From assembly GCA_977020255.1 (NCBI GenBank), contig CDROCS010001054.1, forward strand, positions 496,001 to 560,000: 64,000 bases of DNA, in the 5' to 3' direction. The DNA comes from Obrimoposthia wandeli. Lineage: Eukaryota. The translations under genes were made by a program, and so were the position numbers. The notes below the pieces were generated by a model. That model made no database searches. It was not told where the DNA came from and was given only the letters and a program-made list of their open reading frames with translations. Shown piece after piece: positions 1 to 64,000 of this stretch; within the stretch, counting starts at the first letter, position 1, and every line of letters starts with the position of its first letter.

Positions 1-156
1 GATAACAACATCTACTTTAATTGTTTGATGAGTATCGAAATCATACCACGTTTTGACAATTGTAGTTCCTAATTCCTCTAATTTTAACATAACATCTAAA
101 ATACAAAATACTTTTTAAAATTTTCTTCTTCTGTTACATTAATTGGTATATCTGTA
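1..156 (-). mobile_element. Continuation of Polinton copy B pPolB, left of the copy A insertion
   Basis: The reverse complement continues from TACAGA into ATACCAATTAATGTAACAGAAGAAG (matches A ~5470-5520), then jumps to sequence matching A ~5970-6060. Confidence 0.85.
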
Positions 157-251
157 AGTAGGTGGATGTGTCCGGTCTAATCCACACCCCCTCCCCCTAC
201 TGTCCTTTAAAACCGTGCATGTCTGTGGAGTGAAATTTCGTGTAGGTGTGT
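157..251 (+). repeat. Left terminal inverted repeat of Polinton A
   Basis: ~95 bp matching the reverse complement of 15256-15351 with a few mismatches. Confidence 0.95.
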
Positions 252-568
252 AGAAAATCTTCCTACCCCCCTCCCAAACACTCAAAAAAATAATTAACTC
301 CATATAACACCCTTTAAATTTAAAAATCTCATAATGCTCCCAAAATTTTGATTAAGGTCCTGAGAGGCCGTAAAATTGGCCAAAGCGTGCCCTCCGGGCC
401 CGCGGTGGATCAACGAGTAAAAGATACAGTCAGGATTCGATAGAGAATTGGGAAGACTGTACTCCCAGGCTGAACACATAAGCCAATCGTCCGGCAACTT
501 CAGCAGTAGCAGCAAGGAGATCCAATCTCTTCGACAATTTTGAGGCGGCAATCAAATGCCCCTGGAAA

Positions 569-1917
569 TTGATCCCACTGTCTCAACCGGAGATAATACT
601 GGCACCAGACTCAGACGAGGAGCTGTTTACTGATGACGTTCCGTCGGATGGGGAGGAGGAATGGATACAGCCAAGTATCGGAGCCCCAGGAGCCAACGAG
701 TCCATGGTTGCAGAAATGGATGAAGATGAGTGGCATCTGTTCACCGACGAATGGGATGGTCTCACTCCCTCTACAACTCCGACTCCGATACCCAACAATG
801 CAGTGCCTGATCCATTCAGAAGGCCACAATCTCCGATACGTCCTGTTAGGAGAATAAAGGTGACGAATGAGGTTAGACATCATTTATTTAAAATGTTTTT
901 TACTTTTATTTTCAGAAACTGCAACTGGATTTGGCACCGTCAGTGACCACGATTGAGAGGCTGATTGAACCGCAGTACTTGGCGAGTCAATGTAGCCAGG
1001 ATGATCCCAGGAGTGAGCAGAGATACCTACCGACTCCAGCTAAATTTGAGGTATATTATTATAAATTAGTAAATTTATTTAATTATTCAAATAGGAAGCT
1101 GAATTGGTGGATGAAATTTGGGAGGAGGCAACTCGGAGACTACCCGTCGATAGGAAGCAAGCGGCGATTAAGAAACCTCGACGCCACCGTGTCAAAACCA
1201 ATACGGTCCATCGGAAGAAGGCCAAGTTGGTGAAACAGGCTAATCTGCCCGTCATCGAGGTAAATTATTTATATGTTTAAATTTTATTAATGTTTTTTTG
1301 TTGCAGGAACCAATACAATTAACTGAGGAGACATGGGCCAAAATTTCTCCTTTCCCGCAGAAAAAAAATTATTCTGAGGCGGTGATTGGCCAGCAGGAGA
1401 TTCTCCCATCTCTAGAGGACGACGGTCCAATTTTATACGAGAGGATCCCAGTCTCACCGATCGAGATTAGTCCGCCATCAAGTCAACGACGCCTGCAGGA
1501 GACATCACCGGCTTCTCCTCGTCCAACAACCAGCCAGAACTTGAAGAGGGCCTGGGATGAAGCTGGATTAGACGAATTCCTGACGGAACAGGATACACCG
1601 GCAATGCTTCCAGATTCGCGTGGGCAACAGGATGCCGTCTCACGCCAGCTTCAGCGTGAGAAAGAGGAGAAACAGAAGAAAGCTCCGCGGAAGAGGAAGG
1701 CTACTGCTTCTACGTCGGGGCCATTAACATCGGCTCCAAAACCTGAGGGAAGGACAATTGCTGTACAGCAACCGGTGAAGCCGAAAAAGAAACCAGGCCG
1801 GCCAAAGAAGAAGGAACCAGTACCGCTTTCTCCAATTATACTAAGTCGGAGAGAATACCGGATGATCCCAATGATGACTTCGTAAAAATGTTCAAAAATA
1901 TAATTTACAAAAATTAG
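569..1917 (+). pseudogene. Polinton gene 1: 4-exon acidic/Pro-rich disordered protein (~400 aa) with basic C-terminal part; start uncertain
   Basis: Phase-0 GT-AG introns at 872-915, 1051-1094 and 1260-1306 join ORFs 569, 931, an unlisted 55-codon open exon (1095-1259) and ORF 1298 in frame. A probable -1 frameshift near 1840 hides the C-terminus DDPNDDFVKMFKNIIYKN*, which is conserved in copy C. Confidence 0.8.
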
Positions 1918-2209
1918 TTTTTTGTGTTGTCTTTTTATTATTATTTATTTTAGAATTTAGTAATATTAAAATATCCTCCTTAAGTTTATTAAAATAACAA
2001 GATTAAAAATAAAGTTAACTTATTCGAATGTGATTGGATTATTAAGTAATAATTTAAATTTTTTAGGATTAAATATAAATGCAATGATTAGTTATATATT
2101 TATTAAACTTTCCTTTGATAAATATATTTTAATTGCTTGTGATTGGATTAAAAATATCTTAAATTTATATATATAGGTTCAAATTTATTAACATCTTCAT
2201 AATTAAAAA

Positions 2210-2569
2210 ATGGAATTTATTAAATTGCAAAGTTTGGTGACGAAGATCGAGGCAAACATAAGAATAAATGAGAAGAAAGGAGACTTACGAAAGAGGATCC
2301 TCAACCAGAATTTATATACTGCTGTCGCGACCGAGTGGAATCGTCGGGTGGAGATTCAGGACAGGCGGCTAGCAGAACGACGTCGGCTTGTGGAGTGAAA
2401 CAAGAAAATCGAAATGGAAAAAAGGAAGGTGGAGGAAAAAAGAAGAGAAGAGACGGAGGATGTTCGGCGAGCAGCAAGAAAGCGAATCCTCCAGATTAAA
2501 CCGGAAGAGGGTCCTTCCACAAAAAAATTAATTTTATTGATTACTTTGTCTTTATTCATTATGTTATAA
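2210..2569 (+). pseudogene. Polinton charged coiled-coil protein with one premature stop
   Basis: ORF 2210-2398 continues in frame past TGA (NKKIEMEKRKVEEKRREE...). A homologous relic lies at ~54260-54420. Confidence 0.65.
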
Positions 2570-2615
2570 AATTGTCTAAATATAAACAAATTTAAATATA
2601 AAGTTTTTTTGTAAA

Positions 2616-2838
2616 ATGGATAATAAAAATTGGAATAAATTATACATAAAATTATCTCCGGATTTAAAGGAAGATTATAAAAAAAATTACTTTTCAGAAA
2701 ATGATAGTACGGATACCATTGGATATAAAATATGTAATTTAATTTCGAAATATTTAGGTATGTTTACATTTAATATAATTAATTTTAATATTCATAGGAG
2801 AATTGACAATATATACCAATCTTAACATGAAAGACTGA
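2616..2838 (+). CDS. Small Polinton hypothetical protein, 2 exons
   Basis: Phase-1 intron at 2758-2797 (GTATGT...CATAG) gives ...KYLGELTIYTNLNMKD*. A relic (MGDKIN.NKL) lies at ~54630. Confidence 0.55.
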
Positions 2839-2924
2839 ATCCTGACTACCTCGTTATTTTAATAAATTTTTGATTAACAGTTTTTCGTTATAAACAACGG
2901 GATTTGCTACAAATTTGGGTAATT

Positions 2925-3412
2925 ATGCAGGAATATATCATAGATTTTGAGGCTTTCATTAACAAAAATGGGGATTATATTATAAAAGAATTATGTATTA
3001 TGGATGTATGCGACGTTTTCAATCCTTTGCATTTCATATTTCATATAGATATCCCATTTAAAAGTTTAGATTATAAGAAAAAATTTACTAATTTATATCT
3101 AACTAAATATTTCCATTTATTAAAATGGAAAGAAGGACATAAGGCTTTTTGTGAAATATGTATTTTCGATACTATGAAATCTAATTTTGATATTGAAAAT
3201 GGATTTTTTTATGATTTAGATGAAATGGATGGCAAAAAATATAAGACTTAAAAAAATATTTTCCTAAATTGAGGTTGAATACTTTAAATATGTCACGTGA
3301 TCATCTATTAAAAATTCCACAAAATATTTGCTGTCCATATCGTAATCATGGTGACCATTGCGCATATAAAAAATGTTTAAGTCTTTCTTATTATTACTTG
3401 ACATGTAGATAA
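2925..3412 (+). pseudogene. DEDD-like 3'-5' exonuclease-fold protein with C-terminal Cys/His cluster
   Basis: N-terminal IIDFEAF...IIKEL resembles ExoI DxE. After a -1 frameshift at ~3248 the frame continues ...ICCPYRNHGDHCAYKKC...TCR*. The same C-terminus is seen in copy C at ~55050-55250. Confidence 0.6.
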
Positions 3413-3419
3413 ACAATTA

Positions 3420-3660
3420 TTCTAATTGGAGGAATTCATTATTAAAATTTTACAATTATTTACAAATAAGCCTTTTGATTGGAGGAATAAAATTATTTTT
3501 CAACCTATAATAGATAAACAATCCTTCTCTTTAATTGGAGGAATAAAATTATTTTTTTCAACCAATAACAGATAAACAATCTTTCTCATTGGAGGAATAA
3601 ATTCAATTTTTTAATCCAATTGGAAAAGAGCATGTGTGCATAAATTTTAGTATATAAGCA
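3420..3660 (+). promoter_or_regulatory. Putative pPolB promoter: four ATTGGAGGAAT (inverted CCAAT) repeats plus TATA box
   Basis: ATTGGAGGAAT at 3425, 3478, 3534 and 3588; CCAATTGG at 3616; TTAGTATATAAG at 3647-3658; ATG at 3699. Confidence 0.65.
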
Positions 3661-3698
3661 AACACTTTCTTCATTTAAATCCCCGACAATTTGAAATA

Positions 3699-6600
3699 AT
3701 GCCTATGGTAAGAATCTATATTTATTATTTCCTTATTAATATTTATTATTTCAGATTACGTGTAACCTATTCCCTGCGTATTGTGGTGCTTCGGCACCGC
3801 ATAGAGGAGAGACCTGCATGGAGACAATGTCTGCATACTATCGGACAAAGTCTCGCGGGCTTCACTTCTTCGTCTGCCCCTTCTGCAGAACAATGGAGGA
3901 GAAGGAGTTTCGAGACTTCTTCAGTGAACATCGAGCTCACCTATCGTGTTTCACGGCCAACAATAAGAAGAGGGATATCGTCCAATTGGTGCGCGATTCG
4001 CAGGTCGCTCCAGCTCCACCTCCAATTCCAGTTGCAGTCGATCAACCCTTTTACGGTCCTGCCATTGGTCCTTCTCTCCCGGCTCCTGATTCTGCTGCTG
4101 CCCCATCCACTCAAATGTCTAACAATGAGTGGATGAACGACATCTCCGAAGAAGATTTTGAGGAGTTGGCACCAGCAACCCAATTCTCAAACAATGACTG
4201 GATGCGAAATATCAACCAGTCAGATTTCGAGATGGAGCAGCCTCAATGGAGCGACAACTCTGGTTGGAGACCATCGAGGAATCTGATTTCGTCGAGATGT
4301 CGGACGACAGCTGGATGGATTCCATCAATGAAGAGGACTTCATTCCAGCTCAACTTGGATTGCCTTCATTAGGTATTTTTTATTATTATTTTTAAATTAT
4401 ATATTTTATTTTTTATTATATATATTTTATTTTTATTTTTTATTCAGGAAATACCCTGATACAGCCGTCATCAGATAGGACAGCTATGCCTCCCCCATCT
4501 CGAGTGCCTACGTCGATGTTAGCACGCCTTAGAGGTAATAATTTTTAAAAATATATTTATTTTTTAATATATTTATTTCAGCAGCACTAACCTCTACAAC
4601 AGCCGCTTCTTCATAGACAAGGTCAGCTTCAAATGCAACCTCTACAACTGCCACTGTCTTATCAACATCTGCAGCACCTGCTACAGTAGCCCCTTCAACA
4701 TCAGCTACGATTGTCTCAACTATTAATATAAATAGTTGTCTTCCCGTTCAATTAGGGGGAGGTTCGTCAGCGACAAACGGAAGAAAGAGGCGAGGCCAAT
4801 TTCTTAATAAGGTCACACCCAAAAAACGTAGAGAAAACGGTGCTACTATAGAGTATCACCTAAATAATAAATATGTTATAGTTAAGGTGCCATTAGGAAA
4901 TGAAATTTTATTAAACGTAGGTGTAGATTCAAATATTGAAAATCTTTTAAAATCAGAAGTGACTAAATTAGGACAGGCTAAGGTTCTATTTTGCGCAACA
5001 GTGCAGTTTAAAAATGTCAATGAGGAAACTAAAACTTGGGTAATTTCACATAAAGCAACTGTTTTTTATGATAATTTTGTAACTGAAATTGGAAGAAACC
5101 TGGATGAAAAAATTGCTAATTATAGCGAGTTAAGTAGTGGATGGACTCTAGTTAGAATTCACGATGTTAGCTTTGTTCTAACAAAGTTCACTGACATGAT
5201 ATATCTTTCGGGGAGTTCATACATTCCTTCACCTAGATCTCTTCAACTTTCACGTTCCATTGTTAACGTACAAAACAGTGATAACCTTTGCTTTCTGTAT
5301 AGTGTGTTGGCCATCCTCAAAAGGGATGTAATTACTGAGCATAGAGAGCGTGTCAGTAAATATACCCCTTTTTAAATGAATTGCAGTATCATGGAATAGA
5401 TTTTCCTGTTAAATTAACTGCGATATCAAGATTTGAACATCTTAATAACTTGAGTATTAATGTATTCAAATATAATACTGATATCCCAGTTAATGTAACA
5501 GATGAAGAAATTTTTAAAAATCCTTTTGTAGATGTAATTTATAGGAGCAAAATGAGGGGACTCAGGTCAACTTAATTTTGCTCGAACAGAATAATAAATT
5601 CCATTATGCTACAATTCCCAGTTTAGATCGTCTTCTAAATTTAGATAATGGAGCCTTACCGGTTAGGATAAGGTGTAAGTGGTATCATAGATGTTTGCAT
5701 GGGTTCCGATCCGAGCTCTCTTACAGCAAACATCTGACATTATTTTCACTGAATCCTGATGACAATACGCTATATAGCATGCCTAAGGATAAGGATTTAA
5801 AATTCAGGGATTGGGCAAAATGCATACCCGTGGAATTCAGGGTGTATGCAGATTTTGAGTCAATTTTAGCATTGCACGACCAGTATGAGAGTATTCACCT
5901 ACCGGCTTCGGCAGGACTACTATTCTTAGGCCCCAATAATACCCAGTATCATAAATTTTCCGGTCCAAATTGTATTTTAGATTTTATGTTAAAATTAGAG
6001 GAATTAGAAACAACAATTGTCAAACCGTGGTATGATCTCAATGCTCATCAAGCAATGATCATGACAGGCATAGACTGGGTTAATTTTAATTCTTGTAGAT
6101 TATGTTATTTGTGTGGAACCCGGTCTAAGTTAGTCAGAGATCACGATCATGTTACGGGGCGATACTTGGGAGCGGCGTGCAACCTTTGTAACCTTGGCCG
6201 TCGTCTCCCTAAAAAACCACACATTCCCATCGTGTTTCATAACCTCAAAGGATATGATTTGCATCATATACTTAAATACGCGTTGGGTACATTAAGCTCT
6301 TGGGAAATTTCATGTATACCTCAAACTTCAGATAAATATTTATCTTTAACTGCATATACTGAATTCTGCAGTTTAAGATTCATAGATTCTCTGCAGTTTT
6401 TGAGCGGGTCTTTAAAATATTTAACGGCATCTTTAAATGCATGGCCAATTACACAGTCAGTGTTCCCAGCTTCGGTTAACGATAAGGGGATTTTTCCGTA
6501 TAAATTTGCGAAAACATTTGCAGATTTAGAAAATACAACTGAAATCCCACCCATAACTGAATTTTAGGGTGTAAGTCTTCAAGACTATAATGAGGCCCGT

Positions 6601-8128
6601 ACATTTTGGGTGAATAATTGTCGAAATCTTCTCGAATATATGCTTTATTATATAAAGTTAGACATTTATCTTTTAGCTGATGTTTTTGAGTCCTTTCGTG
6701 TAAAGTCTTGAGCAGAAGATGGGCTAGATCCCATGCATTTCTTTAGTTTACCTGATCTTTCATGGGCAACAGCAATAAAAACTCTTAAAATTAATATCGA
6801 GTTACTGCAAGATCCCGCGATGTATCAAATGTATGATTATAGTATATGCGGTGGAATGACTTTTGTCAACAAACATCATGTTGTCAAAAATCAATCCACG
6901 GAGATTCTGTACATCGATATTAATAATTTGTATGGGTGGGCGCTTACTCAACATCTACCTCATGCCAACTTTAAGTGGGTTTATGATGTGGATCAGTTGA
7001 ATAAGTTGATGACAGATTTGGTTACTATTGATACAGTTTCATCCGACGTCGGCTGAGGTGGACATAAAAATTCCTCCCAATGTGCATGATAAATTAGATG
7101 ATCTTCCAGTAGCGCCTGTTCATCAATGCCCACCTAATTCAAAGGTTAAGAAATTATTGTTAACCCATGAAGACAAGTTGAATTATGTTGTGCATTGGCG
7201 GCTTCTTCAATTCTACTTAAAGTTGGGAGCGAAAGTTACTCGAATTCATCGTGCTATAAGCTTCAGTCAAAACTTTGTGTTTAAAGACTATATTGAGAAG
7301 AATTCAAGAAAACGTAATTTGGCCACTAGCAAATTCGATCGAGATTTTTACAAGTTAAAAAGTAATAGTCTCTTTGGAAAAACTGTAGAGGACTTGCGGA
7401 AACGTATTTGTCTACGGTTTTGCAATGATAAGCGTAAACTAATAACATATACTAGCAAGTACAACTTCAAGCGTAGTTTTACAATTGCAGATGACTTGGT
7501 AGCAGTGTTATTAGGAAAACAGAGTATTTGTCTCGATCGACCGAGTTATATAGGTCAAACGGTTTTAGACATTTCTAAACTCAGAATGTATGAGCTTCAA
7601 TACATAGAATTGGAGAAATACCGACAAGAATTTAATTGTGAGATTAAAATCGCAGCTGGGGACACTGACTCTTTCTTTTTAGAATGTAGGAATGTTAGTT
7701 TAAATAATCAATTATTACCAGCAATGTTTAGGGACAACTTACTAGATACCCATAAATATCCCGCTAACCATCCTCTACACTCTATGAGTTTAAAGGACAT
7801 TATCGGGAAATTTAAGGATGAAAGCGAGGGACAGGTTTCGTATGATGATTGTATTTTCCTACGCCCTAAATGCTACAGTTTACATGCATCTAATAATACA
7901 TGTTCAATGAGAGCAAAGGGTGTGGGAAGAAACAATCTTACACATGAGGCCTACCGGAAAGTTTATGATACTGGGTGTATTGAAAGCGTTGAGCAAACTA
8001 GATTTATTTCAAGAGCCCATCAACTGTATTCCCATAAATCAACAAAACTCGCTTTGAGTAGTAATGACGACAAGCGCTTTTGGGTAGAAAAGAACGCTAG
8101 CCTGGCTTATGGACACTTCAGAATTTAA
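3699..8128 (+). pseudogene. Protein-primed family B DNA polymerase (pPolB), spliced, with N-terminal extension; disrupted
   Basis: Motifs YADFES (ExoI), FHNLKGYD (ExoII), YIDINNLYG (A), KLKSNSLFGK (B), GDTDS (C), RPKCY and KGV; HNH/endonuclease VII-like CYLC..RDHDH..CNLCN insert. Introns at 3708-3754, 4373-4447 and 4535-4581 join the upstream exons in frame with ORF 4887. Stops at 4614, 6565 and ~6708; frameshifts at ~4259, ~5372, ~5552 and ~7054. Confidence 0.95.
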
Positions 8129-8389
8129 ACGGTTTTCATTTTTTGATTTTTTTAGTTTAGTTTTTTAAAATTTTAGATCCCTATGGCACCTAGATTCTAA
8201 CTTATTTGTTATTTCAATACATTTTTAGGATGGACCTTATCTTTGCTGACATATCTCATTGTGATGTTGTGATTAATAAATGTATTAAAAAAAATTGTCT
8301 TATGTCTTTTATTATTTTACCCTTATATTTTTAGAGATTTAAAAAATAATTCAAAATAAAACATTTAAAATTTTTATTTTTATAACACA

Positions 8390-8770
8390 CTAATTGTTTT
8401 GCAACGATAACCATAAAATACATAAATGTCCACAGATTCTCGTCGCAGGATCCTGATATTGTATCTTGTTGTAAAATACTCTTCTTCGTCCTTTTTGAAT
8501 AGTTTAAACAAGTTTGTGTGGATAATACATTGCAAGTGGATCAAATACATGTATTGTCCACTCTCTAACATAAATAGCTATCCAATGTTCTCCTGGTAAA
8601 TTCGAAGTATGAGTATTGATAATGTAACCTCCAGATTGAAAAAATGAAATCATATCAATAGGATAAACTCCATTGAATTTATCACCCAGGACCTTCTCTG
8701 CTGATTCTTTTACTTGTTTTGAACTAAATAAAAATTAATAAATATAAATTTAAAATATGTCTTACTCCAT
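8390..8770 (-). pseudogene. Adenain-like cysteine protease (PRO), 2 exons, one premature stop
   Basis: After removing intron 8724-8765 it reads MDSKQVKES...INTHTSNLPGEHWIAIY...VFDP...*...QYQDPATRICGHLC, with His/Asp/Gln/Cys motifs of Polinton/adenoviral proteases. Confidence 0.88.
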
Positions 8771-8771
8771 T

Positions 8772-9825
8772 CTATAATATGACAGTTCTGTTTTTATTGA
8801 TTTGTATTTCCGAATCAAATACTCCGTAAATAAGCACCGTAGTAGGATGTGTTAAAGCTGCATTGAACTTAATTTCTAGTCGTAAATTTCCATCCTTTGG
8901 TAGTTGGCATTGGTTTATATCAAAGTCTGGTGCCAAAACGAATGTGAAGAACGGGCAGCTACTTTTAAACTCAGTGAAAGGAAGACCATTGTTTATATTT
9001 TTATCTAGTTTACCCAAATTCCGAATAATAGATTGGGTATAAGCCAAAGCATAAGCGTTACCTTCGAAATCTGTTTTATATGTTTCACGATAATCAGTAT
9101 TTCTTGAAAGTGTCACTGAACCTACATTAAGATTGTCAAATTGAGTTGCATCTGTCGTATAATTTCCTAGAAACTTTGCAGTTTTTTGAAAAGAAATTAA
9201 AATGAATTTCGGTAATCTTACATCACCAAAAATTTGATCCTTATTAAAAGCTTGTGTACCCGTACCTAAAGAATAAGATATAAGTTTAGTTTCTCTAATA
9301 GGATAACAAGCATTGTTTTTTTCCATTCCTATATTATGTGCCATTAAAACTGATTGCTCGGTTTTAACTCTTCGAACATACAATTTTGCATCCAAAATAT
9401 CAAGTCTAGGTTTTAAAACGTCCGTGCTTATCAAAGAAAAATTCCATTTATTACGTTTTAAACGAAGATGAACATTAACACCGGGAATTAAATATTTCGG
9501 TTGTTCAAAGAAATTCAATCTCAAAGACCCACACATTTCATAAGCTTTAGAACCTGCAATCCATTCTTTGCGAGTTGCAACAGTTTTATCATAACCAATG
9601 GTTGCCAAATTAGTATTTTGAGTATCAGTACTATAATTCAAAAGACTTTCAATCAAAGCTTTATGAGCATAGGAAGAATTTCCACCTTCAATTTTGACAT
9701 TATTAAGAGTAACAATGCCATCACTAAATAAAGAATTAAATAGATAATTTACAGGTGTTACATCGGCATTTTCATCTAAATTAGTACCATCCCGATTTAA
9801 TACTTTTATTTGAACATACCATTTT
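8772..9825 (-). pseudogene. Major capsid protein (double jelly-roll, PY), N-terminus deleted
   Basis: YVQIKVLNRDG...NSLFSD...YAHKALIESLLNYS...NFFEQPKYLIPGV...FVLAPD...GNLRLEIKF are typical Polinton MCP motifs. The MACAKSEL-type start seen at 30634 is absent here. Confidence 0.9.
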
Positions 9826-10440
9826 TTAATGTTTCACATTTATCCAAATATTCACTACATTCCTTCTGTATTAATTTACAGAAATTCACTTCACTATCTA
9901 TTTTATAATCTTTTGAAAACGTTTTCAGTTCCACTACAGTCTTTGGTCTCGTTTCAACTAACAACACTCTTACTACTCTACAAGGAACATTTTTAAACAT
10001 TTTAGATGAGACAATATCAGATCTCTTCATACCTACTACATGTCCACTATCAAAACCGAATTAAAGAGCTTCTTTTCCAGATTCGAATATAATTTGAATA
10101 GGTTGAACATGTTTTGATCGATTTTTAAATCTGACTTTGTTTTTTTCATATATTACTTTCACCTCTTTATCTATACAATTGTAAAAGAATTTTCCTTTAC
10201 TATCAAACCCGATCACAACTTTAGTTGTTTTTCATGATCAACTTCTTTTGTAAACGAAATATGTGAGTTTTTTCTGATAGTAATTGGAGAATAATAAAAA
10301 GAAAATTCGGTTAAAGCCGCTTCCCATTCTCCTTGGAGATTTATAGGATTTTCCCAATCGATAATAAAGCTACTAGCGTAATTATCTGGTTGAGTCTTCG
10401 GACATCCGTTACTAGGTAAAACCATATACATAGACTTCAT
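9806..10440 (-). pseudogene. Minor capsid protein/penton (PX), disrupted and C-terminally truncated
   Basis: N-terminus MVLPSN..PDN..SSF...PINLQGEWEAALTEF is typical of Polinton pentons. Its ATG overlaps the integrase stop (ATGA). Confidence 0.8.
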
Positions 10441-11463
10441 ATTATTTTAGATGCTGATATCCAAGTTGGGTCTGAATAACCATGCCATTTAACAAAGTAT
10501 TGTTTATGTTTACCTGTACCCTTAGATTTTAATATTTTTTGAATACGGAAAACGCTAAGTTTATTTGATATTACTTGTAGTTCTTGCTCGTAAATTATTA
10601 TCAGTATTATTATTGTCAGCATCTTTAATAGTATACATTATTGGATTACTCTTTTGATCAATTTTACTTATACAAAATATTTCATCGCTCCAATTCTGAT
10701 CAAAGTTTTTAATAAATGGAGTAGAGCTAATTTTCGAAATTCGAACATATTCGTTTTTCTTATATTTAGCTTTTCTAATTTTTTCTTTTTTATTCCTGTT
10801 CATCCAAATGTCCATAGAGTTTTTATTAGTAACATCAACAGGTCTCATTCCCTTGAGACCTCTATGTTCAGAGTGATTATATGCATGTATTATTTTAGGC
10901 AAAACTTGGATCCATTTTTTATTTCCTTCTTTTGTGAAATACTTTTTTATTCGATCTCTTAGAGTACGATTAAATCTTTCTACTACTGCTGCTTTGTATT
11001 GTGAAAACACAGAGTAATGATTTATATTATTTTGTTTAAATAATGATTGAACTTGCTTATTATAAAATTATTTTCCTAAATCAGTTTGCACATTTTGTGG
11101 AATGTCCTCTTTTAATATTTCTTTAATGGCTTCAAGCATAGCTATTGAAGACTTTGCTTTAACTGAAATTGAACGAGCAAACCTGCTAAATACATCAATA
11201 CATGTTAAAATATATCGATATCCCTTATTAATGGAAGAATATGGGATCATCTCTATCAAAACCATTTGCCATAAATTATTAGGACCGCTGGTTTTGTAAG
11301 CTCTAGTTGGAAACCTTCTTCTCATCGGTTTGTTCAGACTGTAGGCTAACTGGTTGCTCAGCCATTTCTGCGTTTTATTGTATTTTTGTTTTGTTCTTTT
11401 TGCTAATTTTGAAACTCCTGTGTAGCCAATTGGATCTTTTGGATTGAACCATATCTTCTCCAT
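10437..11463 (-). pseudogene. Retroviral-like (c-)integrase with C-terminal chromodomain
   Basis: IDVFSRF, QTDLGK, VERFNRTL and chromodomain QYFVKWHGY. Nonsense codon at 11068 (GAA in copy D); frameshift near 10590; the first catalytic Asp is replaced (WQMVL). Confidence 0.95.
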
Positions 11464-11549
11464 TACAACAATTTAAATTGAAAGAAAATTTAAGTTTAGT
11501 TAAAGAAGGGCTAGCACCCATATCTTTAGCTGATTTTAGAAATAATTGT

Positions 11550-11879
11550 TTATGAACGTGTCGCAGCTATAATACTACTGATAATTGAAGCAACAACTGG
11601 AATAACAGCCCCTATGAAACCACCATTCTGTTTAAGAATAATATTTCGTTTCTCTTTTTTACTTTTTACATTAGCAATATCTAGAAGAGTTTTTCTATAT
11701 TTCTTTAATATATTTTTCCGATTTCCAACTTTTACTCGACCCAAAACTATATTATACAAAACTTCCAATAAATCATCTACAACAAAGGATGGAAATGCTT
11801 TAAGAATAATCATTCTCTTATTAGAAGAGGCTTTGACTAAAGCTTTAAAATAGGGTATGCTTCTTTGTATTTTCTTCAT
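11550..11879 (-). CDS. Conserved basic Polinton protein (PW-like) ending in QNGG plus an amphipathic helix
   Basis: Intact 109 aa, basic, ending LKQNGGFIGAVIPVVASIISSIIAATRS. A near-identical intact copy lies at 19124-19453. Confidence 0.8.
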   Translation of the reverse strand: MKKIQRSIPYFKALVKASSNKRMIILKAFPSFVVDDLLEVLYNIVLGRVKVGNRKNILKKYRKTLLDIANVKSKKEKRNIILKQNGGFIGAVIPVVASIISSIIAATRS

Positions 11880-11910
11880 TTTAATAAAAAAGGTTCAATT
11901 TAAATATTGT

Positions 11911-12052
11911 TTATATTCGAAGCCATTTAAGTTTTTTTTTATTTTAAACTACAGATTTGATTAATTTATTCACTTCTTTTATTCTTAATGATTCTTTTTT
12001 TTGATTTCTTAGATTTTACTTTACGTTTTACTATCAACTTTGTAAAAGGCAT
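11911..12052 (-). pseudogene. Short very basic peptide (~46-48 aa), frameshifted
   Basis: Consensus of A and D (18950-19095): MPFTKLIVK(HK)RKVKSKKSKKRIVKKKEVNKLIKSVVRNKRKLKWLRI*. Each copy has different lesions. Confidence 0.5.
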
Positions 12053-12059
12053 TGCGAAT

Positions 12060-12707
12060 TTATTTTTTATAATTGTTCTCTATTTGTTTATAAACAGTTA
12101 CTCCCTTAGAATTAAATATGTCTGTTAAAACACGTAAATCATCTGGGCAAGCTTGTGTAAAGTCAATAAATATATACCCATGTGCTTGTTTAGCAGCATC
12201 GTGGAATGAATCAACTAGAAAGTTCTTATTTTGAGGAAATGCCTGTCTGGCCACAAAATCAACAACTGTTTGATCTCTAGGATTTTTAAATAAAACTAAG
12301 TAATGTACATTAAGATTTCTTGTTCTATGGTGACCTCCTTGGGGAAACAGATTTTGAGTGATAAATATAACTGTTACTTCACGATGTCTTGCAATCTTTG
12401 TAGATAAATTATTAAAGTCCGATTCCTTGTTAGCCTCCTCATACAAATCATCAATTATTATTACATCTTCTTTTTTCAATCTTTCACACCAATTTGCATC
12501 AAATCCTTCAATAAATTTTATTCCCTTCAACTTGCAAACTTCTGTTTTGGTTAACCCGCTTTCCCCTCCTCCGCCATGATGCCAATAAATATTTTTGAAA
12601 CTAGATTTGAAAAGAGATTCATTTTGCAACAATTTACAGACGAAATGTGTCTTTCCACTTCCACTAGGGCCAAATATTTGAAATACAGCATTATTATTTA
12701 GCTCCAT
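12060..12707 (-). CDS. A32/FtsK-HerA-like packaging ATPase
   Basis: Walker A GPSGSGKT, Walker B VIIIDD, then ARH...FITQNLF and YLVLFKNPRD; intact 215 aa. Confidence 0.95.
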   Translation of the reverse strand: MELNNNAVFQIFGPSGSGKTHFVCKLLQNESLFKSSFKNIYWHHGGGGESGLTKTEVCKLKGIKFIEGFDANWCERLKKEDVIIIDDLYEEANKESDFNNLSTKIARHREVTVIFITQNLFPQGGHHRTRNLNVHYLVLFKNPRDQTVVDFVARQAFPQNKNFLVDSFHDAAKQAHGYIFIDFTQACPDDLRVLTDIFNSKGVTVYKQIENNYKK

Positions 12708-12744
12708 TGCATATACTCTTTCATTTTTAATATTGTTTATATTA

Positions 12745-13017
12745 TCATAGAAGTTTCCTTATTGAAATGTACAATGTTAGAGCTATTGTAGATGAAATAC
12801 AAAAATTAATTAATGAATATTTGGCTATAATTTTATTTATTTGTGTACGATTTCTAAATTCTCGAATAACGTGTGATCTAACCAATATTTCAATGTTATC
12901 TCTTGTTATATCATTATTTTTTAATTCTGATAAAATTTCTTTACCCCTAATTTTTCCAGAAAATATTTCGTCGGCAAGCCGATCCACTTCATTGTCTCTA
13001 TTTATAGTATTATTCAT
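12745..13017 (-). CDS. Hypothetical 90-aa protein with hydrophobic C-terminus
   Basis: Intact ORF co-oriented between the TBP-like gene and the ATPase; C-terminus SLINFCISSTIALTLYISI. Confidence 0.5.
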   Translation of the reverse strand: MNNTINRDNEVDRLADEIFSGKIRGKEILSELKNNDITRDNIEILVRSHVIREFRNRTQINKIIAKYSLINFCISSTIALTLYISIRKLL

Positions 13018-13045
13018 TCAAAACAATAAGTTTAAACGGGTTTGT

Positions 13046-13545
13046 TTATAGAAAAGATAACAAGATGTAATAAGATATATTTTCTAAAATCAAATCAACA
13101 ATGTTTGGATAATCAAAAATTTTCAATCCCAATATCATAACTTTACCACTAGAAAATATATTTACACATAGCGGTTTAAACTTCAAATAACTGAGAGCAG
13201 GAAAAATTTCTGGTTCAAACATGCATTTTTCTTTCATTTTCTCTGCAGTTTTAAAAAGATTTATCTGTTTCCCGAGATTAGCCGAAATCGTGATTGATTG
13301 TATTGCAGTGATTTGAATTCCAAATGGTAAATTGAACCCAAGCATTGGTATTTTGCATCCCATAACACGACAATTTCCTAAAGAATTCAATATGAAAATA
13401 AAATAAAAAACTAACCTGTAGGAAAAATAACAACTGTGAAATTGTCAAACTTTTCTACATATTGTCTCGGCTTCCATTCATTGAATGGTAAGTACGAAAC
13501 ATCATCTTCTGTTCTACCTTTATAATTTATATTTACGAGTTTCAT
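13046..13545 (-). CDS. TATA-binding-protein (TBP)-like protein, 2 exons, 153 aa
   Basis: Exons 13545-13416 and 13377-13046 (38-nt phase-1 intron). Repeat 1: KLVNINYKG...VVIFPTGNCRVMGCK. Repeat 2: IQSITISANLGKQINL...FEPEIFPALSY...IFSSGKVMILGLK, matching the TBP signature YEPELFPGL...IFxSGKxVxTGAK. Confidence 0.85.
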
Positions 13546-13639
13546 TAGACTGAAATTGTATTCTGTAAAATCTTCTTTATATATGTCTGAACCTGCTTTT
13601 TATTGCACGTTTCTTGTAATTATCTTGCAAACCTATTAT

Positions 13640-13792
13640 AATTGGATGATATATTTCTTCCAATCAATTTTGATTTTAATATAGATTTAGTCCAATCAAA
13701 TTCAATGCTTTAGTTATATTAACCAATGAGATTCATGTCTTTGTTAGAAATTAGTATAAAAGAATGCGCCATTGGAGGACAAATCACAGTAA
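13640..13792. promoter_or_regulatory. Putative bidirectional promoter between the TBP-like gene and the plus-strand paralog pair
   Basis: Several CCAAT motifs at 13650-13730, TTAGTATAAAAG at 13751 and ATTGGAGGA at 13771. The TATA motif is conserved at 34752. Confidence 0.55.
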
Positions 13793-14269
13793 ATGCATTC
13801 ATATCAAAGACAATTATCAACGATGGACAATAGCCAAAGGGTATTAAGCGATGACGAAGAAATGTTTGAAGAATCGGATAAGGATATGTATGAAGAAGTG
13901 AAACAATATTTCAAATACAAAGTCAGATTCTTGAAGAAGGCTCAACTGATTGCTTTAGTAAATCCTGTGACAATTGAAAGAAGAAAGTTCAGCTACTATC
14001 TATCAGGTATTCAAAAACCTGATTTTCAATATCTTAAACAGAAAGTTGAAAAGGCAGTTCCAAATTTTACTTTCAATAAGAACAAATTTTATATCCGAGG
14101 AGCTGATGAAGCATTTCTAGATGACTATGGAAGATATGTTGATATTGATGCGTTTCCGAAAAAGAAGCAATGGACTCTAACAATTCGACTTTATGGTTAC
14201 AAGAAAGATGAAATGGGAACAAAGTTGCCTATGTGAAAAATTGAACGTGCTCATATTTCTATGTTTTAA
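13793..14269 (+). pseudogene. Hypothetical protein, paralog 1 (premature TGA at 14234)
   Basis: The related copy at ~35240 has TGG at this codon. The restored end is WTLTIRLYGY...LPMWKIERAHISMF. Confidence 0.7.
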
Positions 14270-14404
14270 CTTTTTGTGTGTAATAAATTGTAATCGGTTT
14301 TACTATGTTTCTTTCATTTAATAATCAGTTTTATTTGTATCTTATTTGTATCTTATATGTATTTTTTTATAAACATTGTTTTTAATCTGTTTCCTTATTT
14401 TAGA

Positions 14405-14818
14405 ATGGATAAGAGATGTGTAGCAAATTTTTATTATCCAGAAAGAATTTCAAAAGGAAAACTATGTAATATATTAAAGAGGCATCAAATTATACGAGTT
14501 ATGAATCCTGTGAAAATATCAAAAGTGCAGAATATATATCTCATCGAAATTTTAACAACAACTGATATTGATCAATTGAAAAATATTTTGGGATTTTACA
14601 TTCCTGATTATGTATATGAAGGAAATTGTTTCCAGCTTGAAACTGATCCCGGTCTGGATTTTAAAGATGATCTAGGATATTTGATTGCTCCAATTCTAGA
14701 TGAAGAACTATGGAATATCTCAATACGTCTCAATGGATATTTTGCTGATGACTGGAAAATGCAGCCTCTCTGGACTTTGAGTGAAGCCAATATGTTTAAT
14801 AAATATTTTGAAAAATAA
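14405..14818 (+). CDS. Hypothetical protein, paralog 2
   Basis: Intact; C-terminal WNISIRLNGY...QPLWTLSEANMF resembles paralog 1. A homolog lies at 35466-35870. Confidence 0.7.
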   Translation: MDKRCVANFYYPERISKGKLCNILKRHQIIRVMNPVKISKVQNIYLIEILTTTDIDQLKNILGFYIPDYVYEGNCFQLETDPGLDFKDDLGYLIAPILDEELWNISIRLNGYFADDWKMQPLWTLSEANMFNKYFEK

Positions 14819-15059
14819 TTTTGTCTCGTATTTTGTTTTTTACTCCTCTAAATTATATAGATCTGACCGATTTTTGTCCTCTTAATTCTAAAACTGACAT
14901 AGATATTTAACATGTAGTAATTTATTAATCTAAAATCTTTCTTAAAAATAGTAGTAATATTTGAAATCTCGTCTGCGAAAAGCCGCCGGGGTCAATATGG
15001 ATTCTCGTGGTCTTCTCTAACCACTTTTGAGATTCGTGGTAAATTTTTTTTTAAATGTG

Positions 15060-15310
15060 GTGGGTGGGGAGGGGGTACCCCCCTCCCTTCCCCCTTTGGG
15101 TGGGATGAAGACACACATACACGAAATTTCACTCCACACACATGCACGAAATTTCAACACACACACATGTTCGGTTTTAAAGGACAGTAGGGGGGGTACC
15201 CCCTTCCTTCCCCCTTTGGGTGGAATGGAGACACACATACACGAAATTTCACTCCACACACCTACACGAAATTTCACTCCACACACATGCACGGTTTTAA
15301 AGGACAGTGG
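15060..15310. repeat. Subterminal ~120-bp tandem duplication with CACGAAATTTCACTCCACACAC sub-repeats and GGGGGTACCCCC palindromes
   Basis: Two units each contain GGGGTACCCC...CCCCTTTGGGTGG...CACGAAATTTCA...GGTTTTAAAGGACAGT. Confidence 0.85.
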
Positions 15311-15351
15311 AGGGAGGGGGGTGTGGATTAGACCGGACACTTCCACCTACT
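15256..15351 (-). repeat. Right terminal inverted repeat of Polinton A
   Basis: Reverse complement of 157-251, followed by TSD TCTGTA. Confidence 0.95.
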
Positions 15352-15357
15352 TCTGTA

Positions 15358-18214
15358 TTATATTTGAATACATTTATACTCAAGTTATTCATGTGTTCAA
15401 ATCTTGATATCGCAATTAATTTAACAGGAAAATCTATTCGATGATACTGCGATTCATTAAAAAGGTTATATTTACTGACACGCTCTCTGTGCTCAGTAAT
15501 TATACTTATCTTGAGGATGGTCAACACGCTATACAGAAAGCAAAGGTTATCACTATTTTGCATGTTAACAATATAACTTGAGAGTTGAAGATATCTAGAT
15601 CAAGAAATGTATAAACTCTTTGAAAGATAAATCATATCCGTGAACTTTGTTAAAACAAAGCTAACATCGTGAATTCTAACTAGAATTCCACTAGTTAACT
15701 CGCTTTAATTAGCACCTTTTTCAAATAAATTTCTTTCAATCTCAGTTACAAAGCTATTGTAGAAAACAGTAGCTTTATGTAAAATTAACCAAGTTTTAGT
15801 TTTCTCATTGACATTTTTAAACTGCACTGTTGCACAAAACTGCACTTTAGCCTGACCTAATTTCGTCACTTCTGATTTTAAAAGATTCTCAATATTTGAA
15901 TTTACACCTACGTTCAATAAAATTTCATTTCCCATGGGAACCTTAACTATAACGTATTTGTTATTTAGGTGATACTCAATAGTAGCACCATTTTCCTACG
16001 TTTTTTGGTGGTGCTTTATTAGACATTGGCATCTTCTCTTTCTACCTACCATCGCCGACAAACCTATCTCTAATTGAACAGGAAATCCACTAGTTTTATT
16101 GTTTAGGAGTCCTGCTGCTGTTGATGTTGTCAGTGATGTTGTTGAAGTTGAGGCTACAATGGCTAATGTAGACGATGCTGATGAGGATGCTGCGCCGGAT
16201 GTTGAAGCTACAGCGGCTGTGGATGCTTTGGCTGAAGACATGGTTAGGGTCTCTATGGATGCTGATACAGAAGATACTGGTGCTGCCAGCAACGATGATG
16301 TTATTGAAGACGCAGCTGTTTAGAAAATAAATATATTATATAATTTAAAGTGAGTTACTTCTTAAGTCAGTCAACCTTGACCTGGACGCTACTATCGTTG
16401 ATCGAGGCATTTGAGTTGATGACGCTGAACCTCGGGATTCGGCTACTCTGGAGGCCGATGATGTAGATAATGCAACTGCTGAACAAAATATATTAATTAA
16501 ATTATATTTATTTTAAACATTGCCTTTGAAGCCTGCAAACATTGACGCAGGCACTCGCACTGAAGGGGACATCGCAGCCGTAGTAGGTGAAGTTGTTGAA
16601 GAAATTCCTAATGAAAATATAAAATAATAAATAATTTATATTACTTATTTAATTCTAATTTTTTAAAAAATCATAACGAAGAATTACCTGTAAAACCTAA
16701 TGAAGTCTATCCAACTGTAGCTTGTTGGGGAAAAAAGTCTTCTTCGTTGACGGCATCCATTTAGCTGTCATCGTCAACTAAAAATCGGATTAGTCGATTC
16801 TGTCTAATCAGCTGTTGTCAATCTATTGCGTTGAAGTCTGCTCCATCTCTAAACCAGACTGGGTGATTTGATCCATTCCGTCGTTTTTCGATAGTTGAGT
16901 TGTTGGTGTAGTGGTTTCCTTCTCAAATGAGCTTGGCAGATGACCTCCATTCGCTCATTGTTGGTCAGTTGAGTGGATGATTCAGAAGTAGGCATGGTAA
17001 CCAGGGAAGCGACAGACTGGACTATTTCAGGATCAAAAGCAGGCTTGAAGCTAACTGCTAGTTCTGGAACTGGAACAAAATCATTCGAAGGATTGCGCAC
17101 CAACTGGATAAATCTATTCTTCTTGTTGTTTGGCCCCGTTTAGCGAAGAAAACCAAATACTCCTTGTCCTTTACCGTTCGGTAGAATAGGCATACGTAAA
17201 CATTTCACGAAGTCATCATCAGGATCATACTTATCGATATCCCCCGACTTACTGGGCGAGGTTTATGAGATACCGGCAGATTCTTCTTCGTTCGGTCAGG
17301 TTTCTTTTTCGGCTGCACTACTACCGATTTCTGTGCAGCATTTGTCGTTCCAGAATGCTTTGGGAGGATTGGTCTCAACATTTGGGAGGCATTGCAGTCG
17401 AAGTAGATGCCCCGGCTGATGAAATTGACAGCTGAGGTATTGAAGCTACGGTTTTCTTCTTCTTTTGTGTTTGCTTCTTTTTGTCCTTCTCACGCTCCAG
17501 CTGCCGTGCTCCTGCATTCTGTTGTCGATTGAAAACTGGATACATGGCTGTTGGTTGCGGGTGCAGGGTCTCTAGTTCCGCCATTAATTTACCCAAATTA
17601 GCATCGAGTCAGGCCCTCTTCAAATTCTGACTTGTAGATGTCACAAGAAGAAGAGATGTTTCCATATCCTTCTAAGCTCGCGCACAGGTTTTGACTGAGA
17701 CTGTATGACTGCTGAATAACCAGTGATGGTGGCGACGGAGTACAATTCCCCAGCAATGTCTCCTACAGATGACGCTGGCTTGGATGAGGAGTTATCTCAA
17801 TAGGAGCAACTGTGATCTTCGTGTATATGATCGGCTCATCTTCTAACGGCGAAGCAAGATTATCCTGCTGTAAAATCAACACCTAGGCAGAAGCGAGCAG
17901 GCTGGTGGTCATCTTCCTCCTCTTCTTATTGTGCACTACCGTCTGCTACTTACACATTGGTGCGATATAATTAGCCTCTCCCATTAGCTTCTCCAGTTAC
18001 TGATTTGGGTCATGCATTAGAAAAAACACACATATATATATATATTTTAATAAATTACCTCTATAACTGATAAGTTTGCATGTTTCACCAATTTCACTTT
18101 TTTGCTTCGGACTGTCTTCGTCGTCACCTTGAGTCTCATTAACCTCTGCACCACTGCATGTTTCTGGTCAGTCGGTATTATAGGAGTAGCCTCTTCCAGA
18201 ACCTTCTCCGCGTG
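15358..18214 (-). mobile_element. Polinton copy B, decayed, reverse orientation: pPolB 5' exons and gene 1 3' exons
   Basis: Homologous to A 4000-5470 and A 1100-1800. The intervening genes are deleted, and the copy is cut at 18214 by copy D. Confidence 0.88.
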
Positions 18215-18384
18215 AGTAAGTGGATATGTTCGGTCCAATCCACCCCTTCCCCTCCCTCGGGGGCTACCACTGTCCTTTAAACCCGTGTATGTGTGTGGAG
18301 TGAAATATTTGATAAAAAGCAACAAAAAGGGGGGCCTCCCACCAAAAAAAACGCCCCTTTGGGCGCCCCGGCTGCACCCCTCTC

Positions 18385-18935
18385 ATTTGAGCAAAATAAA
18401 TATCTTTTCAATTCTAGTTTCAAAAATATTTATTGGCATCATGATGGAGGAGGAGAAAGTGGATTAACCAAAACAGAGGTTTGCAAGTTGAAGGGAATAA
18501 AATTTATTGAAGGATTTGATGCAAATTGGTGTGAAAGATTGAAAAAAGAAGATGTAATAATAATTGATGATTTGTATGAGGAGGCTAACAAGGAATCGGA
18601 CTTTAATAATTTATCTACAAAGATTGCAAGACATCGTGAAGTAATAGTTATATTTATCACTCAAAATCTTTTTCACCAAGGAGGTCATCATAGAACAAGA
18701 AATATTAAAGTACATTACTTAGTTTTATTTAAAAATCTTAAAGATCAAACAGTTGTAGATTTCATAGCCAGACAGGCATTTCCACGAAATAAGAACTTTC
18801 TAGAACTGCTAAACAAGCACATAGGTATATATTTATTGACTTTACACAAGCGTACACAGATGATTTACGTGTTTTAACAGACATATTTAATTCTAAGTGA
18901 GTAACTGTTTATAAACAAATAGAGAACAATTATAA
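18385..18935 (+). pseudogene. Packaging ATPase of copy D, Walker A deleted
   Basis: VIIIDD and FITQNLF are present; the N-terminus is replaced by subterminal DNA. Confidence 0.9.
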
Positions 18936-19123
18936 AAACCAAATTTGCAATGCCTTTTAAAAGTTGATAGTGAAACATAAACGTAAAGTAAAATCTAAGA
19001 AATGAAAAAAAAGAATCGTTAAGAAAAAAGAAGTGAATAAATTAATCAAATCTGTAGTTAGAAATAAAAGAAAACTTAAATGGCTTCGAATATAAACAAT
19101 ATTCAAAGTGAACTTTTTTTAAA

Positions 19124-19453
19124 ATGAAGAAAATACAAAGTAGCATACCCTATTTTAAAGCTTTAGTCAAAGCCTCTTCTAATAAGAGAATGATTATTCT
19201 TAAAGCATTTCCATCCTTTGTTGTAGATGATTTATTGGAAGTTTTGTATAATATAGTTTTGGGTCGAGTAAAAGTTGGAAATCGGAAAAATATATTAAAG
19301 AAATATAGAAAAACTCTTCTAGATATTGCTAATGTAAAAAGTAAAAAAGAGAAACGAAATATTATTCTTAAACAGAATGGTGGTTTCATAGGGGCTGTTA
19401 TTCCAGTTGTTGCTTCAATTATCAGTAGTATTATAGCTGCGACACGTTCATAA
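19124..19453 (+). CDS. PW-like basic protein of copy D
   Basis: One amino-acid difference from A 11550-11879. Confidence 0.8.
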   Translation: MKKIQSSIPYFKALVKASSNKRMIILKAFPSFVVDDLLEVLYNIVLGRVKVGNRKNILKKYRKTLLDIANVKSKKEKRNIILKQNGGFIGAVIPVVASIISSIIAATRS

Positions 19454-19539
19454 ACAATTATTTCTAAAATCAGCTAAAGATATGGGTGCTAGCCCTTCTT
19501 TACCTAAACTTAAATTTTCTTTCTATTCAAATTGTTGTA

Positions 19540-20567
19540 ATGGAGAAGATATGGTTCAATCCAAAAGATCCAATTGGCTACACAGGAGTTTCAAAATTAG
19601 CAAAAAGAACAAAACAAAAATACAATAAAACGCAGAAATGGCTGAGCAACCAGTTAGCCTACAGTCTGAACAAACCGATGAGAAGAAGGTTTCCAACTAG
19701 AGCTTACAAAACCAGCGGTCCTAATAATTTATGGCAAATGGTTTTGATAGAGATGATCCCATATTCTTCCATTAATAAGGGATAATGATATATTTTAACA
19801 TGTATTGATGTATTTAGCAGGTTTGCTTGTGTAATTCCAGTTAAAGCAAAGTCTTCAATAGCTATGCTTGAAGCCATTAAAGAAATATTAAAAGAGGACA
19901 TTCCACAAAATATGCAAACTGATTTAGGAAAAGAATTTTATAATAAGCAAGTTTAATCATTATTTAAACAAAATAATATAAATCACTATTCTGTGTTTTC
20001 ACAGTACAAAGCAGCAGTAGTAGAAAGATTTAATCGTACTTTAAGAGATCGAATAAAAAAGTATTTTACAAAAGAAGGAAATAAAAAATGGATCCAAGTT
20101 TTGCCTAAAATAATACATGCATATAATCACTCTGAACATAGAAGTTTTAAGGGAATGAGACCTGTTGATGTTACTGATAAAAACTCTATGGATATTTGGA
20201 TAGGTAGGAATAAAAAAGAAAATATTAAAAAAGCTAAATATAAGAAAAACGAATATGTTCGAATTTCGAAAATTAGCTCTACTCCATTTATTAAAAACTT
20301 TGATCAGAATTGGAGCGATGAAATATTTTGTATAAGTAAAATTGATCAAAAGAGTAATCCAATAATGTATACTATTAAAGATGCAGACAATAATATCGTT
20401 CACGGTAAATTTACGAGCAAGAACTACAAGTAATATCAAATAAACTTAGCGTTTTCCGTATTCAAAAAATATTAAAATCTAAGGGTACAGGTAAACATAA
20501 ACAATACTTTGTTAAATGGCATGGTTATTCAGATCCAACTTGGATATCAGAATCTAATATAATATGA
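19540..20567 (+). pseudogene. Integrase with chromodomain, copy D
   Basis: Same motifs as in A; stops at ~19783-19788 and ~19954; frameshift at ~20412. Confidence 0.92.
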
Positions 20568-20819
20568 AATCTATGTATATGGTTTTACCTAGTAACGGAT
20601 GCCCGAAGATTCTGCCGTATAATGACGCTAGTAACTTTATTATCGATAAGGAAAATCCTATAAATCTCGAAGGAGATTGGGAAGCACCTATAACATAATT
20701 GTCTTTTTATTATTCTCTAATTACTATCAGAAAATACTCACATATTTCGTTTATAAAATAAATGAATTATGAAAAAACAAAAAAATGTTATGATCGGGTT
20801 TGATAGTAAAGGAAAATTT

Positions 20820-23800
20820 TATTCGGCAATTTCCTGTAAGGACTCTATTTGAATTAAATATATTCCTTGAATCATCTCTATTTCTATTCCACAAATCATT
20901 ATTATTTCTACCTCTCGAATCATCTCTATTTCTACCCCAAAGAATTATCTCTGTTTCCATTACTAAATTCATCTCTTTTCTCAAACTTATTTCTATCTGG
21001 GAACTCATTTTGTCCATTATTCCGATTTTGAAAATTACTTGGTTCTGTCTTATTCACAAACACTTTTGTCTTATTGTTGGGATATTAATTAAAGTAAATA
21101 ATTAATTTTTCTTCAATTTAAATTGACATTTAAATTTTATCTAAAGTGCCCCCAATTAGGGAGAAATACCATTTCAGCCTCCTACGGAGTGGTCCCTTTC
21201 GCCTTGCCAGGCTCGTCAGGAAGGCGGCGAAAAAAGCGGTTGACAAAACAGATTTTTATCACAAAAAATTACTGCCCAGTTGTCTCTCTGCTGTGATCAG
21301 AAAAAGCAGACGAGTCCAAACCGGACTGTCCCGAGGGTCGCCTTTGAAAAATCCCCGGTTGCACGCGTGTGGGCGTGTAGAGCCAGGAATTGCCGGATGA
21401 CATTTCTGTCACTCTCAAAATCCTCTGTCGCGGACTGTTGTTTATTTGCGGCATTCCCTGCCGTTCTTCCCTCAACAACGTGATAGCGGTCACAGTGGTC
21501 AACGGCGACTGCTGCACACCAGATCCCGCTCGGTCTCTCTCTCCCTGCCAACTGCTTAGGCAACGGCACTGACCGACTACCAATTTCGGCCACACTCAGC
21601 GAACATCCCTCTATTAAAAAATTTGCAGAGATCTTGATAATCATCGATTGATTTGTGCTGCCTGTCTATCTGCAGTCTCTGCCAATGCTGACATAGATCG
21701 ACCTCGCCGTGTCAGTGCCAACACACTTTCTCTGTTTGTGTGTGCCCAAATTACCTTTTTTCCCTGCCTCCATGTGGACGACTTATCTCCCTTCATTGAT
21801 TTTCTTCCCTATCTTTCTTATTGGTCGATGACGTTGCTTTATAAAACAACAGTCATTTTACTGGTGATATAAAAAAAATAAAGCGACTGATTATTATTTT
21901 ACAATTGACAACAAGTTTACTTTGGATTTTCAAAATATATTACATTTATGCCTGATTTTGGAACCTTCAAAATATATTACATTTATGCCTGATTTTGGAA
22001 CCTTCAAAATATATTACATTTATGCCTGATTTTGGAACCTTCAAAATATATTACATTTATGCCTGATTTTGGAACCTTCAAAATATATTACATTTATGCC
22101 TGATTTTGGAACCTTCAAAATATATTACATTTATACCTGATTTTGGAACATTAAAATATATTACATTATTATCATCATTTGTCGTCACTGCGTAAATCGC
22201 TAACGCTGCATTATTCTTTATATTCTTCTCAATTTATCTCGCCTTTCACACCAATCATTTGTATCTGATACTGCCAATAACACTTTAATATATTTTTCAG
22301 TCCTCCTCTGAATATATCTAGCAAAACTTCGGTCATGTTGCCTTGATTCCGATTATCTTCTACTAATTGTACATCTCTACGTGTAAGATTTCTCAATATT
22401 TTTCTTGGATGCGCTCGTGCTGCGAAGGTTTCTGTTTTTATTCTCTCAAAATTTGCTTATTCACTTTAGCTAGATCTCCCAATACCAATTTTCCTATAAA
22501 AGAATTTTTCAATGTTTCTCAATTTTCACGTTCCGCTTCTGTCATGTGTACGCGGTCACATTTTTCTCTTTCGATCCATCCTCGAACGTCTGCGCAACTC
22601 GAATATTCTGCGAGGAAGTCACAAATACTTTCTTCATCTACTTTAAACTTTTTGATCTGCAGTGAGCTGTAAATTTGGTATCAACGTCGCATTCAAAACA
22701 TGTGCTAACTGATCCGCATTCATATTACCCACATTCAAAACATGTGCTAACTGATCCGCATTCATATTACCTGCATTATTTTCTGCTGCTGCCATATTCT
22801 CAATTATTTCTTATATATTATTCAAATTAATTTTCTCAATCTCTTCTGGACTGACAACTTCGATATCTCCTTGATTCGCAAATTCAATAATTTCTATATC
22901 TTCGAGGATTACTTCACCAAACAAGTCAGTAAATTCAAAATTGTGGGTTGAAACTGCTGACCGATTGACGTCTCTTTCAGATATGGTTTCTTCAACTCTA
23001 AATTCTTCTATTACTTCTTTATCTGCTCCAGGAACCTGTTCACGTAGGTGGTGGCTTGCAGATCAATTGGTCGATTTTTGGGAAACAATTTATTTACGAA
23101 ACACAACTTAAAATTGTCTAACTACTTTACACAAGTAGGAACGTTCTAACTAACTAGATCACTTACAACACCCAAAATGGAGATGACACTACACAATTCT
23201 AATTTTAGGTGTCAAACAATTTTTTCCTTCACCTCTTCCAATTTGATTATAAACTTTTACACAATTAATTGAAAAATCGATTTTAACTTTTACACAATTA
23301 ATTCACAAAATCGATTATAAGCTTGTATACAATTATTTCACAAAATCTATTGTAAACTTTTACACAATTAATGTATTTATATATAGCCGTTTAAATTTCT
23401 CCCCAGTTCCAATTCTTGATCATTCAAATAATGTGATTCGAGTTCAATTCCGGATTCTCCAAATAATGTGATTCGAGCCCAACTTCACTGATGTCCGCTT
23501 CCGCCTCCAATTCACAACACCGATCATCTTCTCTCTTCGTAGGCCTATTTTGAATTTCTGCTATTCTGATAATTTTCTGCAATAGCCGAGAATTAATTTC
23601 TCTTTATATATCAAATTTTCTCACCTCTCACTTCTCGCGGCCCCTGAAGATGGGAGATGCCGGCTGCGTCTCGAAGTATTCCTGTCTGAGTGCTTCGCGA
23701 CTAATAGGTTCCAGTTCTTCTTGCTTAATTAGTTTTCAACTTCCTTTCCGAAATATACTCATTCTTCCCACTAGATTTTTCTTCATCGACCCCTTCTCAC

Positions 23801-23900
23801 ACTGTTCTACTCATTCCAAACACATTTTCCCACGACCTATTCACGGTTCTAATTTATTTTAATTCGATATTTTATTCTAAAATCAATTTATTTTTAATTT
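20820..23900 (-). mobile_element. Probable LTR-retrotransposon (Gypsy-like) gag/5' relic, interrupted
   Basis: Minus-strand fragments: DFLAEYSSCADVRGWIEREK (capsid-like), a duplicated NMNADQLAHVLN and an R/N/D-rich RNRDDSR segment. No pol was seen. Confidence 0.4.
21929..22168. repeat. 37-bp tandem repeat, ~6.5 copies
   Basis: Unit TTCAAAATATATTACATTTATGCCTGATTTTGGAACC, head to tail with no spacers. Confidence 0.95.
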
Positions 23901-23963
23901 TCTATTTAAATTCATTTCGATCTTTGATTTTAAGGTTAATTTTTTTTAATATAAATAATTATT

Positions 23964-24164
23964 TTATTTAATTTTGCTTAATCTAACATTATCATGAGGA
24001 AGAATGACTCCAGCTATTTTCTTTGTCAAAGGTGTCATTTCAACCCTTTTAAAAGCACATTGCCCTGGAGCATTTGTTATGACAAACAAGGCATCAAGGT
24101 TGTCTTGCTTAAATTGTTCGAAAAAACAGTAAATTGTTTTTGAGTAGCGTGGTAAACCCTCCAT
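23964..24164 (-). pseudogene. Transposase-like fragment, family uncertain
   Basis: LDALFVITNAPGQCAFKRVEMTPLTKKIAGVILPHD resembles a DDE-type (NxVERR-like) region; fragment only. Confidence 0.3.
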
Positions 24165-27100
24165 CAGTAAATATTATCTCTTGAAAGTATGGCATCATAC
24201 TAAATTTTAACGTAAACCCTAATAAAATAACTCATCCATCATATAAAACGCAATTTAACGTTACCTCGAATTACCCACAAACATTACATAATTTATGAAC
24301 AGTTTAAATATATATTATATTATCAGTATAGATCTAGTTTGGCAAAAACTATATTATAATTATTAACTGTAAACTAAATACTTTACAAATGTTCTTTTAA
24401 ATCTTTTTATAAATAAATTTGACTTTAATTTTTAATATTTATTTAAAAATACTTACATTTAATTCTAGTTTTGTTTAATTTTATTAAATATTATCAAATT
24501 GATAACTCATACTTTAATTTTCAATATTTTGCTTTGTAAATAAGTGTATTTATGGACGGTATTCCAGCATCTTTGAAGAAACTTTCAAACGGTAAATTTA
24601 TAATATTTTTTAATAGAATAAATCAATATAGAAAGAGAAAGGTTAATGCTTGAAAAGCAAAAGTTAGAAGTTATAAAAAGTGAAAAGCAGGTAGAATACA
24701 ATAATAGTATGTTTTTATTATAATTTACAATTAATATGTTTAGTTTATGAAATTAGTAGAGAGCTTTATGAAAAGAAAAATGCTTTCAAACGTATATTTT
24801 TTTAAAGTTAAAACATATAATGGATTCCAGAAAAACACCAACTTCTCTTAGGGAAAGTAACTCATCTTGAGAGTAAATCTCAAAAGTTGGTTAATCATAT
24901 ATATTGTACATTTATAAAATATTTTTAATATGAATTAGTTACAATTACTTTTAGTCTATTTAGTCATTTTCAATCTCATTAAATGGTTAACTCATTAGTT
25001 AGATAAACTATTGTAATACATTTTTACTGTACTATTTATATTTATATAATTATTATTAAATGAACACAATTATGTATTAACAACTACTAATAATACTGTA
25101 ATTTAATTGTTTTTTGTAGCTTTTGCTCATTTTAAACATAACTAAGGCCAAATCGATGGATTTTTATAAAGAAAATTGTAGATTCCGATATTATTGGAGA
25201 ATATTTGGATGATTTAATACGAATGTTCAGTGAACCATTTTTGTTAAGCAGAACTGGCGATGTGGAATGAACCATTAAAAAAATTACAGCCTATTACGTT
25301 CTAAGCGATAAAGCTCAAAATTTAGCATTTTAAAACAGCTCAATTTAATTTCTTACACTGCCCAAACCGAAAAGTGGGTCGTTTATAAACAATTAATTGG
25401 TTCATTCCATATTACCAGTTATATTTATCAAAAATGGTTTGCTAGGTATTCGATTAAGAAAGCAAATTATCGTGGCTATCTCAAGTTTACGAATAAGTTG
25501 AGGACGTTACATCCTCAGTACTTCTAATCATTTACATATAATGAGTGTGGATGGCAATTACGCATGTAGACACTTTTGGGAAAAATATTGATGTCATAAA
25601 CGTAAAAAAACAATTTTAATTGATATAGATTTGTATAAAATTTATGTTTACAAAATTGATTTATTGATTTTATTAACTATAGATCATTGTCTGCCTTGTT
25701 GTTTCGCAAGAGCGTAATTTAACTCAGTACTTAACTCATAAAACGAAAGTCTATACTTCCCCATATATATATTATACGATAAACGCTTTCTTTTTGTCTT
25801 GGTTCATTAAACATAATACAGGACTTTCATCTTCAAACTTTGGCATTTATTGCATTATTGTATTTTGTTCATTTACATTTCAACATTCCTTCACTAGAAA
25901 AACCAATAGGAATAATATATGAATCAGCACTTTTATTCTTACAATAAAATTTATTGTTCTTGAAATTAACAATGATGAAATAACAATAAATCAAAGAATG
26001 TTACTTTAAAAGCTAAGAAAAATAAACTTTAAATATTATTATTCACATGCAATAATTAAATTATTTTCTAATATATTAAGGATACAATGAGTGATTAATT
26101 CAACTCGAATAAAATTTTCAATATTAGAGTTATACAAAATTTATACCAAAGTTAGAAATAACGTTTACAATGTTTACATCTTATAGTGAGATATCTCATG
26201 CGTCAAGATCTGATGAAACTGTCGAAATTCTAAACAATTATAGTTATGACAACCCAAAATCTTCTGAAAATGAATTCAGAAAATCTGCTGTTCATGGAAT
26301 CATCAAAGAATATCTGTGCCAGTTCGTCTAAGTTTTGTCTGCCAGTTAATGAGAAATGATTTTGATAGCATATTTCAATTATGAGAATTTAAATGCAATA
26401 AATGCCAAAGTTTGAAGATAAAAGTCCTGTATTATGTTTTTTTATCTTTTTCCATCATAAAGTACATTTTAGGTACCATATATGTAATATATGCATTTTT
26501 AGTTACAAAAATTCGCTGGGTGACTCTTACTATGACTTTATATTTACAAATAATCTAAAAAATCCTATTAATTCTTTAGACTTCAAAAGTTGATAAATAA
26601 CAAAAAGGATTCTATTAAAAGTCGAGAAGTTGATATAAACTTATTAAAGAAAAATATATCAAATGAAAGGTTGATTAATATTTTAAATATAATTTATTTT
26701 TAGAAATGATTATCTTTACAAACTTACTCATATTGCTCAAAAATTTAGTTCATTATATGATTTTGTAATTAGATATATTGATTTTTAATTTTAGTTTATC
26801 GTAGAAAGAATTGACTCCGAGGGATTCATCAATAGATTTGTATGATTATTTGAATATAAAGTTAAATATATTTCTTAAAGTGAAGATTTGTATGGGAGAC
26901 AGGCATATCTAAAGAAATATATTAGCAGTTTTCAAGAATAAATCACAAAATGATGAAAATATTATATTTGTTAATTTGTTAACTGATTTTTTCAATAAAT
27001 AAATTTGTCAGTTTTAAAAAAGATATTTCGATGCCAGATAATTTAAAAAAATTGAATTAGTTTGGTGTTATAAAAGTATGTCTTACAGAAAAAAGAAACT

Positions 27101-28104
27101 TTAAAAACTATTCCAACTGCTAATCACTTTTTATCTTAGATTGGTGTATTTTATTAGTAACGTCAGTTTCAGATTGTTTTCATGTGGTGATTCATTCCAG
27201 TTTTTGTAGAATGTTGAGGATATGAGCTTATATTATGCTATTTATTAATAATTGGAAAGTAAGACAGGGCAAGAAGACTGAGAAATTATGTGCTGAAGAA
27301 TTAGAATTTCTTGAAATAAAACTTATTTAAAGAACAATAAAATTAATATTTTACGATAAAATAACATAATATAAATTGTCGCGTAAAGAAAAGAGATCAA
27401 TCAAACTGCTAAAGTTGAACCCACATTTAGATTTTTCTCAAACCATGTGATCAATTTCACAATTAGTGCACAATTTTAAAGTTCGATTCGAGATGCCCTC
27501 AAAATTTTTAAGAAAAAGATTGGGTAGAGCTATATGACAAACACAATTATTAGGCGGCTGTTCAACATATATTAAACATAATACAACGACAAGTTATGAT
27601 TTCAAAGGTGAGACAAAATATTAGAAAGTCAATGCGTGTTCTGTACCAAGCTTAAAACAGTTTTCATATCTCAAATAATTGCATAATTTCCCAGTTTTCA
27701 TTTTGAAAAACCCTTAAAGGTATTTTAAGAATTGGCGTAGAATTCTTAAGACCATTGTGACCAAGAAAGATATAAAAACAAAACACGACAAAGGATATAT
27801 GTTGGTTTATTTACTTGTTTACAAATGAAAGCTATTCATTTGAAACACCCTTACGTTCTAGACAATTGCGAATTTGAAACGATTTATATGTAGACGAGAT
27901 TTCAGATAATAATATTGTACAAATAAATAGCTACATTTGTATACCTATTAAGAAGACAATAATATGTAGGTCAGACAAAAATTAATTTCAATGCATTTAT
28001 TAAAAATATAAAGCTTATTGGCTTTTAGTACATAAATTTTTATGAGAAAAAACAACATAGAAGACAAGATTAATTTCAATACATTTAATAAAAATATCAA
28101 ATAT

Positions 28105-28562
28105 AAAACACTATATTGTAGAAATAACATGTAATAAATTTATTTAAGTAATAAATATTTAATAATGGTTATTTAGTTCAGTGTAAGTTTGTGAGTTTTT
28201 CTGATATTAATTAGAGAATAATAAAAAGAAAATTCTGATAAAGGTGCTTCCCAATCTCCTTGAAGATTTTTAGGATTTTCCAAATCTATAATAAAGCTAC
28301 TAGCATCCTTATTTGGCTGTCTTTGGACATATGTTATTAGGTAAAACCATATACAAAGATTTCATATTATATTCGATGCTGATATCCAAGTAAGATCTGA
28401 ATAAGCATATCATTTAACAAAGTGTTGTTTATGTTTACCAGTACTCTTAGATTTTAATATTTTGAATAGGGTAAACGTTAAGTTTATTTGATATTACTTG
28501 AAGTTCTTATTCGTAAAATTTACCTTGAATTATATTGTTCTCAACATCTTTCATAGTCTACA
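28105..28562 (-). repeat. Polinton integrase 3'/penton 5' fragment; left arm of an inverted duplication
   Basis: Reverse complement of ~33566-34020 with scattered mismatches. Confidence 0.85.
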
Positions 28563-29466
28563 AGTAGTGTATAGTGTCGGTACTGGTTCGAAGAAACAAA
28601 GCCCTCCCGAGGGCTCTGTTATTTTGATCCAGTAACAACACTATAGGCTTTAAAAATGTCTAAATATAGTCAAAATGTCGTAAAAGTACTCAAAATGGCC
28701 TAAAATGTCTTGAAATTGCGCATACTACCTCAATCTATTTGAGGCAGTATGCACGATTTCAGAAATCAGACAAAATGTTGTCCTGAAATCCTGCATACTA
28801 CCTCAAGACAATAGGTCTTTTTTGTATATTGATATTGGTAGATATTAATAGTCCAAAAATATATATATATATATATTTCAAGATAACACTATCATCATTG
28901 CTATTCCAAATAGCTCAGTTAGTTACAAAATCCCTATACACAAAAGTATTAATATTTCATAATTCTTGTAATTATTAACATTTCAGATCTACCATAGCTC
29001 TCGGCTATTTTATTAAACAAATGAATTAATATTAAGTCAGTATTAACTAATTGCACACCAGGTGCAGTTTATAACTAATCACTTAATCGCATGCCTACTT
29101 TCATTATTCAGCATCAATATCTAACAAGTTAACTTTATAAAACAAAATAAAGTTTATTAATATTATCAGTAAATGCATTAACTATATTAATTTAAACTTT
29201 GAATAAATCTTTGATTAATTGAACATAGATCATATCTTTTATCAAACTTTACTAGCCAAGTAAAACGACCGACCTGTCTATTTATACTTCCATATTTCTT
29301 ACTATTATTACGATCTTTAATTTTCACTAAGATTCTCTCTGCTATTTTAAAATTTTGTGTGACACTTCTACTTTTCGAATAATACTTCTGATAATTACGA
29401 CATGGTGTTTCAATGATCTGAAATGACTGAACTTGTTTTGAGATTGGTACATATGGTGAAGATAAA

Positions 29467-29748
29467 ATGGAAAATATACTTGTTATAAAATCTGTAAATA
29501 AACAGAAATTCTATATAAAACAACCTGAAAAATCAAAAAATCAATTTGGTTTCCTGTATAATCAATCAAACTATAAAAATTACTTTGCATCTGATGATAA
29601 TGGTATTTTAACTGCTCAAATAACCATACATCCTCAAAGTGTATCAACAAAATTTGAATATTATCACATCGAAAATAAAATTATCACTTCAAATATCGTG
29701 TTTGACAACGATTTCAATAGTACAGATTTAACTGCATTAGTTAAATAA
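29467..29748 (+). CDS. Hypothetical 93-aa ORF inside element X (possibly part of the penton region)
   Basis: Open ATG ORF just upstream of the penton C-terminal relic; no recognised motif. Confidence 0.3.
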   Translation: MENILVIKSVNKQKFYIKQPEKSKNQFGFLYNQSNYKNYFASDDNGILTAQITIHPQSVSTKFEYYHIENKIITSNIVFDNDFNSTDLTALVK

Positions 29749-29854
29749 ATTATATCTAAATGTAATCATATTTTTAGCATGTTTTATATTGAAAAGATAA
29801 ATTTATCAAATTCAAGTTAAAATCTAATATCTAAAGTATAATGTTTAATAATCG

Positions 29855-30230
29855 TATGGCATTTGTACTGGGTCTTAATAAAACAGAATTTACAGGTTAC
29901 GGTAAAGTTATACCTCACTTAGTGTATAAGTTTGATCACATGTACCTGTATACTAATTTGATAGAGTATATAAATCTTGGTGGTGTAAAAATACCATTGT
30001 TAAATAAATTTGGTTAGATAAAAACAAAAAATATGGTGATACTGCAAATATTACAATCATATAATATTTTATATAATATATATAATAATATAATAATAAT
30101 CATAATCATATATCTTTCTATAATATCAACATCTATTTCCCATATTGAAGTAAAATATTCGTAATGATAGTGGAATACCGATAAACTTTGCTTACTACAT
30201 TTCCGAAAAGTTATGTATTAACAAGATTAA
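29855..30230 (+). pseudogene. Penton C-terminal relic (element X)
   Basis: MYLYTNLIEYINLGGVKIPLL and SISHIEV..RNDSGIPINF, interrupted by an AT microsatellite at ~30060-30110. Confidence 0.6.
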
Positions 30231-30249
30231 ACAATGTTAATCGTTAATA

Positions 30250-30630
30250 ATGTATCTATTTGATGTGTATAGTACAACCCAAACGGGTGGTGAACTACCT
30301 TACTTTGCTGGAAAACAATAGGGTATAGGTTGGTTGAAAATTTTGGGGCGAATTGCATTTCCTATACTATCCCGTTCAGGATGAATTGGTGCAAAAACAC
30401 TTACAAATGTAGTAATAAACTATAAACCAATTTTGAGTCAACTAAAATCAAATGCAATTAGTGAAGTACCAGGTTTGTTGCCTGAAGCAACAAAAGCTGC
30501 TACTCAACTAATGCCTGCAATAAAGAAAAGTTGAAAACGACCAGCACCATCTGTTGAAATGAAAGAAGAAGTACAGAAAGGTAGTAGTAGTATAAACAAA
30601 CGTAGAAAAATAGGAACCATATTTGAGTAA
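30250..30630 (+). pseudogene. PZ-like core protein (element X), three internal stops
   Basis: MYLFDVYSTTQTGGELPYFAGKQ*GIGWLKILGRIAFPIL...KRRKIGTIFE*, directly upstream of the MCP. Confidence 0.65.
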
Positions 30631-30633
30631 GAA

Positions 30634-32290
30634 ATGGCATGTGCAAAATCTGAACTATGTTTGTTTAATCGTCCACTACCTCAAATTGCTATAGAAAATG
30701 GATGTTTTGAGAATATTTACCCTGTTAATAATATTACCGGTAGTTATATTAATACAATCAAGTTTAATATCTATTCGAGTGAAACAGAATATTTAGATTT
30801 GAATGATTCTCTATTATATTTGAAAATTGAAGTTTTAAAAAATAATGGAACAAACAGTTATATTGCCATGGTGGAAGCAGATAAATTCATACCACCAGTT
30901 TTTTTTGCCATACACTATTTAAAGATATGCGAATTCACTTGAATAATACTCGTATTGAAGTAGGAAATGGTAATTATGCTCACAAGGCTTTGATTGAATG
31001 TATGCTTAATTATAGCAAAGATACGAAAAGTGTTTCATTAGATGCAATTGGTTATGATAGTAATGAGAATGTACGAAAAGGGTGAATTTGAGTTGTGCGG
31101 TTCAATTCGATCTGATTTTCTTGAACAACTTAAATATCTGCTTCCTGGTATGAATTTCGGTATAAAATTGATTATTTTCAATGTAAACATGTCACTAAAA
31201 CAGGTATAACTAATTGTAGAATAAAACTTTTGGATGCTAAAATGAAAGTTAAACGTGTACGAGTTGAATCATCAGTTTTGATGGCTTATACTGTTAGTTT
31301 GGAAACTCAAAATGCGGTTTATCCATTTAGACCAGGGTTTCTCAACGGGGGCCCTTGGGCCCCCTGGGGGGCCACACAATTTGCCAGAGGGGCCACACGA
31401 GTCAAACAAAAATAAAAAATTAACACCCCTGTTTTCACTGGGTTAAACACTTCGATGGCTGCACACGTGTGCCACAAATAAATGTTTGGCATGGAATAAA
31501 AACGGAGTATAGACTTCTAGATACATATGGACGCGACGCGTCAACTTATTGCGTGGGCGTACCACACTAACATTTTTTAAATCTAGTTTTCTCATTGATT
31601 ATCTTTTTGAATGTTTCCATGACAGAATAGTATAATTGAAAACAATACGTATACGATGTAATCTTTTTGTCCATAGTAGAGGGGGGCCACAGCAATTTGC
31701 TGCCAACTAAAGGGGGCCGTGGTGAAAAAAGGTTGAGAAACCCTGATTTAGACGGAGAAAAGTGGTACATTATTCACTACAACATTTTATAAATCACATA
31801 CTTTTGATGATGAGCTATTATCTAAATTAGTTTTTGGTTACATATCAACATTATCTTAAAATGGATGGGTCTAGTGCAACAGAACTTCAGAATTTGATCA
31901 TTGTAATTTTGGTTTAATTTCTCATTGTAGAAACACTGATTTTGTTGAAACATACACTACAAACTTTGAAAAAAATGAATACATATTTGCGTATATTCAA
32001 TCACTGGTTAGAAACATATGATTATTGAATAAGAATATAAACATAGGTATAACATCTGAAGATTTTAAGGAACGTTATCCAGTTTTTACATTTGTATTGG
32101 CCCCCCCATTTTTAGAATCTGAAAGTTATATAGATTTAAATTATGTAAAGAGTTTTATTTAAAAATCAATATTTCTTAAAAATTCATAGGGCTATTCGGT
32201 TTAGACAAGCACCCGTTTTAAAACAATATATAGATTTTAATTCAAACAAGAGGGTAACTAGTGTTAATAAGTTTGAATATGAGTTTTATA
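30634..32290 (+). pseudogene. Major capsid protein (element X), disrupted by a MITE and frameshifts
   Basis: MACAKSELCLF...EYLDLNDSLLYLKIEV...YAHKALIECMLNYS...YPFR|RRKV...YPVFTFVLAP. Confidence 0.88.
31333..31745. mobile_element. hAT-family MITE (413 bp)
   Basis: TIR CAGGGTTTCTCAAC / GTTGAGAAACCCTG; 8-bp TSD ATTTAGAC at 31325-31332 and 31746-31753. Confidence 0.95.
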
Positions 32291-32304
32291 AATGAAAAAA
32301 TATA

Positions 32305-32640
32305 TATATAAATAATTCCGCTTACGGTAAAACGCTTGAGAATCTTGAAAGTGAGTGTACTGATTATAATGAGTGGGTTTTCTTAAAACCAAAATATTAT
32401 TCACTTCAAAATAAATTAAGGGCTAAGGGTATTTCTTTAAAACAAACTAATTTAAGACACAAGACTACCTCAATTGTTATGAAAATAATGAAATTAATAG
32501 TGTTAACCAGTCACGTATAGCATCGGTTAACTATCAGCTTCATACAAAATTTACCTCTAAAGTTGCTTTAAAATGTTTTGATGATAAAAGAAGATGGGTT
32601 CGTAAGAATAAAAACCTTGCTTATGGTCATTTTAGTTTAA
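32305..32640 (+). pseudogene. pPolB C-terminal remnant (element X)
   Basis: NSAYGKTLENL (motif B) is joined by deletion to EWVFLKPKYY...RAKGI...FDDKRRW...LAYGHF*. Confidence 0.85.
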
Positions 32641-33565
32641 CCTAATACTTTTTTTTAAAATAAGTTATATAGTTTTGTTGTTGTTATTTAATGTATATAA
32701 TCATTTGTACACCACATTCATTCATTTGTATATAATAATTCAACTTTTGTGTTTAATCGCTTTATTTATTATATAGGATTAATTTAATTAGTTGAACAAT
32801 TATATTGAAGTTAGGTTTTTATATAATCGAAACACTTTAGTTTTAAAATCATTTCATCATTATAGCATTAAGTACTTTAGACATGTTATGTGGTCTTCGC
32901 ATCAACATTAAAGAAGACATTTTCAAACTCTAAATAATATTTTTCGATATATTGTTCTCTGGAACTTTTCGAAGCAAAGATAGTAGAAAATTTTCATTAC
33001 CATCAAAGTAAGGCTTTATTTTTAAAAAAATTAATAGCTATGAAAACATTCAATACTGCTTAACATAAGACGCCGTATTGTGATCACATGAATATATGAT
33101 CTTTAATTAGTTATTTTTATTATTTAAAAATTTTCAAGGTAAAAGATGCTGCCCGGTCATGCAGGGCTCCGCTTTTAGGAGGCTCTGCAAAAGAGACTTT
33201 GGATACTTAATTTTTGTTTTAAATGACGGGAAATAGCGCGATATTTGAAAAAGTTTTGAAATCGTGAATACTGCGCCAAAAATGGTTTTGCAGTAAAGGC
33301 TACATCCCCAGGGGACCTATTGCCTTGAGGTAGTATGCAGGATTTCAGGACAAATTTTTGTCTTATTTCTGAAACCGCACATACTGCCTCAAATAGATTG
33401 AGGTAGTATGTGCGATTTCAAGACATTTTAGGCCATTTTGAGTACTTTTTACGATTTTTTGACTACATTTAGACATTTTTAAGGCCTACAGTGTTGGTAC
33501 TGGCTCAAAGGAACAGAGCCCCTGAGAGGGCATATTTTGAGCCAGTACCGACACTATACACTACT

Positions 33566-36236
33566 TGTAGCCTATGAAAGATGTTGAGAACAATATAATT
33601 CAAGGTAAATTTTACGAATAAGAACTTCAAGTAATATCAAATAAACTTAACGTTTACCCTATTCCAAATATTAAAATCTAAGGGTACTGGTAAACATAAA
33701 CAATACTTTGTTAAATGATATGCTTATTCAGATCTTACTTGGATATCAGCATCGAATATAATATGAAATCTTTGTATATGGTTTTACCTAATAACATATG
33801 TCCAAAGACAGCCAAATAAGGATGCTAGTAGCTTTATTATCGATGTGGAAAATCCTACAAATCTTCAAGATTGGGAAGCACCTTTTACAGAATTTTCTTT
33901 TTTATTATTCTCTAATAAATATCAGAAAAACTCACAAACTTACACTGAACTAAATTAAAATTCATAAATATTTATTAACTAAATAAAATTATTACATGTT
34001 TTTTCTACAATATAACAGTTCTATTTTTGTAGATTTTTATTTATGAATCAACTACTCTGTAAATAAGCACTGTAGTAGGATGTGTTTAAGTGGCATTGAA
34101 TTTAATTTCTATGCGTAAACTTCCATCTTTTGGTAGTTGGTATTGATTTATGCCAAGTCTGGCGCCAAAACAAATGTAAAGAATGAACAGTGGCATTTAA
34201 AGTCATTAAAAGAAATACCATCATTTATATTTTTTCTAGTTAGCCCAAATTTCGAATAACAGATTTCAAATAAGCCACGGCATAAGCGTTCCTTTCAAAA
34301 TATATTTTATAGTTTTCGCGATAATAACTATTTCTTGAAGTGTCACTGAACCCACATTTAGATTATCAAACATTTTAAATCTGTCGTATAGGTTAGCAGT
34401 TTTATGAAATTAAATAAAAACGAATTTGAGTAATATCACATTATCAAACTTTTTCACTTATTTTCTCGGATTTCACTCATTGAATGGTAATTATGAAATG
34501 TCATCTTCTATTCTTCCTTTATAATTTATATTTACGAATTTCATTAAACTTAAATTGTTTTATATAAATTCTTCTTTATATATGTATGAACTCGTCATTT
34601 GATGGCATATTTCTTGTAAATATCTTGCAACCTTATTATAATTGGATGCTTGAAAAATAACATATTTTTATCAATCGAATTCAATTTTTTTTAAAAAAAT
34701 TTTAAATGGTTTAGTTATATTAACCAATGCGATTTATGTCTTTGTTACAAATTAGTATAAAAGAATGTGCCATTGACGAACAAATCATTATAAATGCATT
34801 TATATCAAAGGGAATTATCAATGATGGAAGATAGCCAACAAATACTGTGCAATGATAAAGATTTAGAAATATTTGAAGATTCAGATAAGAATATGTATAA
34901 ATAAGTGAAACAATATTTCAAGTACAAAGTCAGATTCTTGAAGAAAGTTCAACTAATTGCTTCAATAAATTTTGTGGCAATTGAAAGAAGAAAGTTTATC
35001 TATTATCTATCAAATATTCCTAAACTATATTTTCAATATGTTAAACCGAAAGTGGAAAAAAACAGTTCCAAGTTTTACATTCAATAAGAACGAATTTTAT
35101 ATCTGAGGAGCTGATGCAGCATCTTTAGATGAATATGGAAGAGACATATATGTTGACGCGTTTCTGAAAAAGAAGCAATGGACTATCACAATTTGGCTTT
35201 ATGGTTACAAGAAGGATGAAATTATAACAAAGCTACCTATGTGGCAAATTGAATGTGCTCATATCCCTATTTCTTTAAACTATTTCTTTTCTTTCATGTT
35301 ATTTTATTTTTAACATGTTTCTTTTATTTGTATATTTCTCCATGTAATAAACTGTAATCAGTTTTAGGGTTTTTAATTCAGTTATTTGGGAAAATATAAA
35401 ATTCATGTTATTTTATATATTTATTTTTATAAACATTGTTTTTTAATCAGTTTCTTTATTTTATAATGGATCCTCTTCTGAGATATGCAAGACATTTTTA
35501 TTTTCCGAAAATAATTTCAAAAAGAAAACCATGTAATATATTAAAGAGGCATCAAAATATACCTGTTATAAATCCTGTGAAATTATCAAAAGTCAAAAAT
35601 AAATATTTATCAAAATTTTAACTACATTTGAAATTGAACAATTCAAAAATATTTTGAGATTTTACATACCTGATTATGTATACGAAGGAAATTCTTTTCA
35701 GCTTGAAACTGATCCCACCCTGGCTTTTAGATACGACCTTTGTTATTTGATTGTTCCACTTTTATACGAAGAAATATGTCTTAATATGGCTTAATGAATA
35801 TTATGATGCTGCCAATAAAAATACAACCTCTTTGGACTTTACATGAAGCTAATATAGTGTTTAATATTTTTATTCAATGTATTAAAATTAATTTTTTCTT
35901 ATATATATATATATATTTTTTTTTTCAAAAAAATATATAAGTCTAACCTACATATTTTTGTCCTTCTAACAGGCATAAAAATGTAGTCATTTATTCATAG
36001 AAAATTATCATTTAAAATTTTGTCTACGATAAGTTGATACTGATAAAGTCAATATAGATTCCTGTCGTTTTCAAAAATTTTTTTTTGAGATTCATCTTTG
36101 TAGGTTGGATGTGAAATTCATATACACATGCATAAAATGTCACTCCATACACAAATGCACGATTTTAAAGTACCGGGTACTCCTTCCCTCCGTAGAGGAG
36201 AAAGGCAAGGGGTGGATTATACCGGACACACCTACT
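33566..36236. mobile_element. Rearranged right arm of a Polinton related to A
   Basis: Integrase 3'/penton 5' (+), MCP 3' (-, ~34010-34430), TBP-like exon 1 relic (-, ~34460-34545), the TATA motif, both paralogs (+, 34794-35870) and a terminus ...GGTGGATTATACCGGACACACCTACT at 36236. Confidence 0.88.
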
Positions 36237-37589
36237 GACTAAGATACCGTTGAAGGTTAATTCGACAGCCTAACAAACATTTACCAATTGTTTGTTTGAT
36301 GATGGGCTTAATTCATGTTTATAAATGTTAAATTAAGAAAATGAGAATCAGCAAAATAGCAAAATATTGAATTAGCTATTCAGGCCGAATATTGTATATG
36401 TGAACTTTAAAGTTCTTGAATGTTGGACAATTGGCTATGGTCAGTGTGCTTGATTGGTTGTGTGTGATATCTGGGTTTTAATTTGTTGTTTATTTATTTG
36501 AAAATCTCAGTTTTATTGTTGTAATGGTAAAAAGACTAATTATGTTACCTGTGTGAATCTTTACGCTGGATTCTGCATCCTAATGTTAGTAAAGCAAGGG
36601 CAGCAATGAATCCAATTAACTTTGAGAACACCAGTTTATCCTTGTACTTTAATTAAAGGAACATATCATAAAGGATGTCAATTTACCTCTTTACTAAAAC
36701 CGTTTTTTCGAATGTAGTTCATAATATTTGTTCTTAAAATTATAATTTATTTATTAATAACCTTTCTGATGTTTATTGTCGAGATAGGTGAGGTGTATGA
36801 CTGCATATAACTCACCTTGTTTATCAAATATTCACTTTTAAAACTGAATTAAAAATTTTCCTATAATTTCTCTTCTGAGACAGCAGATTATATAATTCAC
36901 TCTAATTTCTCTTGTTTTCCTAATTTCCACACATATATCGAATAAGCCCAGCTTATCAATAATTTACCTTTAGAACATATGTTAGATTAGGAAAATCAAA
37001 ACTAAAATAAATAATATACTTATTTATAAGAGGATTTTAACTTTAAAACATTCAAGATTATAATAAAATTAAAATAAAAAATATTTTAAAAATGAGTTTT
37101 TATGTTATTATAAATAAATGAGACCTTAAAAAAGTCGTAAGAGATGAGTATAAAATGCTTTCGAACATATATTGAATAAACACAAATTTTCAATAAATCA
37201 CTTTAGGACAGTTATGACCTCTAATTCATCATAATTTCTCTTCTGAAACTCATACATAGTGGATATAGCAAAATTTTCGTTTCTAAAGCTCATATTTAAT
37301 ATATTGTTAGGATTAGGTTTTGAATAATTTTGAAATAAATAATTGTTAATACCAAAATAAAATCCTCGAAAGCAAGGTTAAATATAGAATAAAATTAATT
37401 ATAAAAATTAAAATAGAATTTTAAATATTTAGGACCATGAAGGTCATGTTTAATGCGTAAGTATATAAAGATATTAAATCTATTGAAAAGGGCCCCAAAA
37501 AAGGAATTTATCCAGAGTACGCAGATTAAATTAGAAGACGGGAAAAGAAGATTAATTAAGAAGGCTAGAGATTCAGAAAAGAAAGTTAA

Positions 37590-38954
37590 TTGATTTGGCG
37601 TGGGACAATCACAGCCGTCATCATCTGGAAGAAAGCCAAACACCGAGCATCAGCGACTAATTGATTTTAGCCAAGCGTCGAGCCGCAGCGAGCGTATACC
37701 GAGTCACCTTTGGAACTCTAGGAGGATCACTAATTGACTGACGTGGGATCATCACATCCGTCATCGTCCTGTCTGGTGGTAAGTGCTTCGATTAAAGTAC
37801 TTTACTTAAAATCGTTGCAGGAGATAAAGTTAAAAATACAAAAAAGAAAAGACACTTGCCAAGCAGCCAGAGTTGCTCGTAATCAGAAGAAAATCAGCAC
37901 TTATTTGGATCGGAAGTAAGTGCTTTTATTAAATTGCTTTACTTAAAATCGTTACAGGAGCTAAAGTTGAAATTAACTAGAAAAGACAGAAATTAAAGGA
38001 GAGATTACAGAACTCGTAGATAAAATCCGAGAAACAGAAAGTAGAACTCGCAGCGAAGAAAAGGGATCTCTCAAAAATAAATTAAAGGAGAAATTACAGA
38101 ACTCGTAGATAAAATCCGAGAAACAGAAAGTAGAACTCGCGGCGAAGAAATTGGATCTCTCAAGAATATAAGGCCACGGACTCGAGGGCTATTTTATTTG
38201 GACAATTACACAGACTGAGGAACGAGAAGCCGAGCAGGAACCGATCGAGACCGGAAGCAAAGGCCTATTCGGAGGAAGGTGAGAATTGTGCAACATAAAG
38301 TTGTTATTACTAATCTGAAAAATATTGATTTTGTTATTTATCTAAAAGACATAAAGTTATTATTACTTATCTGAAAAATATTGATTTTGTTATTCGTCTA
38401 AAAGACATAAAGTTGTATTACTAATCTGAAAAATATTGATTTTGTTATTCGTCTAAAAGACATAAAGTTGTATTACTAATCTGAAAAATATTGATTTTGT
38501 TATTCGTCTAAAATACATAAAGTTGTATTACTAATCTGAAAAATAATGATTTTGTTCTTCGTCTAAAAGACATAAAGTTGCTAGTACTAATCTGGAAAAT
38601 ATTGATTTTGTCATTCGTCTAAAAGACATAAAGCTAATATTACTAATCTGAAAAATATTGATTTTGTTATTCGTCGGAAAAAAATAAAGTTATTATTACT
38701 CTCTAAAATCAATCCCTATTTTTAGAGCAACTAGCTCTTTGGAATCAACCCATAAATTAGAGCAAGGACTCTAGTAAACAAACAACCCTAAAATAAAATC
38801 GATACGTGGATCATCCCCACTTGTGTAAGGATTTTGTGCAAAGTAACTAAGATTAGTATTGCAGTTCTTAGCACGTGTTAAAACGTAAATTCGTGTGTTT
38901 TAGAAATAAAGATTTCCTACATTAAACCGTGTTGTACCGAACCGAACCCTTACA
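37590..38954. repeat. LTR-like/unclassified repeat with internal direct and tandem repeats
   Basis: GC-richer block, an ~87-bp direct repeat (37990-38160) and AATAAA followed by ...CCCTTACA at 38954. No 5' end or TSD was confirmed. Confidence 0.3.
38293..38700. repeat. ~55-bp tandem repeat, ~7 copies
   Basis: Unit approximately CATAAAGTTGTATTACTAATCTGAAAAATATTGATTTTGTTATTCGTCTAAAAGA. Confidence 0.92.
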
Positions 38955-40484
38955 AGCAAGTAGTTGTCAACTACTCCACATACAACACCACACTAAGAGA
39001 ATTTTGCAATAACCATATACACAGCTCTTCACACATTTCGCAACACCTGGCCATAATAATCCTTCAGATACAAATTGAGATAGGCAAGAATAACTTAAGT
39101 AGGCCACAAACAACTACAAGTCCTGCTTCTATAGAACTCACGTTGGGGCCTATAGCAGAGGATCTATATCTGAGAAGTTTCATATAGAAACCCCAACAAT
39201 ATCTTAATATATTTAATATATTTTAAACTGATTGACTAACTATAAATTAATCTTTTCGTTCTACATTTACTAGTTTTTCTCAATCAAATTTAGATGAAAT
39301 ATTATAAGTCTTAGTTTACAAATGATTTTTGAGGTGATGAATAGAAGAATCTATTAATCCTCCATAATTTCACTTTTGAAACAAAGCAGATAAATCCAAT
39401 TGATACTTCTAAGTCATAACCTATTCTTAACATTAAATATGCATCAAATCTGAGTAGATATAATAAGAACTGATTGACTTAATTAATCAACAAGTTTTCT
39501 CATGACTTTAGAAGAGACATATTATTGAGCAGGTAAATTAGTCAGATCAAATATTGATAATAAAGAAATATTTACAGATATTAACTGATATTTCAGTGAT
39601 CTCATACATTTAATGAAGTTACTACTGATAATTATGAATAATTACCCTAAAAGCTCTAACACTAACTTCTAACCTCTAATACTCTAATAGAGTCTAACCC
39701 TACCCGATAATAATCTAATTCCAAACCCTACTATGTATTATCTCTTCTCAAAATTGCCAATATCAAATCTCTAAATTATACTAAATTATATAGGAATTTT
39801 CATACTTGTGACTATGCACATTATGGATAATTTCACATTAGTTTTCGAACATTATAATATCAACGACATTTTAATAAAATGCATGAAAAATATATGCATT
39901 TTATCATAGTCTTATATTGTTAGTATTATATTTATAGATTACAAACATTTAAATGAACTTTTGTGAATATACCTTCTAAACACCAGCAACTTGGAACATG
40001 ATGCCTTATCAGTCGATTTATAATTAAATTCAATAAAAGTAACTTACTTTTAACAACTGGACTATTCTAGTGTAATAACAAAATCTAAGTTTTGAGGATC
40101 TCCACATAATCAATGGGTATTTATGGCATATTCCTTATCATTAATAATTGCCGCATTAATACCTGCAGAAATTACCTCAGTATATTTATGTTTCAATTAA
40201 ATCTCACGCTACCAATTGGATCAATAGTGGTCCTTTATCTTTGATAAATATCGCAAATGCAAATTTTAGGATCATAAACAAAAATACAAACGTTGGATAT
40301 GTGTTAGTTAATAATGTCCCTTAACAATTTTTTCTGTTCCTACTTCAACTTTATTTCAATAAAATTTAATATAATGTATATTACTACAACAACAAAAAGA
40401 AATCAAAATGTTTTATCATTTTTTATTTAGATTAAACTCAAATTTAATGAAAGACAAAATTTATTAAAATGGTAAAATATCACT

Positions 40485-43400
40485 TTAAGATGCCCAATTT
40501 TTCAATTCATCTAAATCATCATCTTCTTTAGTTTTACCTAGAAAATTTAACATTTTGTCATTTATAAATCAATTTATATTAATATAAGCTATACTTTGAA
40601 AATTTACTGGAACTAAAATAATCAATTATTTCATATAAGTGTGACATTTTCAATATATCTGAGATTTTAATAGTTTAATTGATGCTTTAAAAATGAATCA
40701 AACGTAACCGAAACCACAATGGAATTATAATTACACAATTGCTGTTGCCATTGTACTTAATTTGTAGTGAATTTGTAGTCAGAAAGCTAGGAATAAATGT
40801 GTGTACCCTTTCTGAGAGAATATGTGAACGGGTTTGTACGGCATGCGTATTTCCGACCTGCTTCCGATCCGTTTTTATCGTGCACTGACCAACAATTCGT
40901 AATATTTACTGTCTCTTGCGTGGTGAATCGAGTATGTTATCCACAAGCAGGTCTCTTATGTCATCGTATGGAGTTAATGGAGTTTCCGAAAGTAATAAAT
41001 TATTTTTAAAATGATATTTAAAATTTGAATTCTTGTAGGAAGCCAAGGAGTCACCTGTTAAAAAAGGTTTCGCAGCTACATATAAATTACGTCTCATATG
41101 TTATAAAGCGATACACCATAAATTTCAAGTATTGCTTATATTATACAATGTCCTTGAAAATACAAGCATACATTAAAATAAATTAGTTTTACAGTTCTTT
41201 TACATTATATAGTATAATTACATTTCCTCTACTAACTAAACAAATAATTTTAAAATGCAAATATAAATTTATAAATTGTAAATATTTTACAATAAATTTA
41301 CGTAGTAATAAAATGGTCAACATCTTGAGTTCACTATGTTCCAACCCATGAACTGAATAATTTTAAAGCAAAATCTCCTAAGATAATTTATAAATTTTAA
41401 TTTAATTTTATAATACAAAATGAAAAGGATAAATTTTGTATCATAAACGATAAGGAACATGAATAATGGATAATATTCTACCCAGTTTTACATAAATATA
41501 TATATATAGATTTATTATTGAATGCATGTGTGTCGTGTAAACTGCTGAGTTCTGCTATTGCATAACCTGTCATTTCAGATCCCTATTTATTGACCGTACT
41601 TCCAGTTTTATCAACGCGTCCACGATTTACTTCACCGATTTTGTTGAGATACATCTTTAAATGAAGCCCTGTTAAACTTGGCAATTGTAAAATCGTCACC
41701 AAGAAATATCGAAACAGATAAGAGATAAGCAGTCCAAAATGTTGGTTCAAATATACAACGGAAAACGCATGTTTTTTGTAAGTGTCAAATTTCTATAAAA
41801 CATATATAGGTGTAAAGAAAATCTTTAACCTATATAGTATAAATCTATCTCATTAACATTATATATATGATTCAGCATAAACTGCGTATATATTTCTTGT
41901 TGTTTATATATAAAATGTAATCATGTAATATTTTTTTAAATTTAAAACATATTTTGTTCTAAATTTTCCGTTGCTTTATGTTAATCTGTAAATCTGTGTC
42001 ATGCACAAAACAATTCTCACTTTAAACTTCTACTAGTTTTTATTTTATTAACGAATAATGTTTACAAAGCTTTTAATTAGTTTTTAGTTTTTCACTTTTA
42101 CACTCATTTTATTTTATCTCATATTAAATAAAAATGGAGTACACATAAGTCTTAAATTGACCATCAGTTCACGTATTATCAAAAAATATTTAGTCTTGAA
42201 CAAATATTTTAAAATTTTTTTTTGGAATTTTCTTGGGCGCTTTATATGGAATTCACCTGAAAATTTTCAAAAATCTTAGAGTTAAGTCACTCAGTTTTCT
42301 CCTTTATGTTTTATCTTTTCTCGAACCTTTTGAGTTTTGTTTATTGTCTTATTACACTTTGAAAAAAATTTTCTTAAAATTTTGCAACTTATACAATTAC
42401 CTTTATTTTATATATTATTTACATATGTTCGTTCATATATGAATCTGCTTCTTAACTCGTTTATCGTTTATATTACAAATATTTAATTTATAACATATTC
42501 AATTTTCGTTTCTTATGTAAACCAAAAAACTTGACAATTATGGAAAAACTGATAAAAACCAAAAACAAATATATTGAAACGCGTTAAAATATGTTAAAAC
42601 CAGAAAAATGAATTTGAGCCAGTAACTGGTTAAGGTTAACTTTATCTTTGTTTTTAGAGTAATAAATTTTGTAAACATATTTTTTTAATATTTTCGAAAA
42701 ATAAATAGTAATAATTAGGGCATACAAAATGCAACTTTGGCAACTGTTTTCTCCTTTCTAATATTGTATTAGAAAGCTTATGATACAACTTATTTAATTT
42801 TTTGGCTTCATAACAGATTTATTAACGCAACTTTTTGCAATTTTTATCAATAAATGCAAATTTTGAGAATAAATGCAATTTTTGAAAATGATTTTATCGA
42901 AGTCTTTGTATATTTCGTATATTATTTTTTATTATACTATTTTTTAATATTTTTTCTCAGTATACTATTTCATATTCACGAAAAATTGCTTTTAATTTTG
43001 AAAATACAAATTATTTTTTGTTGTTATTTTAATGATATTCATTTTACAGTTTTTTGTCCAGTAATTTATTTGTTTTAATAAAACTTCAACGCGGATTTTC
43101 TATTTTTTGAATAAGGATTATTTTTCATTTTGTTCAGGAATCAATTACATGTAAGCTTATTTATACGTTTGTAAGGTTTAATTTCTTTCAGAGTAATTTT
43201 CAAATTTGCACGATTCTCGGGTTAATATCGCTTTATTTATGCTACTTAAATAATATAAATCTATTTCAAATACATCATATTTTTTAAATCTATTTCAAAT
43301 ACATTTTATAAATATATTTATAATATTAACCCGGTCACATTTAAGTAAGTTTTAATAACTTATTTACTCACTTACCAAGAACTTTTAAATGCCTCGTACA

Positions 43401-46400
43401 TCATGTTCCAAAATATCAAAAGTCCAAAAATATGTGAAAGACCATCCTAAAGAATTTATTGTAACATCAAAAGGAGATTTTTTGTCAATTATGTAACCAA
43501 CTCATCGCGTCTGATCGCCGTTCATCTGTCTTAAAACACCTTTCAACATCGAAGCATGTCAAAGAACTTCATCTAGGCAAACATTCATACCTTCTAGTTC
43601 GACAGCAATGCGATTTCAATAAGAAACTAATACGGGCATGGCATCCCATTACATAAGTTGCGCAACAATGAGCTACGAGAGATTTTCTTATATTTGGGAC
43701 AGCGACTTCCTTCGGTGACTACTTGTCAAACGTATGTACCTTCTCTAGCAGAAGAAGAGACTTTGCGAGTACAATCTTTAATATCTGAAGCTCCTTTTTC
43801 TTGTAGTTGATGAAAGTGACCTTAACGGTAACAAATATTTAAATATACTCATTGGCCATCTTGACTCACCAGAAAAACATATTTATTGATGTGTACACCA
43901 CTAAATGAAAATTGCAACCAATTTACAATTATCCGCGCTGTTGATGATGTTGTAAAGCAAATAAAAACGGATAGATTTAACTTTGTTCTTCTATTAACCG
44001 ACGCTGCTCGTTACATGACAGTATCTGGTTTGGCACTTAAGCACATTTATCCGAAGTTATTCCATGTAACGTGCATTGCTCATTTACTTCACAATTGTGC
44101 TGAAAAGGTCAAAGCATTTTTCTCAAGGGTTGATGAACTTATTGCCAGAGTTAAAGCGGCCACTGTGAAATGTAAGCGTCGACGAAAAGAGTTTTCTTCC
44201 ATATGTTATCCTCCACAACATATTCCCACTCGCTGGGCAACCGGCTAGTAGCTTCATTTTACTATTCCGATAATTTGCCATTTGTTAGGGAAGTTGTAGG
44301 CCGCTGGAAAGGCGATGGACTCATAATCAGTCATGCGATTTCATCTGTCAATGCAGCGAACCTTCCTTGCAATCTGCTTCATATTAAAAGATGTTATGTA
44401 TGCTTGGCAAAATTAGTGGTCAAATGCGAGTTAACTACTTACAGCATTCGGGAAGCTTGAGCTGATCTCCATTATTTAACAGTTCGTCGCTGTTTGGGGT
44501 GCATATTGCACGAATTAATCAAACTTTGAGAATTTCTGCTTTATGACTTTTTAAGTTTGACCATTCTACACATCATATCGGAAAGTCAAACATTTTGCAT
44601 ACTATGAGGAAGCTCAGACATATTTTTATATGTACTGTCGTTTGGGGTGCATTTTGCACCCCAAACAAATATAATGCATTCTTGTTTTTCAATGCAGAAA
44701 TCTGACTCTATAAATTTATTTTAGGTACTGAATATTACTATAGTACTCAACCAATCAATAAGCAATTATTGATTCAACAAGAATGTAGATAGGTATATAT
44801 TGGCAACTCTCATGAGCATTCGAATTAGTTGCATTATTATTTTCAGATTGCATTCAATTATATTTCATTCTCTGCATTTGCAATATGTTGCGTCAACTAC
44901 CACGGAGACTAGCTCGTAATGATGCCAACAGACTGTTGTTTGGCCAAGATATTGATGATGACGCCGACTCTATGCATGATTTATCAGATGATGATGTTGC
45001 AAACAATATCGATCAGAATCTTCCAAATAATGGTGATGGCGATGCAGCCCCTCCCGTTGCTGATGGAGATGAACAAGCCGATGACTTTCTAGATGAAGAA
45101 GTTTTGCACAATTTGTCAGGTGGTGAAAGTGACGAAGATGATGATCCACAACAGCAAAGAGGATTGATTTCTCCCAATGGACAAATATGGACATTGAATC
45201 AACCGGCAGCAGTGGGAAGGCAACCAGAGGCTAATATATTCCGTGGTGTCCAAGGATTTCGTCGTGGTTTGCACCCACGAATCACGATTAGAATCTTTTG
45301 AAGTATTCTTTGACAGTTCAGTTGATTGTGCGATAATGTTTACAAACTTGTATGGTCGCAGATTGGCCCGCGAAAAAGGCGTTGAATGGAAGCAAGTGAC
45401 TGCAAATGAAATGCAAGCATTCATTGGACTTCATTTTCTTGCAGGCGCCCTAAAGGCACATCATCGAGTACTGGAGGAAATGTGGTCGGATCGTGATGGT
45501 CATGCTCTTTTTAGGGCCACCATGAGCTGCCAGCGCTTCAAACAACTGAAGCAAGCATTACGCTTTGACGATTTGAGGATGGATAGGGAGGATCCCCTGG
45601 CTCCCATTCGTACAATTGTGCAATATGTGAATGACAGTCTGGTCTATGCTTATTCGCCAGGCCCATTCATTACTGTTGATGAGCAACTGGTAGAATTCCA
45701 TGGCAGAGTTCGTTTTAGACGTTATATACCTACAAAACCAGGCAAATTTGGTATAGAAATCTACTGGTCCGTGGATGCAGACAACAGTTTCCCACTGCGG
45801 TGTTTAGTATACATTGGTGAGAAGACACTTTCGAGACAAGAGAAAGAAGACTCCCCATCAATTCCGGAAGCCGTCGTCTGGAACATTGCTCGTCCCTTGT
45901 TGAACGAAGGAAGGAACATCACAGGAGATAATTACTTCTCATCTCTTCACCTATGCCAGAGATTGTTGGAACGGCAGACTACATATGTCGGCACAATGCG
46001 ACAGAATAAGCGAGAGAATCCACCATTAGCAAAGACAACTGGACGACACAGGGGTGATAGCATTCACTACTACACTGATGATGCCACTCTTTGCTCCTTT
46101 TGGGACAAGGGCAAAAACCCAGTTTTACTAATTTCAACCCAACATAAAGCCCAACAAAAGCACCCTGATAGAAAACCAGAAATTGTGATCTTCTATAACA
46201 GTACTAAAGCCGGTGTGGACACCCATAATAAATTGAATAGGACATTCTCATCGAAGCGCAAGTGTCGCCGGTGGCCTTACTCGATCTTCTTTTCGTTAGC
46301 AGATAATGTGTGCTATGCTGCCCTGTTGTTATGGAATTCGTCCGAGGTCAACAACGATTCACATTATGCATTCAAAAGAATTGAACAGCAATTGAACGTC

Positions 46401-49400
46401 TTGGTTTACAACCTCCTATGGTGCCACTCCCTCGTCAACAAGCAGTTCGCTCTCAGGGAAGGTGCTACATGTGCCCGAGAGGTCCAGACCGCAAACAACG
46501 GAAAATGTGCTTCGAGTGTCATCAATTCATTTGTCCAATACATGGACAAACGCGTAATGTGTGCAATAATTGCATTGTTTAGCTTTATAAAATTATACCT
46601 AACTGTAACTGAATAAACTATTAGACTCTCTGTAGTAGACTTCAAGTATATTATGTTCAATTCATCATACTAATAAAGTCTCTGTAACTTTTTCTATTTT
46701 CTTAAAATACGTGTCCTTTACCAATAAAGTAATGTTTTTCTATTTCTATAATGAATGGTTCTATAATAATTAGTTTAGCTTTTATGCTTTCTAAGAAACG
46801 TTGTGTAGGTAGTAGCTAATAGAGTACTTACTACCAGAACAGAACCTATTGCTTCTTTATTTGCAATGAATTCCAATGGAATAGGTTGGGGTGCAAAATG
46901 CACCCCAAACGTCGTTTACTTAGTAAAAAAGTGAACAGCAAAGAACTGTTAAACATCGATGAAGACCCTTACAATATTCGGATGTATGTAAATTCTCGGA
47001 TCATCAAGAATAGCGGATTCAATCGAATCTAGGTGAGATTTCACCGTCATGGTACGAGCTTTTGCAGTCCTGTCAACCAACATCTTCATCGGTGGTACAG
47101 AGTTTTTCAATGTTGAAAAATTTGTCATCAAATGAACGGAATTTTTTGCCGTCAAATGTAGAAAAATACCTAATTATTTTACATAAGAAATATAAATATT
47201 TTGTTGTTGTTCTGAAAGCGATTAATTTGAAAAAAATTGAATTTTGTAAGCATAGTACTTAAATGAATAAATGATTAAAAATAAAATAATAAATGCAACT
47301 TTTAAAAAATAAATGCAACTTTTGCGATTTTTAAGCGCAACTTTAGATCGCCCTAGTAATAATGTTGAAAACTATTTCCAATTTAGAAAGTTCTAAATTA
47401 TATAAATTTTAAACATATACCTGCTTTCGGTTTTGAATCAGCTGGAAGTTGAGTTGGTACAGAGGGAAACTTTACGTCTTGTGGAGACTCCACAGTAATT
47501 AATTTTTGTTTTAATTCTTCTTCCTGGAGTAACTCTAATTCAGCGAGCAATTCGTCTTCATCAATATCATTGCCAAAACCGACAGGATTTGAAATAGCTT
47601 CTGCAATCTCTTTAGCTAATTCGTTCTGCTCTTGCATGTCGTCCATTATATCATTCACTTTATCCACGTCTCTAAACAAAATATTGTATCCATTAACAAT
47701 TAACTCATGAAAATAACAAATTCTAACATATTTTGATGTGAAACTTTTAGAGCTTGAGTAGCACTCTTCATGGCCTTTAGAACCTCTGTGTTAGTACTGG
47801 CATTCTCTAGTGCCTCTATTTGAAAATCAATAGTCGTCAATGTTCCGTCAATTTGTTGTAACTGTTTTTCTAAACGCTTTTTTCTGCCTAGTGCTTGGAG
47901 AGCCGCTACATTTGAAAATCATTTCATACAAAATATTAAATGGTTAAAATTATTATGATCTTTGATAAAAACTACATATATATTTCAAATGAATTGCATT
48001 TGAAGGTATTTTTAATTATTGCAACACATATAAACTTAAAAGGAAAAGAAAGAGTTTTTGGAATCACGCTTAAATGTATACATTTATATACAGCATTACA
48101 TTTGTAATTATTTTCATTTATGGGTAGATATAAATGTTTTTACCCGCTTTTAATAAAAAAACAATTATTTAAATATTTAAAAACATTTTTAATAGTATGT
48201 TAAATTTATTGTAAATTTATTTTAAAAGTTCGTTTATCTTATATTTACTATACCAACTTACAATAACATTTATATACATAATATATGATAAATATACTTT
48301 TCAAATAAATATAACATACACAATAAATTATATAAAATAATGTAAAAGTTTAAATAAAAAAAGTATAGAAAAACAAAAAATTTGTGTAATCTATAAATAT
48401 ATATTATAAAACTATTATGTTAAAAAAATAGAAATTAAAAAAATATATTTTTTAAAAAGCTAAAAGTTTAAATTAATATATAAAAAAATTAAAAAACGGG
48501 TAAAAGTATTATATTTGCCGAAATGGTTGGTTGTTAAGATTTTCCTGTTCACGGATTGCAGTGTATTTTTGTTTGAATATTGCTAATTCCAGAATTCGGA
48601 CATTTTGTAGTATAAATTTGTTTTAATAATGCCAATACAGCTTCACGTGAAATTCTAATATATTCTTATCCTACATGTCATTCATTTTACATAAATTTTA
48701 AATAAGACAATGTATTTATTGAATTCACAAATTAAGTTTTCATATAATTATTAAGGATTAAACATTGCGATATTTATTTCAAAACCAAAAATTACATTAA
48801 ATATAAGTGTATAATTCCTTATTTTTGTTCACTGATAAAGTAATTGTAAATTATTTCAATTAAAATTAATCCTAAAATTCTTTAATAAATATATTACTTA
48901 TTTAATTTATACATTTTTATAAATGGGCTATAAAAGATTAAAACTCATTAATGCTTATGACGTTTATTGATAGTCAACAGCAGCGTTTATTAAATTTTGA
49001 CTATTTAGTTATTTTTGCATTATGATACAATATATGTAGGAACAGTTATTAAACACTTTATTAAGTCGTACTAAACAAAAAGAAATCCATAAAAATAGCT
49101 GTTTATCACATAATCTCAAAATTAACAACTACATCCTACAAAATTTCATAAACTATTCGTTTTTTTGATTATGGTCTAAAAATGTTTCATCGAGTCTTTG
49201 ATAGTTCAAATGTCATTTAATTAGTATATTTAATTTAATCTACAAATTGCCTCTAAACAATTTCAATAATTTCTTAAATGCGTGACACTGTCATCATTGA
49301 AATTGTAAATGTGCTATAAGAAAGGTTAAAATATAATTTACAATACAAAATAGTTAACTTGCAAAAATAGTTTTGTTTCTTTAATGTTTTGAATTTTATT

Positions 49401-49638
49401 TTATTCATTAAAATTATAAAACAACAACTATGATATGATAGTTTAAAAACTTTTTTTACTTTTACGAACCTTTTTTATTTTTAATACCATGCTTTTTGGC
49501 TGTTTCTACTTCTACTTCAATTTTCTTCTCCAAAAATGATTGTTTTTTATTCATTATATCCTGGATATCCTTTAACTTTTTTAAAGCATCATCTGGCTTA
49601 TTACTATCTGTTTTCTTTTTACCAAACAATTTATTCAT
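40485..49638 (-). CDS. CHMP4: Host ESCRT-III subunit CHMP4/Snf7/Vps32, 4 exons, 216 aa, intact
   Basis: Exons 49638-49470, 47905-47728, 47671-47421 and 40537-40485 splice in frame with GT-AG. Protein: MNKLFGKK...KNKKAALQALGRKKRLEKQLQQIDGTL...DEDELLAELE...DDDLDELKNWAS*. Confidence 0.95.
44480..46948 (+). mobile_element. piggyBac transposon nested in the hAT element
   Basis: TTAA at 44476-44479 and 46949-46952; TIR CAGTTCGTCGCTGTT / AACAGCAAAGAACTG; subterminal GGGGTGCA...TGCACCCC palindromes. Confidence 0.93.
44885..46582 (+). pseudogene. piggyBac transposase with two frameshifts
   Basis: DDD motifs ITVDEQ, ITGDNYF and KAGVD. Acidic N-terminus in ORF 44885. Cys-rich domain CYMCPR...CFECHQFICPIH...CNNC lies in a shifted frame ending at 46582. 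Confidence 0.92.
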
Positions 49639-52600
49639 TTTATGAATTATAGAAATTTAAAATAAAGAACAGCGCCAGTATTTTAATTGTTGAATAATTG
49701 GAAATCTAACTAAAATTTGATAAATGTCAAGTACCAAGAGCAAAAAAAGGCATTTTAAAATGTTTAATGTAGATCCTAATGTAGGTCAAAGTTTCTAATA
49801 ATCAACAACCATATTAAAATTCTTATTATAACTAAATAAATTGCAAAACTGAATGTTGCCTATATTTTATTAAACATTATTTTCAAAAAATACATCGAAA
49901 AGTTCAGGATAGGGATAAAGAGTAAATCAAATAAATTTCAAATTTTCCTAAAGATTGAATTTAGTTTTGGTTTATTTGATAATTTTGAACTCTTAAATAA
50001 TTGAATTGTTCATTTCATAATATTATTTGAAGATATTTTGTATATGTATTAATTAAGCATACAAAATAATATACATAAAAAAAATTTAGCAAATGCGTTT
50101 CCCATAATTTTATAATTAGTAAAATATATATTTTGTTTCAATTATACAATATTGGGATAAGTTGTATGATAAAATATAATTGTTTATTTTTTATTGAATT
50201 GTATATAATCTATGTTGTCAATCAATGTTTTCATTGAATTTTCGTTGAATTTATCATTTGTTACAAAAATATAATATAACTTTAAAAGTTTGTGTATTTA
50301 ATTTTTTACAAAAATATATATTATTGATGTTTTAGAGAACGTGTTAAACATTGCTAAAGTGTACATTTTATATCTGCTCATATATATATATATATTTAAA
50401 TATTTTCCAGTGTTATTAATTTATGATACTTTTTTATTGTTTATTTACTAATTTAAATTGATAATCTTTTAAACAGTTTCAAAGCTCCGTTTACAACAAT
50501 TTTTTTTAACTTATTAATAAATATATAATTACAAGATTTAAAAATAAATGAATTAAAAGTTTACAGAATTTATCAGCCTTTGATATTATTATTTTTACAA
50601 AAATAAATTAATCATTTTCACAGGATTAGACTTATTTAAAGATTAAAATTGTAAATACAGTATAATATTTGAATTAAAACAAGTATTACATGTTTTAAAT
50701 ATCAAAAATAAATGGAATAAATTATTAAACAAATTTTTAAATGTAATTATTTTTTTAACACGTTTTAGGAATTGTTTTGGATAAATAAATAATATAATAA
50801 CTCTATATTTAACTTTTGATATAATTTAAATCAATTTTAAAAAATATCATACATAAATTTCAAATTTTAATAAGCTAAATAACTGCAAACAAATAATTTC
50901 AATTTCAAAATATAAATACATTTAAATTATTTATAGTAATATAAATTAATATAAAATTTGAGTATGTGATGTAATTAAACATAAAAAGTACTTTTTAAAT
51001 TATTTATTTTGTTATTTGCATTACATATTATTTTTGTTGTTTCTTTAAAATTAAGTAATTATCTAGTTCTGTGTTACTTTTAACATTTTTGATCATAAGA
51101 CAAAGAATTATATACAAGAATAGATATGGTATAAGATTTTCTAATATTACAAAATTTCTGTTTTCCAAATAAAACATATAAACTGTTAATCGGTTCTTTT
51201 TAATCAAGTCAACCTGTTTAACATTATTAATTTAGAGTAATGTCAAATTTGAAATGAGATTTAAAAATATAATGACAAGAATTGAAAAAAATATTTTTGA
51301 ATTCAAAGTCAAAATTTAATAAAGTATTATGAAAAAAACATTATGATTTACGCTTTTATTTCAAATTTGAACATGGAAAGTTTGACTAATTTAAACAAAC
51401 GAAAGGAAATACAATAAGAAATATTTTTTAATTCACTATCTTCACAATTCTTCAAGATCACACTTGTAGTCTCCAATATATCCAGGCGTTCTCTTCTGTC
51501 GTTTCTGAATATCTGAAGCATCCACTGCAAGCATCTTTTCATCGATCATGTCAACACTATCTGCTTGTATGTTGGTTACCATATTCTTTGATTGTTGAAT
51601 AGAAAACGTGTCTACGTATATTGTTGACTTAATGGTTCACATTCTAGAGTGTGTTTGTCACGTGTCCTACTTTCTATCTACTTGTATACGTGGGTACTGC
51701 TGACCTTTTATATACCAAACTCCGAAGACAGTACTAATTATCGAATTTTGCACTGATCTCAGCTTGATCTTCATACAAGTCTTTGTAGGGCAGGAACCTC
51801 GACTATCGATTCCACTGCATTGTTTCTGGAATTGTTTTAGGGTTCGTTCCGTGGTGATGAATAATAATATAGTAAAATACCATGTCCATCGGGCATCTTG
51901 AGCTTCTTTATGGTCAGATGATTTTTGCACATGATTCTATTCCCGCTGTGTAATAAAAACATCAGAATGTTCGTTCCACGCCCCACTTCAAACAGACTTT
52001 TGACACGAATTCCGAACGGAAACATAGTTTATTATCCATCAGTGTTTCTGTAACAGCTCATCAAGAATACGGAAATTTAAAAAAGTTCTCACAGTCCCGC
52101 TTCTTCTAGATATAAAATTGGGTCGATCCACAGTTGATCAAATAATAGTAATATAAATCATCCACTATTCAAGATCATTCAGTGTCGATATTCATTAGGT
52201 CTTCTTCCTATGTGACTGGAAAGAGGTCAATTGAGTTACACTCGATCCATTACTTCAAGGCGCGTTTTACATCATTCGTAATAATTCCGGAATGAAGCTT
52301 GACAAAGAAAGACGTTCAATCACTCTAAGATGGTGTTTTTGGTGCTACTTTAGTATATAAGCATCGTTAATAGATACAACTACAATTTAAATATGTTTTA
52401 ACACTTTTTTATGAACCCTAGCTAGCGCATCGAATCGTTTTTTTTATTAGACTTCATTTGTCACAAGTTACGATAAGATTCAAACGTAATTCATAGTGTA
52501 GTTGTTTTATTATTTTGAGTCTCTGACAAACTCAAGCCTCTGTCATAGATTTTGTTTCAATACTGCAGTAACCGAGTGTCGCTGGGGTATTATTATATTA

Positions 52601-52989
52601 CCATTTATATCTCAGTTAGACCAAATGCTATTCCAATGTTTAGATCTTTGATGAAGACACCCAATTCAGCTAAATTTATATGACCGTTATCAAACACTTT
52701 TCTTAGTCATAGTGCGTTCTCTACAATTTATTTGTCTATCTCCAGCATCAAAATATTCCACGTTTACGACTAGGAACTGTCCACAGGCCTTTCAGGAAAT
52801 CATTTGTTTTATAATTTTGGTTTATTTTTGATAGTATTGTTGTGTTTGTGGGCTCAATTTCAATATCCCAGGGATTCAAGACACAATTTCCAATTATACG
52901 TGTTGCAAATTTTGTAAAAATACCAAAAGTCAAAAATGAATATTTTATTGAATTTTTTAAAAATTTTTACGTAAAATTCTATGAAAATT

Positions 52990-55900
52990 CTTATTTATGT
53001 TTTATTAATGCTGGAAATCAATCAGATGCAGCTACTGGTGGAGTTACTGGAAGAGGTTGCTCCTATCTCATTAAGATACAAGCAGCAGACGGTGGTGCAC
53101 AAGCAGAAGTAAAGGAATGTGACTATGAAATTGCTGACCACTGTAAAGGTGCGGTTAGTAGAGCAGGATAAACTGTAATCACCGGTAGGTGACTGTCCGA
53201 TCTTGTAGAAGAGGATTGCAGTCACACGGATCGAGTTTTCGCATTCTACTAGCTAGTGTCGTCTGCATCAGACATAATTGGTCAAAACCTCTTCTCCGTC
53301 GTCATCAGGACTGCCATACATTATCCAGCAGCCATCAAGTCTAAGCCAAAACTTGATTCGAGCGTGGGATGATGCTGATTCTACTCCTCATCCAGCTGCA
53401 TCAATCAGCAAGATTTTGAAGAGGACCTGGCTAGATGCAGGCATAGACAATTTCTTGACTAAACCCCTGGAACCCACAGCTGCAACCAGTAGACGTTTAT
53501 CCTGTTTTCAACAGGTACAGGATGCAGTGGCACGGCAGCTGGGGCATGAGAAGGACTTAAAGCCGATGAAGAAGCTATCACTAAAAACTAAGAAGGTAAC
53601 GACATCTATTCCTCTACCATCAACGTTATCGGGTGGGGAATCTACTTTGGCTGAAGAACCTCTAAAAAGATCCTTCCAAAAACGACTGGGGTGGCAATTG
53701 CTGCACAGCAACAGGTTGTTTTGCAGCCAAAATGAAACCGGGTCACCCAAAGAGAAATCATCCAGTTTCTCCAGAACCTCGCCAACAAAGTCAGAAGGAT
53801 GTCGATGAGTATGATCCCAATGATTACTTTGTGAAATGTTTTCGTAAAAATATAATTTACAAAATGTAACCTATAATTTTTCTTTTCTTATTTCATTGAT
53901 TATAAGTTTTTAGTAGAAATAATATGGTAAATTACATAATGTTATATGTAATTTGCAACAAAAAATGAATACCTAAAACTTGCATTTAAGTTTAATTATT
54001 TAAGTATAATTTGAATATATTTTTGTCTTATAATAATTACATATTTTAATACATATATTTTGTAAATAGTTCCTTTGCTTGATATCATTAAATTTTATTT
54101 ATTGAATTTTAAAAGTATACTTTATTGTTGTGTATTAAAAAATAGATAAAAATATTACTTTTTTTAAAAATAATTATTTTTATAGAATATACTTGGATTA
54201 AAATTATTTCGAAATTTATATAAATAGTTTCAACAATAATTTTAATTTCCTTATTTGTAAAAATGAAATACCAAAAAAATGAAGGAGCTAATTGCGCGGA
54301 TAGGAGAAAACATCAGAAAGAATGTCAAAAAAAGAGACCTGCGCCAGAAAATTCTGACCCAGCAGCTTTATGCTGCTGTCACGACAAAATGGAATAAGTC
54401 CGTGGAATTGCAGTGTAGATGACGAATCGAAAGGAAAAGTGTCCTGCAACAACCATTAGATTAAATCCCTTCTCATAACAAAATTCTGGATATTGTTTCT
54501 ATGACATTTTTGTGGCCATTAATTTTCATGAATATTATTTAATATAAAAAATTTATTTCATTGAGACTGTAAATATTTTAAATAACATTACCAGGTATAA
54601 ACAAATTATATTGACGAGTTTCTATAAGATGGGTGACAAAATAAATTGAAATAAATTAGAAATTGAATCTTTAGATTTAATGGAAAAATATGAAAACAAA
54701 TTATTTATGCCCCAGAGATGGATGCTGATAAATTATGCAACTTACATGCAAAATATTTAGGTAGAATTTTTTATTATTATTCCTAGGATATGTGAAAAAT
54801 AATTACAAACCTTAAAGTTAAAATGAAAAAGTTAAAATATTTGTTTAGATTTTTATAATTTTATTGATTAATAATTTGACTCTTGAAAATATTTAAACAA
54901 AGCATTTATAATTTATTTTTGATATTTATACATGCATATTTTATTGAATTTTATTTTCATTTATTAAAAGGAAAAGAATTAAATGTTTTTGCTGAATTTG
55001 CATTTGTTTAATCATAATAAAATTTAATTCTAACATTGAAATGTTTTATTGTTGTTTTAGATGAAATGAATGGCAAAAAGTACAATACAAAAAGGTAATT
55101 TCCAAATCAGGATTAAACTTTTTTTATGTTTCAAGTGATTATTTATTAAAAATTCCAAATTAATATTTGCTGTCCATATCGTGATCATGGTGTACATTAT
55201 GCATATAAGACGTGTATAAGTCTATCATACTATTACCTGACATGTAAATAAACAAATATTATGATTGTAGGAATAAATAATATAAAACCCATTAATTTCA
55301 GACAATGAGATAAGAGTGTGTTTGCATTATTTTTAGAATATAAGCTCTGAATTTATTCAATTTAAGCCACAACTATTGAAATTACAATTATGATAAAATA
55401 ATTGTATTTTTTACAAATCTTATTATTTTTTTAGACATTGTAACCTGTTTCCAGCATATTATGGTGCTTTGACAAAGTTCACTGACATGATATATCTTTC
55501 GGGGAGTTCATACATTCCTTCACCTAGATCTCTTCAACTTTCACGTTCCATTGTTAACGTACAAAACAGTGATAACTTTTGCCTTCTGTATAGCGTGTTG
55601 GCCATCCTCAAAAGGATGTAATTACTGAGCATAGAAATCGTGTCAGTAAATATACCCTTTTTAAATGAATTGCAGTATCATGGAATAGATTTTCCAGTTA
55701 AATTAACTACAATATCAAGATTTGAACACTTTAATGACTTGAGTATTAATGTATTCAAATATAATATTGATATCCCAGTTAGTGTATCAGATGAAGAAAT
55801 TTGTAAAAATTTTTTTGTAGATGTATTTTATAGGAGCAAATATGAGGGGACTCCAGTCAACTTAATTTTGCTCGAACATAATAAGAAATTCCACTATGCT

Positions 55901-57857
55901 GCAATTCCCAATTTAGATCGTCTTCTAAATTTAGATAATGGAGCCTTACCGGTTAGGATAAGGTGTAAGTGGTGTCAGAGATGTTTGCATGGATTCCGAT
56001 CCGAGCTCTCTTACAGCAAACATCTGACATTATGAACACTGAATTCTGATGACAATACGCTATTAAAAATAAAATATAGTATGGAAACTGCTCGCTTTTT
56101 GAATTCATTTATTCAAAGAATTTTTATAAAAATGAAAATCAGAAATTTTAAACTGAAAATTAAATAGAAAGTAACAAAAATTATATTCATATTTTGAAAA
56201 TATATTTTATGTCAAACAAAAATGACACTTGGCTTACAGCACGGTCGTATGAGAGTAACTTGTTCATTTGCCCAACTTGTTCGGCCTAATTTTTCATTAT
56301 AACTCTTTGTCAGTAGAGTTTTAATCAAAAGTTTGTAACCACCTGAATTATAAAAAGTTATATTAAAATACAAATATGATAAATAATATTAGAATTCAGT
56401 ATATTTAGTTACATAATTAAAATAATAAATATAAGTGAAAATAAAATTCATTTTCAACAGTGATTGGCTTATTAAAAATTTTAACGCAAAAAATTCCTAT
56501 CAGTCAATATAAAAGTGAATTAAAAAAAAATCATATACTGCCTCCCAAAAGATTCCCTATCTCTATTTTTGTGTGCAACTTAACGTTTATACTAGAATGA
56601 CTCGCATTTCAAATAAATGAGATACATGTGGTCTTGCATTAATTAATTAAACATGAGAATTATTTGGCATGTCATCATTGGCAAGATGATACGTTAATAA
56701 ATTAACATATTTCTCTATTAATATTTTCATAGAACCCGATTTCAAGATCATGCTCTATATCTTTACTCCTATCAAGTAATGTTTTTTTTCTCATCATACA
56801 CTCTACCAAATGAATGCAGAAAGTGTTTGTATCTATCAATTTAGCCAATACTGTAAAAATGGTATAACACACAATATGTTAATAAAATTAGCAAACAAAA
56901 ATCGTCATTGAAATATTGTTTGCTACCAGACACACAAATCAAGACACGCTTAAATCCAGAAAATAATGAAGCAAATATATTTGAATACCTTGAAATACGT
57001 AAAATCCTTTTGAAACTATCCAAAGATTTAAAGCTCTTTATTGAAGACAAATCAAATTCCAGTTTAAGTGATGATGAGAATTCTGCTAAAATTCTAAGCA
57101 AAATTGAAGAAAATATATATTTAAAGCTCTTTATTGAAGACAAATCAAATTCCAGTTTAAGTGATGATGAGAATTCTGCTAAAATTCTAAGCAAAATTGA
57201 AGAAAATAAGACGAAATGGTGAAGTTGCACAGTGAGGTTAAATTGCAATTAGTACAACAGAAAATGTTGAGAAATATTACTCAATCAAAAGACGAGAATC
57301 ATTTTCGTTATTCATTCCCATTCCTTCATATTTAGGTGCTAAAGTATATATGGAGAATACTAGTCATTATGTTACATTCATTTAAAATATCTTACTACAA
57401 CAGCGTTGACTAAAATGATGAAGAAATTGTAGATTAGCTGTATGGTAACTTGTCACCAACAGCACGAGAAGAAATATGAATAACCCAGACACCCCACTGT
57501 CTTAATAAATTAATATGGTCAGCCAGTAATCCATCGATGACTGTGAGCCAAAAACTCTAGAAATGGCTCAAATAATTGTTATTTTTTTAAAATTCAATCG
57601 GAAGAGAGTATCAATGTGGCCATTCAGAGGCCAGTATTTTAATTATTATTTTGACCATTGAGACATCAATAGTTTAATATTTTTCCTTTTTTAATTTATT
57701 TTGACAATTTTGTTTTCAATTTTTAAAAAATATTTTCTACCTTTCTAAAATTTTAATACGCCTATATGAAATTTCCCTTCAGGCATCAGTACACAATTTA
57801 AAGGACAGATGCGTGCCTATCTTACAGAGTGGATTAGACCGGACACATCCATATACT
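52990..57857 (+). mobile_element. Polinton relic C (left boundary uncertain; 56060-57780 unrelated or unassigned)
   Basis: Homologs of gene 1 exon 4 (53000-53880), the coiled-coil gene, the exonuclease C-terminus and pPolB pieces (55436-56060) occur in the same order as in A. A terminus ...GTGGATTAGACCGGACACATCCATATACT is at 57857. Confidence 0.8.
57028..57207 (+). repeat. 93-bp tandem duplication within ORF 56908-57222
   Basis: Encodes LKLFIEDKSNSSLSDDENSAKILSKIEEN twice. Confidence 0.9.
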
Positions 57858-58170
57858 GAACGCCAGGAATATAACCTTGTATCGTAAGGAAAGTATTAAA
57901 AGACGTATGGTTCCCTTTGAAAAAATAAACATTATGAAAATATTGTATTCTGATCTGGTAGAGCTACATCTCACTATAAAGAACTTATCTAGAAAATTTT
58001 ACAACATATTCAAATTTGGTATTTTGTTCAAAATGAGAATCCTTCTTTAGTACCCGAACTACGTCCAATTGACCAATACAGGGGAATTTTTAAAAGCATT
58101 ACATGCTAATGGCAGGTATGCAACTAACAGAGATGCTCTTATTAGTTGGTTTTATCTTAAATATACTGTT
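57858..58170 (+). pseudogene. Tc1/mariner (maT/DD37D-like) transposase relic
   Basis: Fragments SDL..ATSHY, FVQNENPSLVPELRPIDQYRGIFK and NGRYATNRDAL resemble the NPPNxPxLRPIE region. Confidence 0.5.
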
Positions 58171-58369
58171 TTCTATAATACTACAATAATTTTCAATTTG
58201 TATAACATTTTAGTTGTACACATTTACTTCAAAATATTTATTATAAAATAAATTAATGAAATGGATAATTTATATCATCATATTTAGGAAAATATTCTAT
58301 ATTACATTTATCGATTGAAATACTTATATAGGTGTTTTTTAAATTGAACAAAAATATTAAATATCTTAC

Positions 58370-58575
58370 ACAGAAGCTTTTGAAAGTCTTCGTAAGATAT
58401 ACTTCTTGGAGGACCGAAATACAAATTTTTTTCATAATGTACAGATTCGATTAACCATCGAAAGTCCGGTTTGAGTAAAGCTAATATTTTAGATATGTAA
58501 AGATTTCTGTATTTTTCATTGATAGCCACAATAGATCCTCGATCCCACACACCATCGAACTTTTCTTCATTTGTA
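58370..58575 (-). CDS. TPMT: Exon of a host thiopurine S-methyltransferase-like gene (other exons not located)
   Basis: Bounded by CTACAG| and |GTAAG. Encodes TNEEKFDGVWDRGSIVAINEKYR...GPPRSISYEDFQKLL; WDRGxxVAIN and GPP are TPMT motifs. Confidence 0.75.
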
Positions 58576-59179
58576 CTGTAGGTCTCAAAAAATTAATAAA
58601 ATATCATAATGTTGGATTATTAGTCACATATCGAATAATTTTACACATTAATCAAGTACCAGCAAAATAAGCCCGGACCTAGGTCAACTGATAGAGCCGC
58701 AAATGATAAAATGAACGATAATGTACCTATAGATTAGTAACTTATAAATTACTTGTTGGCATAATTTAATAAAAAACATATATGTAAAATTAAATATAAT
58801 TTGCTGGTGTTAGTACACGCCAATTAGGATTAGAATAAAATTTCCTCCAACATTAAATTAATAATTTGGAAATATGGCGTAAAAAGATAAATAAATTAAC
58901 TAAGTAAATCCTTGAATTAGAAATAAATCACAGTCGCCATTAGAAGTCAAAATACGAAGTTCACATCACAGTCGCAATTAAAAGTAATAAGTGCTGCTAG
59001 GATTTGCACTACTATAAAAAGAGTGGACACCGACAAAACAAAGTAATTTTTAAAAAATAAAAATCTCGCGAAGACGCCGTTTCCAAAGTACAATGGAAAA
59101 AGACTGTAGGAGTGTACAACTCGATATAATTAACTCTTAAAATCCTGAATAATTCTTTTTACACAGGACAAGGCAAAAA

Positions 59180-59960
59180 GAAGCCTACTACATCGGCATA
59201 AGAATTCACCAGACACAAACAAGCCGAACATGCCCACCACTAAAATTTTGGAGAGTCAGGGCCACTTACAACCAAAACCATAAGATCAAGGTTCCTCATA
59301 GCCTTTGGTAATTTCACATCAAGGTAGTATTGAATATATTTGAATCATGAAATTACAAACTTTACAAAACCACACACAAATAAATGGTCTGGTCGAATGA
59401 TTAAACAAAACCGTATGCATGATGATAGAATAATATTGCTCATAATCCAGAAGATTGGGATAAATGCCTACCCTTACGTTTACACGCATATATGAATTCA
59501 ATTCGAGAATCAACAGGATACAAACCATTATACTTGATGTATCTCAGACAGAACAATATGACTATAGATATGGAGTGAACTCAACTAACGATCAAATATA
59601 TGGAAACTAAAGAGTACATAGTCGCTATTAAGAAGACTAGGATGCATCGAACAAATTGGGATTGAAACTGAAATTTAATCAAGAAAAAAAACATAGAACA
59701 GTACAACAAAAACGAAACACACGAATTTATGGTTGTAGACGAGATGATGATTTTCTACTTTGATGTAGAACCACACTTATTGTTAAAACTAAACATACCA
59801 TATTAATACCTGCATAAAGTAATTCAAGCAACCTCAACAAACTTGAAAGTTATAACACAGTAAGTAAGAAATTAAAAACCAATGAAAGTACATGCAAATC
59901 GATGTAAGATAGTACCAACTAAAGACAATAGATCACTACAATTTACGATCACATAAAGTG
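59180..59960 (+). pseudogene. Ty3/Gypsy integrase relic
   Basis: Fragments GPL, HTQINGLVE*LNKT, WDKCLP...NSIRESTGYKP and VHANRCK. Confidence 0.7.
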
Positions 59961-60869
59961 AAGCCAAACACTAACATGATTAAATTAATACAAATTATTA
60001 AGGTTAGAAATTACATAAATTTGATGAAAAACAATACAGTTTCATCTCATAACTAATCATATCCTCTTCTTCAAACAATTCATGGTCATAAAAACTTATT
60101 CTGGAAACTTTGTATTTATAAACCTTATTTCTAAAAATCACATAAAACTTCATACAAAATAAATAAATAAATACCTAGAAATCACATAAAACTTCATCGT
60201 ATCGAGCCTCTCTCAGTCTCTTATATACATGAGGCTCCCTAACTTCAGTCTATACAAATGACAGTATACTACTGCCAAGCCAAATATCAATCCAATACTT
60301 TTTATAGCCCGTAATAGCTTAAAACTACTTTATATAAAACGTTTTCTCCAGATACTCACTCAGAATTAATAATGCAAAAAAGACAAAGGAGAATCGGCAT
60401 GATATGGAAAAGGTATGAAGAAAAGCTATAAATCATTAGACACATAGCACCAAAGAAAATATTATAGAAAGACGAAGAAATCATAACTATATTCGACTTA
60501 ACGCAACAAACGTATGTGGCAAAGAAATGATTTTTAAAAAGCATCAATAAACAAATTTCTGTGCGAACTTGAAGTAACATTTTTTTAATGCAAAACGTCA
60601 TGAGAACTCGAATGCATTTACAACTGAGAAAGTGATCGTGTATTTCACACTAGCACCAAATAAAGTCCAATGGCACAACTAAGATGGCATGGATATATGA
60701 ATAGTAAACCAGTGTAATAAAGAACCAGCTGGTGGTCATATAAGATTAAGACAATAATACCATTATGTGATAATTGTTCTACGTAATACATACAGGAAGA
60801 AAGGCCTAATCAGGATCCACCAGACTGAAAGAAAACTCAAAAGGTATTATGTTAAATGAATACTAAGTA

Positions 60870-62096
60870 TTAGGTTGTTGTATATGAAATTGCCGATATT
60901 ATTTATCAATTATTTGATACATTAAAATCATACAATTTAATAATTTTCATTTACGTTTAATATATTATTTTAAAGCCTTGAAATTGTTTTATCGTATCAA
61001 GGTAAAAATTAATTTGTTAAGGTTCTAAACTAATTTATTTTTAATAATATTTAGATCATGCCAAACCGTCATTTAAAAAATAATTTTCTTATATGAATTT
61101 AAACTCGGACATAATGCATCTGAAGCATATGGCATTTAGTAAAGGTGCAGCTAGTCATAGTACCATTACGTTCTGGTACGAAAAAATTCGTTCCGGAGAT
61201 CTGAGATTGGAAAATTATTCCCGAGGTCAACCTCATGTTGATGTAGATAATAATTAACTTAAAGATTGTGTTGAACAAAATACCCGCGTTACGCTTCGAG
61301 AACTCACTGACGAATTCATTGTTGACCCTAATACAATTTATATGCATTTTGTATAGGTCAAAAAGCTTTATAAACTGGGTATCAAAGGTATATTGAATGA
61401 AATGCAAAAATATATAAAGATTAAAAACTTGTCTTTCTCATAATACAAGAAACAAAATCAACCCAGTTCTTAAGCGAATCCTAACGTGTGACGAATAATG
61501 GATTATATATGATAATAGACGCAGATCTTTACAATGGTTGGATAAAGATGAGAAGCCTAATCTCATGGGCAAACCTACCATCCACCAAAAGAAGATAATG
61601 TTGACCGTTTGGTGGAATACAAGAATAGTAATTTATTATAGCTTTCTGAAAACTGGTGAAACAATTATAGCTGAAAGTTACAGTTGTCAAATTGAAACTA
61701 TGCATCATAAATAATACGAAGTTGAAAAAGCATTAATTGATCACAGGCAACCAATTTTGTTGCATAACAACGCCAGGTCCGATATTGCTAAATTGACGAT
61801 TAAGAAGCTTAATGAATCGGGATATGAAATTCGTTAATATCCAATTTATTCTCCTTTATCCTACATATTATCATTTTTAAAGCACTAGTGATTTTCTAAA
61901 GGATATGCGTTACTCAAATCAATATGATCTAGAAAAGGACTTCGAAGTTTGCATCCAATCTCAAAATGTCAATTTTTTAAACTGAAATAAACAAACTTTA
62001 TATATGTTGGAAAAATGAATAGCTTGAGATGGTGACTATTTTGATTAATAAATTGTGTTATTTGGAAATAAATAATTTTCGTATGCTGCAACCTTA
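60870..62096 (+). mobile_element. Mariner transposon (~1.23 kb), decayed
   Basis: TA-flanked imperfect TIRs TTAGGTTG... / ...CAACCTTA. Transposase relic ~61058-62047 with YEFKLGHNA, TCDE*WIIYDN, HNNARS and YPIYSP. Confidence 0.9.
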
Positions 62097-62188
62097 TATT
62101 TTTATGGGAAACAATGCAAACTATTAATATATATTTATCACATGGACAAAAAATCTGGACTTGTATCGACAATACTTATATTTTACAG

Positions 62189-64000
62189 CAGGGGTAGCCA
62201 ACCCGAGGCCCGCGAGATAAATTGTGTAAGTAGTATTTAAGCTATTGAACTGTGAGCAAAATTGTCACGCAGAGTAAGTAGCGTTTGCTCTTGAGTGACT
62301 AGTGATGAATATGGAGATGCTTCACATAAAATCACGTAATAATATTTTTATCTCTAAATTTAAAGAATATTAATTTTATTATATTTTTATATATATTAAA
62401 CAAAGCTTGTACACATAAAAATATTTAACTTCCCTATCAATTTATAATAGTAAATATTAATAAATTAAATTTAACTACCAAAAAATATTTATGAAGTTTC
62501 AAACTTACTCGTGTTTTAAAATTCAACTTCAAAATATTCAATATTCAAAAAATAAGTATGAAGAAAAGGAGAATTTCAGAGGAAAATAGACAATTCATCG
62601 ATCGTTGGGAAGAAGATTACTTTTTCATAATGCAGAACTCCAAACTGACATGTCTAATTTGCAGAGAGAATGTAGCAGTTTTGAAAGAGTACAATGTAAA
62701 AAGACATCATGAAACAAAACATGGCGAATACAAGAAATTTAGTAAAGAATTGAAAATAACGAAACTGGTAGCGTTTAAATCAGAACTGAAATATCAACAA
62801 AAAAATCTTTAATTCATCGTTACAACGGCCATCTGTTATTGTTAAATCCAGTTATTCTGTTGCATCGATAATTGCCAGGAAAATGAAACCATTTTCAGAC
62901 GGAGAATTTGTAAAAGAGTGTTTGGATGCTGTGATAAAAGATGTTTTACCTGATAAAAGTAGAATGTTTTCAAACATCAGCTTGTCACGTCAAACTATAT
63001 GTCGCCGAATCAATGACATTTCAAATGAAATACTGATGACTTTGCGTGATCAGATAAAAGATTTTAAAAATTATTCTATGGAATTTGACAAAAGAATAGA
63101 TTTATCAGACACGTCTCAACTTGTAATATTTATTCGTGGAATTACCGAATCTTTTCAAGTAAAACTAGAAATGCTTAATCTTATCAGTTTGAAAGGTACT
63201 ACAAAAGGCGAAAATATTTTTCAAGTTGTTAAGAAATGTTTATCTGACAATGGACTGGATTTAGAGAACCTTTCTGGATTGACAATAGATGGAGCGCCGG
63301 CTATGATTGGAAGAAATAAAGGGGCTGTAAGGCTGATAATGGATGAGATGGAGTCGAGAAATATAAAAAAACGATATATTTTTAATACACTGCTTGATAC
63401 ATCAACAGAACTTGATACATCAAGCGTTGTCCATTAACCATGTTATGAGTGGTAGTAAAAACGGTAAACCTCATTCGATCGCATGCACTCAAACATCGCC
63501 AGGTAAAAGAATATTTGAACGAATTATGTTCTCACTATGGTGACCTTGTGTATTTCACCAATGTTAGATGGTTGAGTCGCGGAAAATGCTTAAAACGATT
63601 TTTTGAGTTAAGAGAAGAAATTAAAAATTTTATGATGGAAAAGGAAATGCCATTAACTGTACTAAATGATGAAGAATGGTTGCTGGACCTATGCTTTTTG
63701 GTAGATGTAACCGAATTAGTTAACCAATTGAACAAACAGTTACAAGGACAGAATAACTTAATTACTGATGCATGTCATCAAATCATTTCAAATGAAATTG
63801 TTATTGTTTGAACGCCAATTAAGAAATAGCAATGATCAACATTTTCCAACGTTAAGCCAATTTAAAACCAGTTCTAAAAATTTCTTGAAGTATGCTGACG
63901 AAATAAAAAATCTTACTGCAGCATTTGACAGCCGTTTTTCTGAACTAAAAAATTATGATAAAGTGTTTGAGACATTTTTTTCCCCATTTCATGTTGATGT
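62189..64000 (+). mobile_element. hAT Buster-type (SPIN/GTF2IRD2-like) transposon, truncated by the window end
   Basis: Starts CAGGGGTAGCCAAC after TTTTACAG (central TA). Frameshifted transposase from 62558: BED-like CLICRE...KRHHETKH, TIDGAPAMIG and VRWLSRG. Confidence 0.9.

Follow-up and report, generated by a model that had tools for sequence, protein, structure and literature searches.

A Polinton-encoded mini-TBP and a TATAAAC(A/G) motif before packaging and capsid genes: a candidate late-promoter system

Across a lineage of Polintons that carry a gene for a miniature TBP (mini-TBP), the short motif TATAAACA precedes packaging and capsid genes and is absent from a TBP-less Polinton-like family of the same genome; the element therefore probably supplies its own factor for late-gene promoters. 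We consider it probable that mini-TBP, with its rebuilt DNA face, is this factor, acting on TATAAAC(A/G) with host TFIIB and Pol II, and that the early genes are host-driven. The starting point was one copy of the element in a 64,000-nucleotide stretch of DNA (hereafter, the window).

Results

A broken Polinton in the window

The window holds a Polinton/Maverick element of the family we call W at 157..15351 (no strand assigned), recognized by pPolB, integrase and ATPase matches, bounded by terminal repeats and a 6-bp target duplication, and broken in several genes. Its left terminal inverted repeat (157..254, + strand) begins AGTAGG, the right one lies at 15253..15351 (− strand), the arms are 94% alike, and the duplication TCTGTA flanks them at 151-156 and 15352-15357. 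The element sits inserted in the pPolB gene of an older copy. Both genes by which Polintons/Mavericks are recognized, protein-primed PolB and rve integrase, are present and both are broken in the window copy: pPolB (3699..8128, +; exons 3699-3707, 3755-4372, 4448-4534 and from 4582 onwards; Pfam DNA_pol_B_2, E 1e-8) has several frameshifts and stops, and the integrase (10450..11463, −) is likewise interrupted.

The packaging, protease and capsid set comprises an A32-like packaging ATPase (12060..12707, −; Pox_A32, E 2e-4), a protease whose homolog matches Peptidase_C5 (E 5e-6), and putative capsid genes that have no Pfam match and are labelled from sequence likeness. The gene at 8772..9818 (−), 55% to the L058 MCP, is presumably the major capsid protein from sequence likeness, and the broken gene at 9825..10450 (−) is one we take to be minor capsid protein-like. 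A deletion of ~970 nt removed the MCP 5′ end together with a pV-like gene and its TATAAACA site. A pX-like core protein gene lies at 11550..11879 (−; Adeno_PX, E 0.019). A broken conserved ORF at 2925..3251 (+), with no Pfam match and 36-41% to metagenomic homologs adjoining TBP genes, is called ‘exonuclease-like’ here on our assumption about its IDFEAF motif. The 90-aa ORF at 12745..13017 (−) has no assigned role.

Two SSB-like genes lie near the right end. For the first (13793..14236, +; stop near the 3′ end) a T7 gp2.5-type OB fold is predicted (model pLDDT 90.7; T7 gp2.5 at Z 7.8, rmsd 3.3, 110 aligned). The top three fold matches were gp2.5-type SSBs (Z 7.8, 7.5 and 7.2), followed by ASFV CP312R at 6.6 and then 5.1, all with Z below 8, and an Atlas search with ORF 13793 gave leads below 0.9, none matching an OB fold. 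The second (14405..14818, +) is its paralog, 23% identical.

Mini-TBP has a predicted two-lobed TBP fold with a remodelled DNA face

The mini-TBP gene (13046..13545, −; exon 1 13545-13416, intron 13415-13378, exon 2 13377-13046) encodes 153 aa in an open frame with a single 38-nt GT..AG intron. Exon 2 matches Pfam TBP (PF00352; E 9.7e-12, 45 bits; cut-off 22.9) and intronless relatives read straight through the position of the exon junction, which bears out the TBP-like gene proposed in the initial annotation of this DNA. A TBP is present in all six Polinton families studied in depth (W, A, B, C, D and X), as well as in a seventh, partial family of the same genome. Homologs are 131-224 aa long, most near 150, among the 120 best matches listed in a profile search. 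Mini-TBPs group as a single clade (100/99), well separated from cellular TBPs, and between families dN is 0.18-0.61 with synonymous sites mostly saturated. Metagenomic mini-TBP loci adjoin ATPase (12/38), integrase (7), pX (6) and MCP (4) genes; no mini-TBP was found in the viral contig collection. In the host there are two TBP genes whose N-lobes are canonical, as well as TRF-like paralogs. We saw no TFIIB-like ORF in a non-exhaustive search, and the TFIIB sequence P0291 is 88% to a host exon.

The predicted fold of an intronless homolog, P0002 (pLDDT 89.7), is a two-lobed TBP saddle, for which the best fold matches were TBPs (Z 12.1, rmsd 2.9, 150 aligned; next non-TBP, Z 6.6). Across 159 homologs (yeast numbering), the DNA-kinking phenylalanines F116 (100%), F190 (100%) and F207 (99%) are kept and F99 is not, P191 is present in 91%, and the glutamates E186 and E188, predicted to contact TFIIB, are present in 100%. 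Changes are fixed at V122R (99%), T124M (100%), N159S (99%), V161T (88%), V203C (99%) and L205N (99%), so that the DNA face differs from that of a TATA-reading TBP at six fixed positions, and T215L is seen as well. Under the register implied by the fold alignment N69 is kept and V71 is Asn; MAFFT put this N-terminal N-x-N at 73/75, and we prefer 69/71, less surely than the other positions, because of the structural range (model 1-152 to yeast 65-240) and lobe symmetry. The full set of a canonical TATA-reading TBP (four Phe, N69/N159, V71/V161, T124/T215, L205) is not found in mini-TBP. In the N-lobe, H1 is vestigial, the stirrup with F99 is lost, and helix H2 (positions 134-141) is a gap in 96-98% of the 159 homologs and is missing from the P0002 model too; with it goes the basic patch that is the site for TFIIA, TAF1, Brf1 and Mot1. 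Since both lobes are remodelled, the match between the N-lobe change and TATA position 7 is suggestive only.

A second motif precedes packaging and capsid genes

The initial annotation had overlooked a second motif, (T/C)ATAAAC(A/G). Counted at scorable starts over lineages that are not independent samples, it lies 29-53 nt upstream of ATPase (15/16), pX (13/15), MCP (9/10) and exonuclease-like (9/9) genes, within 70 nt of integrase (4/14), pV (3/9) and minor capsid (4/10) starts, and before none of 25 TBP genes. The background is 154 of 8577 ATGs (1.8%; shuffled, 0.4%), and single-base variants show no similar enrichment. Its spacing to the start matches that of canonical TATA boxes upstream of TBP genes (33-47 nt in 13/14). 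Before MCP the motif sits inside pV coding DNA as NNT-ATA-AAC in 8/8 lineages (frame checked for three, the other five read by eye), although in the seven lineages counted just 13-26% of Asn codons are AAC.

The motif also tracks the TBP gene. Six TBP-bearing families hold 46 sites in 34,200 bp, and a TBP-less Polinton-like family of the same genome holds none in 45,200 bp (6 copies); this control is a single, distantly related family of mutually related copies, no major capsid gene was recognized in it, and its lack of TBP was judged on fetched stretches. Close TBP-less relatives were found neither among viral contigs (ATPase or MCP alignments) nor among genome contigs. In family X the motif was seen first and a TBP found afterwards in 6/8 fetched copies; the remaining 2/8 have the motif and no TBP match in the fetched stretch.

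On the + strand of the window, TATAAACA motifs occur at 2581..2588 (35 nt before ATG 2616 of a small ORF), 2889..2896 (36 nt before ATG 2925) and 14368..14375 (37 nt before SSB-like gene 2). On the − strand they occur at 11908..11915 (36 nt before the pX ATG), 12085..12092 (within the 3′ end of the ATPase gene, 40 nt ahead of ATG 12052, which opens a small basic ORF), 12734..12741 (34 nt before the ATPase ATG; in 26/30 family-W loci) and 13043..13050 (across the TBP stop codon, 33 nt upstream of ATG 13017). A TATAAACA occurrence within MCP at 8990-8997 was rejected as a promoter, its codon position not being conserved in 5/7 lineages printed.

As in viral late promoters, a short TATA variant stands upstream of virion genes and is missing upstream of early ones, though here not every virion gene has it. 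The motif also precedes SSB-like gene 2 and the exonuclease-like gene, and pPolB of family C has a hybrid TATATAAACA box, so ‘late’ is our interpretation of the pattern. We found no paper describing a TBP/TATAAAC pairing.

The flagged promoter box and acidic proteins probably lie outside the core

The initial annotation had instead pointed to a shared promoter box with CCAAT at two loci. The box is real: exact copies of TTAGTATA(T/A)AAG start at 3647 and 13751, and CCAAT/ATTGG boxes cluster upstream of both sites. The other two exact sites, 34752 and 52350, fall within or next to other fragments of this element family; with one mismatch allowed there are 8 in the window against 2.8 expected (1/100 shuffles reach 8). 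Promoter 1 (3408..3698, +) consists of three ~56-nt repeats with ATTGG/CCAAT, contains GATAAACAAT repeats and has TTAGTATATAAG at 3647-3658, its TATA 48 nt from ATG 3699. Promoter 2 (13640..13792, bidirectional) has CCAAT/ATTGG boxes and TTAGTATAAAAG at 13751-13762, and its box is found in 25/30 W loci. A canonical TATATAAAG at 13575..13583 (−) lies 38 nt before the TBP ATG; the box is found in 24/30 W loci, and we saw the same site in another W copy. Among scorable TBP genes, 14/25 have a canonical TATA upstream and 11/25 have none within 70 nt. Judged by its letters, the TTAGTATAWAAG+CCAAT box is an ordinary canonical TATA/CCAAT design before polymerase and SSB-like genes, likely read by host factors, and (T/C)ATAAAC(A/G) is the better candidate for a mini-TBP target.

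The two spliced products with acidic-Trp stretches named in the initial annotation, gene 1 and the pPolB N-terminus, also held up. The gene 1 remnant (482..1882, +; exons to 871, 916-1050, 1095-1259 and 1307-~1880) has an acidic-Trp N-terminal part and a basic, Pro-rich C-terminal part. A start at 569 had been proposed in error; the window copy lacks ~0.9 kb with the promoter and first codons, there is a stop at 479-481, and other copies have a third TATA+CCAAT promoter before gene 1. The pPolB N-terminus is Cys/His finger-like, with acidic-Trp repeats at about 4115-4350. Splicing of gene 1 and of the N-terminal pPolB exon involves AT-rich introns of 44-75 nt, and disorder of both products was judged from composition. 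With dN/dS of about 0.2-0.4 for gene 1 exon 1 (15 pairs) and 0.15-0.4 for pPolB exon 2 (10 pairs), both exons, compared as sequence, evolve as coding DNA under purifying selection. Gene 1 matched no Pfam family, its best Atlas score of 0.76 was uninformative, and homologs outside W-type sequence were not found among the families examined. Counting acidic-Trp windows in the N-terminal region of pPolB gives 3-4 for W, one each for C and D (that of D out of frame) and none for A, B or E. The three components do not co-occur across families: TBP is in all six, and gene 1 and the repeats were found only in family W. We read the acidic-Trp proteins as family-specific accessories outside the core switch, and what was first flagged, box and acidic proteins together, is likely a set of host-driven or family-specific extras.

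Discussion

We propose that host TBP and CCAAT-binding factors use canonical TATA boxes to start the early genes (mini-TBP, pPolB, the first SSB and gene 1), after which mini-TBP would bind TATAAAC(A/G) and recruit host TFIIB and Pol II to packaging and capsid genes. Loss of helix H2 may let it escape TFIIA, TAF1, Mot1 and Brf1. The DNA specificity, TFIIB recruitment, timing and escape are features we infer. The fullest version, a two-step cascade in this lineage of animal Polintons run by a single ~150-aa protein that would be the smallest known two-lobed TBP, reading TATAAAC(A/G), using host TFIIB and blind to TFIIA, TAF1, Mot1 and Brf1, we regard as an evenly balanced proposition. In family W the acidic-Trp proteins could additionally bind the H2 patch of host TBP, absent from mini-TBP, and so sharpen the switch. 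Of the earlier suggestion that the element runs its own early/late programme on host Pol II, the element-encoded TBP survives, probably acting through TATAAACA and not the flagged box, and the three-part activator module does not.

It is also possible, if rather unlikely, that the host reads TATAAACA, through TBP as a weaker TATA variant or through forkhead proteins, and that mini-TBP competes for TFIIB or represses host or early promoters. The motif departs from the TATA consensus at one position and canonical TBPs as well as TRF-like paralogs are present in the host, but the motif's strand is fixed, its spacing equals TATA spacing, and it is absent from the same-host TBP-less family and from before 25/25 TBP genes. 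ATAAACA presumably fits the forkhead core consensus, and GATAAACAAT repeats lie in promoter 1; TATAAACG variants, however, do not fit that reading. Invariant TFIIB glutamates would suit a decoy as well as an activator, whereas the three Phe and the new, invariant polar DNA face kept in mini-TBP count against this rival.

The three-part module, with mini-TBP on the TTAGTATAWAAG+CCAAT box and the acidic repeats of gene 1 and pPolB as activators, we judge very improbable. In family W the three parts do exist and show purifying selection, and the box precedes pPolB and SSB1, with similar TATA+CCAAT before gene 1 in other copies; yet gene 1 and the repeats were found only in W while TBP is in every family examined, the stretch between TBP and pPolB lacks CCAAT in A and B, the box is canonical TATA, and six fixed changes set the mini-TBP DNA face apart from that of a TATA-reading TBP. 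Activation domains and TBP partners typically contain acidic-aromatic segments, and the H2 basic surface of cellular TBP is their docking site (available part of PMC7221094); with H2 deleted, the repeats therefore cannot dock on mini-TBP in the usual way. Equally remote is a structural or replication role for mini-TBP, bending termini or condensing the genome while another element-encoded protein reads TATAAACA, for although its gene adjoins SSB-like and ATPase genes and several small conserved ORFs are unassigned, the invariant TFIIB-contact glutamates argue for transcription, the nine TATAAAC(A/G) sites of the window all lie outside the terminal repeats, and clustering found no other unassigned ORF common to most metagenomic loci.

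The question addressed is whether animal Polintons act as viruses with a timed gene programme; a dedicated motif before virion genes, conserved at the DNA level across diverged families and tied to an element-encoded TBP, makes it testable. Mini-TBP is a natural experiment in TBP biology: a minimal saddle with probably altered DNA specificity, its TFIIB site kept and its regulatory surface dropped. If the proposal is true, viruses and their kin would have a third way to obtain late promoters of their own on host Pol II, and the protein and its motif would form a naturally orthogonal TBP-promoter pair that could serve as an orthogonal core-promoter system.

Comparison with known systems

The family shares with described Polintons, Mavericks and adintoviruses (PMC8502044, PMC8097293) the terminal inverted repeats, 6-bp TSD, pPolB and rve integrase and probably the A32 ATPase, C5 protease and capsid-like genes, and differs in its spliceosomal-type introns. 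Those texts describe no TBP or promoter classes apart from a legend label ‘TBP’ on the MELD element map (Fig. 5, in the available part of PMC8502044); VLTF3 is present in some coral polintoviruses (PMC11131425). Large dsDNA viruses encode TBP-like proteins that resemble mini-TBP in not conserving the N-lobe regulatory signature, but these mostly come with their own TFIIB and conserve the TFIIB glutamate at ~40% (PMC7221094, available part), whereas E186/E188 are invariant in mini-TBP and a non-exhaustive search showed no TFIIB-like ORF.

The beta/gamma-herpesvirus TBP mimics such as KSHV ORF24 share a virus-encoded TBP fold, a polar DNA face (polar residues at V122, T124, V161 and L205 in ORF24; Table 1), host Pol II and short TATA-variant late promoters (TATTWAA) set against canonical early ones (available part of PMC12529657). 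ORF24 is a 752-aa member of a six-member complex, without the TFIIB glutamates, and binds Pol II directly (PMC12529657, same part). Mini-TBP, unlike ORF24, is a lone ~150-aa domain (153 aa here) with invariant E186/E188, and so stands apart from the large, multidomain ORF24/UL87/BcRF1 type that works in a six-member complex and lacks the glutamates. Cellular TBPs (PF00352; yeast, human and archaeal) are alike in saddle fold (Z 12.1), F116/F190/F207, P191 and E186/E188; in contrast to them, mini-TBP is ~30 residues shorter, has a vestigial H1 and has lost the stirrup/F99 and H2, carries six fixed DNA-face changes, and rides on a mobile element.

Results

The window Polinton (157-15351) has inverted arms at 157-254 and 15253-15351 (94% identity), the six-base repeat TCTGTA on both flanks, and Pfam matches to pPolB, rve integrase, A32-like ATPase and pX-like genes. 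This copy is decayed, with its pPolB, integrase and capsid genes interrupted, and relative to another copy it lacks ~970 nt at 9818/9825 and ~0.9 kb where gene 1, the spliced acidic-Trp gene at the left end, begins. It lies within pPolB of an older element of its own family, W (1-156 and 15352-20818), and further Polinton fragments lie at 28190-36018 and 52350-56063. The window also holds, as we read the translations, a piggyBac-like transposase (45198-46616) and presumably a hAT/GTF2IRD2-like transposase remnant (62495-63811). A tiny ORF, MGA(N/S)PSL...C (11463-11520, minus strand), overlaps the integrase start, recurs in most families and in metagenomic loci, and is presumably a myristoylated peptide.

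The TBP-like gene claimed in the initial annotation is real. It occupies 13545-13046 on the minus strand (153 codons, with a 38-nt intron at 13378-13415), and its exon 2 scored 45 bits on Pfam TBP and E 1.7e-13 against a solved archaeal TBP. Ten database proteins (78-190 aa) were related to exon 2 at 46-57% identity, the full-length ones lacking the intron and running straight into exon-1-like sequence. A profile search from these ten gave 55 representatives (50%-identity clusters) at E 1e-30 or better, and most of the 120 top matches listed were ~150 aa; we refer to this protein as mini-TBP. Near mini-TBP in 38 metagenomic loci we found genes for the ATPase (12/38), integrase (7), exonuclease-like ORF (7), pX (6), ORF-13793 family (6) and MCP (4), on contigs of mostly 1-5 kb, where missed neighbours are expected. 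In the O. wandeli genome (1.35 Gb, 6912 contigs), all 150 scored candidates out of 32,390 first-look candidates matched exon 2 at 96-100% identity; with tens of thousands of such candidates, Polintons appear extremely abundant.

Twenty genomic elements fetched around TBP matches fell into families W, A, B, C and D, to which X and a partial E were later added. Synonymous sites between families were mostly saturated (dN 0.18-0.61), and the sole pair far from saturation, A-E, gave a dN/dS of 0.21. The intron is 38 nt long in W and in-frame at ~45 nt in C; X also has one, and A, B and E have none. Its position is apparently about the same in the different families, which suggests that introns are gained or lost within a mobile element. 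A tree of 62 rows placed 23 sampled mini-TBPs and one further row in one clade (support 100/99) inside a broader group of TBP-like proteins of 126-189 aa, and a long, fully supported branch split both from cellular TBPs. TBP-like proteins of 160-190 aa outside the mini form (P0214, P0220, P0232, P0236, P0237, P0243, P0246, P0256, P0261, P0275, P0279, P0280, P0285 and P0288) retain a segment of helix-H2 length together with the rebuilt DNA-face signature (xRxMG, QT, VNxF), and are possible ancestors of the mini form.

A promoter design shared by two loci had also been proposed, and it was borne out: TTAGTATAWAAG occurs exactly at 3647, before pPolB, and at 13751, before ORF 13793, with several CCAAT/ATTGG boxes upstream of each. 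ORF 13793 and its paralog ORF 14405 have a predicted T7 gp2.5-type single-stranded-DNA-binding (SSB) fold (for ORF 13793, Z 7.8 where the tool's safe level is 8, the top three matches all being gp2.5-type). The region 13575-13792 is bidirectional, and a canonical TATATAAAG lies 38 nt upstream of the TBP start codon. TATA with CCAAT also precedes gene 1 in other W copies and is present in family D and metagenomic elements, while families A and B have a bidirectional TATA between TBP and pPolB without CCAAT there. TATA plus CCAAT is an ordinary Pol II promoter design, and no element-encoded TBP is needed to explain it. The pPolB promoter additionally contains GATAAACAAT, presumably forkhead/Sox-like, paired with ATTGGAGGA three times (3408-3600).

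By comparing DNA upstream of homologous genes, we found a second promoter class, TATAAAC(A/G), referred to here as TATAAACA and scored with the pattern (T/C)ATAAAC(A/G). The rows comprised 17 ATPase (1 unscorable), 15 pX, 10 MCP, 9 exonuclease-like and 30 TBP (5 unscorable) starts, and included two W and two X copies, one MCP row being a W-type neighbour. The motif lay 29-53 nt before the ATG of ATPase (15/16), pX (13/15), MCP (9/10) and exonuclease-like genes (9/9), the C-initial variant accounting for one ATPase and one pX case. None of 25 TBP starts had it within 70 nt; canonical TATA preceded 14 of them instead. Background was 1.8% of 8577 ATGs, and 0.4% after shuffling. The motif was less regular before integrase (4/14), pV (3/9) and minor capsid genes (4/10); in the case of pV, families B, D and W have a site farther upstream, at 96-126 nt. 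Most protease starts could not be scored. Seven of the nine sites in the window element are 33-40 nt before a same-strand ORF start, the other two being the mirror half of a palindrome and a site inside MCP. In some metagenomic mini-TBP elements (loci L049, L052 and L054), a TATAAACA site is followed by a gene for a leucine-rich-repeat protein whose N-terminus is signal-like. The pre-MCP motif falls within the pV coding sequence, where it reads NNT-ATA-AAC in 8/8 lineages, although AAC makes up 13-26% of Asn codons, which points to selection at the DNA level.

In family X, the motif was seen before TBP was sought, and a TBP match was then found in 6/8 fetched copies. Across the six TBP-bearing families TATAAAC(A/G) occurred 46 times in 34,200 bp, and seven single-base variants 2-13 times each. 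Our control was a single, distantly related Polinton-like family of the same genome (G000:C3352:55600-68300; L153, L154) with pPolB and Pfam matches to rve integrase (E 7.6e-10), Pox_A32 (A32 ATPase; E 3.9e-7) and Adeno_PX (pX-like; E 2.2e-5). The stretches fetched from it held no TBP match, and its six copies (45,200 bp) no TATAAAC(A/G), its major capsid gene not being among the genes identified. Leaders in this family are A-rich. A search of viral contigs and genome contigs yielded no close relative lacking TBP. Because the control is one family with its capsid gene unassigned, and such a relative is lacking, the apparent link between motif and mini-TBP is a correlation with a weak control.

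As a stand-in for the window protein we folded the intronless homolog P0002. The model (pLDDT 89.7) had the full ten-strand saddle, with N-lobe helix H1 down to four residues and the long H2 absent, and among 48,161 chains its five best matches were TBPs (Z 12.1-10.3, ~150 aligned; next Z 6.6). We then surveyed 159 homologs in yeast numbering at the contact positions in Table 1 of PMC12529657. F116, F190 and F207 were kept in 99-100%, P191 in 91% and E186 and E188 in 100%, while F99 was not kept. V122R, T124M, N159S, V161T, V203C and L205N were 88-100% fixed, T215L was found in 76%, and positions 134-141 were a gap in 96-98%. At the I194 position family W has Ser (30/30 loci), unlike 98% of the mini-TBP family. 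According to PMC7221094, TFIIB contacts two C-lobe glutamates of TBP, and TFIIA, TAF1, Brf1 and Mot1 contact a basic patch on N-lobe H2 that binds acidic-aromatic segments. The residue pattern suggests that mini-TBP could still bend DNA and take TFIIB, that it would read a sequence other than the canonical one, and that acidic-aromatic partners probably cannot dock on it in the usual way. Since P191 marks the C-lobe as reader of the first T (PMC12529657), the 3′ half, in which the motif differs from TATAWAWR, would fall to the N-lobe. The host genome encodes two TBPs with canonical N-lobes, plus TRF-like and several Brf-like paralogs. The two TBP genes lie head to head, ~1.2 kb apart (L193, G000:C238:872053-873742).

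Within family W, purifying selection acts on gene 1 and on pPolB exon 2. Among the 20 elements, gene-1 matches were confined to W-type sequence, although fast-evolving low-complexity proteins can escape detection. Near the pPolB N-terminus we counted 3-4 acidic-Trp windows in W, one in C (an acidic linker), one in D (out of frame) and none in A, B or E. Among the families examined, TBP, acidic proteins and promoter box do not co-occur as the single module that had been envisaged. Every pPolB N-terminus seen has a segment resembling a Cys/His finger, together with a GG-type motif that we take to be a possible protease site. The family C N-terminus (L108:1948-4287) has a long Ser-His repeat and a stretch, presumably ubiquitin-like, ending LRGG just before the Cys/His finger. 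The acidic-Trp repeats may be activation domains; for those on the polymerase precursor, RPA or the SSBs of the element are equally conceivable binding partners.

Discussion

We partly confirm the initial annotation and find its interpretation partly supported: the TBP gene, promoter box and acidic genes all exist, but the TATA+CCAAT box is an ordinary Pol II design, explicable without a TBP from the element. What we observe is a conserved gene with a characteristic residue pattern, and two motif classes with distinct distributions. These are consistent with a two-class mechanism in which host TBP and CCAAT factors would transcribe mini-TBP, pPolB, SSB1 and gene 1; mini-TBP would then bind TATAAAC(A/G) and recruit host TFIIB and Pol II, switching on packaging and capsid genes free of Mot1/TAF1 control. 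The chief alternative is that TATAAACA is read by host factors, with mini-TBP serving as a decoy or repressor. On balance we somewhat favor the two-class mechanism, with mini-TBP as the TATAAAC(A/G) factor for packaging and capsid genes.

In our literature search, with subscription journals and Repbase outside its coverage, neither a TBP of Polintons nor the TATAAAC(A/G) motif was the subject of any paper listed. The string 'TBP' appears in the legend of a figure on MELD elements (PMC8502044; preprint 10.1101/697771) and nowhere else in the text searched; this figure may already depict the mini-TBP family. Neither 'TBP' nor 'TATA' occurs in the main text of PMC11131425, 10.64898/2026.06.19.733378, PMC11071308, 10.1101/2023.08.22.554363 or PMC8097293, and PMC10675990 mentions an alga whose mirusvirus-like elements sporadically carry TBP genes. 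Viral TBP-type late factors are known, and a candidate Polinton version is apparently new to the literature.

Follow-up and report, generated by a model that had tools for sequence, protein, structure and literature searches.

A predicted spliced leader with a double-zinc domain and four acidic-Trp repeats ahead of the pPolB of a Polinton/Maverick element in Obrimoposthia wandeli

Introduction

Polinton polymerases have been modelled from ORF calls that start at the terminal protein, and the locus described here raises the question of whether the protein really begins there. The window, a stretch of 64,000 nucleotides of Obrimoposthia wandeli (contig CDROCS010001054.1, positions 496,001 to 560,000), contains a Polinton/Maverick element for which an earlier note, made from the letters alone, had proposed a chain of exons (3699-3707, 3755-4372, 4448-4534 and 4582 onward) joined in frame to the polymerase. 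Such a chain would put the start codon, and with it a quarter of the protein, behind short introns; the closest database entries appear truncated at this point too, and the true N-termini of a whole lineage may thus be absent from annotations. We find that a spliced leader-pPolB fusion is well supported, both by the comparison of genomic copies and by outside proteins in which the two parts share one ORF. The features that we did not find described in the literature searched are an unnamed, predicted double-zinc domain, the four acidic-Trp repeats and the predicted spliced leader; the polymerase body is of an ordinary type and zinc-finger leaders are common among its relatives.

The element and its older relative

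The element with the proposed exons (copy A) lies within the polymerase gene of copy B, which is older, runs in the inverted orientation and resumes on both flanks.

157..15351, no strand assigned: Polinton/Maverick copy A, 15,195 bp, with TIRs and a 6-bp target-site duplication
3651..3658, + strand: TATA-like box, predicted promoter, 48 nt 5' of the ATG
15352..17200, - strand: leader and terminal-protein region of copy B, decayed; older subfamily with one more phase-1 intron

Copy A is a Polinton/Maverick: it has TIR arms at 156-254 and 15253-15352, an identical 6-mer on either side (151-156 and 15352-15357, the 6-bp target-site duplication), a pPolB, an rve integrase and a packaging ATPase. 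Pfam matches were obtained to the integrase (PF00665/PF13683) and the ATPase (PF04665), with E-values of 5e-5 to 4e-3, as well as to pPolB and TBP; PF03175 was below the cut-off in copy A only in one broken piece. By eye, with no Pfam match, the ORF at 8772-9833 resembles a double jelly-roll capsid protein and a spliced gene near 8400-8770 looks like an adenain-like protease. The TBP-like gene of the element is spliced, encodes 153 aa and is present in at least 150 copies. When exon 2 was searched against the 1.35-Gb genome, at least 150 copies at 92-100% identity likewise emerged (150/150 scored, from 24,641 candidates), and the median divergence among 59 A copies is 4%. The TATA-like box is identical in 55/60 A copies; in B copies it is exact in 3/7 and one change off in the remaining 4/7.

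Copy A of the window is dead. Its leader carries the frameshift near 4259 that had already been noted, and also a premature stop at 4614-4616 that had been missed, so the claim that the chain reads through after a single frameshift correction does not hold for this copy; downstream of the leader the polymerase is split into at least four ORFs. Because the chain does not read through in copy A, the claim has to be judged on other copies.

Exon chain ahead of the polymerase

We examined 60 A copies of the 150 matches, namely the 20 best loci (including the window copy) and 40 of the next 42; their ranking followed similarity to exon 2 and so biases the sample towards open frames in that exon. 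All splice sites could be mapped in 56 of the copies. The proposed exons, the ATG and the GT..AG borders of the introns were all recovered.

3699..3707, + strand: coding part of exon 1, three codons; ATG in 59/60 A copies
3708..3754, + strand: predicted intron 1, phase 0, 47 nt, with an in-frame stop; GT 59/60, AG 58/60
4373..4447, + strand: predicted intron 2, phase 1, 75 nt; GT 58/60, AG 59/60
4448..4534, + strand: exon 3, Ser/Pro-rich, 87 nt; this length in 53/56 copies, stop-free in 51/56
4535..4581, + strand: predicted intron 3, phase 1, 47 nt; GT 55/60, AG 55/60

All three predicted introns have GT..AG ends and are 85-96% A+T; intron 2 measures 47-118 nt in other copies and intron 3 31-48 nt across copies, each with all three length classes modulo 3. 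Exon 2 has a length of 3n+1 in 52/56 mapped copies and is also stop-free in 40/56. Starting at the ATG, 19/56 copies read without interruption as far as the beginning of the terminal-protein domain and 8/56 as far as the vOTU cysteine; of the long loci in which the sites could be mapped, 0/36 stay open to the polymerase end. The possibility that pPolB starts at a separate downstream ATG, which the earlier note had raised against its own proposal, fares poorly: of the 32 copies in which exon 4 reads open as far as the terminal protein, 29 have no Met ahead of it, and the first Met of the terminal-protein/polymerase frame in the window copy is at 5196. The chain amounts to 304 codons up to the basic GRKRR patch and 334 up to the start of the terminal protein. 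Linker lengths common to at least two copies are in frame in 7/7 classes (single-copy lengths in 9/18). Some dependence between these classes has to be allowed for, since the linker consists of repeats and the length of their unit is itself a multiple of three.

The B subfamily is ~67% identical to A over the leader and keeps the mini-exon and the introns, with an additional phase-1 intron in the linker. In 20 sampled B-type loci (69-76% identical to copy B) donor 2 is kept in 14, acceptor 2 in 13, and donor 3 and acceptor 3 in 15 each, and the extra intron has its GT in 10/20 and its AG in 12/20; in the copy B of the window this intron is in phase 1 and the frame is kept. The B copies share a layout with a 9-nt exon 1 ahead of the GT donor. 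Among the seven B loci that reach the start, the second of two ATGs and the GT donor are kept in 5/7, both ATGs in 3/7 and the acceptor in 5/7, and exon 2 opens with an ATG codon in 2/7.

A scan of the whole of copy A for AT-rich GT..AG segments, with thresholds fixed after the introns had been seen, gave seven candidates, three of which are these introns and some of which lie in the upstream, protease-like and TBP-like genes; the opposite strand of the polymerase gene gave none, and three or more candidates arose in 7/300 block shuffles. A host RPA70N-like gene contains a 38-nt intron of similar make-up. Among the 15 joints listed, out of 75, for four contig runs of unrecorded type from one sample over exon 3 to vOTU, none matched the intron 3 junction; these runs behave like genomic DNA and are silent on expression. 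With their GT..AG ends, conserved position and free length, the predicted introns look spliceosomal, and since they are conserved both in the A copies and in the B subfamily, independent lines support splicing, which very probably takes place in vivo.

The predicted double-zinc domain

The first part of exon 2 encodes a Cys/His region, located at 3761-3940 of the window.

3755..3970, + strand: double-zinc domain, exon 2; C-x6-C-x5-H-x4-C plus C-x2-C-x14-H-x2-H

The region had been recognized earlier, with a second site ending in Cys; it now reads C-x2-C-x14-H-x2-H, and the trailing Cys is matched by none of the 10 B copies that cover it. A HMMER scan with exon 2 identified 25 outside representatives (E≤0.001), all with matches within residues 1-123. 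In the 22 sequences that could be aligned the ligands of the putative CCHC site are kept in 17 (C3), 17 (C10), 14 (H16) and 21 (C21), and those of the C2H2-like site in 22 (C41), 22 (C44), 22 (H59) and 21 (H62, the last His); the absent Cys residues are gaps at truncated ends. The pair of sites often occurs as tandem arrays of two or three.

No Pfam family covers this domain. An AlphaFold2 model of it, a small domain of 72 residues (pLDDT 77, pTM 0.65), retrieved no row at E≤0.001 from the PDB and BFVD with Foldseek; the weak rows were to Tramtrack and Kaiso (E>1), and the best VIA match had a Z of 2.1 and an rmsd of 4.0 over 53. The absent structural match does not make the fold new. Two known zinc folds were considered and set aside. 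A classical C2H2 finger (PF00096, C-x2-4-C-x12-H-x3-5-H) disagrees with the x14 and H-x2-H spacing and gave no Pfam score over the cut-off; judging by the weak rows just named, the domain would work like a beta-beta-alpha finger at most. A RING finger, hinted at by Atlas (0.76-0.78), is not consistent with conserved ligands that run C,C,H,C followed by C,C,H,H rather than as a cross-brace C3HC4.

Variants in the zinc domain that are shared by at least four A copies comprise 13 synonymous and 4 non-synonymous changes, against 20 and 43 among private variants (P=0.002), which indicates that the predicted domain is under purifying selection; the terminal-protein region behaves similarly (shared 6/1, private 29/114, P=0.0007). 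The test of codon positions between A and B was not significant for the zinc region (P=0.14).

Four outside proteins (P0003, P0029, P0041 and P0034) join the zinc domain to a terminal protein and/or a vOTU in one ORF; of these P0003, found via the polymerase search, carries the second half of the domain (pairwise E=1e-10). Six short zinc-domain matches finish in Phe/Ile-rich tails right after the domain, and the full-length polymerases nearest to this one (P0001, P0002 and P0004) begin at or just before the terminal protein; together these features suggest unrecognized introns in the outside entries. In P0028, P0031 and P0036 the same zinc domain is paired with classical C2H2 fingers. A similar Cys/His pattern can be seen by eye before a full pPolB in P0005 and P0061 (pairwise E=0.003), which we did not count as homologs because the profile gave no match. 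Word-index searches gave 0/101 candidates with exon 2 and 0/1726 with the zinc alignment among proteins of 588-2000 residues, and no locus emerged when P0003, P0001, P0029 and the TBP-like exon were used as queries against viral and metagenome contigs.

Acidic-Trp repeats

Beyond a spacer, exon 2 encodes four repeats that are acidic and contain Trp.

3971..4117, + strand: Pro/Ala-rich spacer, exon 2 (translation); no sign of selection (P=0.71)
4118..4341, + strand: four acidic-Trp repeats, exon 2; core W-[ML]-x-x-I-x-x-x-D-F

The repeats lie at 4118-4159, 4187-4228, 4250-4290 and 4300-4341, the third being split in the window copy by the frameshift near 4259. That they are real repeats, as first proposed, is borne out by a natural copy in which the motif occurs four times in an 83-aa segment and 0 times in 100,000 shuffles, with a pattern written after the repeats had been seen. 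All four exact cores occur in 44 of the 60 A copies; a further 13 copies have three, two have two, and one, with a duplication, has six. Copy B had been credited with one such repeat; the repeat is indeed kept, but all four are present there in decayed form, as in the B subfamily generally, alongside the extra intron.

The evidence for selection on the repeats is mixed. Within A it is not significant (shared variants 9 synonymous and 16 non-synonymous, private 23 and 58, P=0.47). Differences between A and B fall at 7/75 second and 19/75 third codon positions (P=0.016), and the core positions are conserved at 0.73 vs 0.50 (P=0.03); 18/75 Trp codons have decayed to stops.

The earlier note had suggested a search for the repeats in other Polinton pPolBs. 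None of the 25 zinc-domain matches contains them (the alignments end by residue 123), and the one look-alike among the stored outside proteins, at the start of P0004, is short and partial; the repeats were not found in outside relatives and are therefore a lineage add-on. Other acidic blocks do occur in outside leaders (net charge -8 to -15 in P0004, P0006, P0019 and P0020), the most acidic 30 residues ranging from -15 to +2.

The repeat segment is composed of 28% D/E and 1% K/R, and each repeat 11-mer carries a net charge of -1 to -5 together with W, M/L, I and F. The proposed resemblance to transactivation domains or to motifs that bind RPA70N or p62 therefore stands as one of composition, which fits an acidic transactivation domain and also agrees with RPA70N ligands in being acidic and hydrophobic over ~20 residues, a weak criterion. 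RPA70N ligands are ~20-residue acidic-hydrophobic segments with little common sequence and no consensus (accessible text of PMC10479964). A PDB sequence search at E≤10 and a Pfam search at E≤5 gave neither an RPA ligand nor a DSS1 chain, and so lent no support to a likeness of the repeats to DSS1/Sem1.

Linker, Gly motif and polymerase body

Exon 4 leads from a Ser/Thr/Ala linker through a Gly motif to the polymerase proper.

4582..4748, + strand: Ser/Thr/Ala linker, start of exon 4, variable in length; stop at 4614-4616 in the window copy
4749..4832, + strand: QLGGG motif (candidate protease site) with basic GRKRR and PKKRR (candidate NLS)
4869..8128, + strand: pPolB body, with terminal-protein-like domain, vOTU, exonuclease with HNH insert, and palm; interrupted in the window copy by several frameshifts and stops

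The linker (65% S/T/A over 55 aa) is followed by GRKRR (4779-4793), as had been described. QLGGG is intact in 39/53 mapped A copies, and both NLS-like patches sit on its polymerase side. A similar Gly motif precedes the terminal protein in 14/22 outside proteins against 1.1 expected from shuffles, with a pattern chosen after inspection and 6/28 proteins excluded as too short or fused; it is missing in 8/22, including P0003, P0029 and P0034. The leader thus appears to be set off from the terminal protein by a Q-x-G-G-G and basic motif that recurs widely among Polinton polymerases. QLGGG fits (MIL)XGG, which we take to be a form of the adenain site. It fits neither of the motifs quoted in the accessible text of 10.1101/341131, (MIL)XGXG and L(LR)GG, so that cleavage at QLGGG is something we infer from position and conservation.

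The pPolB body matches PF03175 and PF02945, its motifs all occur in order within one natural ORF of another copy, and its vOTU region is 40-56% identical to those of the five closest outside pPolBs. With an OTU-like Cys and His before a PF03175-type polymerase it reads as an ordinary group 2 (Alpha) pPolB; the terminal-protein and vOTU labels were given by position and motif after the accessible text of PMC11071308, and not by fold search.

Comparison with known systems

The pPolB of group 2 Polintons (Alpha adintovirus), as presented in the accessible text of PMC11071308 and PMC8502044, shares the TP-vOTU-EXO-PALM order, PF03175 with an HNH/EndoVII insert and the vOTU Cys and His, and the elements share TIRs, a 6-bp target-site duplication, an rve integrase and the ATPase. 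In contrast, the protein predicted here has a spliced leader of ~300 aa 5' of the terminal protein, with the double-zinc domain and four repeats; the accessible parts of both papers describe nothing upstream of D1/TP. Other group 2 pPolBs carry PF00096 fingers (P0010-P0012, P0014, P0015 and P0017; P0006 is named C2H2-type) and share a variable zinc-finger, sometimes acidic leader, a Q-x-G-G-[GA] motif, a basic patch and the terminal protein, whereas the present leader has a CCHC and a C2H2-like site missed by Pfam, is apparently spliced and contains four ordered repeats. A variable zinc-finger or acidic leader before a Gly-rich and basic motif thus seems to be common in group 2 polymerases.

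Human adenovirus takes three codons from an upstream exon, and adenain trims its pTP; adenoviruses split pTP from pol, whereas all would be one chain here. We know of no adenovirus with such a zinc/acidic leader. The 5' ends of adenovirus E2B pTP and Ad-pol are spliced from shared upstream exons (accessible text of PMC11304566), as predicted here. Spliceosomal introns are also found in Polinton-type elements, the dinoflagellate eupolintoviruses with introners; according to the accessible text of PMC12166617 those introns are recent transposon insertions, whereas the ones predicted here are short, host-like, AT-rich, fixed across subfamilies and, unlike the former, needed to supply the polymerase start codon. 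Intact vertebrate Mavericks have been reported to lack introns (PMC8097293, in its accessible part, citing Kapitonov and Jurka 2006), and TBP genes in related elements appear in the accessible figure legends of 10.1101/697771. The RPA70N motifs of p53, BLM, HelB, RAD9 and MRE11, as given in the accessible text of PMC10479964, are acidic stretches of 14-20 residues with spaced Trp/Phe/Ile/Met, more than one per protein, as is the case here; by contrast, the present likeness is one of composition and concerns four near-identical tandem units on a viral-type polymerase.

The accessible parts of 10.1101/2023.08.22.554363, PMC5803895, PMC12220804 and PMC7070027 describe no leader, and in the Polinton literature searched, mostly freely accessible papers, we found no spliced pPolB leader, no zinc domain of this kind and no such repeats.

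Possible role of the leader

Based on these features, we tentatively propose a spliced leader that combines a zinc tether with repeats for docking to RPA or another OB-fold and is then clipped, an explanation that, taken as a whole, we rate a little short of an even chance. A four-exon spliced mRNA would yield a polymerase with a leader of ~300 residues, in which the predicted double-zinc domain, the four acidic-Trp repeats and a Ser/Thr/Ala tether would be followed by the NLS-like patch, the terminal protein, the vOTU and the polymerase. The zinc domain would take the slot of the classical C2H2 fingers of other group 2 polymerases, and there is a roughly even prospect that it binds nucleic acid and holds the precursor on the element DNA. 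The repeats might mimic ssDNA and bind the basic groove of an OB-fold, in the first place that of host RPA70N and in the second an SSB-like protein of the element, a role to which their composition points and which we put somewhat below evens; as a multivalent docking site they would help to have the strand displaced by protein-primed synthesis coated. Because the repeats are missing from zinc-domain relatives, most relatives would replicate without them. Clipping of the leader at QLGGG, by the element's adenain-like protease or by the vOTU, could go either way in our estimation, and would leave the NLS and the terminal protein on the genome end. Cleavage between the terminal protein and the vOTU by the vOTU has itself been proposed (accessible text of PMC11071308).

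The fusion on which this proposal depends could be an artefact, if the chain were a chance assembly of GT and AG in AT-rich, decayed DNA; the frameshift and stop of the window copy and the 36 long loci, none of them open to the polymerase end, would be in keeping with this, yet the chain is conserved in both subfamilies, its exons are constrained in frame, the zinc domain is under selection and outside homologs exist, all of which makes an artefact exceedingly improbable. It is also very unlikely, if less so, that exons 1-3 chiefly form a small regulatory gene of their own and that the polymerase is made from another start or leader exon. Several zinc-domain matches do come without a terminal-protein or vOTU match, and the accessible text of PMC11071308 describes a Polinton with a split terminal protein and that of PMC8502044 adintovirus 'Oncoid' genes upstream of PolB; however, exon 3 has no stop ahead of its donor, 29/32 copies offer no Met before the terminal protein, the phases agree in both subfamilies and outside ORFs join both parts.

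Two further readings accept the fusion and differ over what the leader does. The main rival to RPA recruitment is transcriptional activation, which we regard as possible though rather doubtful: the leader would be a built-in activator, its zinc domain on the element's promoters and its repeats recruiting TFIIH, Mediator or the mini-TBP, and it would act on the precursor or after clipping at QLGGG. With a zinc domain, an acidic-aromatic block and a basic patch, the leader is laid out like an activator. TATA-like boxes and a spliced TBP-like gene are present in the element, the zinc domain of P0028, P0031 and P0036 comes together with classical C2H2 fingers, and one and the same acidic peptide can be a ligand of RPA70N as well as of transcription factors (p53, in the accessible text of PMC10479964), but the leader is in one chain with the replicase and both NLS-like patches follow QLGGG, towards the polymerase. 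We consider it unlikely that the repeats are a weakly constrained acidic spacer with no outside partner, serving solubility or a self-inhibition in which they would cover basic surfaces of the zinc domain and terminal protein. The repeats have been seen in this genome only, selection within A is not significant and the acidity of outside leaders varies from -15 to +2, all as a spacer would have it; against this, the spacing of Trp, Met/Leu, Ile and Asp-Phe is the same in four units, in A and in B, while neighbouring residues change.

A broader form of the proposal is a long shot: a wide, overlooked lineage of intron-bearing Polintons with a new zinc DNA-binding fold and a detachable leader, in which the repeats would act with the mini-TBP on TATA promoters and also seize RPA, as an E1A-like regulator that would be part of the replicase and be freed by protease at a Q-x-G-G-G site common to group 2 Polintons. 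To return to the docking proposal, the leader would be the first concrete candidate for contact between a Polinton replicase and host factors; its unnamed zinc domain awaits a structure, and the conserved Gly motif makes precursor processing testable with short peptides. SSB-like proteins of its own, if the element encodes them, would lessen the need for host RPA; Atlas gave candidates at 0.84-0.87, which are a lead only, and the model of the SSB-like ORF has a pLDDT of 46. The host RPA70N-like genes, for their part, are divided among exons, and their loci contain them only in part.

Arrangement and abundance of Polinton sequence

Copy A, the Polinton/Maverick element, is inserted into the polymerase gene of the older, inverted copy B (window 20–156 and 15352–20818), and additional Polinton fragments lie near 27900–36000 and 53000–56100. 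First-look searches of the source genome returned 24,641 candidates with exon 2, a leader exon of the copy A pPolB gene, and 32,440 with the TBP-like exon; these candidate counts are not copy numbers, and the Polinton copy number in this genome is very high.

Other genes of copy A

Besides pPolB, we annotated the following features in copy A:

482–1885 (+): multi-exon gene at the upstream position of the adintovirus 'Oncoid' genes
2874–3410 (+): broken ORF, with a D-x-E motif close to its start and a Cys/His-rich end
8400–8770 (−): protease-like gene
8765–8724 (−): 42-nt intron near the start of the protease-like gene
13545–13046 (−): spliced TBP-like gene (PF00352, E = 1e-11)
13415–13378 (−): 38-nt intron of the TBP-like gene
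13793–14260 (+) and 14405–14818 (+): tandem paralogous ORFs, 30% identical to each other

The gene at the 'Oncoid' position has acidic-Trp segments of its own and a basic C-terminus, and its introns comprise one at 1260–1306, identified by a scan for AT-rich GT..AG introns, and two further ones seen by eye; Pfam and PHROG searches with it matched nothing of note. By eye, the broken ORF looks like a DEDD-type exonuclease, and a Pfam search with it gave no match. The TBP-like product is 153 residues long (43+1+109), and its gene is present in at least 150 copies with 96–99% identity. The tandem ORFs have Atlas look-alikes (0.84–0.87) among the proteins of giant viruses; Pox_I3 (12% of members) is one of these, as are DUF2738 and DUF5871, and from these matches we regard both ORFs as possible single-strand DNA-binding proteins.

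Related domains outside copy A and unrelated remnants

The unnamed double-zinc domain predicted in the pPolB leader also occurs in outside database proteins, three of which (P0028, P0031 and P0036) fuse classical C2H2 fingers with two or three copies of it. Three host RPA70N-like loci in the source genome (L093–L095) each have a 10-codon first exon followed by a 38-nt intron; they cover only part of the gene and may be paralogues or fragments. The window also contains unrelated transposase remnants:

45198–46616 (+): DDE_Tnp_1_7 (E = 1e-63)
43865–44248 (+): DUF659

Follow-up and report, generated by a model that had tools for sequence, protein, structure and literature searches.

A TBP-like gene inside a decayed Polinton

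The window, a 64,000-nt stretch of the Obrimoposthia wandeli genome, contains a decayed Polinton/Maverick copy with the AG..CT termini, inverted repeats and flanking 6-bp duplication of such an element (Table 1). Matches to PF03175, PF00665 and PF04665 identify Polinton core genes, and these matches are stronger in the homologs carried by L046, a 12.8-kb Polinton stretch with an intronless TBP copy. A gene for a short protein resembling the TATA-binding protein (TBP), which we call mini-TBP, comes first in a block that continues with the ATPase, pX, integrase and virion genes. On its other side, in the opposite orientation, are two tandem genes predicted to encode T7 gp2.5-type single-stranded DNA-binding proteins (SSB1 and SSB2). 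The jelly-roll evidence for the putative capsid protein is weak: a match to a Pfam-confirmed jelly-roll protein has E 0.0036, and the Pfam matches, each seen in one of seven members, have E 0.02-0.04. A PDB sequence search with the putative capsid alignment returned no match. The SSB1 fold is predicted from a model of its homolog in L038 (Z 8.5, rmsd 2.8, 102 aligned), and SSB homologs lie near the TBP gene in 20 loci. SSB1 was tested as a transcription partner of mini-TBP and rejected in that role, being instead a predicted SSB. No Pfam match to the TFIIB family was found among the element ORFs scanned, several of which have no family and may include a divergent TFIIB.

Table 1. Features of the element and of an older relic, in window positions (aa, amino acids; nt, nucleotides).
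Feature	Position	Strand	Remarks
Polinton/Maverick copy, decayed	157..15351	.	15.2 kb; AG..CT termini; 6-bp target-site duplication 151-156 and 15352-15357
TATAAACA word	2889..2896	+	36 nt before o154 at 2925
o154, conserved ~155-aa gene	2925..3385	+	frameshifted in window; no Pfam match
Protein-primed DNA polymerase B, several pieces	4617..8128	+	endonuclease VII-like insert
Adenain-type protease gene, remains	8396..8722	-	mapped via L056 homolog, PF00770 E 1.1e-7
Putative major capsid protein, 5' part missing	8772..9818	-	named from size, place and weak jelly-roll matches
rve integrase, broken	10440..11463	-	CATAAACA 91 nt upstream
pX-like core protein	11550..11879	-	weak Adeno_PX match, E 0.019
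TATAAACA word	11908..11915	-	36 nt before pX
A32-like packaging ATPase	12060..12707	-	
TATAAACA word	12734..12741	-	34 nt before packaging ATPase
90-aa ORF	12748..13017	-	first gene behind word; no Pfam match
TATAAACA word	13043..13050	-	33 nt before 90-aa ORF; overlaps mini-TBP stop codon
mini-TBP exon 2	13046..13377	-	332 nt (2 bases, 109 codons, stop); last part of first repeat, then whole second repeat including acidic stirrup
mini-TBP intron, predicted	13378..13415	-	38 nt, GT-AG, phase 1; from homology and end conservation
mini-TBP exon 1	13416..13545	-	130 nt (43 codons and 1 base); strands S1-S4, shortened first repeat
Putative two-way promoter region, mini-TBP/SSB1	13546..13792	.	normal TATA boxes, CCAAT words, initiator-like word
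Initiator-like word	13553-13549	-	in two-way promoter region, within the formerly proposed N-terminal extension
TATA box of mini-TBP	13583-13575	-	normal, 38 nt before ATG
TATA box of SSB1	13755-13762	+	normal, 38 nt before ATG
SSB1, predicted T7 gp2.5-type single-stranded DNA-binding protein	13793..14236	+	behind normal TATA box
TATAAACA word	14368..14375	+	37 nt before SSB2
SSB2, SSB1 paralog	14405..14818	+	behind TATAAACA word
Decayed exon-1 relic, older subfamily copy	34422..34544	-	intron and exon 2 absent

The element family is abundant in the host, with 96-100% identity in 150 of 150 scored matches, which were drawn from 32,180 first-look candidates and are not a copy number. Elsewhere in the window there are an inverted partial second ATPase-pX-integrase block (18281-20776, 92-98% alike), older Polinton debris (~28100-36300 and 52800-56100) and tandem arrays at 21892-22187 and 38293-38747 with periods of 37 nt and ~56 nt. 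A piggyBac-type transposase (PF13843), hAT-type remnants and a host Snf7 exon were also annotated (45198-46613, 43865-44245, 62495-63808 and 47401-47790).

Joining the two mini-TBP exons gives 153 codons. This spliced reading frame around a 38-nt intron was proposed in a preliminary description of the DNA, and homology bears out the anatomy. Exon 2 alone matches Pfam TBP (PF00352) with an E-value of 9.6e-12 and 45 bits, above the curated cut-off of 22.9, and also matches 35 solved TBP sequences. In six intronless metagenome proteins (50-54% identity) a single frame spans both exons, and the start methionine of mini-TBP is shared by four of the six. Among copies of the element chosen by their ATPase, the intron measures 35-41 nt and its ends are kept (GT in 24/24, AG in 22/24). 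The same codon is interrupted by a different 40-nt GT..AG interval in metagenome locus L052, by a different sequence in the host family L096-L102, and by yet another in a further host element family, where the donor is non-canonical. The TBP gene of another host element family is intronless, 47 of the 49 metagenome loci L032-L080 match mini-TBP in one piece, and the canonical TBP of the host has no intron at this site. The intronless homologs, the kept ends of the interval and the same-site split in three other element families therefore support the junction. A two-exon mini-TBP gene inside a Polinton is thus confirmed, with removal of the intron probable from these comparisons.

Other features of the preliminary description fared unequally. 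The exon-1 relic that it placed at ~34460-34545 is real and lies at 34544-34422 on the minus strand (profile E 1.1e-6). The gene had also been singled out as intact among lesioned neighbours, but 9 of the 24 copies that cover it are free of lesions, and its lesion rate of 2.1 per kb compares with 1.2-3.1 in four neighbouring genes (28 copies chosen by ATPase, 24 covering mini-TBP), so that its intactness is not special. A further in-frame N-terminal extension is rejected. This region is open in some older copies, as had been noticed. Of 30 young copies, however, 21 show it in frame, each of them with a stop in it. It has no sign of coding selection (five amino-acid-changing differences vs one silent), and no more than eight residues precede the first conserved asparagine in 185 of 218 homologs. 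The region holds a TATA box and an initiator-like word, and is best read as the promoter.

Fold, residues and spread of the mini-TBP family

The intronless homolog P0003, which is 52% identical to the window protein, was modelled in its stead. The model (pLDDT 96) has the ten saddle strands and no first-repeat helix (none of four or more residues before residue 84), and all of its 146 residues align with TBP (Z 13.6, rmsd 2.6). A Foldseek search of the PDB returned TBP entries as the top 44 matches at E<=0.001 among the matches listed, and viral TBP-like folds are close structural neighbours of the model. The protein is therefore predicted, from this homolog, to form a full TBP saddle. Both halves of the saddle had been recognised from the sequence; this holds for the strands, but both helices of the first half have been cut away.

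Residues were counted in 256 hits collected without a motif filter, after 7 of 263 rows had been dropped as canonical-type. Yeast residue numbers were anchored by alignments with canonical TBP, and the mapping is least sure around F99. The acidic second-repeat stirrup, a canonical feature, is present: the TFIIB-contact glutamates are kept in 249/253 (E188) and 230/252 (E186) sequences. In cellular TBP these two glutamates contact TFIIB and the basic surface of the first lobe binds TFIIA, Mot1, TAF1 and Brf (PMC7221094, in its accessible part); the TFIIB role of the acidic stirrup residues is also supported in the accessible text of PMC10005294. The second repeat further keeps F190 (252/253), P191 (221/253), F207 (249/251) and K211, and the first repeat keeps N69 (206/218) and F116 (233/234). 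Three other features of canonical TBP/TRF proteins are absent, namely the H1/H2 helices, the full set of four kinking phenylalanines and the pair of central asparagines. F116, F190 and F207 are retained and the F99 region has proline; N69 is retained and N159 is replaced by serine (219) or threonine (27) in the 253 sequences. Besides that of N159, fixed changes on the DNA face comprise V122 to Arg (230/235), T124 to Met (248/251) and L205 to Asn (246/254), along with V161 to Thr or Ser and V71, mostly to Asn. The span from N69 to F116 is ~36 residues vs 47 in canonical TBP, and that from G125 to N159 is ~21 vs 34, which indicates that the first-repeat helices H1 and H2 are gone. Longer relatives retain most of the first-repeat length.

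A profile search recovered 568 proteins at E<=1e-5 among 2,947 candidates, and the tail of this set may include cellular TBPs; at E<=1e-30 there were 52 clusters. Family members consist of the saddle only (~145-175 aa). Of 59 metagenome loci, most of which are short, 28 have a match to a further gene of the element described here, and 18 to a core gene. Conversely, two of three loci found by ATPase alone carry the TBP gene. The search of other elements called for by the preliminary description thus found that the TBP gene recurs in one Polinton lineage. In the IMG/VR scans we found one giant-virus TBP locus only and no Polinton ATPase or capsid loci, and a search of a phage collection gave no match. 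Polinton contigs were present inside three bacterial genome bins (L183-L185), where they are probably contaminants. A search of the host genome with a distant capsid returned 29 of 30 loci from the window's own element family. Two canonical TBP genes of the host stand head to head, and the host also has several genes of the TFIIB family and additional, divergent TBP paralogs (L091-L095, L186-L193); the host TFIIB exons recovered are incomplete. An LTR retroelement (L135:2-9887 and L136:1-2272) that lies beside one TBP copy carries an IAP (BIR + RING), a Monjiviricetes-type fusion glycoprotein and a dual-specificity phosphatase.

In a quick, unrooted tree (68 rows), the 40 proteins of element type stand apart from the 28 rows of cellular, archaeal and giant-virus origin (one giant-virus TBP only), with an SH-aLRT of 99. 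The short form is nested in this tree (23 rows, SH-aLRT 96) with longer forms beside it. Across 23 homolog pairs, which are non-independent, dN/dS is 0.11-0.35. For variants common to host copies it is 0.25 (7 vs 7 changes), and a subfamily comparison gave 0.64, but with off-frame controls of 1.51 and 0.47, and is uninformative; for exon 2, copies chosen by an exon-2 protein match were excluded as biased. The tree and the homolog pairs indicate that the family is distinct from cellular TBPs and evolves under purifying selection in the Polinton lineage that carries it. Domestication of the window copy by the host was considered and rejected.

A putative promoter word ahead of packaging and virion genes

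In the window, TATAAACA sits 33-37 nt ahead of five genes: o154, pX, the ATPase, the 90-aa ORF and SSB2. Mini-TBP and SSB1 are each preceded instead by a normal TATA box at -38 and by CCAAT words. Across loci, the forward word YATAAAC was found at -80..-15 in 36 of 42 de-duplicated windows ahead of ATPase, pX, putative capsid and o154 genes, vs 1.1 expected, for a word picked by eye in the same loci and in windows that are not independent because the elements are related. The reversed word was found in none of these 42 windows, and neither was the word at -160..-95. The word of the capsid gene lies inside the preceding ORF, and coding may therefore add to its conservation. Ahead of integrase, penton-like, o118 and protease genes the word is present in 12 of 31 windows. 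It precedes 1 of 36 TBP genes and 1 of 15 SSB genes, and a normal TATA box was seen in 18 of 34 TBP-gene windows. Exceptions are the ATPase genes of L183 and L184 and the o154 gene of L183, which are without the exact word though these elements have a TBP gene.

The host genome also contains a Polinton lineage that carries jelly-roll capsid, integrase, A32 ATPase, pX and PolB genes and whose pieces were read without a TBP match. In this lineage YATAAAC stands before 0 of 27 ORFs in five pieces, and its totals are near chance. The comparison covers one lineage plus the fragment L185, with ends undefined in both; L185 has neither the TBP gene nor the word in its 5.5 kb. From L207:95 to L208:3178, the TBP-less lineage has a phospholipase A2-like domain fused to the integrase, and its genes start after A-rich runs.

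At its first base the word has C in 19 of 35 sites of long-form loci, 12 of them belonging to a single locus; in short-form loci it has T in 67 of 107 sites, a difference that we regard as a hint only. Near the end of the ATPase gene (12085-12096) the word is present on both strands, in two overlapping copies. In L060 and L063-L069, some TBP genes have no TATA box and share a T-rich word ~45-60 nt upstream as well as an initiator-like word. In a second host Polinton family, the TBP and ATPase genes are separated by an IAP gene (L151:3285-4205) that has the word ahead of it. The o154 gene is behind the word in 8 of 9 elements and its product has an acidic N-terminal pattern, which may resemble that of a DEDD-type exonuclease. 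The solved TBP complex 1qn3, which has a TATAAAC-type box, is among the Foldseek matches listed for the mini-TBP model.

A candidate late-gene switch and its relation to known systems

Most of the particle-building genes sit behind one altered TATA word, and for this reason the element likely brings its own switch. We propose, with a probability of about 65%, that the shortened TBP-fold protein binds YATAAAC and recruits host TFIIB and Pol II, thereby acting as a late-gene switch. Host machinery would first read the mini-TBP and SSB1 genes from their normal TATA/CCAAT promoter, and the host spliceosome would remove the intron, which would mean that the mini-TBP gene is read in the nucleus. Classic crystal structures show the first repeat of TBP lying over the 3' half of the box and the second over the 5' half. 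By analogy, the intact second repeat of mini-TBP would grip the 5' half of the word and offer its acidic stirrup to TFIIB, and the rebuilt first repeat would read the 3' half, including the C at position 7. The TFIIB stirrup contact would then bring host Pol II to the packaging and virion genes. Loss of the first-repeat helices would remove the docking surface of TFIIA, TAF1 and Mot1/BTAF1. TBP and SSB1 would accordingly be early genes and the word-bearing genes late. The preliminary description had left open whether the protein is an element-encoded basal transcription factor or a TBP decoy. That it is a TBP-fold factor encoded by the element, and a member of a family, is supported by the fold, the lineage-wide presence, the purifying selection and the matching promoter word; between its two readings we favour the factor over the decoy.

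A decoy would bind TFIIB (or Brf1/Brf2) or occupy host TATA boxes and so damp host transcription, with the word itself being read by host TBP or Forkhead proteins. Host-type TBP does tolerate the TATAAAC variant weakly, TATAAACG being used at 27% in plant protoplasts (PMC10005294, in its accessible part). The acidic stirrup is the most conserved surface of mini-TBP, and F99 and N159 are lost. Moreover, ATAAACA matches a Forkhead site. Forkhead sites work on either strand, however, and a decoy would leave the one-strand, fixed-distance placement of the word unexplained, as well as the fixed family-specific residues on the DNA face and the absence of the word from the TBP-less lineage of the same host, so that we consider this reading unlikely. 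Binding of the word for a purpose other than initiation, such as repressing the genes while the element is integrated or organising the genome for packaging, would suit the position of mini-TBP at the head of the packaging/virion block and beside SSB genes, and repression would likewise predict a fixed core-promoter position. In that case the TFIIB-contact residues need not have been retained, and the word lies at TATA distance from gene starts rather than at the termini, which makes such a role rather improbable.

Dependence on a helper, as in a virophage, is a still weaker candidate. The word would then be the promoter of a co-infecting large DNA virus, and mini-TBP would use the viral TFIIB and polymerase; giant viruses own TBP-TFIIB pairs (PMC7221094, in its accessible part), and viral TBP-like folds are structurally close. 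Against this, transcription by host Pol II in the nucleus is suggested by the spliceosomal-type intron and by the TATA/CCAAT/initiator promoter, the mini-TBP stirrup matches cellular TBP although viral TBPs mostly diverge there (same source), and the family lies apart from the one giant-virus TBP in the quick tree. We reject the possibility that the gene is a recently captured host TBP pseudogene, and consider it exceedingly improbable either that it is one or that its exons are not one gene. Most host copies of the gene do decay neutrally, but the closest relatives are Polinton-linked proteins at ~50% identity rather than host TBP. This possibility, which the preliminary description had itself raised, was already largely refuted by the split of 40 element-type from 28 other rows (SH-aLRT 99), the purifying selection among homologs and the absence of an intron at this site in the canonical host TBP.

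The late-gene switch would have several consequences. How Polintons time their capsid and packaging genes without an RNA polymerase of their own is a question to which a dedicated TBP and its word would be a concrete, testable answer, and one that bears on whether Polintons are autonomous viruses. We rate somewhat above even the chance that a widespread Polinton lineage carries a one-protein late-transcription switch, namely a minimal TBP that has shed the surfaces for host regulators, is tuned to a private TATA variant and plugs into host TFIIB. If true, the lineage would have an autonomous early-to-late cascade, evolved independently of the herpesvirus vTBP, and with it a compact orthogonal pair of TBP and promoter, each of which may co-evolve with the other. 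It would add a viral late-transcription solution beside the herpesvirus vTBP and the giant-virus TBP-TFIIB pairs, one that keeps the host TFIIB contact. Mini-TBP would also show which parts of TBP can be dropped, and unnamed ORFs of these elements that lie behind the word are candidate late genes.

The element shares its termini, 6-bp duplication, pPolB, rve integrase, A32 ATPase, adenain and pX genes with the Polintons/Mavericks, adintoviruses and MELD viruses (PMC8502044, in its accessible part). A TBP had been thought undescribed for Polintons, and we found no study of it, but "TBP" is a label in the legend of Fig. 5 of Starrett et al. 2021 (PMC8502044), which presents maps of adintovirus-like elements, and may there denote this family or another. 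In its accessible text the Starrett preprint lists TBP among homologs of host proteins, and that of the 2021 article contained no account that we could find of TBP distribution, truncation, intron, promoter word or role. Beyond this legend, the literature searched, mostly open-access, yielded no paper on a Polinton TBP family, word or mechanism; subscription and Repbase reports may name the gene. Look-up of the terms TBP and TATA in the accessible parts of PMC11296320, 10.1101/2023.08.22.554363, 10.64898/2026.10.13.758929 and 10.64898/2026.06.19.733378 gave no hit. The window adds the shared intron, the TBP-less control from the same host and the residue map.

Like cellular and archaeal TBP (PF00352; PDB 7egb_P, 1cdw, 1ais), mini-TBP has a ten-strand saddle by prediction, a complete second repeat, F116, F190, F207, P191, N69 and the stirrup. 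It differs in its length of ~150 aa, in lacking H1 and H2, in the replacement of F99 and in the changes at N159, V71, V122, T124 and L205, and the family is only 20-28% identical to solved TBPs. With the TBP-like proteins of giant viruses (Nucleocytoviricota) it shares a predicted TBP fold within a putative double-jelly-roll virus lineage and a first-lobe regulatory surface that is not conserved; those viruses, however, mostly encode TFIIB and their own polymerase and have a divergent stirrup (PMC7221094, in its accessible part), whereas the stirrup of mini-TBP is cellular-like.

The vTBPs of herpesviruses (KSHV ORF24, EBV BcRF1, HCMV UL87), which serve TATT late promoters, resemble mini-TBP in having a virus-encoded TBP fold, a polar DNA face, an altered TATA word before virion genes and, as proposed here for mini-TBP, the use of host Pol II (PMC12529657, in its accessible part). 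According to the same source, KSHV ORF24 is a proven viral TBP mimic in which the equivalent of P191 favours T at the first position. The arrangement of an altered TATA word of their own before virion genes is analogous in the Polinton lineage, but the word is a different one, YATAAAC, present in 36/42 windows. KSHV ORF24 is also a large multidomain protein, one of the six that make up its complex; it binds Pol II itself and has none of the TFIIB-contact acidic residues (PMC12529657, in its accessible part), whereas mini-TBP is a bare saddle that has them. BcRF1 gave a weak fold match only (E 9.5e-3), which does not establish sequence kinship with mini-TBP. By analogy, mini-TBP most likely works like the beta- and gamma-herpesvirus vTBPs without being a member of that family.
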